Below, piece after piece: positions 1 to 64,000 of a DNA stretch of 64,000 bases. The translations under genes were made by a program, and so were the position numbers. This stretch comes from a virus, in the IMG/VR virus record IMGVR_UViG_3300032241_000649, positions 1 through 64,000 of that record. The stretch is one strand, 5' to 3'. The notes beneath the pieces are model-generated. The model was not told where the DNA came from, ran no database searches, and was given only the letters and a program-made list of their open reading frames with translations. Each line of letters starts with the position of its first letter. Within the stretch, counting starts at the first letter, position 1.

Positions 1-2
1 TG

Positions 3-905
3 AATACCTTGTATTCCTTGAATACCTTGTATTCCTTGAATACCTTGTAATCCAGTAATTCCTTGCACACCTTGTGTGCCTTGAATACCTTGGGTTCCCT
101 GCATTCCATCAAAGCCTTGTAAACCATCGGTACCTTGTACTCCTTGCGTACCTTGTACACCTTGAGGTCCTTGAATAACTCCAGCATTAATCCATGCGCT
201 TCCATCCCACACCCAAAGGTCTGGATCAATAATGTAGCCATCACCATTGTTTGCAGTTGGATGATCAGCAACTAATGATGCGTAATCTGGATATGATCCA
301 ATAATTACTACGGATGTTCCAGCAACACCTTGAACAGAAATGCCCTGTGTTCCTTGAATACCGTCGGTTCCCTGTACACCTTGAATACCTTGAGTGCCGT
401 CAGTTCCTTGCAAACCATCGGTTCCTTGTGCACCCTGAATTCCATCAGTGCCTTGAACACCTTGTGTACCATCAAAACCTTGTACACCATTACTTCCTTG
501 TGTACCTGTGGTTCCTTGTGCACCAATAAGGCCGCTTGCAGATGCCTCAATCCATTGGTAACTATTCCCATCATAGATCCAGGTATACTCAATACCGTCG
601 TTAGAGTTTACCCAACGATCACCAATTAATGGATTAGTAGGTGGTGTAGGAGAAAATGTAATAGCAGCATTGGGGCCCTGTAATCCTTGAGTTCCCTGCG
701 TACCCTGACGGCCTTGTATACCTTGTGAACCAGAAGTGCCTTGAGCACCAACAGGTCCCTCAACACCAATATTAGTTATATCTGGTGAAGTTGGGCTAGG
801 AATGACTGCAGAAGTAATCTCTACAACACCAGGTGCCTGTTCAGAGAGAAAAAGAATTTCACTGCACTGATTACAGCCACAATTATATGGATGGCCGTAT
901 GTCAT
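3..905 (-). CDS. Collagen-like (Gly-X-Y) repeat protein, probable tail fibre/virion appendage; runs off the window start
   Basis: Not in the ORF track. Manual translation from ATG at 905 (TAATG overlap with upstream stop): [14 protein letters not shown]...[29 protein letters not shown], spacer domains (IGDRWVN...[12 protein letters not shown]) and long QGxQG tracts. Confidence 0.85.
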
Positions 906-1993
906 TAGAAGGGTCCTAGCGGTTCGCTAACTTGGGCATGTGTAAAGACCTTTCCATAAGTGTAGGTCTTGGTAGATCCATTAGGAGCCGTAAGTTGCAA
1001 ATCATAGTATGCAACATTTGGGAAATCCTTTGTAACTGATCCTGGCAAATTCATGGTTAACGTATCAACCACTCCACCAGGTACTGAAGCACTTGTTGTA
1101 AATGTGAAGGCGCCAATAATTACTGGGCCTACAGCACTGCCTGGTACCGATGGATATAGGCGTACCTGTGATAAGAAGCTGTAGTTTGAGATATCCATTG
1201 AGAAGCGAATGATCTCGTTAAAGTCATCCCCAGCATAAAGTGAGAGGTCTTTAGACACCACAGGTACATTAGGCTGCACATCTCCGTATGATGGGAGAGG
1301 CAAGAACACGCGTTGTGGGATAGAGCCGTCGTCCACTTCCTGTGGGCGGTAGATAGGCACATATCGGTTTGTAAGTCTGCTGATACGGCGCAGGCTAAAT
1401 ACCTCAATGCGATGCAAACCAATATTAAGAAGCTTACAAAGCTCACGGTATTGTTCACGGCGTTGTTCTACAATAGCCATAAGTTGGCGATAACGTTCAG
1501 ATCTTGGGATATTTACACCATCTGGAGAAACAATATCAATATCAAAAGCTGCATCTGTAGCTAGAGTGTAAAGAGCTAAAGTTGATGCATAGATTACGAT
1601 TGGATACTCATCAATAGGGTCTAGAGTTGACATGGTTACTGGGCTACCATTAGAATCTGTAGCTCGTAGAGAATGTTCAGTAAAAGCAGTGTTTACATAA
1701 TAGGAAATATCACTATCTGTAAAGTAACGGTAGGCTAGCCCTGTAACTGTAATAGTAGCATTGTTTGCTGGAGGGGTAGAGAGTATAAGAACTCCCACGC
1801 CTTCTTCTACTGTGGTGGTATTAGACACATCTGTTGCGCCCACGTTGACTACTAATGTAGCGCCTTGAATAGGATTTTGAGTTAGCTGAAAACGAACCGT
1901 TGTACCGTCACCGGTAAAGGTCTGAGAGAATGACCTTCCGATATCTCCGATCTCGGAGCGTAATCTATCAGAAAGGGCGTTAAGTGTGGCCAC
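905..1993 (-). CDS. Virion structural protein (head-tail connector/neck-like, beta-rich domains)
   Basis: 362 aa two genes after the MCP; GGAGG RBS; FTGDGTT beta-rich repeat; C-terminal YYDLQL...YTYGKV pattern. Confidence 0.55.
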
Positions 1994-2055
1994 ATATCCT
2001 CCAGCTAATTAGGTAGTGCTATTGTGCACTATTATGAATAATAAATCTGCTTAAA

Positions 2056-2098
2056 TAAAAAGGCCCGCTCTAGCAGGAGGGCGGTTGCTAGAGCGGGG
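2056..2098 (-). terminator. Intrinsic terminator with C-rich loop
   Basis: 12 bp stem CCCGCTCTAGCA/TGCTAGAGCGGG followed by a T-tract on the minus strand. Confidence 0.75.
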
Positions 2099-2135
2099 AC
2101 TTATAGAGGTTACTAGTATCTAAGATACAGTCCTC

Positions 2136-2501
2136 TTACAGACGATCGTACAAGTACCCTTTTTCACGTAAATGATCTGCAACATGCTTTGATACCTTGT
2201 ACTTCTTACCAGTCTCAAAAGAATAGTTGTTGCCTGCTCCAATAGTCATTTGATCAATGTTCTCTGCTACACGAACCACAACGTGGTCATCTGCTAGAGA
2301 TACACCAACGCTCTCAATCTCGTCAATTACGGTTGGGGCGCTAGGAATTGTTAGATCTGTGACTTCTGTCTCATCTTTATACTGCTGAGAAGCAGTTGCC
2401 ATTGACATCTCATTAGCACGAGCGGCTAGAGCTTCTGCGTTGGCCTTGATTTGTTCTTCACGTTGACGTCCTGTGACATCTGTTACTTTTGCTTTTGACA
2501 C
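2136..2501 (-). CDS. Hypothetical head-associated protein
   Basis: 121 aa directly after the MCP; AGGAG RBS. Confidence 0.65.
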   Translation of the reverse strand: MSKAKVTDVTGRQREEQIKANAEALAARANEMSMATASQQYKDETEVTDLTIPSAPTVIDEIESVGVSLADDHVVVRVAENIDQMTIGAGNNYSFETGKKYKVSKHVADHLREKGYLYDRL

Positions 2502-2531
2502 GATTATTATTCTCCTGTTAGGTTGTTGGGT

Positions 2532-2553
2532 GGGGGAGGGTTTCCCCTCCCCC
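2532..2553 (-). promoter_or_regulatory. GC hairpin with GAAA tetraloop after the MCP stop (mRNA stabiliser/partial terminator)
   Basis: GGGGGAGGG-GAAA-CCCTCCCCC on the minus strand, no U-tract. Confidence 0.6.
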
Positions 2554-2560
2554 GGTTAAA

Positions 2561-3637
2561 TTAGTTGGTTTCTGCGATAACTACAGACTGGTCAGTGATA
2601 AGACCAAGACCGTAAATAGCATACCAAGCAAGTGCGTGCTCACGACCGAAGTCAAGAATACCGCCATCGCGGAGTTCAACTGGAAGTGAGATAGCGTGAC
2701 CGAATGCGTTATCACCAATGATGATAGCTGAGTAGCGGTCCTTGTTTCCGTTACCTGTCTTTGTAACAGGGGTTGTGTATCCTCCACCAGTTGGGTAAAC
2801 GATATCTCCAGGAGCAACTGTTGAATCAGCTGAGTATCCTGAACCTGCACCATTTGTTACCTTCTGGATTTGAGTTGTTTCGATGAATACTGTGTCATAG
2901 AGACGACCGATTTCACCGAGCATGAAGTTACCAGGTGCTGCGTACTTGGTTACTTCGATGAACTCAGGATTGTCGCGGAGGCGACGTGATTGGTGTGGAT
3001 GCACGAATGCAACGTAGGTCTCGCCCAACCTTGGGATGTTCTTGGTTGAGAGTGTCTCAACTGCATCCTTGATTGTGTGAGGTGTTAGGTATGAAGCACC
3101 TGTCAAACCTGCACGGTTTGTAGCAGTTGTTCCATAGTCGTACCAGTTGTTTACACCCTGTAGGGCTGTACGATCTTCACCGTAGATGACTGAAGATGCA
3201 GCCATAAGTGTGTCACGAGCCTGGCCATCAAGGTATAGGGCCATGTTACGTCCAAGAAGACGTGAAGCTGATGCCATAACGTCATCGAATGATGCGTTAA
3301 GTAGGAGCTCTGATACTGCAATTGCAAAGCCATGCTCTGCAACTGTGATTGAGAACTGTTGAGCTGTCAATGCGCTTGTTGACATACGGACGCCTTCAAC
3401 GAGTGAAGATGCAAATCCGAGGTTGTTGTAACGCATGAAGTTGATCTGGAGTCCAGGAGCTACGCCAAGTTCTGTCTTCTTAACTGCGAATTGTTCGAAG
3501 CGAAGGATAGGCATTGATTGGAATAGGATTTCCTTAGACCAGATGGTCTGAATTGCTTGTGTAAGCTGGCTGTTAGCGCCAGAGTACGCTGTAGGTGCTG
3601 CGGCTAAATTGCCGGTACCTGTTACGGCTGATGCCAT
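2561..3637 (-). CDS. Major capsid protein, N4-gp56-like family
   Basis: 358 aa; position after scaffold and portal; motifs YVAFVHPHQSRRL, GEIGRLYDTVFIET, DFGREHALAWY. Confidence 0.9.
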   Translation of the reverse strand: MASAVTGTGNLAAAPTAYSGANSQLTQAIQTIWSKEILFQSMPILRFEQFAVKKTELGVAPGLQINFMRYNNLGFASSLVEGVRMSTSALTAQQFSITVAEHGFAIAVSELLLNASFDDVMASASRLLGRNMALYLDGQARDTLMAASSVIYGEDRTALQGVNNWYDYGTTATNRAGLTGASYLTPHTIKDAVETLSTKNIPRLGETYVAFVHPHQSRRLRDNPEFIEVTKYAAPGNFMLGEIGRLYDTVFIETTQIQKVTNGAGSGYSADSTVAPGDIVYPTGGGYTTPVTKTGNGNKDRYSAIIIGDNAFGHAISLPVELRDGGILDFGREHALAWYAIYGLGLITDQSVVIAETN

Positions 3638-3683
3638 GTCGGTGTTACTCCTTAAGTAGTGTTGTTAAATTCTATTGGGCGTT

Positions 3684-4445
3684 TTACCCAAAGATTCCTT
3701 TGTCTTTAGAGGAAGAGTTCCCCATAAGCTTTCCGCGGTGCTTTGCGTATTCAGTAACCGACATAGCGGCAATTTGTTCCGCTGTAAACGAGTTAGAGTC
3801 CGAATTGTTTTCCATAGTTGGAGGCAATGTTGTGCGTGTGCCTGTCATATCACGACGCTGAGCTTGAATAGCCTGTTGCGCCGATTCCAGAATCTTAGCA
3901 GATCGCTCTCTAAGACCGGTAATACTTTGTTCTATCTCATCGTGAGTATTTCCTGAGATTAGATCTACAAGCTCAGGGATAATATTATCACGTTCTTCTT
4001 CTAAACGGCGGTTGCGATAAGATGTCAACTCTGCATACTGGCGCTCACGCTCTAGTAGTGCATCTTTACGAGCAGCTTCCTGACGGATTGACTCGATCTC
4101 ATCTTTCCACGCCTTCTCTTTTTGTTCAAGAAGTGTGCGAACGTCCATTTCAGACTCTGCTTTGCGTTGAGCTTCGGCCTCTGCCTCTGCCTTAATACGC
4201 TCAGCTTCTGCTGTACGCTCTTCGTCACGCTTCTTCAAGAGGTTAAGTTCCTCTTTAAGAGAATCAATCTGAGGGTAGAGCTTAGATTTTTCTTGCTCAC
4301 GCACTCGACGAAGATCATCTTCTGTATAACCCTTAGCCTCTACAAAGTTTGTGTTGGGAGGGGTTGTTGGGGTAGTTCCTTGTGCTTCTGATGCAAAGGC
4401 TTCTTGAGCCACTGCACTATCTACAACGGGTGAATCTGTTGCCAT
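3684..4445 (-). CDS. Capsid scaffolding protein
   Basis: Charged coiled-coil 253 aa between portal and MCP; C-terminal IAAMSVTEYAKHR helix. Confidence 0.8.
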   Translation of the reverse strand: MATDSPVVDSAVAQEAFASEAQGTTPTTPPNTNFVEAKGYTEDDLRRVREQEKSKLYPQIDSLKEELNLLKKRDEERTAEAERIKAEAEAEAQRKAESEMDVRTLLEQKEKAWKDEIESIRQEAARKDALLERERQYAELTSYRNRRLEEERDNIIPELVDLISGNTHDEIEQSITGLRERSAKILESAQQAIQAQRRDMTGTRTTLPPTMENNSDSNSFTAEQIAAMSVTEYAKHRGKLMGNSSSKDKGIFG

Positions 4446-4553
4446 GATTATTCCTTTAGGTTAATAGGTCGTTGTCCGAATAAGTGCCACGATGACCTGC
4501 GGGTTTGTTTGGTATATAGTCTGTCAAATACCGGTGGTATTTACAGGCTAAAG

Positions 4554-6272
4554 TTACTTATTTTCCTCTGAGTTAGGGGAGTCGGTTTGAGAGCCGCCAA
4601 CCTCACGCTGAGGAAGTTTTGTACCGTATGCTTTGGTGACAAGGTCACTTTGCATCTGGGCCAAAGTCTGTTCTTCAAATGGAGTGATAACTCCAGGTTG
4701 TCCTGTAGGGCCAGGGCCTGTTCCATCTCCAGGAGCTGCTCCAGGAGGTAGAGTTCCATCAGGCATCATACCAGTTAATGAGGTAATTGCTGAATTGATC
4801 TGTTGCTTGATGAGGTTAAGAGCGCCGTCTGACTTAGCATCAGCGATAAGCTCTGCCCGAATTTCTTCTAGCTTCTCATCTGGGAATTCCTCACCAAGCT
4901 GGCGTAGGGCGCCTTCACGGCTCTCTAGCTGCATGTTCATCTTCTGCTGGATTTCATTGAGGACAATGAGCTTATCTAGAGGAAGTGGAGGTGGGAAATG
5001 AATAATAGATTCATAGGTCAGTGGATCAAGCAAGTTTAGCTGTGGAAGCTGTTGTGCCTTAATAGGGCCATTAACATCTGGGTTATAGGTAAAGATCTCT
5101 GGTTCTTTAAAGGCTAGTGTAAGAAGTACTAGCTCGTTAATTCTACGTAGTCCCTCTCCATACTGAACAATCTTCTGTTGGTAGCGATTCATCAGAGGCT
5201 GATACTGGATGGAGAGGGCTACACCTGATGTATTAGAAATAGGCTGTACCTGTCCAAGAGCTGTCTCTGGAACGCCCACCATTTCGTGCATAGCAGTCTT
5301 AATGATCTTAAGGTAATCCATAGCACCTACTAGACCTTGTCCGCCACCTTCTAGGTTAAATACTTGTGCATCTTTAGGAAGACCGCCCCATACTTTCTTA
5401 GGGCCCTTCTCAAGGCCTGCAGCCTTAGCACCGGTGATAACTGTAACTGGCGCAGCGTGGTAGTTAATAATGTCAGCTACATCTGTTGCTACTTCGTTAT
5501 AGTTACGATTTAGTACGATAATGTCGTGGCAATCAGATAGTCCCCAAGGAGAGCCTGAGATACGTACATTTGGAATATGAATAACTGGAACTACACCGAT
5601 TGGATTAGGGCGGCTATCAATAAGCTCATCATTAATGTACTCTTCAATGCGGTCATCAGTCAAGATTTCTGTATAGGTGTAAACCTGACGAGTACCTTCT
5701 ACAGATGTGCCCCAAAAACGATACTTAAGCTTAAAGCGAATCAAACGAGAGCGGTCATGTGGGTGGAACTCTGGAAAACAAAAAGATGAGTTGAGTGGGA
5801 GAATGCGTACGCGTCCTGGATGCGGACGGCCCGTAGAATCTTCATATCCCTCTTCGTAAGCTACTTTAACGAAGCAGTCGCCTGACACTCCGCCCTGCTG
5901 TCCCATTTCCCATAGGATGCCATGCTTATCGTTATCTACTTCCCATACACGCTTTAGTAGATCTGGAACAATAGCTTCTGTTGCAATAGGTGAGCGAAAC
6001 ATTGCTCCGCGTCCAAATGTAAAGTTAATAATATAATCTGTAAATGCTCGGTAGTAGTTGTATACCATTTGGGACTCACCGAATTCACGGCGGTACGACC
6101 AGTGGTGACCAAGATACATAGCCCAGTTAAGGCTATAACGGTTTAGTCGAGGACCGTGTACTTCAAATTCTTCATCCGCAAGTTCTACTAAACCAAGCGG
6201 GGAGATGGAGATAGTTAAGTCACTCGACGCCGCTCTATACGACGGAGGACTAAAATCAATACCACCACTCAT
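4554..6272 (-). CDS. Portal protein (SPP1 gp6-like)
   Basis: 572 aa near TerL; PVIHIPN...WGLSD and SNTSGVAL motifs. Confidence 0.88.
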   Translation of the reverse strand: MSGGIDFSPPSYRAASSDLTISISPLGLVELADEEFEVHGPRLNRYSLNWAMYLGHHWSYRREFGESQMVYNYYRAFTDYIINFTFGRGAMFRSPIATEAIVPDLLKRVWEVDNDKHGILWEMGQQGGVSGDCFVKVAYEEGYEDSTGRPHPGRVRILPLNSSFCFPEFHPHDRSRLIRFKLKYRFWGTSVEGTRQVYTYTEILTDDRIEEYINDELIDSRPNPIGVVPVIHIPNVRISGSPWGLSDCHDIIVLNRNYNEVATDVADIINYHAAPVTVITGAKAAGLEKGPKKVWGGLPKDAQVFNLEGGGQGLVGAMDYLKIIKTAMHEMVGVPETALGQVQPISNTSGVALSIQYQPLMNRYQQKIVQYGEGLRRINELVLLTLAFKEPEIFTYNPDVNGPIKAQQLPQLNLLDPLTYESIIHFPPPLPLDKLIVLNEIQQKMNMQLESREGALRQLGEEFPDEKLEEIRAELIADAKSDGALNLIKQQINSAITSLTGMMPDGTLPPGAAPGDGTGPGPTGQPGVITPFEEQTLAQMQSDLVTKAYGTKLPQREVGGSQTDSPNSEENK

Positions 6273-6297
6273 TTATTAAGTCCGTTCATGTTTACCC

Positions 6298-6570
6298 TCA
6301 CACTACTAGATTGGCTTTTTTCATAGCACGCTTTTTAGCTTGCTTCTTGTTCTTCTCTTTGGTCTTCTCTTCTGCCTCAAAGTCACGGTTCTTAGGGTCA
6401 ACTTCATTAATGGAGTTAACGTAATTGCCGCCTTCTCTGATATACTCTTCTTTAATCCACTTAGCAGCTGCAAAGCTTAGTTTACCATCTGCTGCTTGAT
6501 GTGGGTACTTGGCTATTGCTTGTGCCTTAAGTCTATTCCATAATTTTGGATTACCAGGTTGCGCTGCCAT
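6298..6570 (-). CDS. Small basic phage protein (DUF5872-like)
   Basis: Likely start at MAAQPG; PKLWNRLKAQA...SFAAAKWIKEEYIREGGNY pattern; Lys-rich tail. Confidence 0.55.
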   Translation of the reverse strand: MAAQPGNPKLWNRLKAQAIAKYPHQAADGKLSFAAAKWIKEEYIREGGNYVNSINEVDPKNRDFEAEEKTKEKNKKQAKKRAMKKANLVV

Positions 6571-6583
6571 ATTTCCCCCTAAA

Positions 6584-6614
6584 GATAGCCCGGCCCTCAT
6601 GGGGCCGGACTGTC
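6584..6614 (-). terminator. Hairpin/terminator
   Basis: GACAGTCCGGCCCC-ATG-AGGGCCGGGCTATC-TTT on the minus strand. Confidence 0.55.
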
Positions 6615-6629
6615 TTAGTATATCGTATT

Positions 6630-7037
6630 TTAGTCTGCGACCGATGCAGGGTTAACACGCTCGTAGCGTGAACCGTTGCGTACTACTTCTTCGATAACAA
6701 TCTGAGAGTGATCTCCGAAGTTTCCTTGTGAGAATTCACCAAGGTATGTTGGTGCTTCTACCCAAGCTGCAGAACCAACGTGAGCACGCTCACGCATTGT
6801 CTCGTCGGGATACTTCTCAAATACGTTGGAGTTGTGGTTAGGACGACCAGCTGGGGTGTCATAGCCTTGGTCCAATCCAAGTTGGAAGTCATTTGGAACG
6901 TCTGTGTCTGTTGCAATACCTTCTTCAAAACGAAGTGGGCCACGAAGGCCTGGTGTTGCAGGAGACATCTTGCGCTCATAGGTGTTGCCAGGGCGCTCTG
7001 CGAATGCAGGTGTTGGCGCGATGTTTTCTGTTGCCAT
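6630..7037 (-). CDS. Hypothetical virion-associated protein
   Basis: 135 aa, AGGAG RBS, between TerL and portal. Confidence 0.7.
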   Translation of the reverse strand: MATENIAPTPAFAERPGNTYERKMSPATPGLRGPLRFEEGIATDTDVPNDFQLGLDQGYDTPAGRPNHNSNVFEKYPDETMRERAHVGSAAWVEAPTYLGEFSQGNFGDHSQIVIEEVVRNGSRYERVNPASVAD

Positions 7038-7115
7038 TTTTATTTCTCCTATAGGTTTGGGATTGAGGTCCTCAGGCTTAATTCTGCCTTCTTTTTACCT
7101 GTATGTACTGCTAAA

Positions 7116-8693
7116 TTAAAAGAAGGGTGAATTAGATACTTCTACTGAAGGCATAACCATATCTACTGTCATAGAGCAGGCAAGTGCCAAAGAGTCCACA
7201 AAGTCGTCGTGGGCGTGTGCTTCATCCGGTGCAGCCACCAGAAAGTTAGGTCCTTTGTAGGTAATTTCCGCATCTGTCATTTGCTGGTAGAACTTCTTCC
7301 AGATACGAAGACGACGGGTTTTAGCGTGGGCAGGCCACGATACCATCTGGCGTTGGATAAGCGCTTGTAGGTGCTTCCAGCGTTTAGATTGCTCTGTAGG
7401 GCTAGATGTAACAGGGATTACCTCAGCACGTGGCATAAGGATCTTAAGACGTCCAGCTACTGCATCACCAACACCATTGGCGTCAATACCAATAGCTAGG
7501 ACATCGTAGTTAGATAAGAACTGTTGTATCTGGAAGTACTGCTCTTCCCAGTCATCCCCCTGCATTTCAAGCCAGTTAAGAACTCTATGATCATAGTAAC
7601 CGTATTCATCAGGGCGATCCCAATCTACCCACACTACTGTCACAACAGTTGAGTCCATCTTACGTGCTGGGTCAATGCCTACAACTACAGGTGAACGATG
7701 GTAAGACTTAACAATCTCTTGTGAGGTATCCCCGAGATCATCCATAGTAGATGAGGTAATGAACATACCACGATCAAGTAGCCACTTACAGTTATAGGAA
7801 AGCTGGAACTCATCTGAGTCCTCACCAATACGTAGCATTTCCTTCTTAATAAACTTACCGTAGTTAGCGTTGAACTTAACCACATCTTTCCAGTCCCACT
7901 GGAAGTGGTTCTGCTTAGCGTTACGGCCTTGAGTCTGTCTACGCTTATTGAGAGTGATAGCCCGATAAAAGTTATTCTTGTGGGTTGTAGGTGTTCCGGT
8001 CTTAACCATAGTGGCGTTATAGTACGCACCCATAGGAGCAATAGACTTAGATACTACAAAGTCATCAGCTTCTTGACACTCGTCAATGATAATAAGGTGG
8101 AAGGACTTAGATTCAATCTTAGCTCTTGGGTTAGCTGTCATCATCATAAGAGTACTGCCTGAGTTCTTAAGCTTGATGTTTCGTACAACCCCAGGGTTTT
8201 TACCCACCATGTCATCAATCTCGGGGTCACCAAGAACATCAATTGCATGTTCGCTAGTTAGGCGTGATACTGTACGAGAATAAAGGGTTTCTACCTGTGA
8301 CTGAATAGGAGCAAACATTCCTACCCAAATACCATCACCAAACTTACCCAATAGGTCTGGGTACATCTTAGCTAGTTTTGGAAGGATAACCATCAGTGTA
8401 GCTACTGTATTAGCAATAGTCTCTGATTTACCTGACTGACGTGAAGCAAGAGCTGTTACTTCTTCACCATCATTAATGATTACTGATTCTATTACACGGC
8501 GTGCCAAAGGAGCTTGGTAGGGGTGGAGTTCATGGCCTACTAGAAGCACCATAAATTGCATAACCTTGTCTACAAGAAGTTTTACAAACTCCTTAGAGAG
8601 CTCATCTAGCTGATCTTCTTCTTCCTCCAGTAGAGGCTCTGAATCACCTTCTAGCTCTTCTAGCTCAACCTCATCGAAATTGTCTTCGTTCAT
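7116..8693 (-). CDS. terL: Terminase large subunit
   Basis: Walker A ASRQSGKS, Walker B LIIIDE, GTP coupling motif, nuclease motifs VGIDPA and HDDFVDS. Confidence 0.93.
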   Translation of the reverse strand: MNEDNFDEVELEELEGDSEPLLEEEEDQLDELSKEFVKLLVDKVMQFMVLLVGHELHPYQAPLARRVIESVIINDGEEVTALASRQSGKSETIANTVATLMVILPKLAKMYPDLLGKFGDGIWVGMFAPIQSQVETLYSRTVSRLTSEHAIDVLGDPEIDDMVGKNPGVVRNIKLKNSGSTLMMMTANPRAKIESKSFHLIIIDECQEADDFVVSKSIAPMGAYYNATMVKTGTPTTHKNNFYRAITLNKRRQTQGRNAKQNHFQWDWKDVVKFNANYGKFIKKEMLRIGEDSDEFQLSYNCKWLLDRGMFITSSTMDDLGDTSQEIVKSYHRSPVVVGIDPARKMDSTVVTVVWVDWDRPDEYGYYDHRVLNWLEMQGDDWEEQYFQIQQFLSNYDVLAIGIDANGVGDAVAGRLKILMPRAEVIPVTSSPTEQSKRWKHLQALIQRQMVSWPAHAKTRRLRIWKKFYQQMTDAEITYKGPNFLVAAPDEAHAHDDFVDSLALACSMTVDMVMPSVEVSNSPFF

Positions 8694-8920
8694 TTTACTA
8701 CTCTAGTGTATAAACTTTCTACAATGGCGTGGATAGCCTCGGCATTTACTCTTGCTTCCTCTAAATAGGCTATAGACTCTGTCTTCTGCCAGCTAGATAG
8801 GTTTTTACCAATAGAGTAAAGAACTGAATCACTCCATGGGACTAATTCAGATGCAGGAAGCATTGCTGCTCTCTTCTGCATTTTGGATACCTTGCGGTCA
8901 TGCTTCTTCTTAAAAATCAT
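8690..8920 (-). CDS. Hypothetical protein
   Basis: 76 aa coupled to terL. Confidence 0.6.
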   Translation of the reverse strand: MIFKKKHDRKVSKMQKRAAMLPASELVPWSDSVLYSIGKNLSSWQKTESIAYLEEARVNAEAIHAIVESLYTRVVK

Positions 8921-9200
8921 AATCTGCCCCGTATCTTATCTTGTCCCAGTCAACTTCTTCTTGGGACATGGATCTTCCATTAATAGCATTAGTAAGAGCC
9001 TGACGTTCATCATAGCTCTTAATCCATTTACCAATAACTAATGATACTCTAGTAAAAGGAACTCTTAGTGATACCCCAGCTCCAAAGCGAAACTCACCGT
9101 CAATTTCTTGTGTTTCAGCTCGCTCCCATAGAACAGGAGGCTTAACTGGGTATATAAGTGGATGCCAGTAATACTTACCTATACTCCGCGGTTGCGCCAT
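8910..9200 (-). CDS. Hypothetical protein (start revised to MAQPRSIG)
   Basis: Internal ATG at 9200 avoids a long overlap with 9175..9456. Confidence 0.55.
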   Translation of the reverse strand: MAQPRSIGKYYWHPLIYPVKPPVLWERAETQEIDGEFRFGAGVSLRVPFTRVSLVIGKWIKSYDERQALTNAINGRSMSQEEVDWDKIRYGADYDF

Positions 9201-9456
9201 CTTCTGCCTCACATATATGATCTGGGATTTCGTGCTCAAGCACCAATTCATCGCAATCCTTACACTTAAATACCTTTGGTGGTCTAAAGTTATTTTGAGC
9301 TGTGCCACCAACAGGTACTTCTTCAATTTCAGAAGGATATTCAGTTAGAACTTGCGGTTGTGCATAGAGCTCTGGCGGGAATGGTCCCTTAGCAGGTCCT
9401 GCAGATTTTGGTACCGGATGTCCTTGTTTAGTTTCTATCCTCTGGATAATTCTCAT
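9175..9456 (-). CDS. Zn-finger protein
   Basis: CKDC...H..HIC. Confidence 0.6.
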   Translation of the reverse strand: MRIIQRIETKQGHPVPKSAGPAKGPFPPELYAQPQVLTEYPSEIEEVPVGGTAQNNFRPPKVFKCKDCDELVLEHEIPDHICEAEDGATAEYR

Positions 9457-9719
9457 TACTCAGCTGCTGGTTCTGACTCCACAGGAGTTTCGACCACAGG
9501 CTCAGCTTCTACTACAGGAGCAGGCTCTTCTACCTTCTTCTTAGAAGCTTTAGGAGTAACAACTTTTTCAACTTCAGATACAAGTGCCTTTACGTATGCT
9601 GGAAGATTCAATGGGTTCAAAATCTTAGGTAGGTGTTCCTTACAGAACTTCTGGTGTTGTGCTCCAGGATTTTCGATAGAGTATGTAGCGTCATCCGCAC
9701 AATTCTCGCATTTAGCCAT
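9456..9719 (-). CDS. Zn-finger protein with acidic/Pro-rich tail
   Basis: CENC...FCKEH; GAAAGGA RBS. Confidence 0.6.
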   Translation of the reverse strand: MAKCENCADDATYSIENPGAQHQKFCKEHLPKILNPLNLPAYVKALVSEVEKVVTPKASKKKVEEPAPVVEAEPVVETPVESEPAAE

Positions 9720-9789
9720 ATTGGGGTCCTTTCGGGGGGTGATTTATTTCACATACTGAACTATACACCATAGTATACCTGTTTCCGAG

Positions 9790-9819
9790 TTGCTAGGGGG
9801 GTGTATCTACTGCTATAGT
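9790..9819 (+). promoter_or_regulatory. Sigma-A-type promoter with extended -10
   Basis: TTGCTA-N18-TATAGT with TGn before the -10. Confidence 0.6.
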
Positions 9820-9959
9820 AGTACATGGAAGGGAGACCTTCCAACACTAACTACGTAACAAAAGAGTTGCAACTAGCCCAGCAGACAGACGCAGGGCTAT
9901 TTTTATCCAAGTGACAGTTGGGTAAAGATCCGGGTTGGCTCTCTAGCCTAGGAGATAGT

Positions 9960-10481
9960 GTGTCTATAAATGTTAAGAATCATAAACTAAGGCTTTTCGT
10001 AATAGCCTTTCTAATAATTACAAATTTACTTACCTTCTCAGCCCAAGCCGCTATGGCCCCTATACGGGTCTGCTTAACTCCGCTTGGCAATTATATGAAC
10101 GCTAAGAAGCTAACCCCACATCAGCTCTATGAAGTGCTTCAGTATGTAGGGTTTAAAGGTCATGACCTAAAGGTGGCATGGGCTGTGGCTATGAAGGAAA
10201 CTCACGGCAATCCTCTTGCCCACAACTTTAGCAACAAAACCGGGGATGATTCCTATGGCATGTTCCAGATTAACCTTTACGGGGCTTTAAAGGGCCGTCT
10301 AAGCGACTTTCATCTAAAGTCTGCTAAGGAGTTAATCAACCCGGTTACAAACGCTCAGATAGCCTACAAAATGAGTTCTGGGGGTAAGAACTGGTCCCCT
10401 TGGCATGCTGACCCAGGTGAGCGAGATCACAGGCTTGTTTTAATGTGGATTAATCTATGCCCTTATATGGTTAAGGTTTAG
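9960..10481 (+). CDS. Secreted lytic transglycosylase/lysozyme-like protein
   Basis: GTG start after AGGAG; signal peptide ending AQA; AVAMKET (catalytic Glu), SYGMFQIN, NAQIAY, NWSPW. Confidence 0.82.
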   Translation: MSINVKNHKLRLFVIAFLIITNLLTFSAQAAMAPIRVCLTPLGNYMNAKKLTPHQLYEVLQYVGFKGHDLKVAWAVAMKETHGNPLAHNFSNKTGDDSYGMFQINLYGALKGRLSDFHLKSAKELINPVTNAQIAYKMSSGGKNWSPWHADPGERDHRLVLMWINLCPYMVKV

Positions 10482-10765
10482 GACTTCTTTTTAGCCCTAC
10501 GCTTATTTTCCTTGGCAGTATTGGCACCTTTATCTAAGATCTGAAGGTTACCTTTAGAGTCGTTGTTATGATTGTTGTCTTTATGGTCAACAGTCTTCTT
10601 CTTGCTCTTAATCTTGCCGTGCTCGTCTTCATAGTCAGCGCGAGCTTTGTTCTTGGATGTAGTGTGCCATTTGCCATCTTTGCCTTTTGTTTTATAGACA
10701 TAGATGGGGCGACCACCGTTTTCCTTAGAGCCCTTGTAAGGACCAAACTTCTTTGTCTCAGCCAC
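10478..10765 (-). CDS. HNH-motif protein
   Basis: VDHKDNNHNNDSKGNLQIL...N. Confidence 0.7.
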   Translation of the reverse strand: MAETKKFGPYKGSKENGGRPIYVYKTKGKDGKWHTTSKNKARADYEDEHGKIKSKKKTVDHKDNNHNNDSKGNLQILDKGANTAKENKRRAKKKS

Positions 10766-10929
10766 TATTTGCTCTTCTTTGTCTTTGCTGCAGCCATATT
10801 GTCAATTAGATTAGGATAAGGACGCCCAGCAGCTTTAGCGCGTGCTTTAGCTGAAGCTTTCTTCTTAGAAGATAGCTTCTTATGCTTACCGCCATCTGGA
10901 TCCTTTTTATCCCATACTTCTTTAGCCAT
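10765..10929 (-). CDS. Small basic protein (54 aa, not in track)
   Basis: MAKEVWDKKDP...KARAKAAGRPYPNLIDNMAAAK; stop/start overlaps at both ends. Confidence 0.7.
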   Translation of the reverse strand: MAKEVWDKKDPDGGKHKKLSSKKKASAKARAKAAGRPYPNLIDNMAAAKTKKSK

Positions 10930-11192
10930 TAGCAGTCCCATGCCCTTCTTGCCTTATTTAAACGACTATTTGGATCTTTAGCGGCTTTAGGAAATTGCTT
11001 AGCCTGCCCTGCAGATCTAGCACAATATGATTTACGGCGTGCAGCAGATTTTTTAGACTTAGCTGCCTCTTCCTTTTTTACAGGAGGTTTTAAGTTATGT
11101 CCCTCTGCTTTAGCAGAAGCACGACCCTTAGCATTTAAACCACCATTAGGGTTTTGACCCTCTTTACGTGTCCACGCAGGAGATTTAGCCAC
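10929..11192 (-). CDS. Small basic phage protein
   Basis: MAKSPAWTRKEGQNPNGGLNAKGRAS...RRKSYCAR...ARRAWDC. Confidence 0.7.
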   Translation of the reverse strand: MAKSPAWTRKEGQNPNGGLNAKGRASAKAEGHNLKPPVKKEEAAKSKKSAARRKSYCARSAGQAKQFPKAAKDPNSRLNKARRAWDC

Positions 11193-11392
11193 TACTGTAG
11201 ATCCTTTCGGTTGTTCCATGAATCATTTGATGTATCCACATGGTCATGATTATACGCTTCTTTTTTACCAGCCCGGATCGCACTGGCCCCACCAACTCTA
11301 GTTATATGCTTACCGCAGTCTAGGCAAGTCCAAGAATGATGAGTAAGCCCGTTAATCTTACCCCCACTATTATACTCAATCCGCTTAGCCAT
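11192..11392 (-). CDS. Small CxxC protein
   Basis: WTCLDCG; coupled to neighbours. Confidence 0.55.
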   Translation of the reverse strand: MAKRIEYNSGGKINGLTHHSWTCLDCGKHITRVGGASAIRAGKKEAYNHDHVDTSNDSWNNRKDLQ

Positions 11393-11568
11393 TAGTTATT
11401 AGTTCCTGATGACCGACCAAACTTCTGATTAGTAATAGCATTGTCCCCAGGACCTTCATAAGGCCGGTTACTAAGCAAATCACTAAGCTCATGAGCATGG
11501 GTGCGAATAGTACGAAGAGGTACTTTCTTTGCTTTAGGCTGATCGTTAAAGTTAGCCTTCCTAGACAT
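11392..11568 (-). CDS. Small hypothetical protein (58 aa, not in track)
   Basis: MSRKANFNDQPKAKK...; TAATG coupling on both sides. Confidence 0.55.
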   Translation of the reverse strand: MSRKANFNDQPKAKKVPLRTIRTHAHELSDLLSNRPYEGPGDNAITNQKFGRSSGTNN

Positions 11569-13496
11569 TAGTCAGCTTCTTTAGCTTTAAATACGTCTGA
11601 CTTTGCAGGAGGTACTTCAATAAACTTACCCTCTGTACGGGTAGCCTCAACCTTTGAAGCAAGAGTCTTTTCTGACTCATTAAGTGGTGTAATTTCAGTA
11701 GTAGCGGAACCAATCTGTCTACGCTCAACACGACCAGAACCAGTTTCAGGAATAGTGCCGCGTCCCTTAGTAACACCAGCAGTTACTCTAGATGCAGTCT
11801 GTTGATCAATAACATCGCGTGCATATCTGCCGTGTCCTTCACGAGATTTAGCAGATGGGCCCTTACTAGCGTCACGTTGCATACGCTGTTGCTTCTCATA
11901 TGCGTACATGCTTTTACCTGATTTAGCAGCTTCAGCAGCTACATCACCAACATGGATTGCTCCAGCTGGTACATCAGTATGGCGGAAGACACGAACACGT
12001 TCTCCAGTTACTGGATGTGTTTCTTCAGTTGGGTGATAACCTTGATGGACATTTACCTCATGATAAGGTGTCTCATCTTTGTCTGCTCCAGTATTTGGCT
12101 TGTAGCCTTCAAATGGTACTGTGCTTCCTTCAAGGGTCTTGTTACCAAGCTTTGAAGCGTGTACAAGTGAGTTAGTTCCTTTAGGAACATAATAATCTTT
12201 AGAAGTAGGTGCTACATCTACGTTGCCGCGTGCCGCGCTATATTGAGTTCCCTTACCAGGCTTGCTAGTTTCATTAAAACGAGCACGATTTGTAAGATGG
12301 TTGTAAATAGTATTTAGGTTGTTCTTATGTTCTGCACCAGAACCTAAGTGTTTATTTAAGGTAGCTTCGCTTTCTTCAGATGTACCCATACCAGCAAGTG
12401 CCATAACTGTAGCTTTAGTATGATGATAACCCTTTGTAAAGGAATCACTAGACATTTCTCCAAGAGATGCACCATCACGTACAGCCATTTGTAGGGCATG
12501 CTTGTGAACAGACTCTGGGTCATAACCCACAGTACGGCTAGGTGTGCTTTTACGAGTTCCAGCACGTGAAGCATCTGCACGCATTTGTGCCTCTGTTTGA
12601 CCAGGAACCTTTACCTCAGGAGCTTTACTTAGATCAAGTTCTTTAGTTCCACGTTGTGGTCCACGAGTAACCTTAGTATTTGCCCAATCAGTATTTAGAG
12701 ATGAGATTGGGAACTGTTTTCCAGCTTTAGGATCTTTAAAGTCTGGCTTGTTATATTTAGGTGCGTCTGAAACTCTTTCTCTTACAGGAGTCTTAATCTG
12801 TTGTACTGGACCCGCAAGTGGTACCTCAACATCTGGATTACTAGAAGGTCCAGGACCATTCTTTTCAGCCATGCGAGCACGCTTTTCCCACTCTGCATCT
12901 GAGATATCAGATTCTGTACTAGAAGCAGTTTCATAATGCTTAATACCTGTTCCAAGTGGAACTTCACTAATTTGGTGCTTAACAACTCGAGTTGTTCCAG
13001 CACCAGTCTTATCATTAGCAGTTGTAGGAATAATCTGCTGTTCACGGCTTGCAACATTTTCAGCCTTCATAGCTCCTTTATCATCAAGGAACTGTTGCCC
13101 ACCTAAACGAATCTTAGTGTTGCCCTTAATCTTTGTCATATCTTTAGGAAGATCATATGTCTTACCTTCAGTCTTTGGCTTAGCGGAAGATGCTGCCTCT
13201 GCTTTAGGTTCCCATTTTTCTTTACCACTCTTTGTATTACGTGGCTCTGGCTCAGAAGGTTTTGCTAATCCTACTTTACGAGGAGTACGAAGACGGCCTT
13301 CAAGTGTACGGAACTTTTCTCCTGCATTAACACCAATACTAGTAGCGCCGCCACCACCATTAACATCTGCGGCTTTTTTAACTTCATTGCCTTCTTTGTC
13401 AACAACAACAGGTTTCTTAGGTGCACGAACAGAGGCAGTAGTTACTGTCTTGCCTGAGGTAACCTTTACAGGAATTACATTGTCAAATTGTCCCAT
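11568..13496 (-). CDS. Large basic, low-complexity protein (predicted disordered)
   Basis: 642 aa rich in K/T/G/S/P, few hydrophobic blocks. Confidence 0.75.
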   Translation of the reverse strand: MGQFDNVIPVKVTSGKTVTTASVRAPKKPVVVDKEGNEVKKAADVNGGGGATSIGVNAGEKFRTLEGRLRTPRKVGLAKPSEPEPRNTKSGKEKWEPKAEAASSAKPKTEGKTYDLPKDMTKIKGNTKIRLGGQQFLDDKGAMKAENVASREQQIIPTTANDKTGAGTTRVVKHQISEVPLGTGIKHYETASSTESDISDAEWEKRARMAEKNGPGPSSNPDVEVPLAGPVQQIKTPVRERVSDAPKYNKPDFKDPKAGKQFPISSLNTDWANTKVTRGPQRGTKELDLSKAPEVKVPGQTEAQMRADASRAGTRKSTPSRTVGYDPESVHKHALQMAVRDGASLGEMSSDSFTKGYHHTKATVMALAGMGTSEESEATLNKHLGSGAEHKNNLNTIYNHLTNRARFNETSKPGKGTQYSAARGNVDVAPTSKDYYVPKGTNSLVHASKLGNKTLEGSTVPFEGYKPNTGADKDETPYHEVNVHQGYHPTEETHPVTGERVRVFRHTDVPAGAIHVGDVAAEAAKSGKSMYAYEKQQRMQRDASKGPSAKSREGHGRYARDVIDQQTASRVTAGVTKGRGTIPETGSGRVERRQIGSATTEITPLNESEKTLASKVEATRTEGKFIEVPPAKSDVFKAKEAD

Positions 13497-14164
13497 TATG
13501 AATTACTCCCTAAGTTATCTACGTTGCTATTCACCATAGAAATGTGTTCTTCTGATGAACCTTTATATGTTGGATTTTTAGCTCTATAAGCCTTATCTTG
13601 TGTATTGTAACCTTTACTCAAGTCTGCACCCTGTTCAGGTGTAATAAAACCTTTATTGATTGCTTCTTGTGTATCAGAAAGGTTAGCAGGTTTTCCAACA
13701 CGATTATCTGTTGGATTTGGTTTAGGTTCTCTTGTTTTAACTGGTCGTGCGCTTACATCCTTACTGCGAATAACAGCAGAAATTTTACCTGGATTTACCT
13801 GTCCTTTAGAATCAGCGTACAATCCGCCAATTTGAGTATGTTCTGCCAATGTAGGGCGCATATAAGGAAGTTCACCGGTTACTGGATCCGCTTTAATTTT
13901 TCCAGATTTTACATCTTCATGCTCTGGTGTGTACCGTTGCATAGCAAAATCATAACGATTTCCCAAAGATTGAATTCCGTAATCAGATAGCTCTTTCTGG
14001 CCGCGTACTTTTTCATTTTGACCATGAGTAATAATATCTTTACGCATAGCATGCATGGTAGATAGGTTGTTATTGCGTGAAAGTATATTGGCTAGTCTTC
14101 CTAGCATTCCCCCAGTATTGTTGTTGGAGGGTTGTGGCATGATCTGCCCGTTGCCAAGATTCAT
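13496..14164 (-). CDS. Hypothetical hydrophilic protein
   Basis: 222 aa, GGAG RBS. Confidence 0.7.
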   Translation of the reverse strand: MNLGNGQIMPQPSNNNTGGMLGRLANILSRNNNLSTMHAMRKDIITHGQNEKVRGQKELSDYGIQSLGNRYDFAMQRYTPEHEDVKSGKIKADPVTGELPYMRPTLAEHTQIGGLYADSKGQVNPGKISAVIRSKDVSARPVKTREPKPNPTDNRVGKPANLSDTQEAINKGFITPEQGADLSKGYNTQDKAYRAKNPTYKGSSEEHISMVNSNVDNLGSNS

Positions 14165-14175
14165 AGTACTCCAGC

Positions 14176-14412
14176 CTATTCCTTAGATATGGTTAGAAGT
14201 TTAGCAATTCCGCCTTGCTTTGTAAGCACATCAGCGCTTTTATTGTAATGATGCATGCAAAAGGCTAATTCCCCATATGGAAGGACTACTGCTACAGCTG
14301 CTCTAGCTGAGCAACCATCACATTGCACCCGGGGTTGAGGCCCCAAGGCTAACTCCAACTGAGTTTGATTCTCCGCCTTCTCCACCTGCTGTGACGGGTG
14401 CACTGTCATCAT
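14176..14412 (-). CDS. Zn-binding hypothetical protein
   Basis: CDGC...FCMHH. Confidence 0.6.
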   Translation of the reverse strand: MMTVHPSQQVEKAENQTQLELALGPQPRVQCDGCSARAAVAVVLPYGELAFCMHHYNKSADVLTKQGGIAKLLTISKE

Positions 14413-14614
14413 TGTCTCCTGTGATCTGTCCGGAGCCTTGAACTTCTTGTTCTAGGCCTTCTCTATCAGTACCGTAGTATCCGTAGCTATTACCGAAGCT
14501 TACACCATTCCGCATTTCCCAATAGGGCACCCCTGTTACATGATGCTTTCCACGCCCTACGTGGGCATAGTGTTTATCCTTGGGGGTATGAAATTCCTGA
14601 GCGTCACCAAACAT
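14318..14614 (-). CDS. Hypothetical protein
   Basis: 98 aa Gly-rich; overlaps the previous ORF. Confidence 0.45.
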   Translation of the reverse strand: MFGDAQEFHTPKDKHYAHVGRGKHHVTGVPYWEMRNGVSFGNSYGYYGTDREGLEQEVQGSGQITGDNDDSAPVTAGGEGGESNSVGVSLGASTPGAM

Positions 14615-14650
14615 GTGCTAATCATCTCACTTCTAGTAGGGGGAGAAATG

Positions 14651-14680
14651 CCAAAGGCCGGGCAATATCCCGGCCTTTTG
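14651..14680 (-). terminator. Intrinsic terminator (possibly bidirectional)
   Basis: AAAGGCCGGG-CAATAT-CCCGGCCTTTT. Confidence 0.7.
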
Positions 14681-14693
14681 CTATTTAATTATA

Positions 14694-15230
14694 TTAACCA
14701 GCAACGTAGCCGTTGACCCATGGGCCAATAGCTGTGTTATAGGTAACTCCTGGAGTTGTAGCATCCTGGTACTTGTAGACAACTAGGTTAGTAGTTGTTC
14801 CTTTAGTAGAGGATCCTGTTACAGAAGTTGAATAAATTGTTCCTGTATTAGCAGGAGTTGCTCCAGCTGTATTGTAGGTAACAGTACCTACGTTAGCTCC
14901 AGCAAGTACAAGAGCATCAACTGCACGGATAAAACCATATCCTGTGACATCTGGGATTGTAATTGCATCTGAGGTTACAGATACACCTGTGTTAGCTGCA
15001 TAACCTGGGAATGCATCCCAAGCTTCTGAAGCAATAACTTCGCTGTCCTGTGAAGCAGTGATCTTAGCGCTAGTCTTAGTGCTTACATAAGTCCAGCTGT
15101 GGTTTTGATCTGCACCAACTGTTGTTGTTTGTGTTGGGGAGGTAACTCGATTGTCATCTGGTTGTAGAGGCAGGTTACCCCATACAAAGTCAACGGCAAC
15201 GTTACCAGAGGTATCTACTGGGTTTGACAT
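14694..15230 (-). CDS. Paralogue A: conserved N-module plus PASTA-like domain
   Basis: DTSGNVAVDFVWGNLPLQPDD; IPDVTG...AVDALVLAG...GTIYS...LVVY. Confidence 0.7.
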   Translation of the reverse strand: MSNPVDTSGNVAVDFVWGNLPLQPDDNRVTSPTQTTTVGADQNHSWTYVSTKTSAKITASQDSEVIASEAWDAFPGYAANTGVSVTSDAITIPDVTGYGFIRAVDALVLAGANVGTVTYNTAGATPANTGTIYSTSVTGSSTKGTTTNLVVYKYQDATTPGVTYNTAIGPWVNGYVAG

Positions 15231-15279
15231 TGTGTTTCCTATCTATAGATTGGTTAAATCCCTTACGTCTAAGGGAAGT

Positions 15280-16104
15280 TTAGTTCTGGGTCCAGGTTCC
15301 GCCTGAGCTTGTTGACTCAGTGACAGGTGTTGTTGGAGTTACCCAAACAGCGGTTCCACCTGTGTTATAAGAGTCGTTATTAGCTTCATCATTTACAGTC
15401 CAAACTTGGTTGTAATCAGAGTTAGAGCTTCCTGACACTGTAATTGTGTTCGGAGCAACAGGGTAATTGCTGCGTCCAGTCAAGTACATGATTGCGTCGT
15501 TAGGTCCTAGAGTCCAACCTTCGTCAGTTACAGTTTGGTTAAATCCTGAGATAGAACCTGTTGGAGCAGTATAGCTATATACGTCAAAGTGAACTATATC
15601 ACCTTGGTTATAAAGAGTTCCTGCGTCTGGACGTTGTGCGTACACTTTACCGTTATTAGCAGATGTAGCGCCCTCTGTGTAGCTGTTTCCAGCTCCTCCG
15701 AGTCCTGCTGCACCTAGAGCGGCCGCAGCATCAGACTCTGATAGTCCAATGATATTAGGTACTACTACGTTAGCAATAATGTCGTCATATGGATAACCTT
15801 GAGTAAATGATGGGTAGTTCTCATAGTTGTCTACAGCAATCTCATGGTTATCCCATGTGAAGGTCTGTGTACGAGTACTGCCGCCATCACCCGTTGGAAA
15901 GGACAATTCTGTCCAACCAGAGTTAAGAGTTGAACTACCAACTGCTGGCCAGTTAGACCATTGGTTATTTTGGTTCTGATTTACAACAGGATCGGCTCCA
16001 CCCATTCCGCCTGTCCATGTACGTTGATCATCTGGTTGTATAGGCATATGGCCCCATACGAAATCTACGCGTGGATTTCCTTTATCATCTACTGGATAGG
16101 TCAT
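15280..16104 (-). CDS. Paralogue B: conserved N-module, PASTA domain and C-terminal beta domain
   Basis: DDKGNPRVDFVWGHMPIQPDD; VVPNIIGLSESDAAAALGAAGL...GKVYAQRPDAGT...GDIVHFDVY. Confidence 0.8.
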   Translation of the reverse strand: MTYPVDDKGNPRVDFVWGHMPIQPDDQRTWTGGMGGADPVVNQNQNNQWSNWPAVGSSTLNSGWTELSFPTGDGGSTRTQTFTWDNHEIAVDNYENYPSFTQGYPYDDIIANVVVPNIIGLSESDAAAALGAAGLGGAGNSYTEGATSANNGKVYAQRPDAGTLYNQGDIVHFDVYSYTAPTGSISGFNQTVTDEGWTLGPNDAIMYLTGRSNYPVAPNTITVSGSSNSDYNQVWTVNDEANNDSYNTGGTAVWVTPTTPVTESTSSGGTWTQN

Positions 16105-16106
16105 GG

Positions 16107-16271
16107 TTATTCCTTTGCTCCGTGAGTCTTGTCAGTAGTGGCTTTAGCAATAAGCTTGTCTCCACACTTTGGGCATGTGTTATTTTTAAGTAGGTCTAGA
16201 AGTTCTGCGTCAGTTGTTGCGACTTTAGTTGTGCACTTGTCTCGGCAAGATGCTGTTAATGTAGTAGCCAT
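16107..16271 (-). CDS. Small Zn-ribbon protein
   Basis: CRDKC...CPKCG. Confidence 0.5.
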   Translation of the reverse strand: MATTLTASCRDKCTTKVATTDAELLDLLKNNTCPKCGDKLIAKATTDKTHGAKE

Positions 16272-16273
16272 GA

Positions 16274-16876
16274 TTAGTACCAGTTCCATGTATTTTTAAG
16301 AGGGTCAGTTGAAAAGACTACAAATGCGTGGTAATACCAAGAACCAATAACATCCTCTGTCCAGTAAGAATCTGGAGACCAAGCAACTTTTCCTTCAAGG
16401 TCTGCACCTGTAATCATCTGTGCTGTTGTAGGGTCGTAATATACAATCGCATCCTTTGGAACATACGAGTACAGAACAACTCCATCAAAGTTAGGGGTAG
16501 CACCCTCACTTGTGTAATCCCAAGGATTGTTTCCACCTGAGAAGGTAAAGTCTTTAAGAATAGCTGGGTCAACACCTACTGTGCGTAGGAACTCAATTCT
16601 TGATTTAAACGTAGCGCAGTTAGCCCAGTTACTATTAGAGTCATAGAGTCCATTAGCTGGATAGTTGTAAATAGGGTCACCATCAAAATAAGTTGTACGG
16701 ACATTTGGTTGGTACCCAGGAAAATCGTTATACTGTGTTGCGGCAATGTTTTGGCTATCACCATCTCCAAGCCACTCTCCGTAATAACTAGAGCGCTTGT
16801 CATTTGGTTGAAGCGGTAAATTACCCCATACGTAGTCAACTGCCACGTTACCAGAGGTATCTGTTGAATATGTCAT
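16274..16876 (-). CDS. Paralogue C: conserved N-module plus unrelated aromatic-rich domain
   Basis: DTSGNVAVDYVWGNLPLQPND; Y/W-rich C-terminus. Confidence 0.75.
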   Translation of the reverse strand: MTYSTDTSGNVAVDYVWGNLPLQPNDKRSSYYGEWLGDGDSQNIAATQYNDFPGYQPNVRTTYFDGDPIYNYPANGLYDSNSNWANCATFKSRIEFLRTVGVDPAILKDFTFSGGNNPWDYTSEGATPNFDGVVLYSYVPKDAIVYYDPTTAQMITGADLEGKVAWSPDSYWTEDVIGSWYYHAFVVFSTDPLKNTWNWY

Positions 16877-16915
16877 CTCTTACCTTTCGCGTCGGTAGAC
16901 ATATAATGTCAGAGA

Positions 16916-17482
16916 TTAGGCTTCTTGTACGTATGTATGAATATCTCCGCCAGAATAAATGTCATGTTTTATGGCAACCTCAATGGCTTTGTACAAAATC
17001 TTCTCTCCAGAACGGGGGGAGGTTATCTTTGAGTAGTTTAGAGCCTCTAAAGCTCCCAAAGCTATGTCGCCGCCACTACCTGAGTAGTAAACGTTGCGGG
17101 CTTCTCTGTCCCAGCTATAGTCTTCAAAGATAGGGTAGATGACACCACGTACAGCTACAATAAGGCTAGAGTCGTGTTCAGCAGCCGCTCCATCGTCTTT
17201 ACCTTCATATCCGGCATCTTGAAATGCTTTACGAAGTGCGGGGATAAACTTATTAGTCATAAAAAGATCTAAGTTCTCATTGGCACGAGGTTTAGGAGGT
17301 TTCCACCCAAACTGTGCAATATTGCCACCACGTGATGCGCCAGAGACTGCGATTAAGATTCCATTGTTTTCTACAATTTTGTGTGTAGCAAGATCCATAT
17401 AACGCCCACCCTCATCAGATGCACGTGAATCACAGCCAAGAACAGCCCAGCCGTCGCCTTGAATGGCAGCAAGTGTTGTCAT
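16916..17482 (-). CDS. Proteasome beta/HslV-like Ntn threonine protease
   Basis: N-terminal MTT, LGCDSRAS, HKI, SGSGG, DIYSGG motifs. Confidence 0.85.
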   Translation of the reverse strand: MTTLAAIQGDGWAVLGCDSRASDEGGRYMDLATHKIVENNGILIAVSGASRGGNIAQFGWKPPKPRANENLDLFMTNKFIPALRKAFQDAGYEGKDDGAAAEHDSSLIVAVRGVIYPIFEDYSWDREARNVYYSGSGGDIALGALEALNYSKITSPRSGEKILYKAIEVAIKHDIYSGGDIHTYVQEA

Positions 17483-17511
17483 GGTTCCCTCTCCGCTAGG
17501 GTTCTAGGATA

Positions 17512-17910
17512 TCAGATATAGTCGTCAAAACCTAGTTCAAAGTGCTGACCCCGGGTTCTTGGTAGAGCTCCGTAGTTGATTACCATCCACGGCCATCCAG
17601 CTAACACTGTATTTACATAGTCATTGGTAGATGGAGCGGATTTGAGTTCATCCCACATTTCGGGGGTAACTTGATCGTATTGAACCCAAGTGTACTTATC
17701 TCTCATGATAATCACAAGAGTCTGCATATTGTAGTTGTACCCAGCTTTCATAGCTCTGGGACGATCCCCACCACTAGTCGGGGAGTAGATCTCTTCATAC
17801 CCTGGACCAAATACTCTACTACGAGTAGCCTCAGTATCAATAGCAGCAATAGTTGCAGCATACTCATCGTAGCTAGCTGGCCTATAACGTCTGCTGCGGT
17901 ATCTGTCCAT
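17512..17910 (-). CDS. KTSC-domain-like protein
   Basis: GYNYNMQTLVIIM...YDQVTPEMWDELKSAPSTNDYVN. Confidence 0.7.
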   Translation of the reverse strand: MDRYRSRRYRPASYDEYAATIAAIDTEATRSRVFGPGYEEIYSPTSGGDRPRAMKAGYNYNMQTLVIIMRDKYTWVQYDQVTPEMWDELKSAPSTNDYVNTVLAGWPWMVINYGALPRTRGQHFELGFDDYI

Positions 17911-17924
17911 AAAAGTAGTTTACC

Positions 17925-18134
17925 CTAGTGGGTACGCTTCCATTCTCTGTAGTTCTTAATATAAACAGCCATATAGGCAGCGGAACCAAAGTAGAAGCCA
18001 TACTGCTTAGTATCGGTTGCGTATACTACCCAGAGTGACTCATTAACAAATAATAAGACCCATGCCCAAGGATTCTTTCGTCCTACAAAGAACATACCTA
18101 CTGTTCCTAGTATTGCAAGTGCCCATGACCACAT
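17925..18134 (-). CDS. Small PnuC/SemiSWEET-like membrane protein
   Basis: Three hydrophobic segments, GRKNPWAW, W-rich. Confidence 0.5.
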   Translation of the reverse strand: MWSWALAILGTVGMFFVGRKNPWAWVLLFVNESLWVVYATDTKQYGFYFGSAAYMAVYIKNYREWKRTH

Positions 18135-18301
18135 TATGAGCCTCCCCAGCCTCCACCTCTAAAGATGGCAGGAGTCGCTTGCCAAACGCGGGACATGGTT
18201 GAGTTACACCCTGTGCATATAGGCTCTGCGTCTTGATCAAATGATCGGGAAATTTCTATTTGGGTATTACAGCTACTACACTTATAGTCGTACGTAGGCA
18301 T
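18134..18301 (-). CDS. FmdB-family Zn-ribbon protein
   Basis: MPTYDYKCSSC...CTGC...IFRGGGW. Confidence 0.8.
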   Translation of the reverse strand: MPTYDYKCSSCNTQIEISRSFDQDAEPICTGCNSTMSRVWQATPAIFRGGGWGGS

Positions 18302-18498
18302 TATCGGCACCTCATACATTTAGTATCAACATGTACATCGCCGTGGCTTACCCAGCTCATCCGACCACAGTGTACACATCTTACCTGTACCACACCAATT
18401 TTAATATTCTCTTTGAGGACTTTTTGTGCATGTGGAGAGGCAAGAGTAAGCCATGCCCAAGCAATAACAATTCCACTCAAAACTCCAAGTGCAAACAT
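18301..18498 (-). CDS. Small membrane-anchored Zn-ribbon protein
   Basis: N-terminal hydrophobic helix; CVHC...CMRC. Confidence 0.5.
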   Translation of the reverse strand: MFALGVLSGIVIAWAWLTLASPHAQKVLKENIKIGVVQVRCVHCGRMSWVSHGDVHVDTKCMRCR

Positions 18499-18681
18499 CT
18501 ATAGCCTCTTTCGCGCCGGACCCGGTGTAATTACCTAGTCGTGTATCTGATCTTCCCAATAAGCTACGCCATCAGCGTTGTAGTCATTAAGACGTTCTAG
18601 TAGCTCTTTGTTCTCTTCCATCGTCTTCTTCACTGCTTCTTTAACTTTAATATCTTTGTCCATCGTCTTCCTTATAAGATT

Positions 18682-18717
18682 AAAAGGCCCCAGTAGGTGG
18701 TTTAGGTCTACTGGGGC
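18682..18717 (-). terminator. Intrinsic terminator after hsp20
   Basis: 10 bp stem GCCCCAGTAG/CTACTGGGGC plus T-tract on the minus strand. Confidence 0.7.
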
Positions 18718-18773
18718 GGGAAAGCTGAGAGTTTCTTAAGTTCTCTGCCTCTATATACTATTATAGCATACTT

Positions 18774-19286
18774 TTACTTGATTTTGATAATCTTCGGCTG
18801 CAACTCCTCGGGGAGCTCCTGCTCTAGGGTAATTCGTAGCAATCCGTCCTTCAGCTCTGCGCCCTTTACCACTACATACTCTGCTAGGACGAAGTCCTGA
18901 GTAAAGTCTCTGGTAGCGATTCCCTTATGGATAGGCTGCCTCTCAGATGCCTCTAATCGGCCTTCTACGGTCAGCTGGAGCTCTTTAACTGTAATGGTGA
19001 TATCTTCCTTACCAAAACCGGCTACAGCCAGTTCTAGGACATATGTGTCCTCATCCTTGTAGATGTTATAAGGGGGATAGCCAGCAGCCTTTGAGTTAGC
19101 AGCGACTTGTTTAAATGTATCTAGTAATGGATCAAATCCAATAGCCCAGCGGTTGAACTGTGGAAATAAAGATGTGATTGTGATCTCCGGAATAGCTGAA
19201 GACTTCTGCTTATAATCCCATGGATCTGTGAAGCGAGTGTTATGTGGATCGTGGCCTTTAGGGTAGCCAGACATAGGTGTAGCCAT
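18774..19286 (-). CDS. Hsp20/IbpA small heat-shock protein
   Basis: YPPYNI, LAVAGF, HKGIATRDF, LKDGLL alpha-crystallin motifs. Confidence 0.92.
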   Translation of the reverse strand: MATPMSGYPKGHDPHNTRFTDPWDYKQKSSAIPEITITSLFPQFNRWAIGFDPLLDTFKQVAANSKAAGYPPYNIYKDEDTYVLELAVAGFGKEDITITVKELQLTVEGRLEASERQPIHKGIATRDFTQDFVLAEYVVVKGAELKDGLLRITLEQELPEELQPKIIKIK

Positions 19287-19356
19287 AATATATCTCCTTA
19301 GACGATATAAGTTAGTTTGAGGACCATTTGGCTCCTCATTAACTATTATAGCAGAT

Positions 19357-19815
19357 CTAAGCCTGTAGTATAGAGTTTACTACTGTTTTTAAGCCTGACT
19401 TGGTATTGCCTGGTACGCCTGACCATGGATAGCCATCTAGCTCGTCTCTTAGCCAATCACCTGTTGACCTGGCATTCTTCAGACTCTCCCATGTATCTTG
19501 ATCTATTCCATCATAGAAGATCCATGGTTGTGGCTTTCCCGTATCTTCAATCCATTTACCTTTGACTGTCTTACCTGGTCCTCTGAAGATTATGACTAGC
19601 AGCTGAGCTTTAGCATGGTATCCGCAGTAGTGAGCTCTAGGAGGCTTACCTGCCTCTGTCTTACTAGGAGCGACTATGTCTTCGAAGCCTTCCCCGAATA
19701 TTGCTGAGATTGATTGATACTCTTCAGCTGTACCGAACATAGCGATACCAAGAGCTTGCTTCTTCTCCATTTCATCAGGATTGACCTGTTTACCTACTGG
19801 TTTCCTTCTGGCCAT
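19357..19815 (-). CDS. KTSC-domain-like protein (second paralogue)
   Basis: GYHAKAQLLVIIF...YDGIDQDTWESLKNARSTGDWL. Confidence 0.6.
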   Translation of the reverse strand: MARRKPVGKQVNPDEMEKKQALGIAMFGTAEEYQSISAIFGEGFEDIVAPSKTEAGKPPRAHYCGYHAKAQLLVIIFRGPGKTVKGKWIEDTGKPQPWIFYDGIDQDTWESLKNARSTGDWLRDELDGYPWSGVPGNTKSGLKTVVNSILQA

Positions 19816-20211
19816 GTCTACCCTCGCAATCTCTAGCTAGTGATGGAACTACGTATACTTTACCACAGTACTGACATTGATACCTGTCCATGTTCGTATT
19901 CTACTGGCCACTGCCTTAGATGTCTGAGAGTCCCCCGAAATTTTTGCCTCACCATCTCTATGATCATAGAGAGAGCTTTCCCGCCTCCCAATTAGCAAAC
20001 TTGTTGCCTAAGTCACATTTTACTGTTACACGCATATCAAGTGTAGAACTTCTACATTTAGGCCACTGCTTAACCCAAAAATAGCCCACCAGTTTGTAAT
20101 GTCTGCCGATCTCGTGGGTAGCGAGGGGTTTAAGGGTAGGGGGGGTAAAATCATTTGTTACTTAGGTGTAAGCCACGAGGCGCAATCTAGATGAGAGAGT
20201 ATCTCTCCTGC

Positions 20212-20255
20212 TCCCCTACATGGTGCTAGGTGTGGTTCGATTCCACACTAGGGGG
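20212..20255 (+). ncRNA. tRNA-half-like element (acceptor-like stem plus T-arm only)
   Basis: TCCCCTA...GTGTGG-TTCGATT-CCACAC-TAGGGGG; no D or anticodon arm. Confidence 0.45.
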
Positions 20256-20299
20256 CGGGAACTAGGGAAGTGTAGTACCTAGTCCTAGAGAGGGACATC

Positions 20300-20827
20300 A
20301 TGTCCACATTAACAACACTCACCCCTGCTTCTGCCAACCTAGTTGGCGAGATAGTCGGAAAACTCAATAACCGCAAGGCTTGGGTTATTAACGACATCAT
20401 TGCTGTCTACAAGGCAGATAGCAACATTACCCCCGAACATCTTATGGTTGGGGTTAAGGGTACGCTCAACACCGGTGCTGTCTACTCTGCTTGGTATCAT
20501 CACAAGACAGGGATTGACCTCGGTATGCTCAACCTCGCTTGGGTAGGTAAGCGTTATCACCTACTCACAGCAGACTCAACTCTTGGCGCACAGATTACCG
20601 CGCTTAAAGAGGGAGAGGCTGCTGCTGTTCGCGCAGATAATGACGCGAAGATAAACAACGGAACTGCTACTGTCGAGGCTTTCGATAGTGTCGTATCCGC
20701 TTTCGCTTCTGCTGCTAAGGCTCCTGTATCAGGTAACCCAGCAGTAGGCGCAAAGATAGCAGAGATGGAACTCGCTCTTGCTTCACTCAAGGCTAAGTAC
20801 CTTGATGCTGTAGCAGTAGGCGCGTAG
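20300..20827 (+). CDS. Hypothetical protein, first gene of the plus-strand region
   Basis: 175 aa, GAGAGGG RBS, Ala-rich C-terminus. Confidence 0.75.
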   Translation: MSTLTTLTPASANLVGEIVGKLNNRKAWVINDIIAVYKADSNITPEHLMVGVKGTLNTGAVYSAWYHHKTGIDLGMLNLAWVGKRYHLLTADSTLGAQITALKEGEAAAVRADNDAKINNGTATVEAFDSVVSAFASAAKAPVSGNPAVGAKIAEMELALASLKAKYLDAVAVGA

Positions 20828-20975
20828 TCTCCTGCTGGCGTAGTGGAATAGTCGGGGTAACCCCCCGACTATTTCGCTATGTCCGCAAGGGCATAAGGTA
20901 GGAGAGTCTGGCTCAACCCAGCACGCAGGGCTATGGAAGGTGAGTACACCAATCGTTAGCCCGTCCAGCAGGAGA
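20828..20975 (+). ncRNA. Candidate structured RNA module 1
   Basis: 11 bp closing helix TCTCCTGCTGG/CCAGCAGGAGA enclosing a ~19 bp hairpin and smaller stems. Confidence 0.5.
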
Positions 20976-21102
20976 GTACTCTGCTCATCACCAACACAAA
21001 CAATCAGGCCACTGGCTATGTGGCTATACGTCTGTCCAGCCGTAAGACCAAGTCTAGACGGCTATGGTTTGGCTATTATCAGGTATCAACAGGAGGTTAA
21101 TT

Positions 21103-21204
21103 ATGTCTATTCTAGACCCTATGCAATCAGGTCTGCCTATCACCATTCTATGGCTAGGTGGTTCTCTTCTATTCGCCTATGCCATATTTGGAGGCAAGAA
21201 ATGA
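21103..21204 (+). CDS. Small membrane peptide (33 aa, not in track)
   Basis: AGGAGG RBS; MSILDPMQSGLPITILWLGGSLLFAYAIFGGKK. Confidence 0.6.
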   Translation: MSILDPMQSGLPITILWLGGSLLFAYAIFGGKK

Positions 21205-21341
21205 TTATTACCAAGACTACTAAGACCATCAGGCTTACCAAGCCTTGTGGGTGTTCTATCTCTCTATCTATTCATCAGTTGTTTATAGATGGAATACTTC
21301 AGAGTTCCCCCGAAAATGTGAAGGAATTGTCCTATGCATGA
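21201..21341 (+). CDS. Small hypothetical protein (3' part of track ORF 20940..21341)
   Basis: GGAGG RBS and ATGA coupling. Confidence 0.45.
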   Translation: MIITKTTKTIRLTKPCGCSISLSIHQLFIDGILQSSPENVKELSYA

Positions 21342-21558
21342 GATTGAGGACATTGAGGACTTTATTGACCTGAGCAAGGCAACCTATAAATTGCAGTGGT
21401 ATGAGAAAGAGGTCATAGAGTTACGCTTTAGCACAGAGGGCAAAAGACCCATGTCCTTTGAGCAGATAGGTAAGAAAATGGGTATAAGTACAGGCATGGC
21501 TAAGCGTATCTATACAGAGGCTATAGCAGCGCTGGCAGAGTCAATGAAGGAGAAATAA
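21334..21558 (+). CDS. Stand-alone sigma-70 region-4 HTH protein
   Basis: EKEVIELRF...MSFEQIGKKMGISTGMAKRIYTEAIAAL. Confidence 0.75.
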   Translation: MHEIEDIEDFIDLSKATYKLQWYEKEVIELRFSTEGKRPMSFEQIGKKMGISTGMAKRIYTEAIAALAESMKEK

Positions 21559-21560
21559 TA

Positions 21561-21767
21561 ATGGCTAATTGTATCTACTGTGGCAATGAGTTTGCCCAAG
21601 CAAGGCTAGATGCTGGCTATCCATACTGTATGGACAAGACATGTGTCACTAAGGGCATTTCTGGCCGTATGGCTGAGTTCAGGCTTATTCTCATGCCCAA
21701 GCAAGGCTTTACCTATGTCTATAGTGATAGTCCTGATCTATTGAATGGTAAGAGTTCAGGTAGGTAA
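21561..21767 (+). CDS. Small Zn-finger protein (DksA/TraR C4-like spacing)
   Basis: CIYCG...ARLDAGYPYCMDKTC. Confidence 0.55.
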   Translation: MANCIYCGNEFAQARLDAGYPYCMDKTCVTKGISGRMAEFRLILMPKQGFTYVYSDSPDLLNGKSSGR

Positions 21768-21780
21768 GTCCCCCGCGAAA

Positions 21781-21877
21781 TGTGGGCGGTGAAAGATACA
21801 CAGTTGGGCACCCTTCGACCTCTTAGGAGGCAATCAAGTGACTTGTGCATTCCGCTGTGTATCTCTCACTTCCCACA
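21781..21877 (+). ncRNA. Candidate structured RNA module 2
   Basis: Long interrupted helix TGTGGG..GTGA.AGATACACAG / CTGTGTATCT.TCAC..CCCACA. Confidence 0.45.
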
Positions 21878-21907
21878 AGGAAGTAAACCCTCTATGAAAG
21901 GAGAAAC

Positions 21908-22016
21908 AATGCTGTTCGTATTCATTATGGCAGTAGTCATGCTGGTCTTTGCTTATGCCATCATTGACAAGCAGTACAAAATTGAACGCGAGTACATGGA
22001 GTCGGGCAATGAGTAA
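21908..22016 (+). CDS. Small membrane peptide
   Basis: AAAGGAG RBS before MLFVFIMAVVMLVFAYAII; start coordinate approximate. Confidence 0.5.
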
Positions 22017-22350
22017 GGGCCCAACACAAACATTCCTGCAGGTCATAGTTGATTGGCAAGACGCGTCTCTATGCACGCAGACTGACCCCGATTTATTCTT
22101 TGCTGCTGACAATGAGCGTGGACGAGCCAAGAATGAGCGTATAGCTCAGGCTAAGGCTATTTGTAATCAGTGCCCAGTAATACTAAACTGTTTACAACGT
22201 GCTGTATATACCAATGATGCCTATGCAATCATGGGCGGTACAACACCTGAAGAGCGCGGTCATTTAAATGACGGCTCAGGCAAGATGACAACCAGTTGGT
22301 CATTGGAGACCATATTGGCTAACAAGGCGAAGGAGGCAGTAAATGCTTGA
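22009..22350 (+). CDS. whiB: WhiB-family Fe-S transcription factor (1)
   Basis: WQDASLC...DPDLFF...CNQCPVILNC...AIMGGTTPEER. Confidence 0.88.
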   Translation: MSKGPTQTFLQVIVDWQDASLCTQTDPDLFFAADNERGRAKNERIAQAKAICNQCPVILNCLQRAVYTNDAYAIMGGTTPEERGHLNDGSGKMTTSWSLETILANKAKEAVNA

Positions 22351-22489
22351 TGAAAATAGACTACAAGAACTAATGGCTATCTCTGAGCAGATCAATTCAG
22401 TACAGGCTAAGTTGGCTGAGATCTATGCTGAGATACATGTGTATAAGTTAATCGGTGAAATCCTAGAGAAGATTGGAGAGTCCAAGTGA
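22343..22489 (+). CDS. Small coiled-coil protein (not in track)
   Basis: AAGGAGG RBS; MLDENRLQELMAISEQ... Confidence 0.55.
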   Translation: MLDENRLQELMAISEQINSVQAKLAEIYAEIHVYKLIGEILEKIGESK

Positions 22490-22623
22490 GCAAAGCAACA
22501 GAGTTTACAGTTGGCAGTAAATGGGTATCTATTGGTGTAAGCAAGCGATTTGGCATTGGCTTCTACATAGATAGGTATTCTATGGGCATAGACTTTCTAT
22601 GCTTCTGGTTCTGTATTGAATAG
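22486..22623 (+). CDS. Small hydrophobic protein (not in track)
   Basis: GTGA coupling; MSKATEFTVGSKW...FWFCIE. Confidence 0.5.
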   Translation: MSKATEFTVGSKWVSIGVSKRFGIGFYIDRYSMGIDFLCFWFCIE

Positions 22624-22628
22624 TGTTT

Positions 22629-23031
22629 AGTGAGCACGCTCAGTGCCGTTTCCACTGAGCAGGCGGGGAAGTTGAGGGGCTTCCCCGCCATTTCTATGCC
22701 ATGCGATAGGTACATGCTATGTATCTATCGGATTGCATAGCCAATCTAGCGGTAAGACATGGACAACATGTAAGCAGTAAGGAATGACGGTTGCTAAGGC
22801 TTGTAAGGAAATTAACCCGAGAAAAGCTGAACCCCTGATTCGGACCCTTTATTCTCGACAGACTTCGTGGGCTGTCACAATACTGGCTCGCTATTGAGTC
22901 TTAAACAAATGTCTCTATCCGTAACTCACATAGTATGGGGAGTATAAACCATGCAAGCAAGTTGGTTTCTACAGTTCTTCCTTAGGTAAAAGAACTCCTC
23001 ACCTGAGCAGGTGAAGGCTAAACTGCTCACT
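22629..23031 (+). ncRNA. Candidate ~400 nt structured RNA module 3
   Basis: No track ORF; successive hairpins at 22638-22660, 22662-22689, 22704-22730; possible pseudoknot at 22999-23029; ends complementary (AGTGAGCA/TGCTCACT). Confidence 0.5.
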
Positions 23032-23050
23032 CTTAATAGAAAGGATAGAA

Positions 23051-23221
23051 ATGTCACCAACACAAACAACAACAACCACCCTCAACCGAATGATCTTCAT
23101 TGTGGAAGCCCAACTGTTTCATGGGCTAACACGCAAGGAAGCATTAGCCTTAGCGGCTGATGAGATGGACACTCTATACGATCGTGTAGAGACAATAACA
23201 ACCTCCGAAAGGGGCCTATAA
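23051..23221 (+). CDS. Small hypothetical protein (not in track)
   Basis: AGAAAGGA RBS; MSPTQTTTTTLNRMIF... Confidence 0.55.
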   Translation: MSPTQTTTTTLNRMIFIVEAQLFHGLTRKEALALAADEMDTLYDRVETITTSERGL

Positions 23222-23222
23222 A

Positions 23223-23489
23223 ATGGCAAAAGGTAAAGCAACAACACCACAGGTAAATACTGCTGGTGACCGCAAGAATGGCAAGGCACGTAAGAAAAAC
23301 CCCGGCCCTGCTACAACAGAGAAGACCAACTTCACACACGTGAATGGTCGCACAGCTGAAAGCAATGCCAAGCGTGAGGCTTGGAAGGCTGCTGGTGGTC
23401 GTTGGGATCACAAGTCTATCCCTCATTGGAAGACAGGCAAGGTCTACAATCCACAGGCTGTATCACTAGTGGGTAAGTCACTAGTATGA
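23223..23489 (+). CDS. Basic hypothetical protein
   Basis: 88 aa, K/G-rich. Confidence 0.65.
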   Translation: MAKGKATTPQVNTAGDRKNGKARKKNPGPATTEKTNFTHVNGRTAESNAKREAWKAAGGRWDHKSIPHWKTGKVYNPQAVSLVGKSLV

Positions 23490-23758
23490 GCAAGAAGATT
23501 AAGCGTAAGCAACTGATCAAGATGTTGGAGGCTAAGTTAGCTGAGGCTGAGTTAGACCTGCAATACGAAGATCATCAGCACAGTCGTGCATATCACACTG
23601 GATTAATTGACGGACTAGGTGAAGCCCTAGTACTGTTGCGCCCAGAATCACGCCGTCTACCTATCACCATTGCATGGTATCAGGAAGACGAGCCAACACA
23701 AACAATGGCGCTAGAGCGTCAGCGTGAGTATATATTCGAAACTATGGAGGCATCGTGA
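23486..23758 (+). CDS. Hypothetical protein
   Basis: ATGA coupling. Confidence 0.6.
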   Translation: MSKKIKRKQLIKMLEAKLAEAELDLQYEDHQHSRAYHTGLIDGLGEALVLLRPESRRLPITIAWYQEDEPTQTMALERQREYIFETMEAS

Positions 23759-24489
23759 CTTGGAAACTTCATACATACGATTACTGGTCTACCTACTTAG
23801 ATGGTGGTCGTAAAAAATACATGCGCCCACTTTATGAGTATGGAATGGTAATTGAAAAAGCCAACCATTGGCAACCTGCTGGTAGTGACCTACAAATCAA
23901 AGCAAGATGGGCAGCTAACCTACCATTTATTACAGTACACAATGATGATTCATTTACTCTACAAGGTGGCACTGTTAATAGTTTCTGGGGTGGCAACTAC
24001 GACATCATAAAATCACAGGGTATACGCTATCGCATGTGGAAGTACACAGGCATACGCGTATTTCAAAAGAACTATCAAATTAGAGTTCTTGAGTTAGACC
24101 CTGCACGTACACCATCTAAGATACAAGGCTGTCGGCGTTGTGCTCAGACAGGCTTAGTAGATGGTTGGTGTAGTCCACCAACTTGTTATGATGGTAGTAG
24201 AGATGATCAAGGCGTGTTCTCATGTCCTACACATCCAGATGCTACCCAGACTAATGGCTACAGACAATGGCATCAACTTCCATGTTCACACGGAGGTATA
24301 GATGGTCATTCAGTAAAACGCGGTAATACATGCTATTCGTGCAGTGGCACAGGCAAGCGCGAATATGGCAACAATCCGATTTCTTTACCATGGGATGGTT
24401 CCCCTCTTAGGGTAAAGGATAGAAAGATAGTCCCGATAACAACGTCAGGACTAATTAACTTAGAAAGGTTGGTCGCACAATATGCTTGA
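23755..24489 (+). CDS. Cys-rich protein with DnaJ-like CxxCxGxG Zn motif
   Basis: CRRCAQTG...CYSCSGTG. Confidence 0.6.
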   Translation: MTWKLHTYDYWSTYLDGGRKKYMRPLYEYGMVIEKANHWQPAGSDLQIKARWAANLPFITVHNDDSFTLQGGTVNSFWGGNYDIIKSQGIRYRMWKYTGIRVFQKNYQIRVLELDPARTPSKIQGCRRCAQTGLVDGWCSPPTCYDGSRDDQGVFSCPTHPDATQTNGYRQWHQLPCSHGGIDGHSVKRGNTCYSCSGTGKREYGNNPISLPWDGSPLRVKDRKIVPITTSGLINLERLVAQYA

Positions 24490-24991
24490 GGGCTACTCAG
24501 TAAAGTACAACCCAAGTACACTCATCACTGATAAAACAATCATGGGCAGTACTGATCACATTCAGGCTTCCAATGTATTGACTCGTTCTTTAATGCCACA
24601 TACTTTATTGGATGTGACATCTAAGAGCGTTCATTATAGAGATGCTATCATCGCACATATCTCTAACAATGCAGACAATGAGCATAAAGCAAACGCTCTT
24701 AATATCCTAGTTGAAGCAATCCAATCTACACCAGATGGAGACCCAATGCTTCAGGGATACAGCGAGTATGCAGCAGCCATTGCATTGTTACTAGATAGTA
24801 CTGATGTTGCGTCTAAGATAATTGCACGCAATGAACGAAGTAGTGCTAGTAGTTTCTTAACTACTCTTGCTACAGTTATTGCTAGGAAGATTGAGACAGC
24901 CCAATTCAAGGGCATGGTTGAAGCTTCTGGTGCAGCTGCTACACAGCAATGGGTAATGGTTGACCGCCCAACGCTATTCCCAAATGACTAA
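24482..24991 (+). CDS. Hypothetical helical protein
   Basis: 169 aa, AGAAAGG RBS. Confidence 0.65.
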   Translation: MLEGYSVKYNPSTLITDKTIMGSTDHIQASNVLTRSLMPHTLLDVTSKSVHYRDAIIAHISNNADNEHKANALNILVEAIQSTPDGDPMLQGYSEYAAAIALLLDSTDVASKIIARNERSSASSFLTTLATVIARKIETAQFKGMVEASGAAATQQWVMVDRPTLFPND

Positions 24992-25015
24992 CCAACACAA
25001 ACAAACGGGGGGCAT

Positions 25016-25312
25016 ATGTCAGAAGAAATAAAGAAAAGACCAAAGGATACCGCAAACGATATTATCTCTTGTGGTAACTGTGGTCGTCGTATCCAACCTC
25101 ATCAAGCCAGTACCGAGGTGTTTAACACTCGTCACAAAGGCTATGAACATTACCATGAGTCATATCTTGGTTGCTACGAATCAACACGTGAGTCTGGTAA
25201 AAAAGTGGTTCTTAACCGCTACAAGCCATGGCTTCACAACATCTACAACGATCCATCCGAACCTGTTGATGATGGTGCTAAATACACCAACATCATTGAC
25301 AAAATCAAATAG
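25016..25312 (+). CDS. Zn-binding hypothetical protein
   Basis: CGNC...H...C. Confidence 0.55.
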   Translation: MSEEIKKRPKDTANDIISCGNCGRRIQPHQASTEVFNTRHKGYEHYHESYLGCYESTRESGKKVVLNRYKPWLHNIYNDPSEPVDDGAKYTNIIDKIK

Positions 25313-25315
25313 ATA

Positions 25316-25481
25316 ATGTTAGGCTGGCTAAGCCAACCGCGAGCATACTTCATGTACACCTAGACCCTAGTACCCAATTAAACCAGCCACAGAGGAACAG
25401 TTCTGTGCGACGTAGGTTGAGGCAACAGTGATGGTAAGCCCTGCAGTCCCTGTAAGCACTGGAGGTAAGCCAGCCTAATAT
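25316..25481 (+). ncRNA. Candidate structured RNA module 4
   Basis: 14 bp closing helix ATGTTAGGCTGGCT/AGCCAGCCTAATAT with internal stems. Confidence 0.5.
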
Positions 25482-25499
25482 CTAATAAAGGAGAGCAAC

Positions 25500-25736
25500 A
25501 TGTGTCATGAATGTTATGACGAAGAACAACCCGAGTTTTCATTAGAGATGATCCCTGAGGAAGACCGCGAGGATTTTTTAGACTTCACCTGTGAACAGTT
25601 TGGCGTAGTAATTAACGCTGCTGTTACTAATGATATCTTGTTTGAACTAATCACTGAATGGCCTGCTGAGAAGCAAGCAATGTTCACGTTAGCTAGCGTT
25701 CTTCAAGGAAGAGTCTTTGGAGATAACAACGAATAA
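25500..25736 (+). CDS. Small acidic protein
   Basis: AAAGGAG RBS. Confidence 0.6.
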   Translation: MCHECYDEEQPEFSLEMIPEEDREDFLDFTCEQFGVVINAAVTNDILFELITEWPAEKQAMFTLASVLQGRVFGDNNE

Positions 25737-25746
25737 AGGAGAGCAA

Positions 25747-27132
25747 ATGGAGATAGCAATCTTCACCGAATCATATGAGCCCTCTATGGGAGCACATCGC
25801 CGTCAGGTATTGATGGCTCCTCATGATGGTGGAGTACGTGTCTATTCACGCAAAACTGATGGCACTAAAGGTCATGGTAGCGCGTGGGTTGAGACTGATC
25901 TTGAAGAGTTGGTCACTGAGATCAACCCTAACGAACAGTTGACACGCACACCAAGTGGTGTGTACGTTACACCCTTAGATGAAAAAGCAATAACAACCAA
26001 AGGATATTCCCCAGTGTTGTGCACTAAAGCGTGCTCAGCACATGCTAAGGCTGGTCCTAATACAGAAACAAAAACACTCGTGGAAACTATCTACGATGTG
26101 TACACACGCATACTAGGAGGAGATGACACCTTGGATACATATGTCAAAGACAATCGCTCAGCAACTAGCAGTACTGTCCCGTTGATAGTACAGCCAGTGC
26201 ATGAGCTTCCAACACAAACAACCGCCCAGCCAGCATTCAACGTATCGTTGGCCACAGTGCCTCCAATGAAGTTGGCTGAACGTTATGTACATCGTAAGGT
26301 CTACGGAGTTGAAGACTTCAAAACATTCGATACAGCACGTGCTAAAGGCATCAACGTTCTTATCTACGGTCCAACAGGTCCCGGTAAGACTACAGCAGTC
26401 GAAGCATGGGCTGCTGAACGCAATCTACGCATGGCTACAGTATCTGGTAACGCGTCTATGGAATCCCGCCAGTTATTCGGTGGCTTCATTCCTGATGGCA
26501 ATGGTGGCTATGGATGGATTGACGGTCCTGTCACAGACGTAGTTCGTAATGGTGGTGTTTTACTCCTAGACGAGTTCAACTTCATCAGTCCTAAGATCTA
26601 CACAACACTCTATCCATTGACTGACGGTCGTCGTACGATCACATTGCTAGATCACATGGGCGAGACAATCGTTGCTCACCCTGACCTAACAATCTTCGCT
26701 ACTATGAATCCTGATTACATTGGTACTACACCGCTTAACTTTGCTATGCGTAACCGCTTTGACATTCAACTGTCATGGGATTACGATGACGCAGTGGAAT
26801 CAAAGCTAATCTCATCCAAGTCTTTGCTACTAATCGCTAAGCAATTGCGTGCGGAAGCAGCCAAGGGTCAGTATGAGACTCCAATCTCAACTAACATGCT
26901 CATTGAAATTGCTGACTTCATCAATGATGATGATCTTGGCTATGAGTTTGCTATTGAGAACTTCATCGCTCACTTCAGTGCAGACGAGCAGCCATCTGTT
27001 CGTTTGGTATTCCAAACACACGAACACAATATCAAGCAGGACTTCGGTATGGAAGTTGAAATTGAGCTTGAGAAAGACGCTGACGTGTCACCTGAAGATC
27101 TAATGAACAAATGGTTAACCAACACAAACTAA
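25747..27132 (+). CDS. MoxR/CbbQ/CobS-type AAA+ ATPase with N-terminal extension
   Basis: GPTGPGKT, LLLDEFN, ATMNP...Y.GT..LN.A..NRF. Confidence 0.88.
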   Translation: MEIAIFTESYEPSMGAHRRQVLMAPHDGGVRVYSRKTDGTKGHGSAWVETDLEELVTEINPNEQLTRTPSGVYVTPLDEKAITTKGYSPVLCTKACSAHAKAGPNTETKTLVETIYDVYTRILGGDDTLDTYVKDNRSATSSTVPLIVQPVHELPTQTTAQPAFNVSLATVPPMKLAERYVHRKVYGVEDFKTFDTARAKGINVLIYGPTGPGKTTAVEAWAAERNLRMATVSGNASMESRQLFGGFIPDGNGGYGWIDGPVTDVVRNGGVLLLDEFNFISPKIYTTLYPLTDGRRTITLLDHMGETIVAHPDLTIFATMNPDYIGTTPLNFAMRNRFDIQLSWDYDDAVESKLISSKSLLLIAKQLRAEAAKGQYETPISTNMLIEIADFINDDDLGYEFAIENFIAHFSADEQPSVRLVFQTHEHNIKQDFGMEVEIELEKDADVSPEDLMNKWLTNTN

Positions 27133-27141
27133 GGGGGTAAC

Positions 27142-29001
27142 ATGTTTCAAGATGAGTTAGATGAATCGTACTACGCACAAGAACGAACTGAGGAGATACA
27201 GGTTAGATCTGTTCGACTCAATGCGCTCTGTCGTGTATATGAACAAGCAGACCGTGTTCTCACTGGTGATCCAGTGGTAGTAAATGTAGCAAATGACGGC
27301 CCCGCACCAGCGTGGTCCGACGGTGCAAGCATTACTATCAATGCCAGTCAGATAGGTGACATGGACTTAGAGTCATTGACTCAGGTCAATGGCCTGAACT
27401 ATCATGAGCTTGCCCATCACTTATATACTCCAAGACGAGGCACAGACCTTGTCAAATGGGTTATAGAAAATAACTACATGCAGACGTTCAATATGCTGGA
27501 GGATCAGCGTATCGAGACTTTGCTTGTAGCACGCTATCCATCTATTGCTCCATATCTAACAGCTACGTGTGCTCGTTGGCTTGCTGCATCTCCTGATGAA
27601 ATGCAAAGCAACTATGTACTCATGCGTGGTCGTAGGTATCTGCCTGTGGAATTGCGTCAAGCATTCCGTGATATGTTCAACAATAAAGAACTTATCCCAG
27701 CAATCATTGACATCGTAGATCAGTATCGTCTCTTAGCATTCCCCAAAGATTATGCTAAGGCTCGTGAACTAATCAAACGGTTCAATGATGAAGTGCTACC
27801 AAACATGCCAAAAATTCCACAAGGTGGCAATGGATGTACTAATCGTGATCCAGTAACCAAAGGTCGTCCTGAGCCAGGCAAGGCACAGGAACGTGACGCA
27901 CAGCGTGCTAATGGTATGGGCAAAGCAGAATCTGAATGGACTCCACGTAAATCTATTGAGGAGCAAACAGAAGATGCGCCCAACACAAACCCAACTGAAA
28001 ACATAACTCAAGTTATGTCAACAGAGGAGCAACTAGAGGCTCGTCAGCAATCACAACAATCTAACACAGCTGGATTAGCTGCTGGTGATGGTCACATTGC
28101 TAGTGCTGGTGGATTGCCAAACAACATCAATGACATGCTTGATAACGTCATACAGTCTGTACTAGAACGTAAAGATGTACAGCAGGACGTTAAAATCAAG
28201 CAGAAAGTAATCATTGGTGGTGATGGCAAGCATGAGGATACATTGCGTACGGGTAAGTTTGACAAAACCCCTGTACCATCTGAAGCCATGGCTAACTTTC
28301 GTAAGTTTGCTAAGGAACTAGAACGCTTGCGTGATGAGTGTGAGCCAATGTGGCATCGTGAGGAAGCGTCTGGCCGTCTCAATGTACAACGTGCATTGCG
28401 TGGCTGTGAAATTGACGAAGCCTTTGACCGCTGGGATGAAGGTAACGATGGTGCTGATATCGAAGCGGTAATCATGGTTGATCGGTCAGGCTCTATGAAT
28501 TCTGGTAAAAATGACATGCACGCTTCTATCGCTAGCTGGACTATCAAACGTGCACTAGAAAGCATCGGCGCCCCGGTGACTGTGTATGCGTTTGATGACC
28601 AAGCTGAACTAGCCTATGCTCGTACTGAACTGGCTAGCAAGACTCAATACAAATTCATCTATGGTAATGGTGGTACAAATCCGTACTCTACATTGCTAGC
28701 AGCTGAGCAGTTATTGATGTCCTCTCGTAAGAAAAATAAGATGCTGTTCATGATTACTGACGGCGCGTTTGATGCCCGCAGGAATGATGAAATTATCGCC
28801 CGCATTCAAAAGCGTGGCGTGCTAACTGCAATGACTCTTATCATGCAGGAAAGTGATCTAGAGTACTACACAGAACGTGGTACAAAACTAGAAGAGTTCC
28901 GTCATGGTATGGAAATCTTTGCTCGTATCAATTCAGCACGTGACTTGGTTCCATTTGCCAAGTCTGTAGTAGCCGGCGCTATCAAGAAGCGTGGGCGTTA
29001 A
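27142..29001 (+). CDS. VWA-domain protein with N-terminal HExxH metallopeptidase-like region (CobT/NorD-like partner)
   Basis: HELAH...LEDQRIE; MIDAS DRSGSM, GGT, ITDG. Confidence 0.85.
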   Translation: MFQDELDESYYAQERTEEIQVRSVRLNALCRVYEQADRVLTGDPVVVNVANDGPAPAWSDGASITINASQIGDMDLESLTQVNGLNYHELAHHLYTPRRGTDLVKWVIENNYMQTFNMLEDQRIETLLVARYPSIAPYLTATCARWLAASPDEMQSNYVLMRGRRYLPVELRQAFRDMFNNKELIPAIIDIVDQYRLLAFPKDYAKARELIKRFNDEVLPNMPKIPQGGNGCTNRDPVTKGRPEPGKAQERDAQRANGMGKAESEWTPRKSIEEQTEDAPNTNPTENITQVMSTEEQLEARQQSQQSNTAGLAAGDGHIASAGGLPNNINDMLDNVIQSVLERKDVQQDVKIKQKVIIGGDGKHEDTLRTGKFDKTPVPSEAMANFRKFAKELERLRDECEPMWHREEASGRLNVQRALRGCEIDEAFDRWDEGNDGADIEAVIMVDRSGSMNSGKNDMHASIASWTIKRALESIGAPVTVYAFDDQAELAYARTELASKTQYKFIYGNGGTNPYSTLLAAEQLLMSSRKKNKMLFMITDGAFDARRNDEIIARIQKRGVLTAMTLIMQESDLEYYTERGTKLEEFRHGMEIFARINSARDLVPFAKSVVAGAIKKRGR

Positions 29002-29026
29002 TCCAACACAAACAAAGGAGAGCAAA

Positions 29027-29218
29027 ATGTACAACATATTCGATAACCTTACAGAAACATTGATAGGCCCATTCAATGACTATGAATCAGCCCAAATGTT
29101 CATGCTATATGCCTCAGAAGACATGATAGATGGTGGCGCATGCCTATCCATTGAAGCTGTAACTGATCCACTTGAGTGGGTACAGGAGAATAATCTATCT
29201 ATGGCAGCATACGTATGA
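29027..29218 (+). CDS. Small hypothetical protein
   Basis: AAAGGAG RBS before MYNIFD. Confidence 0.6.
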   Translation: MYNIFDNLTETLIGPFNDYESAQMFMLYASEDMIDGGACLSIEAVTDPLEWVQENNLSMAAYV

Positions 29219-29376
29219 GTATCCAATATCTAGACCATCATCCAGTTATTACACCAATCATAGAAGGATTAAAACAACGAGAGGAGGAACGCCATCAAGC
29301 TAATAAAGATATAGTTAGAGAGCTGTTAATTAAACACGATGCAGAGGATTTAATTCCAATGCTATTGGAGGACTAA
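29215..29376 (+). CDS. Small hypothetical protein (not in track)
   Basis: ATGA/TAATG coupling; MSIQYLDHHP... Confidence 0.5.
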   Translation: MSIQYLDHHPVITPIIEGLKQREEERHQANKDIVRELLIKHDAEDLIPMLLED

Positions 29377-29558
29377 TGGCCAAAAAAAGTAAGAGTACAA
29401 CCATTGGTTATGGGAAGCACACGTTCAAAAAGAGAAAGACTAGAGCGGGTGGTTCTTGCATGAGGGTTGGTGGTAGAAATAGGATACGTAAACCCAGACT
29501 TACAGCGGGTACGTTTCCTGTAGTAACTACTTATATAAACAAACTAGAGGAAGAATAA
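29376..29558 (+). CDS. Small basic protein
   Basis: K/R-rich 60 aa; GGAGG RBS. Confidence 0.55.
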   Translation: MAKKSKSTTIGYGKHTFKKRKTRAGGSCMRVGGRNRIRKPRLTAGTFPVVTTYINKLEEE

Positions 29559-30013
29559 TGGTAAATACATTCCTGCCTTGGCCGGATATAACAAAGACAG
29601 CTAAATCCCTAGACGATAAGAGACTTGGCAAGCAACGCGTAGAAGCATTGCAGATTCTAAGGGCTAACTTGGGTCTAACTGTGGGATGGCGCAACCACCC
29701 AGCTGCAGTAATGTGGCGGGGACACGAAGGCTACCTATATATGTACACGAACGCTATGTGCATAGAGTGGAGGCAACGTGGGTTTGAAGATAACGTACAA
29801 GCAAGGCTGCAAGAAATATATGCAGAGCACGACTTACAGGGCTGGGATAAACCCTGGTGGTGGGGCATTGATGAGTTCCATAAATCGCATCGCTCTAACC
29901 TCAAGCGTAAAGATCCGGTTTGGTACCGGTTTCGTGTACGCAAAGACCTGTTATACAAATGGCCTATGCCTGATAGGTCATTCCGTGTAGTAACTAAAAA
30001 GGAGAAAAAATGA
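29558..30013 (+). CDS. Pyrimidine-dimer DNA glycosylase-like (MSMEG_6728/endonuclease V family)
   Basis: TFLP...LDDKRLGKQRVEALQIL...HPAAVMWRG...HRSNLKRKDP.WY. Confidence 0.82.
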   Translation: MVNTFLPWPDITKTAKSLDDKRLGKQRVEALQILRANLGLTVGWRNHPAAVMWRGHEGYLYMYTNAMCIEWRQRGFEDNVQARLQEIYAEHDLQGWDKPWWWGIDEFHKSHRSNLKRKDPVWYRFRVRKDLLYKWPMPDRSFRVVTKKEKK

Positions 30014-30147
30014 ATGAAGTAGTATGGCAGTCTACAATCACAGCAGATATGGTTGCAGACTTCAGTCCAGATGAACTAGACCTCATGATTGCTGACCTAA
30101 ACGATGCAGTCATGCAAACCTGTCAAGACTATGGAATGGCGGACTAA
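30010..30147 (+). CDS. Small acidic protein (not in track)
   Basis: AAGGAG RBS; MNEVVWQSTITAD... Confidence 0.5.
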   Translation: MNEVVWQSTITADMVADFSPDELDLMIADLNDAVMQTCQDYGMAD

Positions 30148-30148
30148 C

Positions 30149-30340
30149 ATGGCTAAGTATCAAGTAACCATCCACGAACATGTTATCTATGATCATTGGG
30201 TGGAAGCAAGCAGCAAAGAAGAAGCAAAAGAACTAGCTGAAGACGCCATAAGTGATGGCAACAATGCAGGTTGGAAGCTAGATGAAATGGCTGGGTGGAC
30301 TGAAGTAGGAGACATCTACCTAGATGATCAGCTGATTTGA
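30149..30340 (+). CDS. Small acidic protein (DpnD/PcfM-like pattern)
   Basis: MAKYQVTIHE....VEASSKEEAKELA. Confidence 0.55.
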   Translation: MAKYQVTIHEHVIYDHWVEASSKEEAKELAEDAISDGNNAGWKLDEMAGWTEVGDIYLDDQLI

Positions 30341-30366
30341 CTCAAAACAAACAAATCGGCTATACT
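30337..30366 (+). promoter_or_regulatory. Sigma-A-type promoter
   Basis: TTGACT-N18-TATACT; spacer begins CAAAACAAAC, a variant of the 11-mer. Confidence 0.6.
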
Positions 30367-30370
30367 GTAA

Positions 30371-30592
30371 ATGGAAAGGAAAAAGATGCCTAATGAAGAC
30401 CTATACAACCTAGAAATCAAGTTCGATGTCAACATAGCCAAATGGCGTATTGATGATCAAACTGTAGAAGACAACAGAGAGTGGGCACTATGGGTATATG
30501 ACAGGTTACAAGGCAAATGGATTGATACTTCAGAAATGAGTAGACCAGGTGAAGAAGTATCTATCGTAGAGCTTACCCAAAGGGGGGTATGA
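30371..30592 (+). CDS. Hypothetical protein
   Basis: ORF track; start probably MPNEDL. Confidence 0.55.
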   Translation: MERKKMPNEDLYNLEIKFDVNIAKWRIDDQTVEDNREWALWVYDRLQGKWIDTSEMSRPGEEVSIVELTQRGV

Positions 30593-30596
30593 TGAA

Positions 30597-30824
30597 ATGC
30601 AACTCAATATAAAGACCAAGGAGATAAAGAAGCTGGTTAGCGCGTTAGAGCAAGCCGGCTTACAAGTTTCCATAACTAATGGGAAACACCATGTTAAAGT
30701 GGTTAACCCAAGAACTAGGAATACTGTGTTCTTCGGGGCTCAGTCTCTAGGAGATCGCAGAACTGGTAAGAATATCCTACGAGATCTAAAGCACGTAGGA
30801 TTCAACAAGAATATAAAGCTCTAG
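30597..30824 (+). CDS. HicA-like (dsRBD-fold) protein
   Basis: KEIKKLVSALEQAGLQV...GKHHVKV...ILRDLKHVG. Confidence 0.6.
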   Translation: MQLNIKTKEIKKLVSALEQAGLQVSITNGKHHVKVVNPRTRNTVFFGAQSLGDRRTGKNILRDLKHVGFNKNIKL

Positions 30825-30833
30825 GAGGGCAAT

Positions 30834-31127
30834 ATGGCTACAACAGTAAAACAAACACTGACCGCAAAATTAACCAAGAACACATCTGTAGAAAAGGGTG
30901 GGGCTTGGTTACTTCACATCTGTATCCAAACTGAGGGAGCAAGTGAATGTGTAATGGATACGCACTCAGCTTGGTCTAACCCATCTGCAGCTAAGCGCTT
31001 CTTGAAGCAAGTAGTGCTTGAGAACACTCCACGTAAGTCCATCAAGATGGAGACTAAAGCTACCAATGACTTGGGTAAGCCAACTCATCTAGCAGGTGAG
31101 CTCAACTATAAGTGGGGTATTGCATAA
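30834..31127 (+). CDS. Hypothetical protein
   Basis: GGGAGGG RBS. Confidence 0.6.
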   Translation: MATTVKQTLTAKLTKNTSVEKGGAWLLHICIQTEGASECVMDTHSAWSNPSAAKRFLKQVVLENTPRKSIKMETKATNDLGKPTHLAGELNYKWGIA

Positions 31128-31253
31128 TGGATATGGAAACCGTACTACCTCGTACCTGTACTATATGTATGGGTACGGGGGTTGCCACATGGTATATAGA
31201 TGAAGAAACATTTGAAATCAAAGAATGTGACTGCCAATACAAGGAGGAAACAA

Positions 31254-31466
31254 ATGGCTAGATACTCAGTAATGTACAGTGTAGAAAAGACAGGCACATT
31301 GACGTTTACAGCGGATGATGATAGCCACGCACAAGAGCTATACGATGCTTTACTAAATGGAGACATTTATGAGGCAGATCTTGAAGACCTACAAGACAGC
31401 ACAGAAGATAATAACCAAAGCTTCTATGAACTACGTAACTCACACGGCAAGCAAATAGCAGACTAA
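31254..31466 (+). CDS. Small acidic protein, similar pattern to 30149..30340
   Basis: AAGGAGG RBS; MARYSVMYSVE...FTADDDSHAQEL. Confidence 0.55.
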   Translation: MARYSVMYSVEKTGTLTFTADDDSHAQELYDALLNGDIYEADLEDLQDSTEDNNQSFYELRNSHGKQIAD

Positions 31467-31639
31467 AGGAGAGCAACATGACACTAGCAACACTTATACT
31501 GGTAGCAACATATATAGTAGTAGACGCCATTAGAGACATACGATTAGAGCGTCGTTTGAGCGATATAGAAGACTGTGTATTCTATATCTATGAAAACCAT
31601 CCTGAGCTACTTGACCACATACGAGTAGATTAAATAGGC

Positions 31640-31686
31640 AAAGCAAAGGCCCCCGGCTCTTAATTGAGTCGGGGGCCATTTGTTTG
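31640..31686. terminator. Bidirectional terminator between convergent regions
   Basis: GGCCCCCGGCTC-TTAATT-GAGTCGGGGGCC with T-rich flanks on both strands. Confidence 0.8.
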
Positions 31687-31699
31687 TGTTGGCCGTTTT

Positions 31700-31837
31700 T
31701 TAGGCCTTGTCTTCGTCCTCTTCTAGGATCAAATCATCAATGTCCTCAAGGTCTTCGTCATCGAAGTCATACTCCTCAAAGTCATCCTCAAAGTCCTCGT
31801 CGAATAGGTCTGGATCTAGGTCTGTAAAGTCGTCCAT
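31700..31837 (-). CDS. 45 aa hyper-acidic protein (not in track)
   Basis: AAGGAG RBS; MDDFTDLDPDLFDEDFEDDFEEYDFDDEDLEDIDDLILEEDEDKA. Confidence 0.7.
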   Translation of the reverse strand: MDDFTDLDPDLFDEDFEDDFEEYDFDDEDLEDIDDLILEEDEDKA

Positions 31838-31846
31838 ATCTTCTCC

Positions 31847-33877
31847 TTAGATATTGTCCTTAATTAATTTAACCTCGCATGCATCGGTCGTGCAGTAGGC
31901 TTCACCAATGGCTTCCGAACCGAGTCCTTCATAGATACCACTGAAGTCAATTGGAAACAGTGTCATCCGTCCGTTCTCGTACTCATCTTCTGTACTTTGG
32001 GTGTATGGCATTTGTTGATAGCTATTCGGATCCATCGGTAGGAATGATACAGTCTTAAGTTGTCCATCGTACATGTGAAGTGCTGTGCCGATTGCTTTCG
32101 CTTCAGTTTCAGGATCAAAGCTGATCGTTACACTTACAGAGTTGTCAGACCAATAACGCTGTGCAGTTGCAGCAATTGCCATCTTCTCATAGATAGATAC
32201 TTCTCTTTCAGAACGTAAAGCATCACTCATAATTGGGAAATACACCACTGAAGTTGTATCAGGAGATTCAAGCGCAGGTTCAATACGATAGTTAGCCATC
32301 TTAAACAATGGAAGCATCGCATCATTATTAGAGAAGCGGATTGTACGCAAGAAGAACTTACCGCCTGGAGTCCAGTGAACTCCTGGTGACTCTCCTGCAA
32401 GAATAGAAACTGTGCCGGATGGCTTTACAGTTGTGGTCTTGATAGACTCACGAATACCTAACCATTCAGAGTAAGACTTGTCGTAAGCCTGAATAGTCTT
32501 GTAGCCCTCATCCATCCACTCACGCAGAGTTGGAAGCCCCTTACTGTCTGCAAAGTTTGCAACACCTGACATTGATGTACCGATACGGCGATTACGCTGC
32601 ATGATTGCATTTGTCTCTTCCCAGTGAGTTGGGAGAAGGGTTACAGTCTTAGCATAGAGATAAGCGAATTTGAGCGTACGCTTGTAGTCATCTAGGTCTG
32701 TATGACGATTGAGATAAGTCTCTACGAGAGTACAGCACTCCATTGATTCTAGAGACTGCTCAGCACATGGGTTGTAGCCAGCTGCACGCCAGTCTTTGTT
32801 GTTGATTGGGTCAGCTAGACGACCGTACTTACGGGTTACATCCATCCAGACCACGCCTGGCTCCCCATTACGAGAGATACCATCAATGATCTTAGAGAGA
32901 TCTGTACCTACATAAGCCTCGACTGAGTTGTTGGACATCCAACCCCAGCCAGGAGCAGCAGGGTCGTAGGAGTTACGCTCAGGAAATACCGCCGGATTCT
33001 TAAGGTTCAAAAACTCATCATCATCTAGGCGACCAATAAGCAACTCGGCAGAACGACGAACATTGCCTGACACCACGCACACCCCAATTAGGTTGCCGAT
33101 GTCTGCGATGTCCTTGCGAGTAATCTTTTCTCCTGCGCGACCGTTAAAGATCTTAGAGATGTAGTCGTGTAGCTTGATTAGGGGTTCTGCTCCGGCAGCT
33201 GTTCCTCCAAAGGTTTTGATTGGGGTTCCTGCTGGGCGGATTTCATCGTAACGAAATGCTGGAGCCTTTGTATCTGCTCGTAGGTAAGCATTGATGAGAG
33301 CCGAGGTTGATTCGACCCACCCTTCTCTGGTGTCTGGGATGACATATTCATCGCCCTTCTGTGGTTCGTAGATTGTGAAGTCTTTGTCTGCGCCCTTATC
33401 GTCAAAGCCAACTCCTACTCCCAGCATAGAGGCTTCCATAAGGAAAGCAAACGGCTTAGCCGGATCTAGCTTGGTCATAGAGCTTGTAGATACGAAAGAA
33501 CAATTTTGTAGGGCGGCTGAGTTACGCTGGGTATTAACGATGTCTGTTCCCATTACCCATAGGCCTCGACCCGGTGGTGTCCACTTCAATTCAAATAGAC
33601 GTTGGAATGCTTCCTTAGCCGAGGATTGAGCCTTGGCGTCATTCCAGGGAAGACGGTTCTGCTTGGCGTGGTCTTTTTGTAGGGAGTACATGCCGTTGAT
33701 AACACGCTCACATACCTCAACCCAAGTCTCCTTGGTTCCATCCTCTTTAAGACGAGAGTAGGTTCTTAAGAAGATAATCTCACCTACAGAGTTACCCGCT
33801 GCATCTTTATATCCCCATGGAACGGTCTTCTCTTTGTACGAGCTTACAAAATCTTCGGTGAGTTTAAAGGAAAACAA
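31847..33877 (-). CDS. nrdJ: Class II (adenosylcobalamin-dependent) ribonucleotide reductase, monomeric type
   Basis: PPGRGLW, LQNC, VVSGNVRRSAE, NPCAEQ, TTVKPSGT, C-terminal CTTDAC. Confidence 0.93.
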   Translation of the reverse strand: MFSFKLTEDFVSSYKEKTVPWGYKDAAGNSVGEIIFLRTYSRLKEDGTKETWVEVCERVINGMYSLQKDHAKQNRLPWNDAKAQSSAKEAFQRLFELKWTPPGRGLWVMGTDIVNTQRNSAALQNCSFVSTSSMTKLDPAKPFAFLMEASMLGVGVGFDDKGADKDFTIYEPQKGDEYVIPDTREGWVESTSALINAYLRADTKAPAFRYDEIRPAGTPIKTFGGTAAGAEPLIKLHDYISKIFNGRAGEKITRKDIADIGNLIGVCVVSGNVRRSAELLIGRLDDDEFLNLKNPAVFPERNSYDPAAPGWGWMSNNSVEAYVGTDLSKIIDGISRNGEPGVVWMDVTRKYGRLADPINNKDWRAAGYNPCAEQSLESMECCTLVETYLNRHTDLDDYKRTLKFAYLYAKTVTLLPTHWEETNAIMQRNRRIGTSMSGVANFADSKGLPTLREWMDEGYKTIQAYDKSYSEWLGIRESIKTTTVKPSGTVSILAGESPGVHWTPGGKFFLRTIRFSNNDAMLPLFKMANYRIEPALESPDTTSVVYFPIMSDALRSEREVSIYEKMAIAATAQRYWSDNSVSVTISFDPETEAKAIGTALHMYDGQLKTVSFLPMDPNSYQQMPYTQSTEDEYENGRMTLFPIDFSGIYEGLGSEAIGEAYCTTDACEVKLIKDNI

Positions 33878-33941
33878 AATACACTCTCATTTCTAATATG
33901 AAGTCACTGTTATCAGGTAAAGCCAGGATAGCGGGGAAGAG

Positions 33942-35438
33942 CTATCCTTCTAAGTTGTCATTGATTATTCTAGCAGATTCACCCTCGCTGAGTCCAGTTG
34001 GGAGCTCACGTAAAGTGTTTGCTTTATCACCAAAGAGGGCTGACATTACACCGCCAGAGGTTTGACGCTCTACGGTCATGCGAACAAACTCCTTGTTCTC
34101 TTCCATCTTCTTGACTTCTCCTATGATCTTAAAGAGACGGTCAATCTCTTGCCCGGTATTTGGATCCGGGTATCCACCGTTCAATTCTTCAGCAAAACGT
34201 GCAAAAGCGACCCTAGCGCCCTGCATTTCTATAATTGCGTTGAGCAAACTCTTCAGCTGGTCTTTAGTCTTAATCTCTACTGGTAGGTTAAATGAGCAGG
34301 CGCTGTTAGGAGTAAAGGCCGGGCAATTTGATGCTACGAAGCAGGTGTTGCATTGACGGAAGGAAGTCTGGGTGCTTGTAATGATTGGAACATCTGAAAT
34401 AACATCCCGTCCAAGCTCATCTTTTTCCATTACAGTCTTAGAAGTTACTCCGAAAACTGGGAGTGTGTAGGTCTCTTTAGGAGGCTTTAGCTTAAAATCT
34501 TTCCGCACCTCAACGTCCCTCTTATCAGGATCTGGACCCATCGTTTCCGCAGAACCTGGGTCATCTATATCCGCACTGTTATCAGATAACAGTGGCTCAG
34601 GAACCACTCTAAGATGAGAAGCCTTTGAATTTAGAGAATTCTCAAGCTGCAGGTATGACCAAATAGCTAGCTTAGTAACTTCATTACTATCATCATTGAG
34701 AATCTTGTCAAAGTCCAGACCAGCTTTCTGGATCACAGCTTTATACCGTGGACGAGCTTGATCCTTCATCTTCTTCTGGTAGCGAACCAGACGGGTGCCA
34801 TCCCAGACAATAGTCTCCCCTCTCATCATTGGGCTAAGCCATGAGAGAGTGCTGGCAGAAGTCAGAGGTACTGAGCGAAGGTTATCGGGCCGGGCACAGG
34901 CAATTCCATGAAATTGTACTTCAGGGAACTCCTGTAGGATAGCCCTAGAACGGGCTGCAAGGCTGGTGTCGTCCTCGATTGACTCTCCGAGGATAGCGAT
35001 GTTGGTGTAGCGCTGAGCAAGGCTGTGAAGGGCAATGTGACCCGTTTCCTGGTGCCATACTGCGGCAAATTTATCAAGCCCAAACTCTTCCCAAAAGGTG
35101 CGACGCTCATGATTGATCCAGTTCTGACCTAGAGCTTTTATATCTAGCTCTGTAGCCATGTGGATTCTATCCTCATTGAGAAGGAGCCAGTCCTGATAGT
35201 CAGCTGCGTACTCTTCCAGCTCGCGCTGTGTCAGGTTGAGGTCATTGAGCTGATGGCCGCCACCATCAACGTAGACCTTTACATCTTCAGGGAACCTCTC
35301 TGATAATAGATAGGGTTTAGATTTAGGTAGGCCACGCTTCACTAACCGGTAGTAATTTACCCCGACATGCTTTACCCCGGCGTTTACCAACAGGAGACGG
35401 TGTGATGGAACCTCTCCACCTAGGAATACTATGTTCAT
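33942..35438 (-). CDS. TGT/DpdA-like TIM-barrel protein with C-terminal Cys cluster
   Basis: VDGGG, ELDI, AVWH, FHGIA, SASTLSW resemble degenerate TGT-like motifs; CNTCFVASNCP...C. Confidence 0.45.
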   Translation of the reverse strand: MNIVFLGGEVPSHRLLLVNAGVKHVGVNYYRLVKRGLPKSKPYLLSERFPEDVKVYVDGGGHQLNDLNLTQRELEEYAADYQDWLLLNEDRIHMATELDIKALGQNWINHERRTFWEEFGLDKFAAVWHQETGHIALHSLAQRYTNIAILGESIEDDTSLAARSRAILQEFPEVQFHGIACARPDNLRSVPLTSASTLSWLSPMMRGETIVWDGTRLVRYQKKMKDQARPRYKAVIQKAGLDFDKILNDDSNEVTKLAIWSYLQLENSLNSKASHLRVVPEPLLSDNSADIDDPGSAETMGPDPDKRDVEVRKDFKLKPPKETYTLPVFGVTSKTVMEKDELGRDVISDVPIITSTQTSFRQCNTCFVASNCPAFTPNSACSFNLPVEIKTKDQLKSLLNAIIEMQGARVAFARFAEELNGGYPDPNTGQEIDRLFKIIGEVKKMEENKEFVRMTVERQTSGGVMSALFGDKANTLRELPTGLSEGESARIINDNLEG

Positions 35439-35899
35439 TCATATCTCTTAACTGAGCTACCAAGCTCTGCGTCTAGTAGGGCGAGCTTCTGGCGTTCTAC
35501 CTCGTTTACCACGTCTTCCCATGGCTTAACAACTCTCTTAGTTCTAACAAACTTAGGGGCTGCAAATAGTAGTGCTGTTACACCCATAGCTACAGCTTCA
35601 GCACAGCGATCAGCATCTGGGTCTACAAATAAATCTACCCGGCCGCCATTCATAGCTACAGAAAGCTGGCGGGAACGTAGATCTTGGCCCTCAAAGAAGT
35701 ATCTATTATCATAGACATCTCCATGTCCCATTATTAGGTGGGAGCGAAGCCAATGTTCTGTTTTAGCCTGTGATAGATCAGAGCAGATTACAACACGATA
35801 GCTGCCTGCGAGTATGCGAAATAAACGAATGCCCTCAGGGATTGGATCCCCGACCTCCGTCATAAGTACGCCTTCTAATGCAACGAGTGCTGTAGCCAT
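35435..35899 (-). CDS. HAD-fold-like protein with degenerate motif I
   Basis: ALVALEGVL, TEHWL, LFVD. Confidence 0.45.
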   Translation of the reverse strand: MATALVALEGVLMTEVGDPIPEGIRLFRILAGSYRVVICSDLSQAKTEHWLRSHLIMGHGDVYDNRYFFEGQDLRSRQLSVAMNGGRVDLFVDPDADRCAEAVAMGVTALLFAAPKFVRTKRVVKPWEDVVNEVERQKLALLDAELGSSVKRYE

Positions 35900-35912
35900 T
35901 TTATCCTCTTAG

Positions 35913-36023
35913 TTATTGGTACTTCTTCTCTGCCTTCTCCTGCTTTGCTGCACGCTTCTCTTTAAGACTCATCTTGGGCTCTTTCTTAGTATTAGCATTG
36001 CCCTTTTGTTCTTTATTTGCCAC
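35913..36023 (-). CDS. Small basic peptide (not in track)
   Basis: AGGAG RBS; MANKEQKGNANTKKEPKMSLKEKRAAKQEK... Confidence 0.5.
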   Translation of the reverse strand: MANKEQKGNANTKKEPKMSLKEKRAAKQEKAEKKYQ

Positions 36024-36951
36024 GAAGTGTTCTCCTAATCAGTGTGTTCGTATCGGGTAATTCTACTCCATAAGTCTGAAGTTGCTGATTGCGGTCAGCC
36101 TGTGTCTTCATATCTTTTAATGCTCTTAGAGCCTGTACGGCCCCAGATTTCTTTCCAGCCTGCCAACGGTAGTTGTTATAATCAGAGTAGCCACTACCTT
36201 GTTTGCTGAATGCTAGATGACGTGACTCATGTATATCATCATAGAAAGCAACTGCCTGCTCTATAGCAAGTCTTAGTTTACGCTCAGCATTAGAACGATA
36301 AGCAGGATTGTTTGTATTCCTAATCTCATTTATGGCAGAGTCATACTTGTTTAGCATATCTACTGCGGTGTCATGATCACGCTGTGTGTTTTGTTCCCAA
36401 GAACGGCTATAGGGTAGCTGCGGATTCATCTCTGGTTTTACTGTCCATGCATCGGCAGTAAGATCATAGGCAGCATACGGATTAATATCTCTTATATCTG
36501 ATTGAGGGTTAACATAGTATGTAAGCTCGTAGCCTTCCCAGTTACGGGTATTTGGCATTAGATCATGATTAAAACCCTCATTGAGTTCTTTAGAAATCTC
36601 AACATCAGAAAACCCTACATACTCTTGGTTGCTCTGACGAAAGAGAACATAATCAATACCTACTAGGCAATCAAGATCACCCGGTTCACGTGCAGCCTCC
36701 CATTGATAAGAGACGCCTGAACCTGCAAGCCATACATGGGCCCATTGATGAGGATTAGAAAATCTAGTAGCTAGGTGATCAAATAGAAGCGTGAGTACGC
36801 CTGAGCGTACCCACGGTTTAATATGATCTCCCTGAAATAGATTGGGATCTAGTTCGGAAGAAGGCGCACTGAAATACGAAGTAGACCCAGGTGTTATCCT
36901 AGGTGTGTTCCCAAATCCTGTGTAATCCATACCCGTATTCTTCCATCCCAA
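36013..36951 (-). CDS. Pol-beta-superfamily nucleotidyltransferase
   Basis: LAGS(GVSYQW)...GDLDCLV hG[GS]x..DxD motif; ELTYYV. Confidence 0.65.
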   Translation of the reverse strand: MGWKNTGMDYTGFGNTPRITPGSTSYFSAPSSELDPNLFQGDHIKPWVRSGVLTLLFDHLATRFSNPHQWAHVWLAGSGVSYQWEAAREPGDLDCLVGIDYVLFRQSNQEYVGFSDVEISKELNEGFNHDLMPNTRNWEGYELTYYVNPQSDIRDINPYAAYDLTADAWTVKPEMNPQLPYSRSWEQNTQRDHDTAVDMLNKYDSAINEIRNTNNPAYRSNAERKLRLAIEQAVAFYDDIHESRHLAFSKQGSGYSDYNNYRWQAGKKSGAVQALRALKDMKTQADRNQQLQTYGVELPDTNTLIRRTLRGK

Positions 36952-36985
36952 TCGTCATTACGTCTCGGCTTGGTGAGTATGAATA

Positions 36986-37252
36986 TTAAGCGCTAGGTTG
37001 AGCCTCTGAAGCCTGTAGGCGCAAAACTGTATATTCAGCAGCTGCTTGTGCCTGAAGATCCATAAGAATCTCTGACATATAGCGGCGTACCTCTACCAAT
37101 GTAGATTCACGTTCTACTGGAATAATAAAGATTGATGGGTCCTTTTCAATGAACACATTACCATCTTCTGCAACAAGAATAGCAAAACCGTACTTAAGAG
37201 TAGGTAGAGCCGGTGCTGTAGGCGTGTCTGTGGTTGTTGTCTCGTCTGTCAT
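36986..37252 (-). CDS. Hypothetical protein
   Basis: ORF track. Confidence 0.6.
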   Translation of the reverse strand: MTDETTTTDTPTAPALPTLKYGFAILVAEDGNVFIEKDPSIFIIPVERESTLVEVRRYMSEILMDLQAQAAAEYTVLRLQASEAQPSA

Positions 37253-37260
37253 TATATATC

Positions 37261-37845
37261 CTATTCGTATAGTCCCATTTTTTTACGGTTTTGTTCTACT
37301 ACAAACGTCTTAGCAGGGCAGAAATCACATAGGTACACTTTAGTACTGTTAGCTTTTGCTGCACTTTCTAAGCCTAGTTCTTTACGCATAGCTGCAGTGC
37401 TCTTTGGCACTAAGCGTTTGCTTTCAATCTTCCAATCATAACAGCCCTCAACAGGACGTAGGTGGAGGTTAAAACACTTCATTGCATCGTCATAGAAAAC
37501 TGCTTTAGTGGTGTAATAATCTGGGTCAATGTCAGCAAGACCTCCACCTACCTTATTACGTAGGTTCTCAATGATTTGCTTACGCACCTCAGGACGGGAG
37601 TAGAGTTTTACTCCCACTTTAGATAGGAAGCCAGTATGTGGAATACCTGCAGATTCATGGCGATCAATCAATACCTGAAGTGTTACGTCATCATCTGGAT
37701 GACCTTCATAGTCTGGAAGCTCGTCAATGCTTTTACAGTTGTAGCAATAGAGCAGACGAATCTTAGGACCATCGTCCTTGATCTCTGTGTATGTTCCTTC
37801 ATCAGCGGGGCCAGCTTCGCCTTGTCCTAAAATTGGGACGCCCAT
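37261..37845 (-). CDS. Cys/His-rich hypothetical protein
   Basis: CYNC, LCDFCP; AGGAGGAG RBS and upstream TATAAT. Confidence 0.7.
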   Translation of the reverse strand: MGVPILGQGEAGPADEGTYTEIKDDGPKIRLLYCYNCKSIDELPDYEGHPDDDVTLQVLIDRHESAGIPHTGFLSKVGVKLYSRPEVRKQIIENLRNKVGGGLADIDPDYYTTKAVFYDDAMKCFNLHLRPVEGCYDWKIESKRLVPKSTAAMRKELGLESAAKANSTKVYLCDFCPAKTFVVEQNRKKMGLYE

Positions 37846-37900
37846 AGTGCTCCTCCTAATATCCTTATACTCTTATTATACTATATTTCAACAGGTAATG

Positions 37901-38875
37901 CTACTCCTGAGCCCCAATGTTACGAACTCTATGAGTGCTACTAGCGGATGGCGCTTCGGAACCCATTATGGATTCAGTTTCAGAGAATGTGTCAGTAATA
38001 GGCGCACCTTCTCCACGAATATCACCAATGCGTTGTTTCTTAGGCTTAGTAATTGGAGACTTTAAATCTCTGCGGTGTTTTGCAAATGCTAACGGCAGAT
38101 ATTTACCTGCAGTATGGGTGTCAAGACCTTGGCGTCCGGCTTCTTCATGATAAGCCTCCATGTGGATCTCGCCATTCCCTATTTTAAGAGAGTGCTTGAG
38201 AGCTGCGGTAGCTTTTGTCATATATTCTTCATGATTTGGCCCTGGATTGCGTCCCCCGATAATTTCAGCTCTACGAAGGGTAGTTCCAGCTGCTTCATGT
38301 GATTTTTGTGAGCGCTCTGCAGCTTCAAGCCATGCACTGGTTTCTTTATCAGCTTTTGTTAAACCAAGTCTTCCTTTGGTTTCTACAGCGGTATCAACTT
38401 TTTCATCTGAAGTTGGACGACGTCCTGGTCCTTGTACTACAATCTCTTGTCCAGTAGCTCTGTGGATAGCACCAGCATCACGAGCACGACCCTTAGTTTC
38501 AGCTTGGGCAATTTGTGTGCGGATCTTTGCATGCTGTGCTGGATCTGACCCTAAGATCTCTGGCATACGTTCCATCTTAGAAGAATCGTTCTTTATCTTG
38601 TTCCAGCATGTTGAGCACATTGGAGTAGGACGATCTCCGCCAGCTAATGTAGGTGCAGCAACCGCTCCTCTTTTAGAGTGTGCGCTTGAATTACGGCATG
38701 TCAATAGATCAGACTTCCCACCCATATTTTTATTAGTGGAATAGCTGCTTAAATCTTCTGGTGCTTGGTACTCTCCTGCAACATCAACAGTACTAATGCG
38801 GAGTGTGTTAGCACCCTTTTTTGTTATTGATGTGCCTGTAGGGTCCATGCCCTCGATGCCAGTGTTTTTGGCCAT
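37901..38875 (-). CDS. Hydrophilic low-complexity protein with Zn knuckle
   Basis: 324 aa; C...H...CSTC. Confidence 0.65.
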   Translation of the reverse strand: MAKNTGIEGMDPTGTSITKKGANTLRISTVDVAGEYQAPEDLSSYSTNKNMGGKSDLLTCRNSSAHSKRGAVAAPTLAGGDRPTPMCSTCWNKIKNDSSKMERMPEILGSDPAQHAKIRTQIAQAETKGRARDAGAIHRATGQEIVVQGPGRRPTSDEKVDTAVETKGRLGLTKADKETSAWLEAAERSQKSHEAAGTTLRRAEIIGGRNPGPNHEEYMTKATAALKHSLKIGNGEIHMEAYHEEAGRQGLDTHTAGKYLPLAFAKHRRDLKSPITKPKKQRIGDIRGEGAPITDTFSETESIMGSEAPSASSTHRVRNIGAQE

Positions 38876-38899
38876 GATACTGGCTCCCTATCTATTATC

Positions 38900-39181
38900 T
38901 TAGTAGGTGCCCAACATCTTGTTGTTAGAGATATCAGCTACAGGCATTGGTGAGCGCTTACGTGAAGACGCATCAGCTTTACCTGGCTCTACTTTGCTAG
39001 GAGCTTCTTGATCAATAAAATCATAGTTCCAGTATGGATGTAGTGCACGGCGGTTAGCAAGTGTAATATCCTCGCCCATACCTGGATCTACTGTACGGTT
39101 TGGAGCAACCTTACGGTACTTGCCATCTGTTGAACCTTCTGATAGGCTCTCGTTAAGAGAACGTGATTCGTTAACTGCCAT
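38900..39181 (-). CDS. Hypothetical protein
   Basis: ORF track; AAGGA RBS. Confidence 0.65.
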   Translation of the reverse strand: MAVNESRSLNESLSEGSTDGKYRKVAPNRTVDPGMGEDITLANRRALHPYWNYDFIDQEAPSKVEPGKADASSRKRSPMPVADISNNKMLGTY

Positions 39182-39333
39182 TAGTCCTTGTCCTTTTCTT
39201 GATCATATAGAGTACCAGCGTGTCCAGGCTTTACATGATCAACAACTTTAACATGGCCCTTACCTGCACTTGGTGACCATTCTTTAGCACGGAATGCTTC
39301 AACCTTCTTACGTGGACGTATTGAAAGTCTCAT
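39181..39333 (-). CDS. Small basic protein (not in track)
   Basis: TAATG couplings; MRLSIRPRKKVEAF... Confidence 0.5.
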   Translation of the reverse strand: MRLSIRPRKKVEAFRAKEWSPSAGKGHVKVVDHVKPGHAGTLYDQEKDKD

Positions 39334-39491
39334 TACTTTGCCTTCTTTCCTGGAGTCTTCTTGGCTGCAGGTTTAACTGCGGCCTTTGCTTTTAATTCTT
39401 CTCTAATCTTCTGTTCTGAGGTCTTTGCCTTAAGTGGCTTTACCACATACTTAGCCGGAGCTCCGTCTGGGGTCTTAATCTTGTTAGCCAT
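39333..39491 (-). CDS. Small K/A-rich histone-like protein (not in track)
   Basis: ...LKAKAAVKPAAKKTPGKKAK. Confidence 0.55.
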   Translation of the reverse strand: MANKIKTPDGAPAKYVVKPLKAKTSEQKIREELKAKAAVKPAAKKTPGKKAK

Positions 39492-39528
39492 GGTGTAAGT
39501 ATCTCCCTAATTATCTGTACTGTCAAGC

Positions 39529-39696
39529 CTATCCGGCCATACGATTTTTTGTATGGTACTCATACTGCTTATTGCGGCAGTCTGGGCATAGTTTACCACC
39601 GGCATACATAACCTCCAAGGGGGTCATAATGCGGTCGCACTTAGTGCACTGGACACTACCATCATAGATAGTCTCAGTAGTGATCTGATCTTTCAT
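39529..39696 (-). CDS. Small Zn-ribbon protein (not in track)
   Basis: CTKC...CPDC. Confidence 0.55.
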   Translation of the reverse strand: MKDQITTETIYDGSVQCTKCDRIMTPLEVMYAGGKLCPDCRNKQYEYHTKNRMAG

Positions 39697-40055
39697 GCGA
39701 AGCTAGATCCCTGAGCATTACGAGAGGTGCCTTCGTAGCTACCAGGAGTCTGAGTGAAGTCAACACGGGTTGGCTGGAACTCCTCATTGACATCCATGAC
39801 GTCTAGGATACCTAGTTCACGGGTGCGATATCCAAAACGAGGTGGGAACAGGACAATGTTTGGCATAGGTGGGCGAACTAAATCTGGGAGTAGCTGTGCT
39901 GGCATTGTTACAGATTTAAGTGCGCGGGCCATATTTGCCTCTTGCATATTAGCAAATGGTCCCATAAAGTCATAGCGAAGTAGATTTGGCTCTGGCTCTT
40001 CACCAACGATGCCACGTCCCTTACTATGATCATAGACGCCGTCTTGATTCATCAT
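39693..40055 (-). CDS. Hypothetical protein
   Basis: ORF track; coupled. Confidence 0.6.
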   Translation of the reverse strand: MMNQDGVYDHSKGRGIVGEEPEPNLLRYDFMGPFANMQEANMARALKSVTMPAQLLPDLVRPPMPNIVLFPPRFGYRTRELGILDVMDVNEEFQPTRVDFTQTPGSYEGTSRNAQGSSFA

Positions 40056-40720
40056 AGTGAGCGCCTCTTAGTTCTACTCTTTGTCTGCTCAACAGGAACA
40101 CCTTGAACTACACGGCGATCAGAAGTAAACGATGTTGTACCAGTTTCCCCAACCTTTTCCTCACGTCCCTTAGGATAGTGAGTAAGACGCCCTGATGTAG
40201 CAAAGTTTTTATTACCAGGATGTGGTTGGTTTTCAAGATTAAATACAGGACCGCCAGCCTTACGACTTGCTGCTATGTCTTTCTTCTTAGCCTTATACTT
40301 TTCACTTTCAATAGCGTGTACACGAGCCCAACCGCGCTCTTCATGTGTGCGCTCTTCATCAGGCTTAGTTGCTCCACCAGCTAATGTTGCTAGATGGTTA
40401 ACAATCTCACCGTGACTATAATAAACAGATGCATTTTCTGGTCTAAAGTTTCCACGATCAAATGTGTAATGAGGAGCTGCAGTTTCCCAAGCTACTCTCT
40501 TAGCATTTTGTGCACTACGACCATAGATAGGCCCAATGTGTTCTTTAGTTAGGAATGTCATTCCCTCTTTATCAACTGGTGTTGGAGTAGAATCATGGGG
40601 TGCAGTAAACGTGCCAGCACCAAAACGAGGACTACTACCAGCATCTTCTGGAATAGGAAAGCTGTGCTCTTTTTTATTAGAGATACGGCGATTAGATACG
40701 TTATCTGACATTATTTCCAC
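40052..40720 (-). CDS. Hydrophilic hypothetical protein
   Basis: ORF track. Confidence 0.6.
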   Translation of the reverse strand: MEIMSDNVSNRRISNKKEHSFPIPEDAGSSPRFGAGTFTAPHDSTPTPVDKEGMTFLTKEHIGPIYGRSAQNAKRVAWETAAPHYTFDRGNFRPENASVYYSHGEIVNHLATLAGGATKPDEERTHEERGWARVHAIESEKYKAKKKDIAASRKAGGPVFNLENQPHPGNKNFATSGRLTHYPKGREEKVGETGTTSFTSDRRVVQGVPVEQTKSRTKRRSL

Positions 40721-41256
40721 CTAGGTTTCAAGTGAGTAAAATACTGAGCCGTACGAGGGTTAAACTCTGCTGGTACGTTAGCAGAGATGTTTGCTTTGCC
40801 ATCATTGACAAGATGTGGGGCTGGAGCAAGGGCAGCTTGTGGCGCATACCTAGGAGTATCCATGGTAATCCCACCATCTGTATCAACAAACTTAAACTTC
40901 TTTGGATTAAGACGGCGATCTGGTTCTAATCCTTCAGGCCACATATAGGAACCCGGATCAATGCGCTCACCTTTGTGAACTCCGCGCTGATACGCACGTT
41001 GGTTCTGTCGGTTCTTAAGAGAATCTAATACTGTATCTGAAACTGCATAAGGCTTGCCTTTATCATCACGACGTGATCGAATAGATCCTAGATAGCCATC
41101 TGGATATTCTGCCTGAGGAGCACGACCGACGCCCATGCGTAGGAAGTCCATGCCAGAACGAGGAACAACGGGAGTACCGCCACCACCTGTAGTGGTGTAC
41201 GCTCCGATGTAACCGCTAGCACCGAGGTACTGCCAGTTTTGATGCGATTCAGCCAT
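40711..41256 (-). CDS. Hypothetical protein
   Basis: AAGGAG RBS; EYPDGYLG...RGVHKGERID. Confidence 0.7.
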   Translation of the reverse strand: MAESHQNWQYLGASGYIGAYTTTGGGGTPVVPRSGMDFLRMGVGRAPQAEYPDGYLGSIRSRRDDKGKPYAVSDTVLDSLKNRQNQRAYQRGVHKGERIDPGSYMWPEGLEPDRRLNPKKFKFVDTDGGITMDTPRYAPQAALAPAPHLVNDGKANISANVPAEFNPRTAQYFTHLKPRWK

Positions 41257-41289
41257 TTAGTACTCCTTAGACCCCCACAGTATACCCTT

Positions 41290-41325
41290 AAAAGCAAAGA
41301 GCCGGGGTGTAATTCCCCGGCTCGT
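41290..41325 (-). terminator. Intrinsic terminator after the lysis cassette
   Basis: GAGCCGGGG-AATTACA-CCCCGGCTC-TTTGCTTTT. Confidence 0.7.
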
Positions 41326-41339
41326 TACTTTAACAGGAC

Positions 41340-41627
41340 TTACTTTGCTGCGTTAGCGAGCGCCTTTTGGGCGTCTGATACTGCAGCGGTTGCTACTGAA
41401 CTCAAAGCAGCAGTTGTTGCTGCATCCAAGTGTTCCTTCTTAGCTAGGTCATTGACCGAAGCCTTAGGATTAAAGCGGGCAAGTACAGGACCAATTACAC
41501 CGACTACAGCAGCCCATAGGACGTGCTTTAGGTTGTGGTTACCTGTCTGGTAGATTGCAACAGCAGATGCTGCAGTTGCGTAAACATAGTGCTCTACGAG
41601 TAGCTTTTCTGATTGTGGTAGCTTCAT
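41340..41627 (-). CDS. Holin-like membrane protein
   Basis: Two hydrophobic segments, ARFNPK, lysis context. Confidence 0.55.
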   Translation of the reverse strand: MKLPQSEKLLVEHYVYATAASAVAIYQTGNHNLKHVLWAAVVGVIGPVLARFNPKASVNDLAKKEHLDAATTAALSSVATAAVSDAQKALANAAK

Positions 41628-41630
41628 GAT

Positions 41631-41867
41631 TTATTTTCCTTCTGTTGTGGTTACATTGTTTACGTAAGGTGTAACAATATGGGACTCAGCCTGAACATTA
41701 GGCTGAGAAGAAGAAAAAGACGGACTAGCAGATCCAGCTAATGCAGCTGAGATTGCAAGACCTATATGCTTCACATCCGGTGTAAAGCCAGAGTTAGCCC
41801 AGGCTGTAAAGCCGGCCGTACTAGCGATTCCCATAGACACAGGACTTTTGAAGTTAAACTTGAGCAT
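41631..41867 (-). CDS. Small membrane protein
   Basis: AAGGAGG RBS. Confidence 0.55.
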   Translation of the reverse strand: MLKFNFKSPVSMGIASTAGFTAWANSGFTPDVKHIGLAISAALAGSASPSFSSSQPNVQAESHIVTPYVNNVTTTEGK

Positions 41868-41885
41868 ATCTTCCTCCTTACTAAC

Positions 41886-41915
41886 TATTATATACTAAAC
41901 AGATTGCCAATGCAA
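41886..41915 (-). promoter_or_regulatory. Sigma-A-type promoter
   Basis: TTGCAT-N17-TATAAT on the minus strand. Confidence 0.6.
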
Positions 41916-41916
41916 A

Positions 41917-42246
41917 TTATGGACTGGTGTCCTTTACCCCCATATGATCCATGATTAAGGTCACATGGCGACGTAGCTCTTCAATATGACCATGAGTGGC
42001 CTGATCAAGCTTGAGGTCCTTAGTAATTATACGCCTATCTTCATCCCCAGAACGATTTGTAGCGTTAAGAATAAGGCCAGAGAGCAAAATTGATTCTAAG
42101 GAAACTATCAGGGTTAAAAGACCATAGGGAAATGCCTCAATAGACAGTATTATCCAAGTACCCCACCATAGTAGATGGAATAAAAAGAACCAGGGTGAAC
42201 CAAAAGATACTGCAGCCCAGTCTGAGAGTTTTTGGAATAACTTCAT
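41917..42246 (-). CDS. DUF1003-like membrane protein
   Basis: FGSPWF...FPYGLLTLIVSLESILLS...NR...DR. Confidence 0.75.
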   Translation of the reverse strand: MKLFQKLSDWAAVSFGSPWFFLFHLLWWGTWIILSIEAFPYGLLTLIVSLESILLSGLILNATNRSGDEDRRIITKDLKLDQATHGHIEELRRHVTLIMDHMGVKDTSP

Positions 42247-43112
42247 GAACCTGCCTTAGCTACCATAGAAGTGTAAGTAAATGGGCCTAGTATCTTTTGT
42301 TTCTTCTCTGAAGCTAATCCTGGATACTTAGATTGATATACGGGAATAAGGGCAATTTCAGCATCGTTAAGAACATTAGAGACAAGATTTGCTGGAAGTA
42401 ATCCTGCATTAGCTAGCGCTCTAGCTACAATAAGTTCAGCTGTTCCTTTAGCCCCAATCTTAAATGCAGAAGATCCTGGAAATGGTGGGGCAGCAATAAC
42501 TGTAGTTTTAGATGGTGGTGTTGTAGAGGTAGTGTTATGAATACCAGCAACGCCTGCACCACCCAAAGCTGTAACTCCAGCAACACCTGTAGCTAAGCCT
42601 CTATTATTTAAAGCTTTACTTGAAGCAGGCTTAACTGCACTAGGGTACTTGGGACGAACGATTGCCATAACTCCTAGGTATGGACGGTGACGCCTAAATA
42701 CTCCAATGCCGTTTGCTTGACTACCTGTAGCATGATCTGGGCTAGTATTAGCTTCAATCGTAGTGATGCCGTCAGAGCTTGCGCCCTCAATAATACCAAC
42801 ATGCTCTGCTTGCCCATTGCCAGAGAAGTTAAAGAATACTAGGTCTCCTGGTTGTCCAGAATACTTACCTACTACTTGACCATTCTTTTGAAAATGTGCA
42901 AGACCGGCAGGGCAATAACTGAATCCTTTTTCAGTTTCAGCAGCAACTAAAGCTGATAAACCTTTTTGTGCAAACACCCAGCTAACAAACATGGCGCAGT
43001 AAGGTTGGTTTGGAACACCGTACCAACTACCATAAGGATTCTCGTTATTAGGGCCTTCAATAAATCCTAACTGACCTTGTGCCTCTAATACAATATCTAA
43101 ACCGCTACTCAT
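42243..43112 (-). CDS. CHAP-domain endolysin
   Basis: PYCAMFVSW, PGDLVFF, EHVGII, TIEANT. Confidence 0.88.
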   Translation of the reverse strand: MSSGLDIVLEAQGQLGFIEGPNNENPYGSWYGVPNQPYCAMFVSWVFAQKGLSALVAAETEKGFSYCPAGLAHFQKNGQVVGKYSGQPGDLVFFNFSGNGQAEHVGIIEGASSDGITTIEANTSPDHATGSQANGIGVFRRHRPYLGVMAIVRPKYPSAVKPASSKALNNRGLATGVAGVTALGGAGVAGIHNTTSTTPPSKTTVIAAPPFPGSSAFKIGAKGTAELIVARALANAGLLPANLVSNVLNDAEIALIPVYQSKYPGLASEKKQKILGPFTYTSMVAKAGS

Positions 43113-43536
43113 ATGTCACCTCCGCTGCAGGATCTGTCCCTGTCTTGCGATATCTAAATGTTTCCCATAAAGGAGCTGGAATCTCATGTATACCGAAGCG
43201 TGTACGATGATGAGCTTCACAAAGAACCTCTAGGTTTCCTGGAGATTCAATCCACTTCTGGAAGTCCTCATCTTTTTCAAAATGTAATCCAAATGCTTTC
43301 TCAACTTTAACAGGATCTATATTGTTGATTTGACTAAATTCTATGTGGCTGTGATGAAGTTCAGGGCCACCGGAGCATAAATCATCATCAATTATGCACT
43401 TCCATAGACCTTGCTTTTTAATCCTAACCTTAGCTTGATTGAACAAATGATAGTGTGGGTCTGATTCACGAGGCTCATGGGCGGGAACGGATATAGCCAA
43501 GTGAAGGTTCATCTTCTGTGTGTGTGCGTCTGTCAC
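43105..43536 (-). CDS. His/Cys-rich HNH-like protein
   Basis: ELHH...NLEVLCEAHHR...GIH. Confidence 0.55.
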   Translation of the reverse strand: MTDAHTQKMNLHLAISVPAHEPRESDPHYHLFNQAKVRIKKQGLWKCIIDDDLCSGGPELHHSHIEFSQINNIDPVKVEKAFGLHFEKDEDFQKWIESPGNLEVLCEAHHRTRFGIHEIPAPLWETFRYRKTGTDPAAEVTYE

Positions 43537-44012
43537 TGGTAGATCAACCTTTCTGCTAAATCTCCTGGAGTTACAAGGTTAACTGGTTTATTAATTAAAG
43601 TGAAGCCTGCCTTATCATAGGCCTCAGCCACTAATTCAGAACAGATATAGCCTTGACGCTTTGATAGCTTATTCCATAGCTTTACTGGTGGAATGCGTAG
43701 TCCAACAATACGAAGAAAAATTGTAAAAATATCTAAGAAACCATAAGGCTTGCCTATTTGAGCTATGGCATAGTCTACAATTGCTGCACGACGGTCTTCT
43801 GTAATCTTTTCGTGTTTATTCCATGCAATATGTGTATAGTTACTGGCTTTACCAAAGCTAACTCCTACAGGCCTAGCTTCTATAAGTACGTCACCTTCAA
43901 TGCAAATTACAGCATGATTCCATCGGCTTAGTGTTACTACCCGAATTAACTTACCTACTATGCCGTTGGTTTTAACCACGCCATAGTCACCAGGACGAGG
44001 CGTGTATGACAT
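43533..44012 (-). CDS. Permuted papain-like NlpC/P60 (YiiX/YebB) protein
   Basis: PGD, WNHA, IGKPY, ICSELVA, TPGDL. Confidence 0.85.
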   Translation of the reverse strand: MSYTPRPGDYGVVKTNGIVGKLIRVVTLSRWNHAVICIEGDVLIEARPVGVSFGKASNYTHIAWNKHEKITEDRRAAIVDYAIAQIGKPYGFLDIFTIFLRIVGLRIPPVKLWNKLSKRQGYICSELVAEAYDKAGFTLINKPVNLVTPGDLAERLIYQ

Positions 44013-44275
44013 TATTCTGCTCCGTCGTCTACGTGCTGTTCGAAACGACCTTCTAGCTTAGCTACCTTTAAAGCAATTTTTTCTTGGTTAGTTTTAAGGT
44101 CTCTAAGAATAGGAAGAACTTCTAAATTAATCTTATCATTGAGAGATGTGCCGTGGTTAGGCTTCAACTCTGATAGGTAGTGTTTAATGATCCAACGGAA
44201 TGCAAAACCAAAAGCACCTAGAATAGCAATGGCTGCAGAGATTCCTTGCAGAACGTTAATTGTATTAGTGCTCAC
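44012..44275 (-). CDS. Membrane-anchored coiled-coil protein (holin-like)
   Basis: N-terminal TM; ELKPNHGTSLND. Confidence 0.6.
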   Translation of the reverse strand: MSTNTINVLQGISAAIAILGAFGFAFRWIIKHYLSELKPNHGTSLNDKINLEVLPILRDLKTNQEKIALKVAKLEGRFEQHVDDGAE

Positions 44276-44286
44276 TATGTATCTCC

Positions 44287-44336
44287 AATAAAATAAGCCG
44301 GCGTATGCACATAGTATGCATTACACCGACTTATTT
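44287..44336 (-). terminator. Hairpin terminator
   Basis: AATAAGTCGGTGTA...TACGCCGGCTTATT-TTATT. Confidence 0.55.
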
Positions 44337-44352
44337 GTACTGTTAAATGTGA

Positions 44353-45507
44353 TTACTTAAGTGTACTTACAATTTCCTGACCGCGGTACATAGTCTTACC
44401 TTTATGTATATGCACCTGATCAAAGTGAAAACTGTCATCATCACCATCTTTAAAGAAGATAACGCTTACGCCTTGCTGCCAGTTCTCAAAATACTGAAGC
44501 GCATTGCCCTTGACATCCACACCACCCTTAACGGAGGGAACTGCTCCATCCACGCGGCATAAGCATCCAGGTGAGAAAGAGACACTCTTGATAGCGTTAT
44601 CACGATCAAATACTGTCTTACTTTGCTGTTCCATACGATGCGTATGGCCGAATAGCGTAGAAATATTTGGATTTGAATTAGCGTACTGAGCTGCTGTAGA
44701 CCCAGAGCTATTAGCACGATCGCCATGCATAGCACGGAGGCGCTTATTAATCCAGTGAGCTGCTGCTGGATAACCATCAATGAACTCAACTCCTAACTCG
44801 TCGCAACGTAGTAGGTTCTGTAAACTGTTTACAGGCCATGAATCTGGCATGTTTGCAACCTTAAGACCATAGGCAGCTGCCGCATTAGTGTTGATGAAAC
44901 GGTTTAGTCGCTTATCGTGGTTACCCTCAAGAAGGATAATACGGGCATCTACCCCAGCTTCAGCACGCTGTTGGGCAAGGAACATATGTCCTCGGTCAAT
45001 TGCTTTCTGTGCAGTGTGTGCAAACACAGCCTCTTGCTCATAGGTACCATACATAGGGAGATCTAAGAAATCCCCGAGGTTAATTACCTGCGCAAGAGGG
45101 TGGCCATGGTCTAGTCCTACAACTTGTAGGGCTACGTCCATAGCATCCTCATCATGAAACGGATCTAGTGTACCGTCTTCTTGCATACGGTAACCAATTT
45201 GTGGATCAGGAAGAGCAACTGCAACCTTCCAGTCGCTACTGACTAGAGCAGGTGTGCGAACTTTTGGTTGTACTACGGTAGGAGCAGCCTGTTGCACTGG
45301 CTGCCACTTAGGACCTTCGCTCCATTTAGGAGAAAGAATAATTTTAGTATCATCGGGGTTGTTAGATAGGCTAACTTTACTGATCTTACCCACATCTTCT
45401 GGGGTGAGACCATTAGCCTTAAGAAGTTTTTCAATAGAGTTAATACCTGTAGATGCTACCGCATCTGTCTTCGCATCTCCGTAAGCATCACTTAGCGACA
45501 TCCGCAC
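44353..45507 (-). CDS. Calcineurin-like metallophosphoesterase
   Basis: PDPQ, NLGDFLD, EGNHD, MHG, FGHTHR. Confidence 0.88.
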   Translation of the reverse strand: MRMSLSDAYGDAKTDAVASTGINSIEKLLKANGLTPEDVGKISKVSLSNNPDDTKIILSPKWSEGPKWQPVQQAAPTVVQPKVRTPALVSSDWKVAVALPDPQIGYRMQEDGTLDPFHDEDAMDVALQVVGLDHGHPLAQVINLGDFLDLPMYGTYEQEAVFAHTAQKAIDRGHMFLAQQRAEAGVDARIILLEGNHDKRLNRFINTNAAAAYGLKVANMPDSWPVNSLQNLLRCDELGVEFIDGYPAAAHWINKRLRAMHGDRANSSGSTAAQYANSNPNISTLFGHTHRMEQQSKTVFDRDNAIKSVSFSPGCLCRVDGAVPSVKGGVDVKGNALQYFENWQQGVSVIFFKDGDDDSFHFDQVHIHKGKTMYRGQEIVSTLK

Positions 45508-45722
45508 TCTCCTACTCTATGGGTACGGAGCGATGTAATACTAAAGGTGGCCCCGGCATCCTTGTATAAATTAAAAAGACTTTTGTTTGAGAAGTCATCA
45601 TCTGAGATAGAGGATATAAATGCTTCTTTATCATCACCAGTAAACTGGTTGCCCCATTCAGCTACAACACAGCGGTTAGCTGCTACATCTTGTTTTGCTT
45701 TTTCATACAGTTTATCTAACAT
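45492..45722 (-). CDS. Small Zn-binding HTH-like protein
   Basis: C...HRVGECGC; AGGAGG RBS. Confidence 0.6.
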   Translation of the reverse strand: MLDKLYEKAKQDVAANRCVVAEWGNQFTGDDKEAFISSISDDDFSNKSLFNLYKDAGATFSITSLRTHRVGECGCR

Positions 45723-45785
45723 TGCGCCTCCTGTTAAGAATAGGACCTGAAGTTAATCAGGTCCTATTATCTATTATAACATATT

Positions 45786-46145
45786 TTAGTATGAAGTGCC
45801 AATTCCTTGATCAAAGCTTTGTGTGCTTCGGACCACTGATGGGGAGACAATACGACCATTAGCTTGAGTTGCTGCTGCTGATGGTTCTGTCTGCTTCATA
45901 TAACGACCCTTGATTGTGTGAGCTGCACCCATCTTCTCCATTGCTGGAGTCTGTTGTACATTCGCACGATTTGCTTTTGTGCCAGGAGCTGTTGGATCTC
46001 CAGCTGCTGTGTTCTTCTTACCCATAAGTGTTCCTGATGCTGGCTTTGAAGACGGTGAAGTAAACTTCAATGCTTCGCGGCCCATTGAGGAACGGCCTTG
46101 TGTATTTTCTGCAGCTACTGCTGCATCCAAGTCTGACTTTGCCAT
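45786..46145 (-). CDS. Hypothetical low-complexity protein
   Basis: ORF track. Confidence 0.6.
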   Translation of the reverse strand: MAKSDLDAAVAAENTQGRSSMGREALKFTSPSSKPASGTLMGKKNTAAGDPTAPGTKANRANVQQTPAMEKMGAAHTIKGRYMKQTEPSAAATQANGRIVSPSVVRSTQSFDQGIGTSY

Positions 46146-46187
46146 GTTGGTACCTAACTGTTAGAGAGCTCTTGTTCTAAGGGTATA

Positions 46188-46469
46188 TCAAATGGAGAAA
46201 ATTGTAAATACTATTGCAGAGATCTTTCCATCCCTTGAATCCACGGTGGTAAACCCTGGGATACAGGCGAGACGCATACCTCTAGGGGCTACATAGCCAC
46301 TAGCGATAGCAATTGACTTTACCGCCTGGTTTACTGCTGAAGCGCCTACGGCGCGTACTTTTACCTGGGGAGACTCATATAGAGCGTGTGCAATAGCTGA
46401 GCCTAACGATTGAGCGCTAGAACCGGCACCTGCACGCAGGATGTTTTCTTCTTCTTTTACTTCGTTCAC
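46188..46469 (-). CDS. spoVS: SpoVS-family (Alba-like) protein
   Basis: GSAIA...RAVGASAVNQAVKSIAIASGYVAPRG...CIPGF...ISAI. Confidence 0.88.
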   Translation of the reverse strand: MNEVKEEENILRAGAGSSAQSLGSAIAHALYESPQVKVRAVGASAVNQAVKSIAIASGYVAPRGMRLACIPGFTTVDSRDGKISAIVFTIFSI

Positions 46470-46518
46470 GAGTTGTAGTCCTTTAGGTTCGATTTGTATG
46501 CCCGCCTAATGGAATATA

Positions 46519-46866
46519 TTACGGTGTATCGCCGTATCCCGCATCCCTAAGTAGTTTTACAAAATCTTCTAGTCTAAGGATGGTCACCCATTCCCCTATA
46601 TTGACCTCTCCCTGCCCGTTTAAGCGGAGAACAGCAACGGGTAGGTCTTTACCATTAGACCGATCCTTAAGCTGCTTAATGACCGTGCTAGGGCTGAAAT
46701 CTTTGCGAGCTTTAACCTCCCAGTCAATGCCCACAGTGCCGGTAATATCTGTACCAGGGCGACCAGCTCCAGTAGACTCAGCAAAAGGAAACCCATGCTC
46801 AGCTAAATAATTCGCTACAACCTTTTGGGAACGATAGCCCCTATGCTTTCGTGATTGACTGGGCAC
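46519..46866 (-). CDS. PD-(D/E)XK Holliday-junction resolvase-like
   Basis: RKHRGYRSQKVVA...GTDITG...WEVKAR. Confidence 0.75.
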   Translation of the reverse strand: MPSQSRKHRGYRSQKVVANYLAEHGFPFAESTGAGRPGTDITGTVGIDWEVKARKDFSPSTVIKQLKDRSNGKDLPVAVLRLNGQGEVNIGEWVTILRLEDFVKLLRDAGYGDTP

Positions 46867-47092
46867 TCTTGGTCTCCTCTAAGTAATCATCTAGGATCTT
46901 TTGGTTCTCGTGCAGTTCTTTCTTTAGTACCTCTACATCTTCTGGACTCATCTGATCCATATTCTCTAAGAGAATAGTCTTTCCCATTTCTAATCCGGCA
47001 GCAAATCTAGCCATGTTCTGCTTTTTGCGCTCCGCAAGAAAGGAAGTCTGCTCGGCCTTGCGTTCCGCAATCTTATCTTGTCTCTTACTCAT
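46841..47092 (-). CDS. Hypothetical protein
   Basis: ORF track. Confidence 0.55.
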   Translation of the reverse strand: MSKRQDKIAERKAEQTSFLAERKKQNMARFAAGLEMGKTILLENMDQMSPEDVEVLKKELHENQKILDDYLEETKSAQSITKA

Positions 47093-47201
47093 TATAGTTC
47101 CTTCTCATACCCACATTTTGTGCATCTAACCTGCCACATAGACCATTTAGGATCAATGACTTCCCATAAGTAGTTAAAACAAAATAGATGTTTTAAACGT
47201 T

Positions 47202-47693
47202 TCATGTTGTAAACCTTCGGGACCTTGAACGCATGCCGCCACCGTCTGATGTGCGGCGGGTAAGCTCACGAGATACAAGCTGTCCGTCTCTATCAATGTT
47301 CTCTGTACGAGTCTCTATGAGCTTACGGAATGCATACTTAACATCTAAGTCATGCTGTAGCGACTGAATGTTAGGGCTAGAACCAATGATAGCTTTTACA
47401 ACTGACACACGGTCTGCGCCCTTAGCACCAGTCCAGTTAGCCATCATAGCGGCATCGGTAGCCTGTTTAAGAGCAGTTTCAGCCTCCCGCTCGTTAATGT
47501 CAGCAATAGCTTTAGCACCAGCTAGATGGGCGCTCCACTGTGTGTATTGAACGAAAAGGTCCATAAGACCTTCATCATCTAGCTCTGTAATATCTCTAGG
47601 CAAGCTAGGGATATCAAACTTAGGTTTAGGTGTTAGTGGAAACCCTAATTTATTTAGAGTATCTACCGCCCTATCAGATATAGAAAGACTCAC
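47202..47693 (-). CDS. Helical hypothetical protein (possibly a recombination mediator)
   Basis: Coiled helices ending SRELTRR; recombination context. Confidence 0.5.
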   Translation of the reverse strand: MSLSISDRAVDTLNKLGFPLTPKPKFDIPSLPRDITELDDEGLMDLFVQYTQWSAHLAGAKAIADINEREAETALKQATDAAMMANWTGAKGADRVSVVKAIIGSSPNIQSLQHDLDVKYAFRKLIETRTENIDRDGQLVSRELTRRTSDGGGMRSRSRRFTT

Positions 47694-48534
47694 AGCGCTT
47701 ACATCCTTTCTCTGGATTATGACTGCATACAGGTGGTCGCTTGTTCTCTACAGCCCAAGCTACATCTCTGGCCTTTTCAAAGATTTCTGCAGTGTACTCA
47801 GGAGAGTACTGAATTACAAATTCTTTATAGTCTTGATTTGCTTTAAGTTCATAGATAAAGACAATCTCTTTGGGTGCTGATTCAAGCAAACCCTCTTCAA
47901 CCATCAAATGGCAAAGATGTAAGTAAACCTGTCCTTGAAGTTGGTGAGCACGAAACGGCATCTTGATGTTCTTCCAAGCCTTCTCAATATCACCTTCAGC
48001 TTGTGCGAGAATAGCTGGGGCCTCGTACCGAAGAGTTCCGGAACCAATAGACTTGATCTCAATTAGAAAGTCATCTCCAAGACCTTTAACCCAGCCATCT
48101 GTATGCCCAGCCATCATGTGCTTAGCACTTGTTAATGGGAACTCAGCATAGGCATGTGTTTTAGATACTTCAGAAGCTAGAAGTGGTCCTACCTTCTTGT
48201 TGCCCTTCTTCCAATAACCATAGAGCACACCCATTTCTTGCAACCAAGTCTGCCATTTAGCGTGGATGACATGACCCTCAGCAAAAATAGAAGACATGCG
48301 TAATGCCGGCTTATCTCTTACTTCTGCGTAGTCACCTAGTAGTGCGTGGTATTGTGCAAGTGCACACCACTCATCTTTAATAATATCTGAGGGGTGGATT
48401 ACTGCCATATTACGCTCATCAAACGGCTTAGATATAACATGGCGTTCAATAGCGCCCATTAATCTTGAAGGACGCTTGTTAGCCTCTAAGAATGCTTTTA
48501 AATCTTTACTGGCAATCGTCTTAGGTTTGCCCAT
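47674..48534 (-). CDS. Cas4-like PD-(D/E)XK exonuclease
   Basis: HPS..C, GHTDG, IEIKS, Q.Q.Y, C-terminal C...CKRC. Confidence 0.8.
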   Translation of the reverse strand: MGKPKTIASKDLKAFLEANKRPSRLMGAIERHVISKPFDERNMAVIHPSDIIKDEWCALAQYHALLGDYAEVRDKPALRMSSIFAEGHVIHAKWQTWLQEMGVLYGYWKKGNKKVGPLLASEVSKTHAYAEFPLTSAKHMMAGHTDGWVKGLGDDFLIEIKSIGSGTLRYEAPAILAQAEGDIEKAWKNIKMPFRAHQLQGQVYLHLCHLMVEEGLLESAPKEIVFIYELKANQDYKEFVIQYSPEYTAEIFEKARDVAWAVENKRPPVCSHNPEKGCKRCESFYI

Positions 48535-48859
48535 ACTTTCTGCCCTCTTTCTCTAACCACTGGTCTAAGGTAATACCTTGCTTAGTGATCTTACGTTGTA
48601 CAGCGTTACGTTCTCTGTGAGACATACCGCCAAATATTCCATGTTGCTCATCATTTATTATAGCTTCTTTAAGACACTCTTGTCTAACCGGGCAAGGAGA
48701 CTTGCCATCTTTACCCCAGCAAATTGCTTTAGCCCTATCAGCTATAGGTTTGTAAAGCGCTTTATCTCTTGGAGGAAAGAAAAGCTCTGTGTCTTCTCCT
48801 TGACACTTAGCCTCATATCGCCAAGTCCAGGAGGGATCGTCACTGTAACGGAGTACCAA
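48521..48859 (-). CDS. whiB: WhiB-family transcription factor (2)
   Basis: WRYEAKC...LFFP...AKAIC...CPVRQEC...GIFGGMSHRER. Confidence 0.9.
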   Translation of the reverse strand: MVLRYSDDPSWTWRYEAKCQGEDTELFFPPRDKALYKPIADRAKAICWGKDGKSPCPVRQECLKEAIINDEQHGIFGGMSHRERNAVQRKITKQGITLDQWLEKEGRKYGQT

Positions 48860-49207
48860 TTAATCACCTTGTTCATTGTGGCCCCCCACTCCCTTATTGT
48901 ACATCGCATCTGTTAATTCATGAAAATGGTGCTCCTGGATGATCACGTAGTCTTGCCCATCTAGGTGGAAAGCAAGCACTGGCTCACGACTATCTAGGAT
49001 GGCCTCGGTAGTGATCTTATCTAGGATAGTAGACTGGATACTGAAAGACTTCTTGCTAGTCCACTTATGCTCAAAGAGGTAGTGGTCATTTCTGACGTCA
49101 CCCTTGCGAGACCAAAACGCCCCAGAGCCAGCACTGCGTTGGCCACCCGTTAGGGCAGCCAATCGCTTTTCATGCTTTAGGGATTGTTTTTGTCCCTCAC
49201 TCTTCAC
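48860..49207 (-). CDS. PD-(D/E)XK nuclease/resolvase-like
   Basis: HEKRLA...SGA...KGDV...FEHK. Confidence 0.7.
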   Translation of the reverse strand: MKSEGQKQSLKHEKRLAALTGGQRSAGSGAFWSRKGDVRNDHYLFEHKWTSKKSFSIQSTILDKITTEAILDSREPVLAFHLDGQDYVIIQEHHFHELTDAMYNKGVGGHNEQGD

Positions 49208-50258
49208 TATCTGCCTCGTTTAACATCAGTATTGGATTAGCCCGTAAAGTATCCATAACTGCTTTACTAATCTCTGCAGCTAGATCAACCTCTTCACGAA
49301 GAGAGTCAATAAGAGCCTGAGCCCCTTGCCACTTGCGATCTTTATAGTACATCCAACCGCCACGGCGCTCCACAATATCATTGAGGATAGCCAAGGCTAC
49401 GATTTCTTTACCTGTGTCATAACTACCAGCATCAATGGGACCGCCATCGGCAAAGTAGAAATCCAAGTAAGCAGTTTGTTGTGGAGGGAAGGTCTTGTTC
49501 TTTATAGTACGGACACGGATCGTCTGCCCCACGCGACGCTTTTCCTGTCCGGTGCCTACCTCGAGCCAATCATCGCGCTTTACTTCGCAACGAATGCTGT
49601 AGGCATAGTCTTTGCCAAGACCTCCCGGGGTTGTACGAGGATCGCCGTGCATGACGCCAATCTTCATACGATACTGATTGATCATAATACCTAATACAGG
49701 ACGCTCTGCCTCTACTAGATCCCGCTTAGTAGCAGAAGCTACTTTACGGAAAAACTTATTTGTTATAAGGGCTCCTCGTCCCACTGTAAATTCTTCCATG
49801 TGCTTTTCGTCTTCCGCACTAGGTACAAGAGCGGGAAGAGAATCAACAACGACCATATCAACAGCTTTACTTTCCATGAACTGAATAACCGCATCGAATG
49901 CGTCCTCCATACTATTTGTTTCTACTAAGATAACGCGGTCTGTATCAACCCCGCATAGAGCTGCATACTGTGCGTCAAAAGCCTCTGCAGCGATCCAGAC
50001 AGCTGTGAAGTCTGGATTGATTTGTTGGTTTGCACCTATGGTGCGTAGAGCAATAGCAGTCTTACCGTGAGAAGCCTCACCAACTAACTCCACCCAATGA
50101 TTCATTGGCCATCCTCCACCAAGGACTACATCCATGGTTAGAGAGCCTGTTGTGATACGCTCTGGTAGACGGACTTGGCTAGCTAGTACCACAGTACCAG
50201 CTCCTACTTTTTTATTGATATTTGCTACAACTTTTAGAGCCTCTGCGTTAATAGCCAT
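49197..50258 (-). CDS. recA: RecA recombinase
   Basis: TGSL..D..LGGG, GEASHGKT, VVVDS, INQ.R.KIGVM.G.P.TTPGG. Confidence 0.93.
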   Translation of the reverse strand: MAINAEALKVVANINKKVGAGTVVLASQVRLPERITTGSLTMDVVLGGGWPMNHWVELVGEASHGKTAIALRTIGANQQINPDFTAVWIAAEAFDAQYAALCGVDTDRVILVETNSMEDAFDAVIQFMESKAVDMVVVDSLPALVPSAEDEKHMEEFTVGRGALITNKFFRKVASATKRDLVEAERPVLGIMINQYRMKIGVMHGDPRTTPGGLGKDYAYSIRCEVKRDDWLEVGTGQEKRRVGQTIRVRTIKNKTFPPQQTAYLDFYFADGGPIDAGSYDTGKEIVALAILNDIVERRGGWMYYKDRKWQGAQALIDSLREEVDLAAEISKAVMDTLRANPILMLNEADSEE

Positions 50259-50653
50259 TATCCGATCCTATCTACGATTGTTCCAGGGTTAAATCCTCCG
50301 CCTTGTCCTACTTGCTTTGCTGCTTGAGTAGGGCCGGAAGAACTTCCACCAGGCATACCAGCACCGGAACCTTGCTGGATTACTGGGTATCCGCAATCAT
50401 AACAACGCATGCGCTGTGTACCTTGCGGAGCAAAATAGTTACCACTATTACACTCAGGACAACGGTCGTTCATCCTGGCTGTTCTAGCTTTAGATACTAA
50501 TTGATCATTGTCAGGATCATAATTGACCTGAACGTTAGGTTGCTGTGCAGGAGGGGTATACGGCACACTTGGTGCAGGACCTACTGCAGGTGTAGGACTT
50601 GAAGAGCTAGGCTTTCCGCCTAACTTATTAGCCCACCAGTCATTACTTGCCAT
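50258..50653 (-). CDS. Zn-ribbon protein
   Basis: CPEC...RCYDCGYP. Confidence 0.65.
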   Translation of the reverse strand: MASNDWWANKLGGKPSSSSPTPAVGPAPSVPYTPPAQQPNVQVNYDPDNDQLVSKARTARMNDRCPECNSGNYFAPQGTQRMRCYDCGYPVIQQGSGAGMPGGSSSGPTQAAKQVGQGGGFNPGTIVDRIG

Positions 50654-51074
50654 GTTTTCCTCCAGTTACTTTTACTAACCCTAAGTTAGTTAGAGTTGAT
50701 ATACAAGATATTGTTGCTGATAAAGAGACTAATCTAAATAGCTTAGTCATCTCATCCATATCAATACCTTCTAACTTATCTAAATCTTCTTCATCTGTAA
50801 ACATATACGCGGCTGCAGCAATCTTAGAAGCGATGTCTGCATGAGAATCTATAAAGGGAAGTATATGAGAGAACACCTCAATACGATCTTGACTAGCACG
50901 CTCTTCCATCTCAGATACTTCTTCTGAAATGGGAGGGAGCCCTAGCGCCTCTGCAATAGACTCAGCGGGCTCTAATAGGGAGTCATAGATAACTTGCCTA
51001 ATTAGAACTGGCAAAGGTACCTGTACCATTTTCATGGCACGTTCCCTATCTCTACGCTTCTTCTTGTTAAACAT
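50643..51074 (-). CDS. Hypothetical protein
   Basis: Start probably MFNKKK (TAATG coupling). Confidence 0.6.
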   Translation of the reverse strand: MFNKKKRRDRERAMKMVQVPLPVLIRQVIYDSLLEPAESIAEALGLPPISEEVSEMEERASQDRIEVFSHILPFIDSHADIASKIAAAAYMFTDEEDLDKLEGIDMDEMTKLFRLVSLSATISCISTLTNLGLVKVTGGKHGK

Positions 51075-53062
51075 TACTTTGCATCTCCCCATCTATCTGC
51101 AACGCTTACTTCGGCTAGTAGTGGGATGCTTAGGGCGTTGATACCTTCCATCGCTTGACGAATTGCTGCCTCTGTTTCCTCAACTAAGTTTTCTGGAGTA
51201 ACAGTTACAAGCTCATCATGAATTGTAAGAATTAGGCTTGCCTTATCAGGAATCATCTTATGTGCCCGAATCATAGCAAGCTTAATAAGATCTGCTGAGG
51301 AGCCCTGAATTACCGTGTTAAACGCCTGACGTTCGGCTTGGGCGCGTTCCCACATAACACCTGACCTTAGGTTAGGTAAATAACGGCGACGTCCTAGATA
51401 GGTCTTAGCATAAGGAACAGGCCCTCTGCGACGAGCATCGGTAATGATCTGTTTCTTGTAGCGCATAACTGTAGGAAACTTAGCAGCAAATGCATCTAAC
51501 AAATCACGAGCTTCGGAGACACTACAGCCAATATCTGCAGCTACCTTGTCTGGACCAACACCATACATAACAGCAAGGAATAGTGTCTTACATTTAGGGC
51601 GGTCATCAATATTCATGAGCTTACCCATAGTTACGTAGACATCTTCCCCATTTAAATAACCCTCGCACATAAGGCGATCCCCGCTGAAGGAGGCGGTAAC
51701 ACGTGGCTCGATTTGCGAGTAGTCAGCCACGATCATCTTATAGCCCTCCGGAGCAACGAAGAGGTTACGGATCGCCTTACCGTTTTGAGTCTTTGAGTTA
51801 GGGATATTCTGAAGGTTAGGGTTGCGTGAAGCAAAACGACCCGTTTCAGCACCATACTGAATGAAGTCAGTATGGATCTTTCCCTTTACTAGCAGACTCT
51901 TCTTAGCAACAATCTTAGACTTGCCCGATGTTGTACGGGTAATATCCCCGCCAAGATATGGAATTACATACGTAGTAAGAAGCTTGTTTAAATCTGCATA
52001 ATTTAGTAGGGCGTCAACAAATACGTCTTTACCCTGAAATATTTTAAGAGCAGGCTCAGAAACAGAATAATCTGAGATGTCTAGCTCATCACCGCGCTCT
52101 TCTTTAGCCTTACCTTTAGGAGTAAGAGCATTGCGGCCTTTAGGTCGTAAGCCACGACCACCCTCTGCTTTTTTAAAAAACAGAAGTTTTTGCTTTTCTG
52201 GGATACTGTTAATATTAAATGCCTTACCAGCTAAACGGTAAATAGTAGCCTTAGTTGTCTCTAGCTGAACTTCAAGCTCTGCTTTTAACTTTGTTAGTTG
52301 GCTAACATCAATGTTTGCTCCATGAAGCTCCATATTACAGATAACCTCAAGTACGTCCATCTCAAGAAGAAACAAGCCCTCAAGATTATCACGATCAAGG
52401 TCCTTTTCATATTTCTGCCAAAGTTTCCAAGTCCACTCAGCATCTAAAGCAGCATAGGTAGCAACTTCGTCAAAGCTGTATACCTCAACCTCTTTACCAA
52501 CACCTTTGACCATCTTGTACCCAAATTCACGCTCTAGGCAGTCATCAAGACCAAGACCTAAACGGTTTTGGCTGTTAATAATAAACGCCGCATTTAAGGT
52601 ACAAGCGTACGGCTGCGCTGGCAGGCCACCAATATACTTGGCAACACTCTGCAAGTCGAACTTTAGATTATGTCCGATCTTTACCTTGTCACTAAAAAAT
52701 AAAGGCTTTAGAGCCTTGAACACTTCACCAGGTGTAAGTTGTTCAGGCCCAGGAGTAAAGATCTTTGTAGCTTTGCGCTCATCTTTACTGTAATCAGAAG
52801 GACGAATAGGAAGACCTTTAATAATGCGGTCTTGAGCAGATGGAAGCAATGGAAAATCAGTGCGGATGTACTCACCATTAGGGTGCCCCATAGGGATAAC
52901 ATCAACGCGGCCCTCAGTAGCAAAAGCAATCCACATAACAGAATTCTGTCGCGGATCTCCACGATGTGTACCAACTGTTTCTACATCGTAGACAAAAGCG
53001 CTTACCTTATTGTAGGCAGCGACAAACTCGTCTAGTTGCTCACTAGTTGTAATAATATTCAT
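51074..53062 (-). CDS. polA: Family A DNA polymerase with 3'-5' exonuclease
   Basis: DVET, HNLKFD, YAALD; TGR..S..PNLQNIP, ADYSQIE, K..F.A.MYG, IHDEL. Confidence 0.95.
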   Translation of the reverse strand: MNIITTSEQLDEFVAAYNKVSAFVYDVETVGTHRGDPRQNSVMWIAFATEGRVDVIPMGHPNGEYIRTDFPLLPSAQDRIIKGLPIRPSDYSKDERKATKIFTPGPEQLTPGEVFKALKPLFFSDKVKIGHNLKFDLQSVAKYIGGLPAQPYACTLNAAFIINSQNRLGLGLDDCLEREFGYKMVKGVGKEVEVYSFDEVATYAALDAEWTWKLWQKYEKDLDRDNLEGLFLLEMDVLEVICNMELHGANIDVSQLTKLKAELEVQLETTKATIYRLAGKAFNINSIPEKQKLLFFKKAEGGRGLRPKGRNALTPKGKAKEERGDELDISDYSVSEPALKIFQGKDVFVDALLNYADLNKLLTTYVIPYLGGDITRTTSGKSKIVAKKSLLVKGKIHTDFIQYGAETGRFASRNPNLQNIPNSKTQNGKAIRNLFVAPEGYKMIVADYSQIEPRVTASFSGDRLMCEGYLNGEDVYVTMGKLMNIDDRPKCKTLFLAVMYGVGPDKVAADIGCSVSEARDLLDAFAAKFPTVMRYKKQIITDARRRGPVPYAKTYLGRRRYLPNLRSGVMWERAQAERQAFNTVIQGSSADLIKLAMIRAHKMIPDKASLILTIHDELVTVTPENLVEETEAAIRQAMEGINALSIPLLAEVSVADRWGDAK

Positions 53063-53080
53063 TGCGCTCCTCAGGATTGA

Positions 53081-53124
53081 TGCTGAGGGCCCGAAGAAAG
53101 GAGGTCAAAACCGGGCCCTCAACA
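53081..53124 (-). promoter_or_regulatory. Hairpin upstream of polA with an anti-Shine-Dalgarno loop
   Basis: 14 bp stem; loop TTTTGACCTCCTTTCT. Confidence 0.6.
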
Positions 53125-53135
53125 ACGATGGTTAC

Positions 53136-53831
53136 TTAGTTGCTAGCTGCAAACTCACGAGCAATCTCAGCCAACTCAGCTTGCGTGGAAGTCTGGAGAG
53201 CTTCAGTTCCAAGCGGCTTAGCGGACTTGACTAACTCAGCAACAGCAACGGGATCAAGTTCCCATTCCTCAGCGAGATCGCGTTCCTTTACAGGAACAAC
53301 GGAGTAAGAAGTCTTGGTGCCTTGACCAGACTTGCTTACTGCCCAATAAAGATCAGCACGATTAAGAGGACCTGTCTTCGGATTTGAAGCAAGCTTCTCA
53401 AGCTGACCGCATAGGCGTACCCCGACAGTCATTAGTTGTACCTCAGGATTTTCATCTGAGATGTTAAGTACGGTGAAAGCAAACTTAGGGGAAGGAACAC
53501 TTCCTGCCTTAATTAGTGGATCGTTCTCACCGGTGCTGATAAACGACTTTTTACCTGGACGGTTAACCCAGTGTTGCATAAAAGCAAGTGGTTCATCTGT
53601 AATAAACTTAATTAGTTGGACATCTTCATCAAACTTGAAGTCTGTTGCGAATGTCTTTGATTGAGAGCTTGCTACCTTCTTTGCTGCTGCCCAACCTTTT
53701 TGTACAGAGGACGAACGAACAGGTGTTTCATTCTCGTCTTCTGCTTCGAAGAGTTCTTCTTCTACTTCATCTGAGCCGTAAGAATCTACGTTAGGTACTT
53801 CTTTTTTGATCTTTAGTGATGAGGCGCTCAT
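53136..53831 (-). CDS. Single-stranded DNA-binding protein (gp32-like)
   Basis: Position before polA; IKF...QHW...KSF, YWAVSKSGQGTKTSYSV. Confidence 0.6.
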   Translation of the reverse strand: MSASSLKIKKEVPNVDSYGSDEVEEELFEAEDENETPVRSSSVQKGWAAAKKVASSQSKTFATDFKFDEDVQLIKFITDEPLAFMQHWVNRPGKKSFISTGENDPLIKAGSVPSPKFAFTVLNISDENPEVQLMTVGVRLCGQLEKLASNPKTGPLNRADLYWAVSKSGQGTKTSYSVVPVKERDLAEEWELDPVAVAELVKSAKPLGTEALQTSTQAELAEIAREFAASN

Positions 53832-53891
53832 GGCGCTCCTTTCGGTTGTTAGTTGATAGCTAAGCTCGGGTGAGCTTTTACGCTAGGTTGA

Positions 53892-54365
53892 TTACGCAGT
53901 TTCCTGATCGTGAATTGTCTTCCAGTTCTCCATTAGTTCAAATGATAGTTCCGGATAACGATTCCAATCAATCCTGGGAGCATCTATGAGCTTCCTAGAC
54001 TCGAAACTTTTGATAGCTGACTCGATCATTGCTCTGGAGTACATACGCCAACCTGGCTTCTTTACTCCGTCTACAATCATTGACCTTAGGCGATAGGGTG
54101 CACGTGGTATATAACCTTTTCGTTCCCAAAGCCGTAGAGTTACTATCGGTCTGCCTAATGCTTGGCACAATGACCCTGCACTAAACAGTTCTACTGTCTT
54201 ACCATTAGGTAAGGCTTTTACCTGTGGATTTGCATCCCAGGAACCTTCTTCCGCCTTTTTCTTCTTCTTATCCGCAACTATAGGATCTATAGGACGGCGC
54301 TTCCTTTTAGACCCAGGATAATAATCATCTAAACTTCCAAAGAAGTCCTCGACCTTATCCTCCAT
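53892..54365 (-). CDS. MerR-like HTH protein
   Basis: FSAGSLCQALGRPIVTLRLWERKGYIP...RMYS. Confidence 0.75.
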   Translation of the reverse strand: MEDKVEDFFGSLDDYYPGSKRKRRPIDPIVADKKKKKAEEGSWDANPQVKALPNGKTVELFSAGSLCQALGRPIVTLRLWERKGYIPRAPYRLRSMIVDGVKKPGWRMYSRAMIESAIKSFESRKLIDAPRIDWNRYPELSFELMENWKTIHDQETA

Positions 54366-54366
54366 G

Positions 54367-54804
54367 TTACGCCTTTACAGGTATAAATGCAAAAGTAACC
54401 TTCTTAGGAAACATTATATCAATTTCCTCTTCGCTTAGCAACCCGTCGTAAAGACATGCCATAACTTCGTCTTCTTTAAGTACAGGCTCCATTACATAGC
54501 AACGGTCAAATAGACCTTTATCTTTAAGGAGTTTCTCAGCGGTTTCTGAATCAAGGTATTGTGAAACCTTGCGCTGGCGTTTTAGGGCTGTATACCCATC
54601 AATTTCTTCTGGGAGCTGAATGTACAAGCTTCCTTTTTCATCAGGCTCACCGTCTGTATCTACTATGTCTGATAGCTCTGCTTTAAGCAGATCACGTTGT
54701 GCAGTTAGATCGTCTACACGATTGCGTAGCCCAAGAAATTCCCGCACTTTGACAAGGAACGGATCTTCAGTCTTAGGTGCTTCTCTTGTAATTACTTTTG
54801 GCAT
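54367..54804 (-). CDS. Hypothetical protein (Gam/gp157-like coiled coil)
   Basis: N-terminal coiled coil; replication context. Confidence 0.5.
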   Translation of the reverse strand: MPKVITREAPKTEDPFLVKVREFLGLRNRVDDLTAQRDLLKAELSDIVDTDGEPDEKGSLYIQLPEEIDGYTALKRQRKVSQYLDSETAEKLLKDKGLFDRCYVMEPVLKEDEVMACLYDGLLSEEEIDIMFPKKVTFAFIPVKA

Positions 54805-54823
54805 CTCTTACCCCCTATAACCT

Positions 54824-54852
54824 ATTATAGACTATAACTCAGGAGAATGCAA
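54824..54852 (-). promoter_or_regulatory. Sigma-A-type promoter for the SSB/polA operon
   Basis: TTGCAT-N17-TATAAT on the minus strand. Confidence 0.6.
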
Positions 54853-54993
54853 ATCCTTAATATAGGCTTTTAAAGCCTCGATGATAACGTCAGTTACTGT
54901 ACGTTCTTCGATAGCTGCTTTGTCCTTAACGGCTGCCCATAGCTCATTAGACACACGGATAGTACGTGTTGGGGTTTTAGGTGCGTTTGGCAT
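54832..54993 (-). CDS. Ribbon-helix-helix DNA-binding protein (not in track)
   Basis: MPNAPKTPTRTIRVSNELWAAVKDKAAIEERTVTDVIIEALKAYI. Confidence 0.8.
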   Translation of the reverse strand: MPNAPKTPTRTIRVSNELWAAVKDKAAIEERTVTDVIIEALKAYIKDLHSPEL

Positions 54994-55005
54994 AGTGACA
55001 TAAGT

Positions 55006-56559
55006 CTAGACCGAAACGTTCTCTAAAAAAGCCCTAAGTGTGCCCACAGTTAGATTAACTCCACCTGCGTCGTTGATACCTTCACCATCAATGATGGCAT
55101 TGGCTACGGACATCTTTTGTACCAACATAGCATGCTGGCGCTCTTCAATGGAACCCTCCATTATAAAGTCCTGAATGACTATAGAAGGCCACGTCGAAGA
55201 TGCTCTACGAATTCTGCCATTACGTTGGAGAGCCAGTCCAGCATTCCACGGAAGATCGTAATTAATAAGTAGGTTAGCCTGAGGCAGATCCACGCCATAG
55301 CCACCGGCATCACTAGAAACAAGTATGCGACAATCTGGATCGGTTTGGAACCAAACCTTCGATTCTTCTTTTTGTTTTGCATCCATTTCTCCTGTGTACT
55401 TTGCTGACATATAGCCTAGATGTTCCATGATCAACCAAACCATATGTACATAGCTGGTAAAGATAACAACTTTGTTCTCATCGTTTTGATCTAAAAACTC
55501 ATCTACGTAAGTTTTAAGGGCAGATAATTTAGGGTGTTTAGAAAGCTTTTCCAATAGACCACGCTCTTCTAACTCACCAACATATCCGGAGCTAGTGGTG
55601 GAATGCATAAGCAATTCTGGATGGTCTGACAGCATACGTAAAGCAGTTAGCTTTGACATAACTTTACCTTTAAGGGCGTCCATACCATCGCCACTACTTT
55701 CTCCGGTGTAATGAGAGAACAGGTCAAAAGAAGAACCATAGGAGTCTACAGCCTCATCTAAATCACCCAAAAGCTCTCTAGCTACTTGGTTATAAAGCTT
55801 AGCGCCAGCACTATCAAACTCTATTAGAATAGGCTCAGCAAAGATAGTATCTGGTAGATAAGGGGCTACATCCGGATCTTGTTGGCGCTTACGTACTGAT
55901 GCAGTAGCCATTGTCTTAGTTAATGTAGATAGATTACGGTAACGCTCTACCCCGCCAAATTGATTACGAACGATAAAAGTTTTATCAAATAAGTCAAAGC
56001 GACCAAGGACCTTACCATCTACAAACTGCATAATGCTGTATAGCTCTTCGGGTTTACCATTCTCAATAGGAGTGCCAGTTAGAGCAAACTTTACGTCACT
56101 CTTTAAATCTTTAACATGCTTAGAACGTTTAGAACGAAAAGATTTTATAGCTGTGGCTTCGTCACAGATGACGAATCCACGGGAGAGTTTTGATACCCAT
56201 TCCCAGTCATTAACAGCTTGCTCATAGTTGATAATAACGTAGTCAACTTGGGAGTGTCCCCAATCGAGAGCCTCAATATATTGTTCTTCTCTTTGTTTCT
56301 TTGTTCCATCAATAACCATAGGGAATGCGGATCCATCAGTAAACCTCTTAATCTGTTCAGCCCACTGATATTTCAATGAGGATAGGCAGATTACGATACC
56401 AGGTTCTTTGATTTCTTCAAGGTCTTTTAACTGCTCAATAGCAGCAATAGTAAGAACAGTTTTACCCAGGCCAAGGTCGTAGGCCACAAGCATCTTCTTG
56501 CGGGCTACCATAGCCTCTACGGCCTCAACCTGATATGGTAAAAGTGTTCCTGTAAACAT
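55006..56559 (-). CDS. SNF2-family helicase/ATPase
   Basis: DLGLGKT, CDEA, LTGTPIEN, YDLPWN, QRNGRIRR. Confidence 0.9.
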   Translation of the reverse strand: MFTGTLLPYQVEAVEAMVARKKMLVAYDLGLGKTVLTIAAIEQLKDLEEIKEPGIVICLSSLKYQWAEQIKRFTDGSAFPMVIDGTKKQREEQYIEALDWGHSQVDYVIINYEQAVNDWEWVSKLSRGFVICDEATAIKSFRSKRSKHVKDLKSDVKFALTGTPIENGKPEELYSIMQFVDGKVLGRFDLFDKTFIVRNQFGGVERYRNLSTLTKTMATASVRKRQQDPDVAPYLPDTIFAEPILIEFDSAGAKLYNQVARELLGDLDEAVDSYGSSFDLFSHYTGESSGDGMDALKGKVMSKLTALRMLSDHPELLMHSTTSSGYVGELEERGLLEKLSKHPKLSALKTYVDEFLDQNDENKVVIFTSYVHMVWLIMEHLGYMSAKYTGEMDAKQKEESKVWFQTDPDCRILVSSDAGGYGVDLPQANLLINYDLPWNAGLALQRNGRIRRASSTWPSIVIQDFIMEGSIEERQHAMLVQKMSVANAIIDGEGINDAGGVNLTVGTLRAFLENVSV

Positions 56560-57089
56560 TAAACACTAGCCATTAACGTAGTCTTTACTGCAAACTTTAA
56601 ATCTTCTATAGTGGAGTTATTATGGATATAGGAATCAAACTCCCAGTTATCTAGGTCATGTTCTGAGACATGCTCATTAACTGGGCCTATGCCTTGACGC
56701 TCAACACGCCAAATATGTCCCCCGGATTGTTTAATCATTACTGCTTCATTTTGGAAACGAACATCAGTGATAACATACTGCTTGCCTACCTCATTCATTT
56801 TACGAAGTGCAGCAATGACCCAAAGGTCTTCATCAATGTGCTTACGAGCAGCAACGCCTGTAGCCTGTAAAAGGCGACGAACTTCAGGTTTCTTTTTAGC
56901 TATTTCCCAGTTAAACTCATCTACAACAGAAGTTAAATGAATCCCATTTTCTAGGATAGGGTTTAATTCTAATAAGAATTCTCTAATAGGGTCAGCAAAA
57001 GCAACCCGTTCAAATCCACGCTCATTTACTAAGTACTCAGCAACGGTATCTTTACCGGACTGTGCGTATCCTGATAGACCAATAATCAT
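56559..57089 (-). CDS. Deoxynucleoside monophosphate kinase
   Basis: IIGLSGYAQSGKDT, FADP, RRLLQ, ITDVRF.NE, H.SE. Confidence 0.88.
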   Translation of the reverse strand: MIIGLSGYAQSGKDTVAEYLVNERGFERVAFADPIREFLLELNPILENGIHLTSVVDEFNWEIAKKKPEVRRLLQATGVAARKHIDEDLWVIAALRKMNEVGKQYVITDVRFQNEAVMIKQSGGHIWRVERQGIGPVNEHVSEHDLDNWEFDSYIHNNSTIEDLKFAVKTTLMASV

Positions 57090-58060
57090 TTAAATGCCCT
57101 CTCTCCAAACACTGAATGCTTAGCTTTTAAGACTCCTTCTCGAATCTCATGCTCTGGCATATCTCCGATATCTTTGTACTCGCTATCCCCATAGTTAAAG
57201 AAGTAACATTCTAAACCTTTGGCTCGACCGTACGCTAACATATCCTGTGAAGCTTTTAACCCCGCATTATCTATTCTAGCATTATCGAAAGCAATAATCA
57301 ACTTTTCAGCTGTTCTCATAAGGTTACGTTGGACATCGCTTACTGAAGCACCGAACGTTGACACGCCGCCTTCTACTCCCAATGATGATAGACGTACGAC
57401 GTCTAACGGAGACTCCACTATAATCATAGAGCCGCCCTTCCATACATCTAAGCCAAACAAAGTCTTTGACTTCTCTACACCAGCGGGACGGTTTCTAAAG
57501 TAACGATTAGTCTGACCCTTTTCTTGCCAACCAAGTAAAGAGTTATTCTCTGGATTTCTGATGGGAGTAATCCACGCCTTCTGACGAATATCCCACTTAA
57601 CTCCATGCATTACACAGCCCTCTACCGTAAGGTTACGAGCCTCCAGAGCCCACTGTGGGGGGATAGATTCAAATACTGCTAATCTAGCCTCACTCATTTC
57701 TAAAAGACGCTGTACGGGAACGTAGGACTCTTTTGCCTCATTAAGCTGCTTTGCTAATAACTCAAAGTTAATCTCAATATTGCTACGAAGCCATTCCTTT
57801 GCAGCGTCAAAATCAAGACGATCCCATTGAGTGTTGAAGTCCTTAACTTCAGCAACCAATGTAAGAAGCGTGCCTTTATATCCACATGAAAAACAGTGGT
57901 GCACGCCTGTCTCGGTATTGATAGACCAAGAAGGATTTGAGTCTGGTTTGCCGGTGCGCTCTAGGTGCATAGGACACAACCCAGTTAGCTCATCCCGTCT
58001 TTGGTCTACTTCAATACCAAGACGAAGCAATGCGCTCTCTACATCGCCCTCACGATACAT
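57086..58060 (-). CDS. dnaG: DNA primase (CHC2 Zn finger plus TOPRIM)
   Basis: CPMH...HCFSC; IVESPLD; AFDN; KDIGD. Confidence 0.88.
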   Translation of the reverse strand: MYREGDVESALLRLGIEVDQRRDELTGLCPMHLERTGKPDSNPSWSINTETGVHHCFSCGYKGTLLTLVAEVKDFNTQWDRLDFDAAKEWLRSNIEINFELLAKQLNEAKESYVPVQRLLEMSEARLAVFESIPPQWALEARNLTVEGCVMHGVKWDIRQKAWITPIRNPENNSLLGWQEKGQTNRYFRNRPAGVEKSKTLFGLDVWKGGSMIIVESPLDVVRLSSLGVEGGVSTFGASVSDVQRNLMRTAEKLIIAFDNARIDNAGLKASQDMLAYGRAKGLECYFFNYGDSEYKDIGDMPEHEIREGVLKAKHSVFGERAFK

Positions 58061-58242
58061 TAGTCCTCCAGTGCTATGTTAACTCCTGGCATTGGCGCTG
58101 AAGCTATAGTTCCGCACTCAATGCATTCCATTGTTTCAAAATATGCAGCAATGCTGCCTTCTTCATCAAAACTTACCATAAGGCGCCAGACATAACATCC
58201 GCATGGACACACCAGTGTAGGAATGTCCCCGCGAATATCCAT
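58060..58242 (-). CDS. Small Zn-ribbon protein
   Basis: CPCG...CIECG. Confidence 0.6.
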   Translation of the reverse strand: MDIRGDIPTLVCPCGCYVWRLMVSFDEEGSIAAYFETMECIECGTIASAPMPGVNIALED

Positions 58243-58262
58243 AGCCTGGGTGTAATCTGGCT

Positions 58263-58523
58263 TTACTTCGTGGATAGGCTTAATTTTCTTAACCGCTTTC
58301 TTTCTAGTGGTGTTGTGCCTCCCCAGATACCTTCTAGGTCAGGATCTTGCATAGAGTAATCTAAACAAGCCTTTTGCATCCAACAATCACCGCAGATACT
58401 TTTAGCCTCATCAATAACTTCTCTATTTTTGTATGTGTAGTCTTCAGGAAAGAAAATCTCTGGATCTGAATCTACACATAGCTGAGTACCATCAAAAGGC
58501 GAGAGTTGTACCAAAGGTTCCAT
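58263..58523 (-). CDS. whiB: WhiB-family transcription factor (3)
   Basis: LCVDSDPEIFFP...AKSICGDC...C...GIWGGTTPLER. Confidence 0.88.
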   Translation of the reverse strand: MEPLVQLSPFDGTQLCVDSDPEIFFPEDYTYKNREVIDEAKSICGDCWMQKACLDYSMQDPDLEGIWGGTTPLERKRLRKLSLSTK

Positions 58524-59727
58524 ATTCTTCAAAGCGGCCTTCCTCCCAATCCCATAGTAAATCTGTGCTTCCCTTGCCGGAGATACGGCTTTCTACGATA
58601 GATAATTGACGGGAACTATCATCCTCTTCATCTTGTCTCTGCAAGGCAAGGATCATGTCTGAGTCTTGAGCAAAAGAGGATGTGTAACCAATAGAATCAG
58701 AAGTTACTTTTCCCCCACGCATTTTAGAGCGTAGAGACTGAGTACTAACTACTACGGGTAAGTCATAACGCTGCGCGGTACGCTTTAAGCTACGAGTAAG
58801 GCTTCTTAATGCACGCTCTGTTTCTGTCTCACCGGTTGCCTCATCATGCATAAGATAGACACCATCTACAAATACAATATCCGGCTCAAACTTTTCAATC
58901 TTTGCTGACAACCCTGAAACTGTACGGGAAGAGATAGCGTCTGGCATAATAAAATCCGTGCGCTCAGTGTTAAGATGAGATAGTAAACGCTTCTCTTCAT
59001 CTAGATGCAAAGCACCACGAATATGACGAGCATGTGAAATGTGTGCACGCATAGCATCATAACGAGTCTTCATTTCACGTGCTGTCATTTCAAATGATTG
59101 AAACAATACTTTTAGATTTTCATCCTGTGCACGAATAGCCATCTGCATAGCAAGAACTGACTTACCAGTCTTAGGAGGGGCAATGATTGTCCAAAGCTGT
59201 TGCTTCATAACTCCAGCGGTGATATCATCAATGGTTTTAAAACCAGTTGAGATACCAAGCAAACCGTTAGGACGAGTCTTGATCGCAAGGTACTCATCGT
59301 AACGAGCTAACGCATCTTTGCTAAGGTTTTCATCCTCGGACTCTGTACGCGCCTCATCATGGATTGCGGACAAGCCGCGCCCCATCTCAGCAATAGCCTC
59401 ATCATGTTGACCCTCTGCAATATACTCAGCAGCTACTTGAACAACCTCAATAGCTTTTTGTCTACGACGGTACTCAGCTAGCTGGTCAATCAAATACTCA
59501 ATAGAATCTTCAACTGCAAGTAAACGATACATAGGAAAGTTATCCTTGACCGTAACCGCACTAGGTACTTCTTTATATTTAGTCCAATGTCCTAGTATAA
59601 ACTTCCACATTGCACGGTTCTCATCTACGTAGAACCAGTCCTCGTTAACGCCTGCTTCAAGGGCAGGAGTCAATTCTCGAGTTCTAATAGCACGAGATAT
59701 TAACCGTTCTTCGTTATCTGCTGCCAT
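58492..59727 (-). CDS. dnaB: DnaB-like replicative helicase
   Basis: APPKTGKS, SFEM, FVDGVYLM, QDSD. Confidence 0.9.
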   Translation of the reverse strand: MAADNEERLISRAIRTRELTPALEAGVNEDWFYVDENRAMWKFILGHWTKYKEVPSAVTVKDNFPMYRLLAVEDSIEYLIDQLAEYRRRQKAIEVVQVAAEYIAEGQHDEAIAEMGRGLSAIHDEARTESEDENLSKDALARYDEYLAIKTRPNGLLGISTGFKTIDDITAGVMKQQLWTIIAPPKTGKSVLAMQMAIRAQDENLKVLFQSFEMTAREMKTRYDAMRAHISHARHIRGALHLDEEKRLLSHLNTERTDFIMPDAISSRTVSGLSAKIEKFEPDIVFVDGVYLMHDEATGETETERALRSLTRSLKRTAQRYDLPVVVSTQSLRSKMRGGKVTSDSIGYTSSFAQDSDMILALQRQDEEDDSSRQLSIVESRISGKGSTDLLWDWEEGRFEEYGTFGTTLAF

Positions 59728-60133
59728 TGTTTAGCGCCTCCACATCTAAATACCAATGCCCATACCGTAATGCACGATCGGGTACATCAATTACATTTCT
59801 TACTTCTGGCCTGTAAGGTAATTCCGCTACAAGATCAGCCACCACATAATAAGAAGTGGCATAGCTAAAAGGGTTTGTACCAAGATTATGCAAGTCCTCA
59901 AGGATGTTATCCATTTCTGTCTGAGAAATACCAAAGCCGACTAGCTCTAACGTATACCCAAACTTTTCAGCAAATCTCCAAAACATAGCAAGGGATAACC
60001 GGCTATAGGTAGTTTGAGTTTTAGGGACCCCAATTCCCAAAACCTTAGTTACTACTGTCTCCCTCTTTAAAATGCAATCTAAAGCTACTAGAATGCGAGG
60101 AGGGACTTCATTTGAAATATCGCCCCCGCGCAT
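59714..60133 (-). CDS. Hypothetical protein (possibly degenerate HAD fold)
   Basis: ILVALDCIL. Confidence 0.55.
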   Translation of the reverse strand: MRGGDISNEVPPRILVALDCILKRETVVTKVLGIGVPKTQTTYSRLSLAMFWRFAEKFGYTLELVGFGISQTEMDNILEDLHNLGTNPFSYATSYYVVADLVAELPYRPEVRNVIDVPDRALRYGHWYLDVEALNNGSR

Positions 60134-60135
60134 AT

Positions 60136-60432
60136 TTACAAAGCTTCGATCTTGCCGTACTTGACCAAAAAGTTTCTAAAAGCTTTGGGATCTAGACTTA
60201 AGGCAGAAGCCATATCTAAGTCAGCAGATTTAGAAACCTCAACAGGATAAATTCCACCGTTAAGATCCATGCGCTTATTGACAAACGCAGTGTGCTTACA
60301 TGCTCCGCGCATGCTTGCGCCATCGCAGGTACAACGAAGCTTTTGAGTATCTAGATTGATCTCAACTTCGTGGACCCCATTTGCAGAAAGAAATAGCTGC
60401 GTTGTTTGCCAAGTCATTGTTTTCTCTTTCAT
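60136..60432 (-). CDS. SWIM Zn-finger protein
   Basis: CTC......CKH. Confidence 0.75.
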   Translation of the reverse strand: MKEKTMTWQTTQLFLSANGVHEVEINLDTQKLRCTCDGASMRGACKHTAFVNKRMDLNGGIYPVEVSKSADLDMASALSLDPKAFRNFLVKYGKIEAL

Positions 60433-61109
60433 TATCCTCGACGGTCCCCTTCACTAGACGATACTACAACTGGAATAAAGGCTTCGTTCACGAAACTACC
60501 CATGGGTTCCCCGTAAACCTTGCCCCAATCTTGTTTTGGTACATTTGTTGTAACAATAGTTGGCAACCCCGCATTGAAACGAGATCGCAATAACGCATCA
60601 AACTGGTTCTCTGACCAGCCTGACGATGTTCTATACTCTTTGCCCAGATCATCTAGGATAAATACCTGTGTGTTATCTATAGTACCAAGGTCACCCCGTA
60701 TGCTGTCCAATCTAAAGCCGATATCGTGGACATCATCGTTTTCCTCATCCCATTTCTTCTGCTGAAGACGCAAATATTTGGGATAATCCATGAACCGTCC
60801 AAGATGCCGTGGCAGTACACCTGTGGCATCCGCTGGGATACCCCTAATCAGGCTCTGGAGGGCCGTAGAAGCCATTGTAGTCTTACCTTGACCTGGAGTA
60901 CCCACCAGCAGTAATCCAACCCCGCAGGAAGGCTTTCCAACCGCTTGGATAACATCGCCATCTATGACTTTCTTTACCCAACCCTTGACAATCTCCAAAG
61001 CTGGTGATGGGTCAAGATCTGAGAACTCCATTCCGACAGTTTTCATTGGAAGACCAGCGTTCATGATCTGCGCTCTACGGCTAGGCTGTAAGCTTTTGAT
61101 ATCGTACAT
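60432..61109 (-). CDS. DnaC/IstB-like ATPase (helicase loader)
   Basis: GTPGQGKT, FILDDLGKE, R......PTIVTTN. Confidence 0.85.
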   Translation of the reverse strand: MYDIKSLQPSRRAQIMNAGLPMKTVGMEFSDLDPSPALEIVKGWVKKVIDGDVIQAVGKPSCGVGLLLVGTPGQGKTTMASTALQSLIRGIPADATGVLPRHLGRFMDYPKYLRLQQKKWDEENDDVHDIGFRLDSIRGDLGTIDNTQVFILDDLGKEYRTSSGWSENQFDALLRSRFNAGLPTIVTTNVPKQDWGKVYGEPMGSFVNEAFIPVVVSSSEGDRRG

Positions 61110-62053
61110 TACTCGCCTCTCAGTAGTTTTAACATCTTCTCTTGGTGTGCTAGGAAATCTTCATCTTCGTAAACAACTGGCTTCTTGGTAACAACCCCGT
61201 GAACTGTTAGGTAGTAACCGAAGAACCGCTGATAAAGCGGCTTACCGATTCCTAAATCGTTTAGCATGCGTGGATCTGCAAAGAACATGCGCATTGCTGC
61301 TAGGATAACTACGCGTTCTGTACCAAGACTGACCTGCTTGTTAATCCAACCAGCCATACGAACCTGGTTAACTTGGCCGGGCACCCCTGAAGCTTTATCG
61401 TCAACCATAGCGTAGAACTCTGCAATGAGATCTGTGGTAGTCCAGTTTTCTTCTGGAATCTCTTTGCGATTGCGTCCAGCATGCTCTGACTTAGTCTGGC
61501 GCTTGTACTTAGCGTTAAGCTTTTTCTGACGATCTTCAAGTTTGCCGACGGCGCCAGCATCTGCGTCCTCAGTAAACCCACGCTTCTTAGGAGCCTCTTC
61601 TTCTCCATCAAGATTCCATGCCATTGCTTCTCCTTCTTCCCGAGCTTGCTCGGGTATAGATACAGTTACGTTAGTAACTGTATCTATATGCTTGCTACTA
61701 ACTGTTAAGTCACTAGTACTAGTACTAGTATTGATAGAGGTATCTCTATAGACATACATATGCCCTGATTTCCAGGGCGCGGTATTTACCCCGGCTTCTG
61801 ATAGCATGTTGACTGCCTGCTCGGTAAATTTGAGCTGGTGGACCCAGCGACCATTGACATTTGTGCGGACAGCACGAACGTACTTGAAGGTTTTTAGCTC
61901 ATTCAAGGCGTTAACAAGGGCATCTCTGCCCTCGGGAAATTCTTTACTTGCCCACAGCTCATCTGCGGACATGAGTCTTCCCTTTTCAAGGAAATAATAG
62001 AACAGTGATCTTGCACGTAATGATAGACCTGGATTAACAATTGGTTTTAACAT
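61109..62053 (-). CDS. Replication-initiator-like wHTH protein
   Basis: LSLRARSLFYY...EGRDALVNALNELKTFKYV; S/T-rich linker; upstream of DnaC-like loader; start revised to MLKPIV. Confidence 0.6.
   Translation of the reverse strand: MLKPIVNPGLSLRARSLFYYFLEKGRLMSADELWASKEFPEGRDALVNALNELKTFKYVRAVRTNVNGRWVHQLKFTEQAVNMLSEAGVNTAPWKSGHMYVYRDTSINTSTSTSDLTVSSKHIDTVTNVTVSIPEQAREEGEAMAWNLDGEEEAPKKRGFTEDADAGAVGKLEDRQKKLNAKYKRQTKSEHAGRNRKEIPEENWTTTDLIAEFYAMVDDKASGVPGQVNQVRMAGWINKQVSLGTERVVILAAMRMFFADPRMLNDLGIGKPLYQRFFGYYLTVHGVVTKKPVVYEDEDFLAHQEKMLKLLRGE
61639..61750. other. Palindrome cluster, candidate replication origin
   Basis: 15 bp perfect inverted repeat 61655-61688, adjacent 7 bp IR and (ACTAGT)3. 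Confidence 0.5.
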
Positions 62054-62075
62054 AAAACCCCCCTCTAGTTCTATA

Positions 62076-62360
62076 TTAGCGTATGTCAACCCTTCTTGGC
62101 AAATCCTGAATATCTCTACGCGTAGCACCCGCAAAAATTTGGTCTACAAGAAGAGAAACAGTAAGTCCTATAAAAGTTGAAGCACAGGCATAGACCAGCA
62201 AGTACAACCATTTGACTTCTAGATTTATAAGTGCTAAGGTTGCCAACACAAACGCAAGTAACCCCCGCCATTTTCCTAATGGAATGAGGAGGCTATCTAC
62301 GGCTGTTAGTATAAATGCAGTTGCTAGTGACGCTATAAGTATTATGCCCATACTTGCCAT
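62076..62360 (-). CDS. Small membrane protein
   Basis: Three hydrophobic segments. Confidence 0.6.
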   Translation of the reverse strand: MASMGIILIASLATAFILTAVDSLLIPLGKWRGLLAFVLATLALINLEVKWLYLLVYACASTFIGLTVSLLVDQIFAGATRRDIQDLPRRVDIR

Positions 62361-62361
62361 T

Positions 62362-64000
62362 CTACTCTCTAAAAACGGCTTTGTCAATTCCGAAGGATTG
62401 CGCAGAGTTATAGGTAGTACCTGGATCACAGGTAACAGTTAGAACCGCATATGCTGCACCGATTGTTGTAGATGCAGGGTTTACTACTCCAAGATATCCC
62501 CAACGATCTGTTCGAGTAATAACTGCTGATGTAGAACGAATAGCGTCTGTGTAGTCAGATAATACAGTTCCAGATACTGGTTCACTAGCTCTATCAGGTG
62601 TTGTAGCAACTGCGTATGTTATAACACCACCACTATTGCTAAGAATATTAAGACCAACACCATTGTAAGGAGAAGGTAGTCCCTCTACAGTAATAGCTGC
62701 ACCAATAGCTAGTTGATTTAATCCAATTTCTAATGAAGCAATATTAGAGGTTATAGATGCAGTGTTTGCCGCATATCTTTGTAAAGCAGGAATTGGAGTA
62801 GGAAGGCTTCCAGTTGCAGCAAGTACATCAGGTGCGTTTGAACCATAAAAATCTACACGTAAAGTATAGGTACCACTTGCAACTCCATTGATAGGTTTAA
62901 CTGCAACAGAGCTGTAATAACCATGGTTAGAAAGAACGGGAACTAGTCCAGTTTTAATTCCAAAGGTGTAAGAAGAATCTGAAATTATTCTGGATGTACT
63001 TACCTTACAATAAGCTGATCCATGAACAACAGTATCATTAAAAAGTGTACCCTGTGCGTATTTTCTAATAAGAGTAGAGTTAACACCTTGCCAAAGACCT
63101 AAATCACGTTCGAATGATGCAGAAGGAATTAATGAAGAAGTAAGCTCGCCAGCAAATTCTTCAAGTAGAATACCACGTTGTAGAGACCACGTACTATCGT
63201 AAGGAAGAACCAGAGATAATGTCTCTTTAATACGTGTACTCTTAGTAGACCAGTGGTACATATAGTTACTCTTGCCGCCCTGTTGACTTTGCGCCCTAGT
63301 TAGGTAAATATTTCCACTTGTATGCAAAGGATTTGGCATAGAGATAGCATCTACGTTAGGATCAATAAATGCAGAGGCTATACGACCATACTCTGCCTGC
63401 GCACCATCTACAATAAACCATCCAGACTGTGGAATCTTACCAGGAATCACATATGGATCAGAGCTTACATGTTGAAGTCTTACTTTGAAGGATGTTTCAC
63501 CTGGCAATAACTGACGAATAGTTTGAATACGAATCCATTGATATTGATCATGCTGTACTACAGCAATAGACTTAGAAAATATATCGTTTGTAGTTGAGTA
63601 GGTTCCGTTATACCCAGAAAGTGTGTATACTCCTTCAGAACCACGAACAAACATAGAAACAGTTACATCTTCTCCACCTAGCGCTGCTGCAGGCAAATAA
63701 ACTGTAGTTTCAATATAAGAAGTAATTCCTTCTGCACCAGGGTTTTCTAGCTCTGTTACCCCAAAATGAGTTATAGGGGTACCGGCAACAATAAAGTTAG
63801 GGGCATACTGAACTATAAGATTTTTAGTTCCATACTTTGGTGGAAAGTAAAATAAAGCAGGATTATGAGTTACTGGGTCACGAACAATATCTCCATATGT
63901 TCCATCATTATTAATAATGCGCTCACCAGCAAAGTTGTATGGAAAATTGCTTGGATCTGAAACTATAGACATAGTTGCAGAACTTGTCCACCCTGCTGTG
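62362..64000 (-). CDS. Large tail/structural protein with carbohydrate-binding-like beta domains; start lies beyond the window
   Basis: More than 536 aa, beta-rich; SFE...W.G and VDGAQAE.G motifs typical of phage tail proteins. Confidence 0.7.
   Translation of the reverse strand, partial: TAGWTSSATMSIVSDPSNFPYNFAGERIINNDGTYGDIVRDPVTHNPALFYFPPKYGTKNLIVQYAPNFIVAGTPITHFGVTELENPGAEGITSYIETTVYLPAAALGGEDVTVSMFVRGSEGVYTLSGYNGTYSTTNDIFSKSIAVVQHDQYQWIRIQTIRQLLPGETSFKVRLQHVSSDPYVIPGKIPQSGWFIVDGAQAEYGRIASAFIDPNVDAISMPNPLHTSGNIYLTRAQSQQGGKSNYMYHWSTKSTRIKETLSLVLPYDSTWSLQRGILLEEFAGELTSSLIPSASFERDLGLWQGVNSTLIRKYAQGTLFNDTVVHGSAYCKVSTSRIISDSSYTFGIKTGLVPVLSNHGYYSSVAVKPINGVASGTYTLRVDFYGSNAPDVLAATGSLPTPIPALQRYAANTASITSNIASLEIGLNQLAIGAAITVEGLPSPYNGVGLNILSNSGGVITYAVATTPDRASEPVSGTVLSDYTDAIRSTSAVITRTDRWGYLGVVNPASTTIGAAYAVLTVTCDPGTTYNSAQSFGIDKAVFRE

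What the first reader, a model, noticed from the sequence alone, without database searches (positions are those of the whole stretch)
20160..25481. Integrated hypothesis: an RNA-structured early transcription unit
Seen: the stretch carrying the periodic 11-mer also starts with a tRNA-half-like element and has four intergenic modules (20828-20975, 21781-21877, 22629-23031, 25316-25481), each closed by a long-range helix. The 11-mer follows within ~15-30 nt of modules 1 and 3. The minus-strand operons have tight gene couplings and only simple hairpins. Established: T7 early mRNA is cut by RNase III at intergenic hairpins. Inference: a long early transcript that is processed into mRNAs and stable ncRNAs and handled by a motif-binding factor. 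This may be an undescribed actinophage regulatory system.
Basis: inference. Interest (0 to 1): 0.8.

Follow-up and report, generated by a model that had tools for sequence, protein, structure and literature searches.

The report
Structured RNAs and periodic 13-mer in actinophage operon

Summary

**The phage.** The window is part of an 88.7-kb, apparently lytic myovirus. It carries a WhiB gene and belongs to a family of at least 45 IMG/VR contigs.

**The motif.** The "11-mer" is really CCAACACAAACAA.
- It is invariant across relatives down to about 31% protein identity.
- It is almost always on the sense strand.
- It is quasi-periodic at about 1.0–1.3 kb (P≈2e-5).
- In complete relatives it is confined to this operon.
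- 29% of copies start 1–3 nt after a stop codon, against 0.6% by chance.
- Copies inside genes sit in hypervariable protein linkers.

**The RNA modules.**
- Module 3a (about 300 nt), the module 4 closing helix and a 70-nt pseudoknot (3b) show strong compensatory covariation. None matches Rfam.
- Modules 1 and 2 and the leader have partial homologues.
- The "tRNA half" is a covarying hairpin whose T-loop sequence is not conserved.
- The closing helix of module 3 is not conserved.
- Terminator-like hairpins inside modules 1 and 3 argue against one simple long transcript.

**Mechanism.** No RNA data exist. My best reading (about 45%) is that these are RNA-level cis elements, with the 13-mer recognised as single-stranded RNA. 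A conserved HicA-like protein in the same operon is a speculative candidate factor. The closest analogues are mycobacteriophage stoperators, start-associated sequences (SAS) and Pleft ncRNAs.

The parts
20100..20299 (+). Conserved structured leader upstream of the first + strand gene. An outer stem (20207-20218 with 20249-20259) encloses the 'T-arm-like' hairpin (20230-20248).
   Evidence: Conserved in 7 relatives. 10 of 20 predicted pairs have compensatory changes. The loop is TTCGAnn in only 4 of 8 sequences. No tRNA by ARAGORN or Rfam.
20828..20975 (+). Module 1: multi-hairpin element closed by a 12-bp helix. It contains a GC-rich hairpin and a CUAUGUCC...GGGCAUA hairpin.
   Evidence: Fold z -8.1. 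The inner hairpins are conserved after the g1 homologue in L010, L012, L014, L015 and L016. The outer helix is not conserved.
20991..21003 (+). 13-mer copy 1 (CCAACACAAACAA), 15 nt after module 1.
21781..21877 (+). Module 2: long imperfect hairpin. Its arms are GGTGAAAGATACAyAG and CTrTGTATCTCTCACT, with a conserved A.C mismatch.
   Evidence: z -3.5. The arms are conserved with a variable interior in L010, L012, L014 and L016, at differing positions.
22021..22033 (+). 13-mer copy 2, at codons 5-8 of the WhiB gene (ATG 22009).
22660..22690 (+). GC-rich hairpin followed by a U-rich tract (terminator-like) at the 5' side of module 3.
   Evidence: helices 1-2; the U tract is longer in relatives
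22693..22954 (+). Module 3a core: conserved structured RNA with helices H3-H7 and invariant loops ACUUCGUGGG and GGAGUAUAAA.
   Evidence: 59 pairs, 94.8% paired against 34-46% in slid controls. 37 compensatory pairs against 5-9. 0 of 500 shuffles reach the observed values. No Rfam hit.
22960..23030 (+). Module 3b: about 70-nt hairpin plus H-type pseudoknot upstream of g10, with about 60 invariant positions.
   Evidence: All variable helix positions are compensated (3 pairs plus 1 wobble) and 100% are paired. One copy per genome in three of the five records searched; it abuts the motif in G412.
23057..23069 (+). 13-mer copy 3, at codons 3-6 of g10 (MSPTQT).
23693..23705 (+). 13-mer copy 4, inside g12 (EPTQT linker).
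24992..25004 (+). 13-mer copy 5. It starts 1 nt after the stop of g14, 24 nt before the ATG of g15.
25316..25481 (+). Module 4: multi-branched element closed by a 14-bp helix. It ends about 18 nt before the SD and ATG of g16.
   Evidence: The helix has 10 of 14 pairs compensatory and is 96.9% paired. 0 of 500 shuffles reach the observed values. No Rfam hit.
26209..26221 (+). 13-mer copy 6, inside the AAA_5 gene in a hypervariable linker (PTQT conserved).
27119..27131 (+). 13-mer copy 7. The 11-mer ends at the stop codon of the AAA_5 gene. Specific to this genome.
27980..27992 (+). 13-mer copy 8, inside the VWA (CobT-like) gene in a low-complexity linker, in a different reading frame.
29003..29015 (+). 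13-mer copy 9, 2 nt after the VWA stop and 24 nt before the next ATG.
30597..30824 (+). HicA-like 75-aa protein, a speculative candidate for the motif-recognising factor.
   Evidence: Pfam HicA_toxin E 7.7e-4, below the cut-off. The model is alpha-beta-beta-beta-alpha with pLDDT 81. HicA structures score Z 4.6-5.3 and TM 0.53-0.58. It is conserved in all 37 loci found and at 32% identity in distant G408.
31648..31692 (.). Bidirectional terminator hairpin (31648-31677) plus the single reverse-strand 13-mer copy (31682-31692, - strand) that closes the operon.
   Evidence: A reverse copy at this position is conserved in 18 of 20 loci and 33 of 37 loci.

Best explanation
**What is shown.**
- Window 20.1–31.7 kb is the non-structural, early-type + strand operon of an apparently lytic actinophage (a myovirus).
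- Its transcript carries a set of conserved cis-acting RNA structures. These are a structured leader, modules 1 and 2, the roughly 300-nt module 3a, the pseudoknot 3b in front of g10, and module 4 in front of g16.
- It also carries an invariant, unstructured A/C-only 13-mer on the sense strand about every 1–1.3 kb.

**What I infer.**
- The 13-mer is read as single-stranded RNA by a sequence-specific factor. This factor marks cistron boundaries, and also the interior of long genes, for cleavage, decay or translational control.
- The stable structures that often sit immediately 5' of a copy act as protective ends or as regulatory 5'-UTR elements.
- Because of this, the operon would be expressed as several processed segments rather than as one uniform mRNA.
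- A conserved HicA-like small protein encoded at the end of the same operon is a candidate for the factor.
For: **Structures are real and fold on the + strand.**
- Module 3a: 37 of 59 pairs are compensatory and 94.8% are paired, against at most 46% in slid controls.
- Module 4 helix: 10 of 14 pairs are compensatory.
- Module 3b pseudoknot: fully compensated.
- There are many G-U pairs and few A-C mismatches.

**Motif properties.**
- It is invariant in 133 unique instances and has no −10 or −35 partner.
- It is on the sense strand in 13 of 15 copies in G000, 16 of 16 in G412, and all copies in G003 and G004.
- All copies in two complete 100-kb relatives lie in this operon.
- 200 forward copies lie upstream of the HicA-like gene in 37 loci, and none lies beyond the reverse copy.
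- 29% start 1–3 nt after a stop codon, against 0.6% at random.
- Coding copies occur in two reading frames, inside hypervariable linkers.
- Recurrent arrangements are hairpin or module → motif → SD–ATG, and stop → motif → terminator, including in a distant relative.
- A 13-mer with no G or T cannot base-pair within the RNA. This fits recognition of a single strand (inference).
- The spacing is more regular than chance.

**HicA-like candidate.**
Against: - No RNA data exist for this phage, so no transcript end, cleavage or factor binding is shown.
- Sense orientation and intergenic placement are equally expected for a DNA-level, orientation-dependent roadblock such as the L5 stoperators.
- The support for HicA is weak. 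The Pfam score is below the cut-off, Foldseek gives E 0.2, and the Z scores tie with frataxins. No HicB-like partner was recognised.
- Co-occurrence of HicA with the motif lies within one phage family, so it is not independent evidence.
- Two copies in this genome (62243 and 70509) are antisense to the local genes.
- Cleavage inside the AAA and VWA genes would destroy their mRNAs, which would need a regulatory rationale.
Confidence: 0.45

Rival explanations
1. DNA-level, stoperator-like sites. A phage protein binds the asymmetric 13-bp site as a monomer and blocks or modulates RNA polymerase in an orientation-dependent way. This would, for example, shut off the early operon at the switch to middle and late genes.
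For: The sites are an asymmetric 13-mer, are co-oriented with transcription and are mostly at gene boundaries, like L5 stoperators (PMC9283540, PMC5712189). The motif is confined to one operon. Extra copies inside long genes would give denser blocking.
Against: No integrase was found in 5 genomes, 4 of them complete, so a lysogenic immunity repressor is unlikely. No copy is seen overlapping a recognisable promoter. An A/C-only strand composition is unexplained for a duplex site. The only HTH-like protein in the operon (Sigma70_r4, 21334-21558) is absent from relatives. Copies placed between a stop codon and a terminator would be redundant for a roadblock.
Confidence: 0.25
2. One reading: one long early transcript is cut by host RNase III (or RNase P/Z at the tRNA-like element) at the long-range closing helices. 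This would release stable ncRNAs and mature mRNAs, as with T7 early mRNA.
For: The closing helices of modules 4 and 2 are conserved or covarying. The module 2 helix keeps a conserved A.C mismatch, reminiscent of the internal loops in T7 RNase III sites (my own knowledge). Modules often precede a new cistron.
Against: The helices are 12-16 bp, shorter than typical RNase III substrates of about 20 bp (my own knowledge). The closing helices of modules 1 and 3 are not conserved. Terminator-like hairpins inside modules 1 and 3 suggest several transcription units or attenuation. The T-loop is not conserved and no tRNA model matches. This reading does not explain the 13-mer.
Confidence: 0.15
3. The 13-mer is a promoter or initiator element for a phage-modified host RNA polymerase, analogous to the roughly 1-kb-spaced class II promoters of T7 or to T4 late promoters.
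For: The copies are co-oriented, about 1 kb apart, lie upstream of many genes and include intragenic copies. A downstream T-depleted region could be the start region. WhiB- and sigma-like regulators are in the operon.
Against: No phage RNA polymerase was detected. There is no conserved -10-like partner. Copies lying directly between a stop codon and a terminator make no sense for a promoter. Copies sit at codons 2-8 of genes. The sigma-r4 protein is absent from relatives.
Confidence: 0.07
4. The 13-mer is a DNA-metabolism site: a site-specific nick as in T5, phiKMV or tf phages, a lagging-strand priming site, or a recombination or Chi-like word.
For: The copies are strand-specific, with regular spacing of about 1.1 kb on the Okazaki-fragment scale. 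The complementary strand is G/T-rich like Chi words, and the sense strand reads ACAC like T7/T4-type primers (my own knowledge).
Against: The motif is confined to about 10% of the genome in complete relatives. Orientation follows gene direction, including isolated copies elsewhere. The word is at chance level in 401 Actinomycetota genomes, like the reversed control, so it is not a host-genome word in those sampled. That tally includes two unpublished genomes, G125 and G053, but does not rest on them. The stop-codon adjacency is unexplained.
Confidence: 0.06

Closest known systems
Stoperators of Cluster A mycobacteriophages (L5 gp71 repressor sites)
   Same: An asymmetric 13-mer in many copies. 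The sites are mostly at gene boundaries, their orientation is tied to the direction of transcription, they occur in actinophages, and they neighbour an early region that makes abundant ncRNA (PMC9283540, PMC5712189).
   Different: Here the word is A/C-only and unrelated in sequence. In complete relatives it is confined to one operon rather than spread over the genome, and it is quasi-periodic. Copies are embedded in protein linkers. The phages show no integrase, no copy is seen at a promoter, and binding by a repressor is untested.
Start-associated sequences (SAS/ESAS) of Cluster K mycobacteriophages
   Same: A 13-bp asymmetric repeat found only among non-structural genes, in one orientation plus a single reverse copy, at cistron junctions, with unknown function and a possible RNA-level role (PMC3203893).
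   Different: SAS contains the Shine-Dalgarno core and lies 3–7 nt before the start codon. This word has no G and lies upstream of the SD, 22–47 nt before the ATG. It is anchored to the preceding stop codon or hairpin, and it also occurs inside genes and before terminators.
T7 early-mRNA RNase III processing sites
   Same: Intercistronic RNA structures in an early polycistronic region of a lytic phage.
   Different: The structures here are multi-branched modules of 100–300 nt with conserved loops and a pseudoknot, not simple irregular hairpins. Their closing helices are short. Cleavage is untested. An extra linear motif is present.
Abundant small non-coding early RNAs from Pleft of L5/D29-like phages
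   Same: A long non-coding stretch in an actinophage early region that is likely to give stable RNA (PMC5712189).
   Different: There is no sequence relation. Here there is covariation evidence for defined structures but no expression data; in L5/D29 there is expression data but no defined structure.
HicA mRNA interferases (type II toxin)
   Same: The 75-aa protein at 30597–30824 has the alpha-beta-beta-beta-alpha topology, a GKHH motif at the start of strand 2, a weak Pfam HicA match and its best full-length structural matches to HicA chains.
   Different: The scores are below family thresholds. No HicB-like antitoxin was recognised next to it. Nuclease activity and any link to the 13-mer are inferred only.

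Membership tests
Cluster A stoperator system | Asymmetric site of about 13 bp in many copies, with orientation correlated to transcription | tested here: met
   133 unique invariant instances. Sense orientation in nearly all copies.
Cluster A stoperator system | Sites distributed across the whole genome, including an operator overlapping the early lytic promoter | tested here: not met
   In complete relatives all copies lie in one operon of about 10 kb. No copy has a conserved promoter partner.
Cluster A stoperator system | Temperate phage whose immunity repressor binds the sites | tested here: inconclusive
   No tyrosine or serine integrase in 5 genomes. No repressor was identified. Binding is not testable with these tools.
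Cluster K start-associated sequence (SAS) | 13-bp asymmetric repeat restricted to non-structural genes, in one orientation with rare reverse copies | tested here: met
Cluster K start-associated sequence (SAS) | Contains the SD core and lies 3-7 nt upstream of the start codon | tested here: not met
   The word has no G. The SD lies between the word and the ATG. The distance to the ATG is 22-47 nt. 54% of copies are inside ORFs by crude ORF calls.
tRNA / tRNA-like element (for 20160-20260) | Recognised by tRNA models | tested here: not met
   ARAGORN finds 0 genes. There is no Rfam tRNA or tmRNA match even at E<5.
tRNA / tRNA-like element (for 20160-20260) | Conserved T-loop sequence in homologues | tested here: not met
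   TTCGAnn in 4 of 8 sequences. The others have UUCG-type or other loops on a covarying stem.
Any Rfam 15 RNA family (modules 1-4, leader) | Covariance-model match at the gathering score | tested here: not met
   No match in the whole window at the gathering score. Only chance-level hits at E up to 10 on modules 3 and 4.
RNase III processing site (T7-type) | Double-stranded stem of about two helical turns that is cut by RNase III | not testable with these tools
   The helices are 12-16 bp. There are no RNA-end data.
HicA toxin family (protein 30597-30824) | Pfam PF07927 match above the gathering score | tested here: not met
   20 bits against a cut-off of 27, E 7.7e-4.
HicA toxin family (protein 30597-30824) | dsRBD-like alpha-beta-beta-beta-alpha fold resembling solved HicA structures | tested here: inconclusive
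   4p78 gives TM 0.53-0.58 and Z 5.3. 6g26, 5yrz and 1whz give Z 4.6-5.0. These tie with frataxins, and Foldseek gives E 0.2.
HicA toxin family (protein 30597-30824) | Adjacent HicB antitoxin | tested here: inconclusive
   The conserved downstream 97-aa protein has a confident model, but no HicB or any other clear match in Foldseek pdb.

The most novel reading that the evidence does not exclude
A lineage of uncultured freshwater actinophages runs its early operon by a post-transcriptional programme of a new type. A phage-encoded, sequence-specific HicA-like endoribonuclease (or another ssRNA-binding factor) recognises an invariant A/C-only 13-mer. This word is placed every ~1.1 kb, even in protein linkers. 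The factor cuts or marks the transcript next to protective structured RNAs. At least one of these, module 3a (~300 nt, with invariant loops), would be a new large functional ncRNA class, and module 3b would be a new pseudoknot riboregulator.
Probability: 0.12. Interest if true: 0.8.

Novelty: new variant of a known kind. Interest (0 to 1): 0.6.

Why it matters
Repeated oriented 13-mers in actinophages have been known for decades, yet the function of SAS remains unknown (PMC3203893). This family offers an unusually clean case:
- The word is invariant across deep divergence.
- Its A/C-only composition points to single-strand recognition.
- Its spacing is measurably regular.
- Selection has forced it into hypervariable protein linkers.

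The locus also adds at least three covariation-supported RNA structures that are absent from Rfam, all from phages of abundant but hard-to-culture freshwater Actinomycetota. If the RNA-level reading holds, it would be a new way for a lytic phage to time or partition early gene expression. It would also give a short, portable RNA tag with a matching factor.

Tried and rejected
- **Expression data.** No RNA holder is listed. Only one DNA run, the probable source, holds the stretch, and only as contigs.
- **Closest phage records.** Megablast against the phage collection gave no match.
- **g1 protein.** It has no relatives in IMG/VR.
- **14-mer scan of IMG/VR.** Most hits were chance matches or Pro/Thr-repeat coding regions such as L034, L045, L078 and L079.
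- **Pattern scan for module 3a (GCTAAG...ACTTCGTGGG).** It was swamped by an unrelated 80-nt element in prophages and added no new family members.
- **Pairing of the 13-mer with 16S rRNA.** The best run was 6–7 bp, no better than for shuffled words, in two actinobacterial 16S genes. Rejected.
- **Host-genome word (Chi or uptake sequence).** The word is at chance level in 401 Actinomycetota genomes. Rejected for the genomes sampled.
- **Complement of the motif inside the ncRNA modules (guide-RNA idea).** No reverse-complement copies exist except the one at the terminator.
- **Sigma70_r4 protein (21334–21558) as the factor.** It is absent from relatives.
- **attP or tRNA-fragment reading of the T-arm-like hairpin.** No integrase and no tRNA match were found.
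- **Repeated promoter box TTTAAGGGTAGGGG.** It is unique in the window. The sigma-70 consensus scan is not above chance.
- **Cultured relative ChisanaKitsune.** It lacks the word. It has its own SD-containing 12-mer.
- **HicB test on the 97-aa neighbour.** No match.
- **Profile search of the HicA-like protein against PDB sequences.** No HicA hit.

Full report
**Context**

The window is bases 1–64000 of an 88,722-bp IMG/VR virus record with CheckV completeness of 91%. GC content is about 44%.

Pfam finds these functions:
- SPP1-type portal and large terminase
- tail sheath and baseplate J
- family A DNA polymerase, DnaB-like helicase and SNF2 helicase
- class II ribonucleotide reductase

This makes it a myovirus. 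Nearly all genes are on the − strand. The main exception is a + strand block from about 20.3 to 31.6 kb. It contains:
- many small genes
- a WhiB gene (22009–22350, E 5.5e-19)
- a Sigma70_r4-only protein (21334–21558, E 6e-10)
- an AAA_5/VWA (CobS/CobT-like) pair
- a pyrimidine-dimer glycosylase

Evidence on host and lifestyle:
- The nearest cellular WhiB homologues are all Actinomycetota.
- The nearest cultured CobT-like genes are in Gordonia and Brevibacterium phages of 85–91 kb, at 27–29% identity.
- No tyrosine or serine integrase and no T7-type RNA polymerase were detected in this genome or in four complete relatives.
- "Actinophage" is therefore supported, and the phage is probably lytic.

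**The 11-mer**

Counts and extent:
- The exact CCAACACAAAC occurs 15 times in the genome. The reversed control word occurs 0 times.
- Nine copies lie on the + strand between 20991 and 29003.
- The AAA_5 protein recovered 20 related loci at 66–83% identity. Every one carries 3–10 exact forward copies. 18 of 20 carry one reverse copy at the convergent end of the operon.
- A second sweep with the HicA-like protein gave 37 loci. These hold 200 forward copies upstream, one reverse copy 0.6–1.3 kb downstream in 33 of the 37 loci, and none beyond it.
- Over 133 unique instances the conserved word is CCAACACAAACAA. It is followed by a T-depleted stretch and has no −10- or −35-like partner.

Distribution across genomes:
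- In two complete 100-kb relatives every copy lies in this operon.
- In another complete relative, 11 copies are spaced at a mean of 1159 nt.
- Spacing is far more regular than random: window CV 0.19, P≈2e-5; G412 P<1e-5.
- The motif also occurs in a distant complete phage, G408 (VWA 31% identity), as 7 dispersed copies. Five of these are intergenic.

Placement is not random:
- 29% of unique copies begin 1–3 nt after a stop codon, against 0.6% for random positions. A Shine-Dalgarno sequence and the next start codon typically follow 22–47 nt later.
- Other copies sit at codons 2–8 of genes, such as g10 (MSPTQT) and WhiB (MSKGPTQT).
- Some copies directly follow a stable hairpin or module: module 3a in ten relatives, 3b in G412, and two hairpins in G408.
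- Some copies lie between a stop codon and an intrinsic terminator: 31682(−) here, plus G412, L037 and G408.
- The copies inside the AAA_5, VWA and g12 genes lie in linkers that vary in length and sequence, where only the residues encoded by the word are kept. They use two different reading frames. Selection is therefore acting on the nucleic acid.
- Orientation is sense in 13 of 15 copies here and in all copies of G003, G004 and G412.

Ideas tested and excluded:
- The word is not enriched in 401 sampled Actinomycetota genomes. Two of those genomes, G125 and G053, are unpublished; the tally includes them but does not depend on them.
- It has no special complementarity to 16S rRNA.
- It has no complementary partner in the phage ncRNAs.

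**The RNA modules**

Rfam 15 gives nothing at gathering thresholds for the whole window. Relaxed thresholds give only chance-level hits.

*Module 3* is composite:
- The 5' part holds a GC-rich hairpin followed by a U-rich tract, which is longer in relatives. It looks like an intrinsic terminator (22660–22690).
- Module 3a (about 22693–22954) follows. On 12 sequences, 59 pairs are 94.8% paired, against 34–46% when partners are slid. 37 pairs show compensatory double changes, against 5–9 in the slid controls. None of 500 shuffles reaches the observed values.
- Two loops of 3a are invariant (ACUUCGUGGG and GGAGUAUAAA). G-U pairs abound while A-C mismatches are rare, so the + strand is the folded one.
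- The core of 3a is detectable in at least 17 of 20 loci.
- Module 3b (22960–23030) has about 60 invariant positions. It forms a hairpin plus an H-type pseudoknot in which every variable helix position is compensated. A covariance model finds one copy per genome in three of the five records searched.
- In relatives, 3a and 3b are separated by a copy of the 13-mer and an ORF of about 500 nt.

*Module 4* (25316–25481) is closed by a 14-bp helix. Ten of its pairs show compensatory changes across 14 sequences. Its interior varies between subgroups. It ends shortly before the SD of g16.

*Module 2* has helix arms conserved in sequence, including an A·C mismatch, in four relatives. The interiors are unrelated and the genomic positions differ.

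*Module 1* has inner hairpins (a GC-rich hairpin, then CUAUGUCC…GGGCAUA) that recur after the g1 homologue in five relatives. Its outer helix does not recur.

*The leader* (20100–20299) is conserved in seven relatives. The "T-arm" is a covarying hairpin nested in a conserved stem. Its loop is T-loop-like in only half of the sequences, and no tRNA model matches.

Relatives have further strongly folding gaps at equivalent places. Long non-coding gaps are concentrated at 20–25.5 kb in this genome.

**Mechanism**

What is shown:
- a set of conserved + strand structures
- an invariant, sense-oriented, operon-specific, quasi-periodic word

What is inferred is the level at which the word acts. I favour RNA (about 45%) for these reasons:
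- The composition is A/C-only.
- The word is anchored to stop codons and to the 3' side of hairpins.
- Copies occur in 3' UTRs just before terminators.

A DNA-level stoperator-like roadblock is the main rival (about 25%). Promoter and DNA-metabolism readings fit less well.

The candidate factor was found by looking for + operon proteins shared with distant G408:
- The shared proteins are AAA_5, VWA, WhiB, the glycosylase, a 45-aa protein and a 75-aa protein at 30597–30824.
- The 75-aa protein is 57–84% identical across the 37 loci.
- It has a weak Pfam HicA match.
- Its confident model has alpha-beta-beta-beta-alpha topology.
- Its best full-length structural matches are HicA toxins, but at modest scores.
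- Its conserved 97-aa neighbour is not recognisably HicB.
- This is a lead, not a finding.

**Comparison and novelty**

The closest known systems are:
- L5-type stoperators (PMC9283540)
- Cluster K start-associated sequences, which share the restriction to non-structural genes and the single reverse copy (PMC3203893)
- the abundant Pleft ncRNAs of L5 and D29 (PMC5712189)

The present word fails defining features of both repeat classes: genome-wide spread with an operator for stoperators, and SD content with 3–7 nt spacing for SAS. The RNAs match no curated family. A full-text search for the word found only unrelated papers. I rate it a new variant of a known kind, of moderate to high interest.

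Noticed in passing
window 30597-31127: A conserved gene pair at the end of the + operon. It consists of a HicA-like 75-aa protein and a 97-aa protein. The 97-aa protein has a confident all-beta-plus-helix model with no clear structural match. The two genes are adjacent in 19 related loci.
   Followed up: partly
window 62190-62260: An antisense-oriented copy of the 13-mer sits in a minus-operon intergenic gap. A good sigma-70-like promoter (TTGACT-17 nt-TAAGGT) ends 2 nt upstream of it and reads the + strand. This may give a small antisense or divergent transcript that starts at the motif.
   Followed up: no
window 9841-9851: A one-mismatch copy (CCAACACTAAC) lies in the leader of the lone + strand gene 9918-10481.
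   Followed up: no
window 21781-21877; L010:4430-4560, L012:2765-2930, L014:4715-4830, L016:4745-4860: The module 2 helix arms are conserved in sequence around unrelated interiors and sit at different genomic positions in relatives. This suggests a mobile or modular hairpin cassette.
   Followed up: partly
L078, L079, L034, L045 (other IMG/VR contigs): The same 11-mer occurs many times in unrelated phage contigs, inside Pro/Thr-rich repeat coding regions (PTQT repeats). This is a source of false positives when searching for the word.
   Followed up: partly
L278 (Gordonia phage ChisanaKitsune MZ820089.1, record 55.6-63.9 kb): A cultured distant relative has its own start-associated 12-mer, GAAAGGAACGCG, about 13 nt before five gene starts around its AAA/CobT genes. 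It also has a non-coding divergent gap of about 1.1 kb upstream.
   Followed up: no
G000 62362-66168 (- strand; partly in window): A 1268-aa ORF with no Pfam match lies upstream of the baseplate and tail genes.
   Followed up: no
window 22662-22700 and 20850-20900: Modules 3 and 1 share the same two-part start: a GC-rich hairpin (GGCGGGG...CCCCGCC type) followed by a hairpin beginning (U)CUAUG. This hints at a repeated terminator-plus-hairpin unit.
   Followed up: partly

Follow-up and report, generated by a model that had tools for sequence, protein, structure and literature searches.

The window analysed here is a stretch of 64,000 nt from a phage record of 88,722 bp, which belongs to a family of uncultured freshwater actinobacterial phages with loci in IMG/VR. 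Within it, an oppositely transcribed gene block on the plus strand (20300..31633), syntenic with 58 related loci, encodes a WhiB protein (21949-22350), a MoxR-class ATPase (25717-27132), a VWA/HExxH protein (27142-29001) and a denV-like glycosylase (29558-30013). Many small genes also lie in the block. Terminator-like hairpins are found inside it at 20842-20870 and 22662-22689, and at its end a GC-rich bidirectional terminator hairpin (31648..31677) separates it from a convergent RNR operon on the minus strand. Along this one operon runs a 12-letter DNA word, YCAACACAAACA, at about one copy per kilobase and pointing with transcription.

The 11-mer core of the word, CCAACACAAAC, has 13 exact copies in the window, against 0.01 expected from dinucleotide shuffles; none of 100 such shuffles reached 13. 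An initial annotation had located these 13 copies and put the chance expectation well under 0.1; every copy is an exact match where it was placed, the gaps given between the nine plus-strand copies are correct, and the shuffles agree with the low expectation. Nine copies are on the plus strand between 20991 and 29003, three on the minus strand (4347, 15127 and 31682), and one more on the plus strand at 62243. The full record holds 15, the two beyond the window being plus-strand copies at 70509 and 84337, and CCAACACAAAC is the commonest 11-mer of the entire genome. The word is sharply defined, since the window contains just one additional copy with a single mismatch, at 9841. The motif could be refined to the 12-mer Y-CAACACAAAC-A, with a near-invariant A at position 12, the full consensus being YCAACAYAAACA. 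Its sense strand consists of C and A only, and is predicted to be 73% unpaired in the sense RNA. No enrichment of the motif was seen in 401 sampled actinobacterial genomes (one of them, G057, unpublished), so it is not a host word.

Ten sites lie on the plus strand of the block. Site 1 (CCAACACAAACA, 20991..21002) is downstream of the terminator-like hairpin that comes after the block's first gene, 9 nt past the palindrome AGAGTACTCT. Site 2 (22021..22032) lies 4 nt past the stop codon of gene 21780-22016, site 3 (23057..23068) spans codons 3-6 (PTQT) of a 56-aa gene (23051-23221), and site 4 (23693..23704) is close to the 3' end of gene 23486-23758. Site 5 (24992..25003) abuts the TAA of gene 24482-24991, with an ATG (25016) 13 nt on. 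Two sites fall in the ATPase gene: site 6 (26209..26220) occupies an indel-rich linker, with synonymous positions invariant in all relatives, and site 7 (27119..27130), with T as its last base, forms the final four codons (TNTN) and is not conserved in most relatives. Site 8 (27980..27991), ending in C, is in a linker of the VWA gene, 838 nt in, and site 9 (29003..29014) is 1 nt past the VWA stop codon, again with an ATG (29027) 13 nt on. The slots of sites 4, 5, 8 and 9 are conserved in relatives. Site 10 (TCAAAACAAACA, 30342..30353) is degenerate; it sits at the junction of genes 30104-30340 and 30371-30592, where relatives have a canonical copy. Beyond it, a reversed boundary copy (31681..31692, minus strand) is sense to the RNR operon and about 4 nt from the terminator hairpin.

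Outside the block, a full-consensus copy (15126..15137, minus strand) is sense to gene 14694-15230, and a copy with T at position 12 (4346..4357, minus strand) is sense to gene 3684-4445. Every full-consensus 12-mer of this genome runs in the sense direction of the local transcription. The antisense copy at 62243..62254 (plus strand, G at position 12) is preceded by TTGACT-17-TAAGGT; no copy at a comparable place outside the block was reported in the two complete relatives, G001 and G002, and this copy is probably not part of the array system. Both it and the antisense copy at 70509 lack the position-12 A and lie within GT-rich coding sequence of the opposite strand, so the two may be by-products.

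The copies are regularly spaced, as had been proposed for an interval of about 1 kb: the coefficient of variation of the gaps is 0.12-0.45, against 0.72-0.89 for random placement, the median gap is 1237 bp, and only 2 of 310 gaps are shorter than 500 bp. About 60% of copies are inside genes and about one third are upstream of a gene start. Junctions between a stop codon and a Shine-Dalgarno sequence are enriched in copies roughly three-fold; a copy at such a junction stops 10-15 nt short of the start codon, leaving the Shine-Dalgarno sequence between the two. No copy was found to overlap a recognisable -35/-10 promoter of the block. The copies inside genes are read in different frames, as PTQT five times and as NTN twice, which confirms an earlier remark. 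When the count was compared with codon-preserving shuffles, as the initial annotation had suggested, 10 sense copies were observed inside ORFs, whereas synonymous shuffling of all called ORFs gave 1.5 on average and never more than 5, with 0 of 300 shuffles reaching 10. In the codon alignment of the ATPase, CCA ACA CAA ACA never varies, whereas the flanking conserved TVPLVV codons vary synonymously. Together, the shuffles and the fixed synonymous positions uphold the proposal that selection acts on nucleic acid and not on peptide.

All 58 related loci, with ATPases 52-83% identical, carry the word in forward orientation within the same block; the sites follow the direction of transcription, and the motif is retained at homologous positions. 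Most of the loci that reach the end of the block also show a single reversed copy next to the convergent terminator hairpin, about 4 nt from it in every examined locus having such a copy; the hairpin sequence differs among relatives with compensatory changes, while the adjoining motif is unchanged. Conserved slots include the linkers of both long genes; elsewhere copies are gained and lost, a turnover that preserves copy density. Most block proteins have drifted apart to 30-60% identity, yet the motif does not change. Several relatives have a -10-like TATGTA and a 5' hairpin ahead of the first copy, which there lies in the 5' untranslated region. The word is almost confined to the block in the two circularly assembled 100-kb relatives, G002 having 8 forward copies and 1 reversed copy and none elsewhere. 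The block is internal in both, and the idea that the sites serve stepwise genome entry is thus unsupported.

In distantly related cultured Gordonia Bendigovirus phages, the syntenic block carries another one-way word, the 10-mer GCTCCGGGTG / CGACCGGGTG, with forward/reverse counts of 15/0 in Gray, 6/0 in GMA6 and 13/0 in ScarletRaider. Both arrays run one way in a block that begins at a divergent intergenic region and holds the MoxR ATPase and VWA genes, both have a copy in the VWA linker (822 nt into the gene in Gordonia phages, 838 nt here), and both have a copy just beyond the VWA gene. The Gordonia word differs in being of mixed composition, its spacing is looser (0.7-5.9 kb), and five copies are clustered in the promoter region. 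No array is evident in the related phages DalanDe and Cantare, although the ATPase-VWA pair is present. The Gordonia array is a putative counterpart.

Most of the readers proposed in the initial annotation found no support. The sigma-4 protein (21334-21558) was found in this genome only; the product of 20300..20827 shares just 23-31% identity between relatives, in contrast to the invariant motif, and it did not match solved repressors; the position of WhiB varies, some relatives encoding it ahead of the first site and others beyond it. No repressor-like or helix-turn-helix (HTH) protein shared by the whole family was found. The best-conserved basic protein is that of 23223-23489, for which no homologue was detectable in the most distant site-bearing loci. 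Searches for an integrase were likewise negative, in agreement with the earlier remark that none is visible, and the phage is for that reason apparently lytic.

How does this array compare with known systems? The early regions of Cluster K mycobacteriophages carry oriented 13-nt repeats, the start-associated sequences (SAS), which are often found at gene junctions and include the ribosome-binding site, a few bases ahead of the start codon. Unlike SAS, the word here contains no Shine-Dalgarno sequence, is upstream of it when intergenic and is mostly inside genes. The word is also reminiscent of ops/RfaH and boxA-Nus (rrn, lambda nut), 12-nt single-stranded elements in the 5' part of long operons that function in the sense orientation only, and the boxA of rrn is repeated further downstream, reloading the complex. 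However, ops and boxA occur in one or two copies rather than ten and bear no sequence resemblance to the word, and neither a NusG paralogue nor a boxB-like hairpin was found here. E. coli iRAPs are CA-rich, RNA polymerase-binding aptamers in nascent RNA that act in cis, also within genes, provoking Rho-dependent termination and limiting interference between converging units (PMC6847712); these are degenerate, chromosomal and mostly antisense, in contrast to the exact, sense 12-mer specific to one phage family. The closest known precedent is the one initially suggested, the L5 / Cluster A stoperators bound by gp71-type repressors: asymmetric 12-13-nt words in many copies per genome, highly conserved and oriented with transcription, in phages of actinobacterial hosts (PMC9283540, PMC5559632). 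The asymmetric 13-mers, of which there are more than 20, are bound by L5-type repressors in monomeric form, and inverted sites lose function (PMC9283540). The differences are considerable. The words are unrelated (GGTGGCTGTCAAG for the stoperator, CCAACACAAACA here), the present phage is a myovirus of about 90-100 kb and apparently lytic, its array is regularly spaced and confined to one operon rather than genome-wide, most copies are inside genes, and no homologue of the HTH-plus-stoperator-domain repressor was found.

The word is real, conserved, under nucleic-acid selection, co-oriented with transcription and regularly spaced, with copies placed in long-gene linkers and beside the terminator at the block end. 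We put the probability at about 40% that it forms a polar array for transcription control, resembling stoperators and read by a factor specific to the lineage. The boundary copy by the terminator and the first copy after TATGTA and hairpin suit a 'stop' or operator-like role, and the different 10-mer of the distant cultured relatives supports a lineage-specific reader. Several observations speak against it: it is not obvious what an immunity repressor of the stoperator type would do in an apparently lytic phage, stoperators are mostly intergenic, no copy was found on a recognisable promoter of the block, no family-wide repressor-like protein was found, and a strand of C and A alone, rarely seen in duplex-DNA sites, is what one typically finds in unstructured single-stranded elements of RNA or DNA. 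Because the motif is invariant amid diverging block proteins, a host machine would fill the role of reader no less well than a phage protein. This last point and the unstructured sense strand would also suit a possible, though less probable, role as reload sites for processive antitermination or anti-Rho protection. Here a phage-encoded factor, a host Nus-type complex or RNA polymerase itself would read nascent RNA or the non-template strand, keeping polymerase resistant to terminators or Rho for roughly the next kilobase, like boxA, ops/RfaH or lambda nut/N. Strictly sense copies, a first copy in the 5' untranslated region, terminator-like hairpins within the block, and regular spacing with copies in long genes, which suits a factor of finite persistence, all favour it. 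Yet at the reversed copy, polymerases on the RNR operon would pick up the factor 4 nt ahead of their own terminator, and the resulting antisense read-through into the block looks harmful. Moreover, none of four genomes encodes a NusG/RfaH-like protein, forward copies have no adjoining boxB-type hairpin, actinobacterial genomes are not enriched in the word, and the palindromic CCGG core of the Gordonia counterpart is more like a duplex site.

The enrichment at stop-codon/Shine-Dalgarno junctions, the sense orientation of full-consensus copies, the unstructured sense strand and the boundary copy in a 3' UTR immediately before a stabilising hairpin could instead point to RNA-level targets. An RNA-binding protein or an endoribonuclease that recognises this sequence would then inactivate early mRNAs or process them, like T4 RegB at GGAG, and remove the protective hairpin from the RNR operon end. 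We regard this as unlikely. A conserved HicA-like basic protein (30597-30824; weak Pfam hit, E 7.7e-4) is a candidate, but its gene was undetected in several site-bearing relatives; known small RNases recognise 3-7 nt rather than 12; and native contexts are predicted to be no more accessible than the motif transplanted elsewhere in the block, with no visible selection on flanking structure. DNA-level sites unrelated to transcription, such as T5/phiKMV-like strand-specific nicks, priming or fork-polarity signals, or Chi-like recombination signals, would explain a sharply defined, strand-specific word, a kilobase spacing resembling Okazaki-fragment length and a lone inverted copy resembling a polarity switch. 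This is improbable, as the array matches one transcription block exactly and is absent from the other ~88 kb in complete relatives, full-consensus copies outside the block follow local gene direction, and the block holds no replication genes. Least probable of all is a single-element promoter for modified host RNA polymerase, like T4 late TATAAATA or the MotA-box middle type. The many copies in an early-type region, about a third of them upstream of gene starts, and the CGACCGGGTG subtype of phage Gray 18-21 nt upstream of TATGAA-like hexamers are in its favour, but the flanks hold no conserved -10-like element or other information, junction copies stand only 10-15 nt from start codons, most copies are within genes, the reversed copy would fire directly into the terminator hairpin, and no phage RNA polymerase or conserved sigma factor was found.

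Under the stoperator-like reading, we infer that the reader is a protein, its substrate double-stranded DNA and its effect 'stop' rather than 'go'. YCAACAYAAACA would be a cis-acting site in an evenly spaced one-way array along the early/middle operon, with one more copy in opposite orientation at the convergent end. A sequence-specific, lineage-specific factor, most likely phage-encoded, would bind it and act on host RNA polymerase passing through the operon, in an orientation-dependent way, arresting or terminating transcription at whatever point polymerase has reached. The outcome would be temporal shut-off across the entire operon, and the boundary copy would insulate the two converging transcription units, much as the L5 repressor acts at stoperators but in a lytic myovirus and limited to one operon. 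Conserved as nucleic acid rather than as protein, the word almost certainly makes up an array of regulatory sites; the only arrays of this kind described to date are the stoperators of mycobacteriophages, which are unrelated.

All 13 copies of the 11-mer CCAACACAAAC counted by the initial annotation are present in the window, each at exactly the position assigned to it, compared with an expectation of 0.01 copies per window from dinucleotide-preserving shuffles. Allowing one mismatch added just one more match (CCAACACTAAC at 9841-9851 (+), in the leader of the lone plus-strand gene 9918-10481), so the word is sharply defined. Across the whole 88,722-bp IMG/VR virus record, of which the window is the first 64 kb and whose completeness CheckV estimates at 91%, the 11-mer occurs 15 times and is the commonest word of its length. 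The nine plus-strand copies all fall within a plus-strand block at ~19.9-31.6 kb; crude gene calling places almost all other transcription on the minus strand. The ORF calls for this genome (G000) are crude calls made in the present analysis, and a sense/antisense tally based on them, being unreliable among small genes, is left out of the results. A shuffle of synonymous codons that preserved all protein sequences and the codon usage of each gene, a control the initial annotation had called for, gave a mean of 1.5 and a maximum of 5 sense copies in ORFs over 300 shuffles, while the native sequence has 10.

Aligning 180 instances from G000 and 20 relatives extended the word to the consensus Y-CAACACAAAC-A, with a weak A after it. 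The upstream flank carried no information in this alignment and the downstream flank only a slight compositional bias. The sense strand of the word consists of C and A only. There are 127 exact forward copies of the 12-mer in the 21 genomes and loci, and nearly all variants differ by one transition. Close relatives use TCAACACAAACA and CCAACATAAACA, and the most distant ones carry CCGACACAAACA and CCGCAACAAACA alongside canonical copies within one genome, a variant set that gives the broad consensus YC-R-M-M-A-Y-AAACA with an invariant 3' half. G000 has 10 block copies of the 12-mer, the tenth being a degenerate TCAAAACAAACA at 30342 in a slot where relatives have a canonical copy.

Conservation, which had been proposed as a further check, was complete: the forward word was found in the syntenic block of 58 out of 58 related viral contigs, which were collected by two ATPase searches (ATPase identity 52-83%) and are mutually related rather than independent. 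Two circularly assembled 100-kb relatives, G001 and G002, have ten forward copies, one reversed and one other, and eight forward copies, one reversed and none elsewhere, respectively. In the codon alignment of the ATPase gene, the word sits within a length-variable linker and reads CCA ACA CAA ACA (TCA in one relative) with zero synonymous variation. The neighbouring conserved peptide TVPLVV is encoded by many synonymous codons; this difference means that selection acts on the nucleic acid. The literature returned only chance matches to the 11-mer in unrelated, mostly eukaryotic papers, and no mention of the motif itself was found. Among 401 sampled actinobacterial genomes, including the unpublished G057, the word had 49 matches vs. 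~45 for a reversed control, and no genome had more than 4. Without enrichment there, it is not a common host regulatory word. A host machine could be what reads it.

G000 encodes tail sheath, baseplate and portal proteins, and is thus a myovirus, together with a family-A DNA polymerase, a helicase and a class II ribonucleotide reductase (RNR). The plus-strand block encodes a WhiB protein, a MoxR/CbbQ/NorQ-class AAA+ ATPase, a VWA protein with an HExxH motif, a denV-like glycosylase, a weakly HicA-like basic protein and ~20 small proteins with no assigned function. The first ~185 aa of the ATPase form a conserved domain that matches no family, and the N-terminal half of its VWA partner (27142-29001 (+)) contains the metalloprotease-like HExxH sequence YHELAHH. 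The HicA-like protein (30597-30824 (+)) has a GKHH motif and lies among small acidic proteins (30104-30340 and 31200-31466 (+)) whose N-termini resemble HicB-type antitoxins; the three may form a toxin-antitoxin-like module in the block. The tyrosine integrase profile PF00589 had no match in four genomes, no phage RNA polymerase was found, and the phage appears to be lytic. Actinobacterial homologues of the RNR are 62-67% identical and, with WhiB, point to an actinobacterial host, while 44% G+C and relatives from lake metagenomes suggest a low-GC freshwater host lineage. Freshwater actinophages encoding whiB are known from metagenomes (PMC10914622), and the hosts of this group are probably abundant freshwater Actinobacteria. 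An RNR on JBDNFI010000028.1, a 106-kb contig from a Cyclobacteriaceae MAG, is 77% identical to the phage RNR over its first 370 residues; the contig possibly belongs to a related phage that ended up in a bacterial bin.

Every copy within the block is forward. Comparison of relatives revealed six orthologous plus-strand slots, with gain and loss of copies elsewhere: the 3' end of the 23486 gene, the 24482/25016 junction, the ATPase linker, the VWA linker, the VWA/29027 junction and the 30104/30371 junction. The coefficient of variation of spacing per genome is 0.12-0.45 vs. 0.72-0.89 for simulated random placement, and 310 inter-site gaps have a median of 1237 bp with two shorter than 500 bp, statistics that come from related genomes and not from independent trials. 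About 60% of copies are intragenic. Over 334 unique site contexts, an ORF stop codon lies within 30 nt upstream of 37% of sites vs. 13% of random block positions, peaking at 0-1 nt, and a Shine-Dalgarno sequence with a start codon lies within 45 nt downstream of 35% vs. 12%. Read most simply, the layout follows a rule by which ~1.3-2 kb is the longest stretch left free of a site, with copies placed at gene junctions where possible and otherwise in those linkers of long genes that tolerate them.

The first 0.7-3 kb of the plus-strand genes have no site at all, nor is there a copy in the divergent intergenic region (19816-20299). Terminator-like hairpins within the block lie at 20842-20870 and 22662-22689 (+), the former directly 3' of gene 20300 and 120 nt ahead of the first copy. 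In several relatives the first site begins 2 nt after a hairpin, CACTCTC...GAGAGTG, and a predicted -10-like TATGTA element precedes that hairpin, ~30 nt upstream of the copy; this arrangement suggests that the first site occupies the 5' untranslated position of a second transcription unit. Beside forward copies there is no hairpin of the terminator type (downstream mean -5.7 vs. -5.9 kcal/mol for random block sequence). The predicted accessibility of the sense RNA in its native context revealed no extra exposure (0.73 vs. 0.71, p=0.17), and searches for known RNA families and tRNAs found none in 18-33 kb or in the window. Two other elements stand near the start of the block. A palindrome, CTATGATCATAG, at 19958-19969 in the divergent intergenic region, resembles the operator of a dimeric regulator; it and its CTATGWNCATAG variants recur in G001 at 44938, 45757, 45781 and 47630, with other copies inside conserved genes. 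Within the highly structured leader that precedes gene 20300, a T-arm-like GGTGTGGTTCGATTCCACAC at 20225-20262 is followed by a G-rich tail, and ARAGORN and Rfam made no call there.

A single reversed copy, at 31681..31692 (-) in G000, lies where the block and the RNR operon converge, as it does in every related locus examined that has one. It is past the last minus-strand stop codon and ~4 nt from a GC-rich hairpin, and is thus sense to the minus-strand operon, in its 3' UTR directly before the terminator. The hairpin differs among relatives with compensatory changes, and the adjacent motif is unchanged. Outside the block, the copies at 15127(-) and 84337(+) have the full consensus and the one at 4347(-) departs from it only by a T at position 12. 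Each of the three is sense to its local gene, as is the boundary copy. The antisense copies at 62243 and 70509 are probable by-products, since they lack the A at position 12 and GT-rich codons lie on the other strand; similarly, a plus-strand copy within the RNR gene of some relatives was discarded, as it is made of GVCVV codons and both flanking consensus bases are absent. The CCTTGAATACC repeats were rejected as regulatory; they and the plus-strand word CCTTGNANACC, which recurs with 9-nt periodicity at 1-900, reflect ordinary collagen-like Gly-X-Y coding in the minus-strand fibre gene. Integron attC-like elements or cassette joints were also rejected, given copies inside genes and no flanking inverted repeats. 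A partner RNA pairing with a C/A-only motif must be its exact complement, and the only conserved complement of the word is the boundary copy itself, which eliminated a trans-acting complementary RNA. The array is shown to act in cis as nucleic acid, to follow transcriptional polarity and to obey a density rule.

Among annotated phages, Brevibacterium phage Cantare and Gordonia myoviruses (Bendigovirus) come closest, with AAA domains 46-47% identical to that of G000. The ATPase and VWA genes are the only block genes that Gordonia phage Gray (MK279853.1) has in common with G000. Gray has a one-way word of its own, GCTCCGGGTG, in 7 copies vs. 0.16 expected, and 6 copies of CGACCGGGTG, of which 5 cluster in the 1.1-kb divergent intergenic region opening the block, 18-21 nt upstream of TATGAA-like hexamers. 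The total in Gray is 15 forward and 0 reverse, all at 56.2-73.3 kb (13406-30465 in L094, the 42801-73610 segment of this genome). The same region has 6 forward and 0 reverse copies in GMA6 (KR063280.1, 48375-64966), a phage with no temperate features (PMC5559632), and 13 forward and 0 reverse in ScarletRaider (PQ184837.1, 58586-73965). The copy in the VWA gene is 822 nt into the gene in Gray and 838 nt in G000, and in both the next copy is just past that gene. The array of GCTCCGGGTG and CGACCGGGTG in these cultured, lytic Gordonia myoviruses is not reported in the Gordonia-phage paper (PMC5559632). This common layout suggests that the Gordonia and freshwater arrays are analogous devices of one kind, each using a word specific to its lineage and hence a lineage-specific reader.

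None of the candidate readers put forward by the initial annotation survives well. The gene for the sigma-4 protein is found only in G000, WhiB is encoded upstream of the first site in some relatives, and the product of 20300..20827 shares 23-31% identity among relatives, keeps four residues invariant and matches no solved structure. Pfam and PHROGs revealed no helix-turn-helix (HTH) repressor in the block, the sigma-4 protein of G000 aside, and block proteins, compared by profile and by sequence with solved structures, matched no repressor. The N-terminal domain of the ATPase was weakened as a candidate because DalanDe and Cantare carry the ATPase-VWA pair with no evident array. A Cys/His-rich protein (23755-24489) gave a model with a pLDDT of 71 and no fold match. 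The best-conserved small block protein, encoded by 23223-23489 (+), is a basic, Gly/Lys/Pro-rich chain of 88 aa (pI 10.7) in which 26 positions are invariant across 13 sequences (...KKNPGP...REAWKAAGG...IPHWKTGKVY); its family comprises 161 hypothetical proteins restricted to the same phage group. It was set aside as a reader, being undetected in the most distant loci still bearing sites. Half of its predicted model is disordered and the model matches no fold; ESM Atlas searches for reader candidates returned no match. Such conservation is unusually strong for a small early protein, which may bind a conserved host target.

What, then, could the array do? We rank first, with a probability of roughly 0.4, a stoperator-like polar block, in which a reader would stop the elongating polymerase in one orientation at each site; such a block would serve to time the shut-off of the operon and to keep converging units insulated from each other. 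The only worked-out precedent favours it: the L5-type repressor, as a monomer, occupies >20 asymmetric 13-mers and halts elongation in one orientation only (PMC9283540). A stop signal also explains the lone reversed copy with a terminator at the operon end, and the copies clustered in the promoter region of Gordonia phages. Like the array in G000, Cluster A stoperators are many highly conserved copies of one asymmetric word, of 13 bp, and every site is oriented with transcription. In Cluster A phages the word also doubles as the operator over the early lytic promoter. However, Cluster A phages are temperate (integrase or parABS) with sites genome-wide, while G000 has no PF00589 match and its sites lie within one ~11-kb block, where we found no counterpart of the monomeric Cluster A repressor with its N-terminal HTH and stoperator domain. 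The apparently lytic lifestyle, the intragenic position of most copies and the missing repressor all count against a polar block, as does the C/A-only sense strand, typical of an unstructured single-stranded target.

That same strand composition, with the even spacing and the 5' UTR place of the first site, would suit reload points for antitermination or Rho protection, which we hold to be a less likely explanation, one for which the reversed copy is awkward. Known systems of this general kind differ from the array: lambda-type nut sites pair a boxA-like word with a boxB hairpin, whereas forward copies have no adjacent hairpin, and ops is read on the non-template strand by the NusG paralogue RfaH, whereas PF02357 had no match at E<=0.1 in four phage genomes. 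Equally tentative is a co-transcriptional "milestone" signal of an undescribed kind, an exact C/A-only single-stranded 12-mer read on nascent RNA or the non-template strand at ~1 per kb. Its reader would be the host transcription machinery or a new phage factor lacking a known fold, a strict maximum-gap rule would put copies in the linkers of long genes, and the lineage words CCAACACAAACA (freshwater) and GCTCCGGGTG (Gordonia) would coevolve with the reader. Binding or cleavage sites at the RNA level would account for the 3' UTR copy through removal of a protective hairpin, yet the lack of both a 12-nt specificity and a universal enzyme makes them unlikely. Replication, nicking or Chi-like signals are improbable: such words occur genome-wide with a polarity tied to replication or one DNA strand, whereas this pattern is restricted to one transcription block, flank-free and partly intragenic, and its full-consensus outside copies follow local gene direction. 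The same pattern makes promoters the least probable of all. Cluster K start-associated sequences, which contain the ribosome-binding site a few bases upstream of start codons, also differ from the word, which has no purine-rich core and is followed by a Shine-Dalgarno sequence and start at the minority of sites already noted.

A word so exact, evenly spaced and conserved implies a dedicated control mechanism acting along the whole operon, and the sole worked-out mechanism of such operon-long control is that of the stoperators in temperate mycobacteriophages. Were the array a roadblock system, polar control of elongation would reach beyond immunity repressors and into a lytic myovirus. If it is instead read on RNA or on the non-template strand, it would represent a new type of processivity or termination signal. 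The analogous array in cultured Gordonia phages makes this question testable at the bench.

Follow-up and report, generated by a model that had tools for sequence, protein, structure and literature searches.

A mosaic of conserved hairpin modules with a small phage-restricted pseudoknot at a gene junction of a probable actinobacterial phage

Results

The sequence analyzed here, in the following called the window, is the initial 64 kb of a virus record in IMG/VR that measures 88.7 kb and has a CheckV completeness of 91%. Up to ~19.8 kb its genes lie on the minus strand; plus-strand genes extend from 19.9 to 31.7 kb, beyond which the minus strand is used again. Within this plus-strand arm a WhiB-family regulator is encoded at 21949-22350, just upstream of the block studied here, and since a WhiB gene is carried, phage and host are probably actinobacterial. 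The block itself occupies the gap 22624-23050 (427 nt), which an earlier note made from the sequence alone had described as non-coding. This description held: the longest ORFs within 22624-23050 amount to 36-37 aa on the plus and 49-50 aa on the minus strand, and tblastn searches against relatives revealed no coding conservation of these small ORFs, the matches either containing in-frame stops or mirroring nucleotide-invariant stretches. A conserved small ORF across the block, the observation which the earlier note had named as speaking against an RNA, was likewise not found by tblastn.

On the plus strand, the minimum free energy (MFE) of the block is -143.1 kcal/mol compared with -117.7 ± 6.0 kcal/mol for shuffled sequences (z -4.24; 0 of 100 shuffles as good). 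The minus strand reaches a z of -5.0; as both strands fold better than their shuffles, energy alone does not choose between them. The earlier note could not match the block to tmRNA, RNase P RNA or a riboswitch, and here matches to Rfam families, tRNA, tmRNA and riboswitches were all absent. Rfam 15 (4227 models) yielded no match in the whole window at gathering thresholds and only three chance-level matches (best E 1.1) in 22300-23300 at E<=10. In eleven relatives only tRNAs were matched, with one chance match in positions 400-1500 of locus L009 at E<=5. ARAGORN predicted neither tRNA nor tmRNA genes in the whole window, and a BLAST search of 22300-23500 against GenBank phages gave no match. 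The public sequencing runs listed as containing the stretch comprised its probable source DNA sample and no RNA run. A group I intron was also rejected: no Intron_gpI match was obtained at E<=10, the upstream ORF has its own stop, and the downstream ORFs differ among relatives.

Relatives were collected in two steps. The 244-aa protein encoded at 23755-24489 was used as query and led to three IMG/VR loci, to which 22961-23031 is 81-92% identical (blastn), far above its flanks. DNA patterns derived from 22961-23031 then gave 16 IMG/VR and 17 metagenome loci, so that the comparison set including the window contains 34 loci with 21 distinct core sequences. The metagenome scan yielded close relatives only and no variant of stem P1 (see below). 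Downstream-gene synteny is kept in the relatives, and from the upstream ORF stop through hairpin d the order of the modules is kept in ~16 distinct relatives: the ORF stop, hairpins T1 and T2, module a, a stretch with TGCTAAG, a variable GNRA-type hairpin, module b, a spacer of ~45 nt and hairpin d. At least six helices show compensatory changes, and G-U intermediates occur on the plus strand; the hairpins in the block are accordingly selected RNA structures.

The three consecutive hairpins reported for the 5′ end are all present. T1 (22638-22660, plus strand) has an 8-bp stem, GCTCAGTG/CACTGAGC, with the loop CCGTTTC and directly follows the stop codon of the ORF 22486-22623. At this position most relatives carry a hairpin whose stem differs and whose loop is similar (CCGTTC, CCGTTAT); in the L006, L007 and L010 types T1 is absent. 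T2 (22662-22689, plus strand) combines the two features of an intrinsic terminator, a G+C-rich stem (12 bp, 8 of them G-C) and a subsequent T-run in the tail ATTTCTAT. All relatives have a G+C-rich hairpin followed by a run of 5-8 T at this site, and a scan for strong plus-strand terminators between 19.8 and 32 kb returned only two, T2 and one at the end of the arm (31648-31677). By these features T2 appears to be an intrinsic terminator that closes the first plus-strand unit. The T2 loop contains TGAGGG, which all relatives keep; GAGG or GGAG also occurs in the loops of P1 and d, i.e., ribosome-binding-site-like sequences are displayed in several loops.

The third hairpin, module a (22693-22741, plus strand), has the outer stem CTATGC/GCATAG, which a 1x1 mismatch separates from an inner stem variable in sequence and length. 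MFE folds of 16 relatives gave a nearly perfect hairpin of 22-28 bp. Covariation was observed for 8 of the 11 pairs of the inner helix and for 2 of the 6 outer pairs, and in L026 the outer stem carries a triple compensatory swap (CATAGC/GCTATG). With 22 bp and one 1x1 mismatch in the window, module a has the duplex length of RNase III substrates (at least 20 bp, about two turns), and on grounds of this length RNase III-type processing is plausible. The 3′ strand of module a is shared with the 5′ strand of hairpin a2 (22730-22747, plus strand; GGATTG/CAATCT), which contains a G-U pair in the window and in which 2 of 6 pairs covary (variants GGGTTG/CAACCC and GGATTA/TAATCC; general form GGRTTR/YAAYCC). 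As the connecting loop would be a single nucleotide, simultaneous formation of a and a2 appears unlikely, and the two are taken as alternatives rather than as a knot. Further downstream, the conserved stretch at 22780-22807 (plus strand; AGGAATG..TGCTAAGGCT) is single-stranded or weakly paired according to the alignments. It includes the invariant TGCTAAG, and its reading frame is not conserved. The GNRA-type hairpin that follows in relatives is largely missing in the window (19-column gap).

Module b (22846-22886, plus strand) has the outer stem CCTTTATT/AATACTGG, the internal loop CTCG/CAC, the inner stem ACAG/CTGT and an invariant 10-nt loop, ACTTCGTGGG. Its inner stem (22857-22876) is the internal stem GACAG/CTGTC that had already been noticed. 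Five of the six inner and all four outer pairs covary, and among 16 distinct sequences there are 9 distinct inner stems, all fully paired. A pattern scan placed module b in this phage lineage only: in the 20-odd further matches, which come from unrelated and mostly G+C-rich sequence, the stems are unpaired. No additional copies were found in the same genomes. A sigma-70-type promoter (TCGACA-18-AATACT, 22855-22884) was considered and rejected: it lies across hairpin b, relatives do not keep its spacing, and its "-10" behaves as a covarying stem.

Hairpin d (22933-22954, plus strand) is formed by the stem GTATGG/CCATGC with the conserved loop GGAGTATAAA (consensus RGNNTATAAA). The stems of relatives differ and stay paired (GCATGT/ACATGC, CACGG/CCGTG, GATAG/CTATC). 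On the 3′ side of d, relatives carry the 11-mer CCAACACAAAC and, in many cases after one more hairpin, a strong ribosome-binding site and a gene called gene X here. The window has a d-like hairpin (AGCAG/CTGCT, loop GAGAGTACT) directly before another copy of the 11-mer at 20966-21002, so that the arrangement of d plus 11-mer is repeated in the arm. The polar motif C-CAACACAAAC occurs about every 1 kb in the plus arm, with plus-strand sites at 20992, 22022, 23058, 23694, 24993, 26210, 27120 and 29004; further sites lie at 27981 and 62244. At 24993, 27120 and 29004 it is located between a stop codon and the next ribosome-binding site, and in relatives it lies directly after d. This motif could be a CA-rich translation enhancer, a standby site or a leader signal.

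Module c (22960-23031) comprises 72 nt, made up of an invariant hairpin and an H-type pseudoknot. Its 5′ half (22960-22996, plus strand) starts with the invariant AGTTGGTTTCTA-N-, followed by P1 (22973-22996), the second internal stem that had been noticed (AGTTCTT/AAGAACT), with the 10-nt loop CCTTAGGTAA. The first 40 nt of module c, P1 included, are identical in 24 aligned sequences but for one base. P1 shows no covariation, and its pairing is thus neither supported nor refuted; a constraint at the level of protein or DNA would explain the invariance of P1 and the 5′ half just as well as one at the RNA level. A covariance model found one full copy of module c per genome in five near-complete genomes and no further copies in the same genomes apart from knot-only copies (see below). 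A riboswitch, a pistol/hammerhead-like ribozyme and a tRNA-like fold were considered for module c and were unsupported by eye and by Rfam.

Given this invariance, a function at the DNA level has to be weighed, in which the invariant 40 nt of module c would be a promoter and operator, with TA-N-AGT as -10 box and the inverted repeat AGTTCTT/AAGAACT as repressor site, or in which the block would be a replication origin. P1 and its 5′ flank are indeed invariant without covarying, the single variable base is the third position of a TANNNT-like hexamer, and the second plus-strand unit needs a promoter, none having been identified elsewhere. However, a -35 box is absent, the sequence is unrepeated and present in one copy per genome, and the count of consensus promoters is not above that of shuffles. 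As base composition shows neither an A+T dip nor a skew change at the block, a replication origin was rejected. Moreover, the covariation with U-G pairs in the neighboring helices argues for RNA. A DNA-level element therefore appears quite unlikely.

The 3′ half of module c (22997-23029, plus strand) is the pseudoknot, referred to as the knot. Stem 1 is CC-TCACC/GGTGA-A-GG, the knot stem pairs TGAGCA (23004-23009) with TGCTCA (23024-23029), and the linker is CTAAAC. The earlier note had proposed this H-type fold (TCACC/GGTGA plus TGAGCA/TGCTCA, 22999-23029) as an alternative structure of the 3′ end; covariation supports it as real. Two pairs of stem 1 and four pairs of the knot stem covary, 100% of the cells are paired, and the covariation score was reached by 0 of 500 shuffles, while slid-partner controls were 33-48% paired. 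Variants of stem 1 are CAC/GTG, GTC/GAC and GAC/GTC, those of the knot stem GAGCA/TGCTC, AAGCA/TGCTT, GAACA/TGTTC, GAGTG/CACTC and GAGTA/TACTC. GAGTA/TGCTC represents a U-G intermediate of the knot stem; since this state would be an A-C mismatch on the other strand, RNA of the plus strand is favored. At 23009-23010 the window reads CAGG, with G in place of the T found in 23 of 24 relatives (CATG). The G gives stem 1 an additional C-G pair, so that no connecting nucleotides remain, and the knot of the window may be a weakened copy that folds less well.

The ribosome-binding site AAAGGA and the ATG of the ORF 23051-23221 follow 11 nt after the knot (23040-23053, plus strand). Directly after ATG 23051 there is a copy of the 11-mer, which elsewhere forms part of leaders that are not translated. 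Translation may accordingly begin at the in-frame ATG 23090, or a leader may have given rise to the N-terminus. The ORFs after module c in relatives differ in their opening residues, and homology to one another is not apparent. The ribosome-binding region 23031-23050 (TCTTAATAGAAAGGATAGAA) resembles the acceptor and the start of the D-arm of a tRNA-Arg(CCU) (TCATAGTTCAATGGATAGAA, L010:4743-4770), and a tRNA-Arg(CCU) holds the same position in L006, L007 and L010. In these three loci module c ends 2 nt before the tRNA, which is genuine and separate from module c. From this resemblance, 23031-23050 may be the remnant of a lost tRNA gene.

In all relatives whose sequence extends far enough, d and c are separated by gene X, a conserved ORF of ~140 aa that is preceded by a leader and a ribosome-binding site of its own. 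Its products are 30-77% identical among relatives and belong to no Pfam or PHROG family, and no relative of gene X was found at E<=1 anywhere in the 88.7-kb record. The protein (L009:889-1329, with homologues in about 30 loci) has a helical, Lys/Glu-rich N-terminal half and ends in ..W-A-S-F-I-R. In relatives, the end of gene X is followed by 12-25 nt, a small variable hairpin (P0) and then module c, whereas in the window hairpin d, letter-for-letter as in L015, L021 and L026, leads straight into module c. The distance from b to c is 97 nt in the window vs. 557-876 nt in relatives. This difference, the sequence leading from d into c and the absence of gene X imply a lineage-specific deletion of about 540 bp with its junction at 22955-22960, which comprised the 11-mer leader, the ribosome-binding site, gene X and hairpin P0. 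Judging from the alignments, the 400-nt contiguity of the block thus arose here by the loss of gene X. The window can be regarded as a natural deletion variant, in which flanking RNA modules have been kept under selection without the gene that they normally enclose.

These observations bear on the suggestion that the block is one large non-coding RNA of ~400 nt, of which the non-coding and structured character and the absence from Rfam stand, while a single molecule does not. A trans-acting or scaffold RNA could reach from T1 to the knot, or from T1 to d (about 320 nt); in either case gene X would have been inserted later in the other lineages. Such an RNA would agree with the overall fold (z -4.2) and with the finding that each hairpin of the series is conserved in its loop and covaries in its stem. 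The series is moreover intact in a phage without gene X and hence does not serve X alone, and large ornate RNAs near tRNAs do exist in phages (GOLLD, ROOL). However, in all ~30 relatives the unit contains an ORF that has a ribosome-binding site of its own, a terminator-like hairpin lies within the unit, no terminator follows b or d, Rfam gives no match, and the knot occurs autonomously elsewhere. Nor is there a conserved closing helix: the 8-nt complementarity that had been seen between the ends of the block is present (GTGAGCA 22630-22636/TGCTCAC 23024-23030), but 11 of 12 distinct relatives lack it, it is in competition with the pseudoknot that covariation supports, and an end-to-end helix was rejected on this basis. 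Among long-range helices between modules, one weak 4-bp candidate only was found. A single large RNA is therefore unlikely, and the comparison with relatives indicates that the block is a mosaic of separate conserved hairpin modules.

In contrast to module b, the knot extends far beyond this lineage. L006, L007 and L010 contain a second, knot-only copy (stem AGAG/CTCT, no P1) between the tRNA and the next ribosome-binding site, and L015 has a similar extra copy. A scan with the knot-core pattern (CTGAGCAT, 8-16 nt, TAAACTGCTCA) found 104 IMG/VR stretches vs. roughly 4 expected (about 50-60 Gb), the window holding one knot of this pattern. Stem 1 has at least 4 bp in 79 of the 97 matches read, with 30 distinct stem sequences. 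The same scan of 596 Gb of cellular genomes, which serves as negative control, gave 40 matches vs. about 39 expected by chance. In 36 of these 40, stem 1 has 0-3 bp; the four matches with paired stem 1 are all on short contigs, three of which repeat the knot-and-downstream context of IMG/VR matches, the fourth being a 504-nt contig. As the cellular matches are at chance level, the knot is essentially restricted to viral contigs.

The sequence after the knot was compared in 67 distinct viral contexts. In 31 of them the knot is followed by a ribosome-binding site and a start codon within about 35 nt, in 13 by a promoter-like TTGAYN with an extended -10 box, and in three by a tRNA-Glu 2-3 nt after the knot; the remaining 20 contain other sequence. 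In ten loci (L058, L063, L066, L073, L074, L091, L101, L107, L114, L129), TTGATT begins 1-3 nt after the knot and is followed by TTTCTA..TAGAAA, an inverted repeat, and by TGCTAnnnT. Together these resemble a promoter to which an operator may belong; the knot of these loci, with its CC/GG lower stem, is nearly identical to that of the window. From its distribution and covariation, the knot appears as an autonomous fold of many unrelated phages, placed just ahead of genes and tRNAs.

The contexts of the knot also bear on a small-molecule riboswitch. Its architecture is that of the preQ1-I and SAM-II aptamers, including the A-rich third loop, and its compact H-type fold, the conserved ..UAAAC linker and the ribosome-binding site downstream would be in line with such a function. 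On the other hand, no Rfam riboswitch matches even at E<=10, the ribosome-binding site lies outside the knot, the sequence of the knot stem varies freely, the genes downstream are unrelated to one another, and the same knot is found before tRNAs and promoter-like sites. This reading is disfavored by context and very improbable.

Discussion

The observations are best accounted for, and with somewhat more probability than not in our estimate, if the block is a set of independent cis-acting processing and stability modules at a transcribed junction of two co-directional plus-strand units. That the region is transcribed, and which enzymatic steps its RNA undergoes, we infer from the modules as follows. 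T1 and T2 would end the first plus-strand unit. RNA from read-through or from initiation downstream would fold into duplex a, a putative site for double-strand-specific (RNase III-type) processing, and removal of the 5′ strand of module a would free the 3′ strand to form hairpin a2 at the new 5′ end. Hairpins b and d might display their invariant loops to a factor, which is not gene X, because b and d are intact here without it. The knot, 11 nt before the next ribosome-binding site, would be a directional barrier that stops 5′-to-3′ decay, by an RNase J exonuclease or by 5′-end-dependent RNase E-type scanning, short of the cistron or tRNA behind it. Against a barrier speak the 13 other contexts that place the knot just upstream of a promoter-like site, where a 5′ barrier would act only on read-through RNA.

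The same modules could instead form a regulatory leader read by proteins, with b and/or d as boxB-like elements for a phage antiterminator or translational repressor and the knot as an operator like that of T4 gene 32. In b and d, freely covarying stems carry 10-nt loops that do not vary, the block directly follows a terminator and opens a long operon, and early regulators (WhiB) are encoded just upstream. Nevertheless, no candidate binding protein was identified, gene X is excluded as the factor, being absent here with b and d intact, and no plus-strand terminator follows downstream until 31648. Furthermore, the genes after the knot differ among relatives, and the knot is therefore not a gene-specific operator. 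We regard this alternative as rather unlikely and return to the processing and stability modules.

Within that preferred reading, a bolder proposal is that the knot represents the first exoribonuclease- or scanning-resistant RNA class of bacteriophages, with the lineage-specific hairpins a, b and d as a new processing and recognition leader around it. We put this forward tentatively, as a possibility about which doubt prevails. The knot would then be a portable, protein-free shield used by phages of many hosts before cistrons, promoters and tRNAs, and would correspond in bacterial viruses to the xrRNAs known from RNA viruses of eukaryotes. Should decay of the RNase J or RNase E type be blocked by it, DNA phages would also make use of programmed nuclease resistance, the insulation of segments in long early phage transcripts would be explained, and a 30-nt part for the stabilization of bacterial mRNAs and tRNA precursors would be at hand. 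Neither the knot nor hairpins a, b and d have an entry in Rfam, and the knot is among the smallest folds with clear covariation here while being common in phage contigs.

Comparison with known systems

GOLLD and ROOL are large ornate phage RNAs found near tRNAs. The block shares with them that it is large, hairpin-rich, phage-borne and sometimes next to tRNA genes. It differs in that neither Rfam model matches, a protein gene splits the region in all relatives, and a multi-helix closing architecture is absent.

RNase III processing hairpins lie between early genes of phages, as in the R-sites of T7 and the 5′ stabilizer of SP82. Module a is similar to these as a nearly perfect intergenic duplex of 22-28 bp with one mismatch in a polycistronic phage unit, and hairpin a2 could form as a 5′-terminal hairpin after cleavage; sequence similarity between these sites and module a is absent. 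Among antitermination RNAs, the boxB of lambda nut presents an invariant loop on a variable stem, HK022 put being another RNA of this kind, and the leader pseudoknot of T4 gene 32 serves as an operator. Hairpins b and d resemble boxB and put in their variable stems, invariant loops and position in the leader of an early operon. In contrast to these, their 10-nt loops have no GNRA-like fold, no N-like protein was identified, and b and d lie after, not before, the only predicted terminator.

The knot itself can be set beside the frameshift knots of luteoviruses (BWYV type) and the preQ1-I aptamer, which are compact H-type pseudoknots with an A-rich third loop. Topology and size agree, with a stem 1 of 4-6 bp and a short first loop, and the third loop of the knot ends in AAAC, which could lie in the groove of stem 1. 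Unlike the BWYV knot, the knot lies outside a reading frame and has no slippery site. Unlike preQ1-I, it has no Rfam match (E<=10) and no riboswitch gene context, and its ribosome-binding site, 11 nt after the knot, is unsequestered.

Further similarities were found with small nuclease-resistant RNAs. Folded RNAs can mechanically block bacterial RNase J1, and since a flaviviral xrRNA stops this enzyme as a general mechanical block, the proposed mechanism could operate in bacteria (PMC5760640). Both Xrn1 and ribosomes are stalled by a small motif in which a hairpin is combined with a UUAAAC spacer (PMC10520033, PMC10321173). The coremin xrRNA-C has a 4-bp hairpin with a YGAD tetraloop or a YGNNAD hexaloop (PMC10520033), followed by the conserved 8-10-nt spacer GUUAAACUAC and a second downstream hairpin that is needed for Xrn1 resistance (PMC10520033, PMC10321173). 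In xrRNA-WCC, loop and spacer are joined by Watson-Crick pairing of 3 bp, with G as first loop base (PMC10321173). The knot shares with both types a very small hairpin, an interaction of loop and spacer, and untranslated or intergenic sites, and its spacer resembles theirs in containing UAAAC (PMC10520033, PMC10321173, PMC6546385).

Compared with coremin, the loop of the knot (CUGAGCAU, 6-8 nt; UGAGCA in the window) has U instead of G as second base and conforms to neither YGAD nor YGNNAD. Its linker of 6-15 nt ends in UAAAC (CAAAC in one copy) and is otherwise different from the coremin spacer. No conserved second hairpin follows, its place being taken by a ribosome-binding site, a tRNA or promoter-like sequence, and the carriers are DNA phages of bacteria, hosts without Xrn1. 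As the loop and the second hairpin deviate, the knot is not a coremin member, and a coremin-like nuclease resistance is a hypothesis drawn from analogy. With respect to xrRNA-WCC, Watson-Crick pairing between loop and spacer is present with four compensatory pairs, but it extends over 5-6 bp instead of 3, and the first loop base is C instead of G. By these comparisons, the nearest described relatives of the knot are the small nuclease-resistant and frameshift pseudoknots of RNA viruses.
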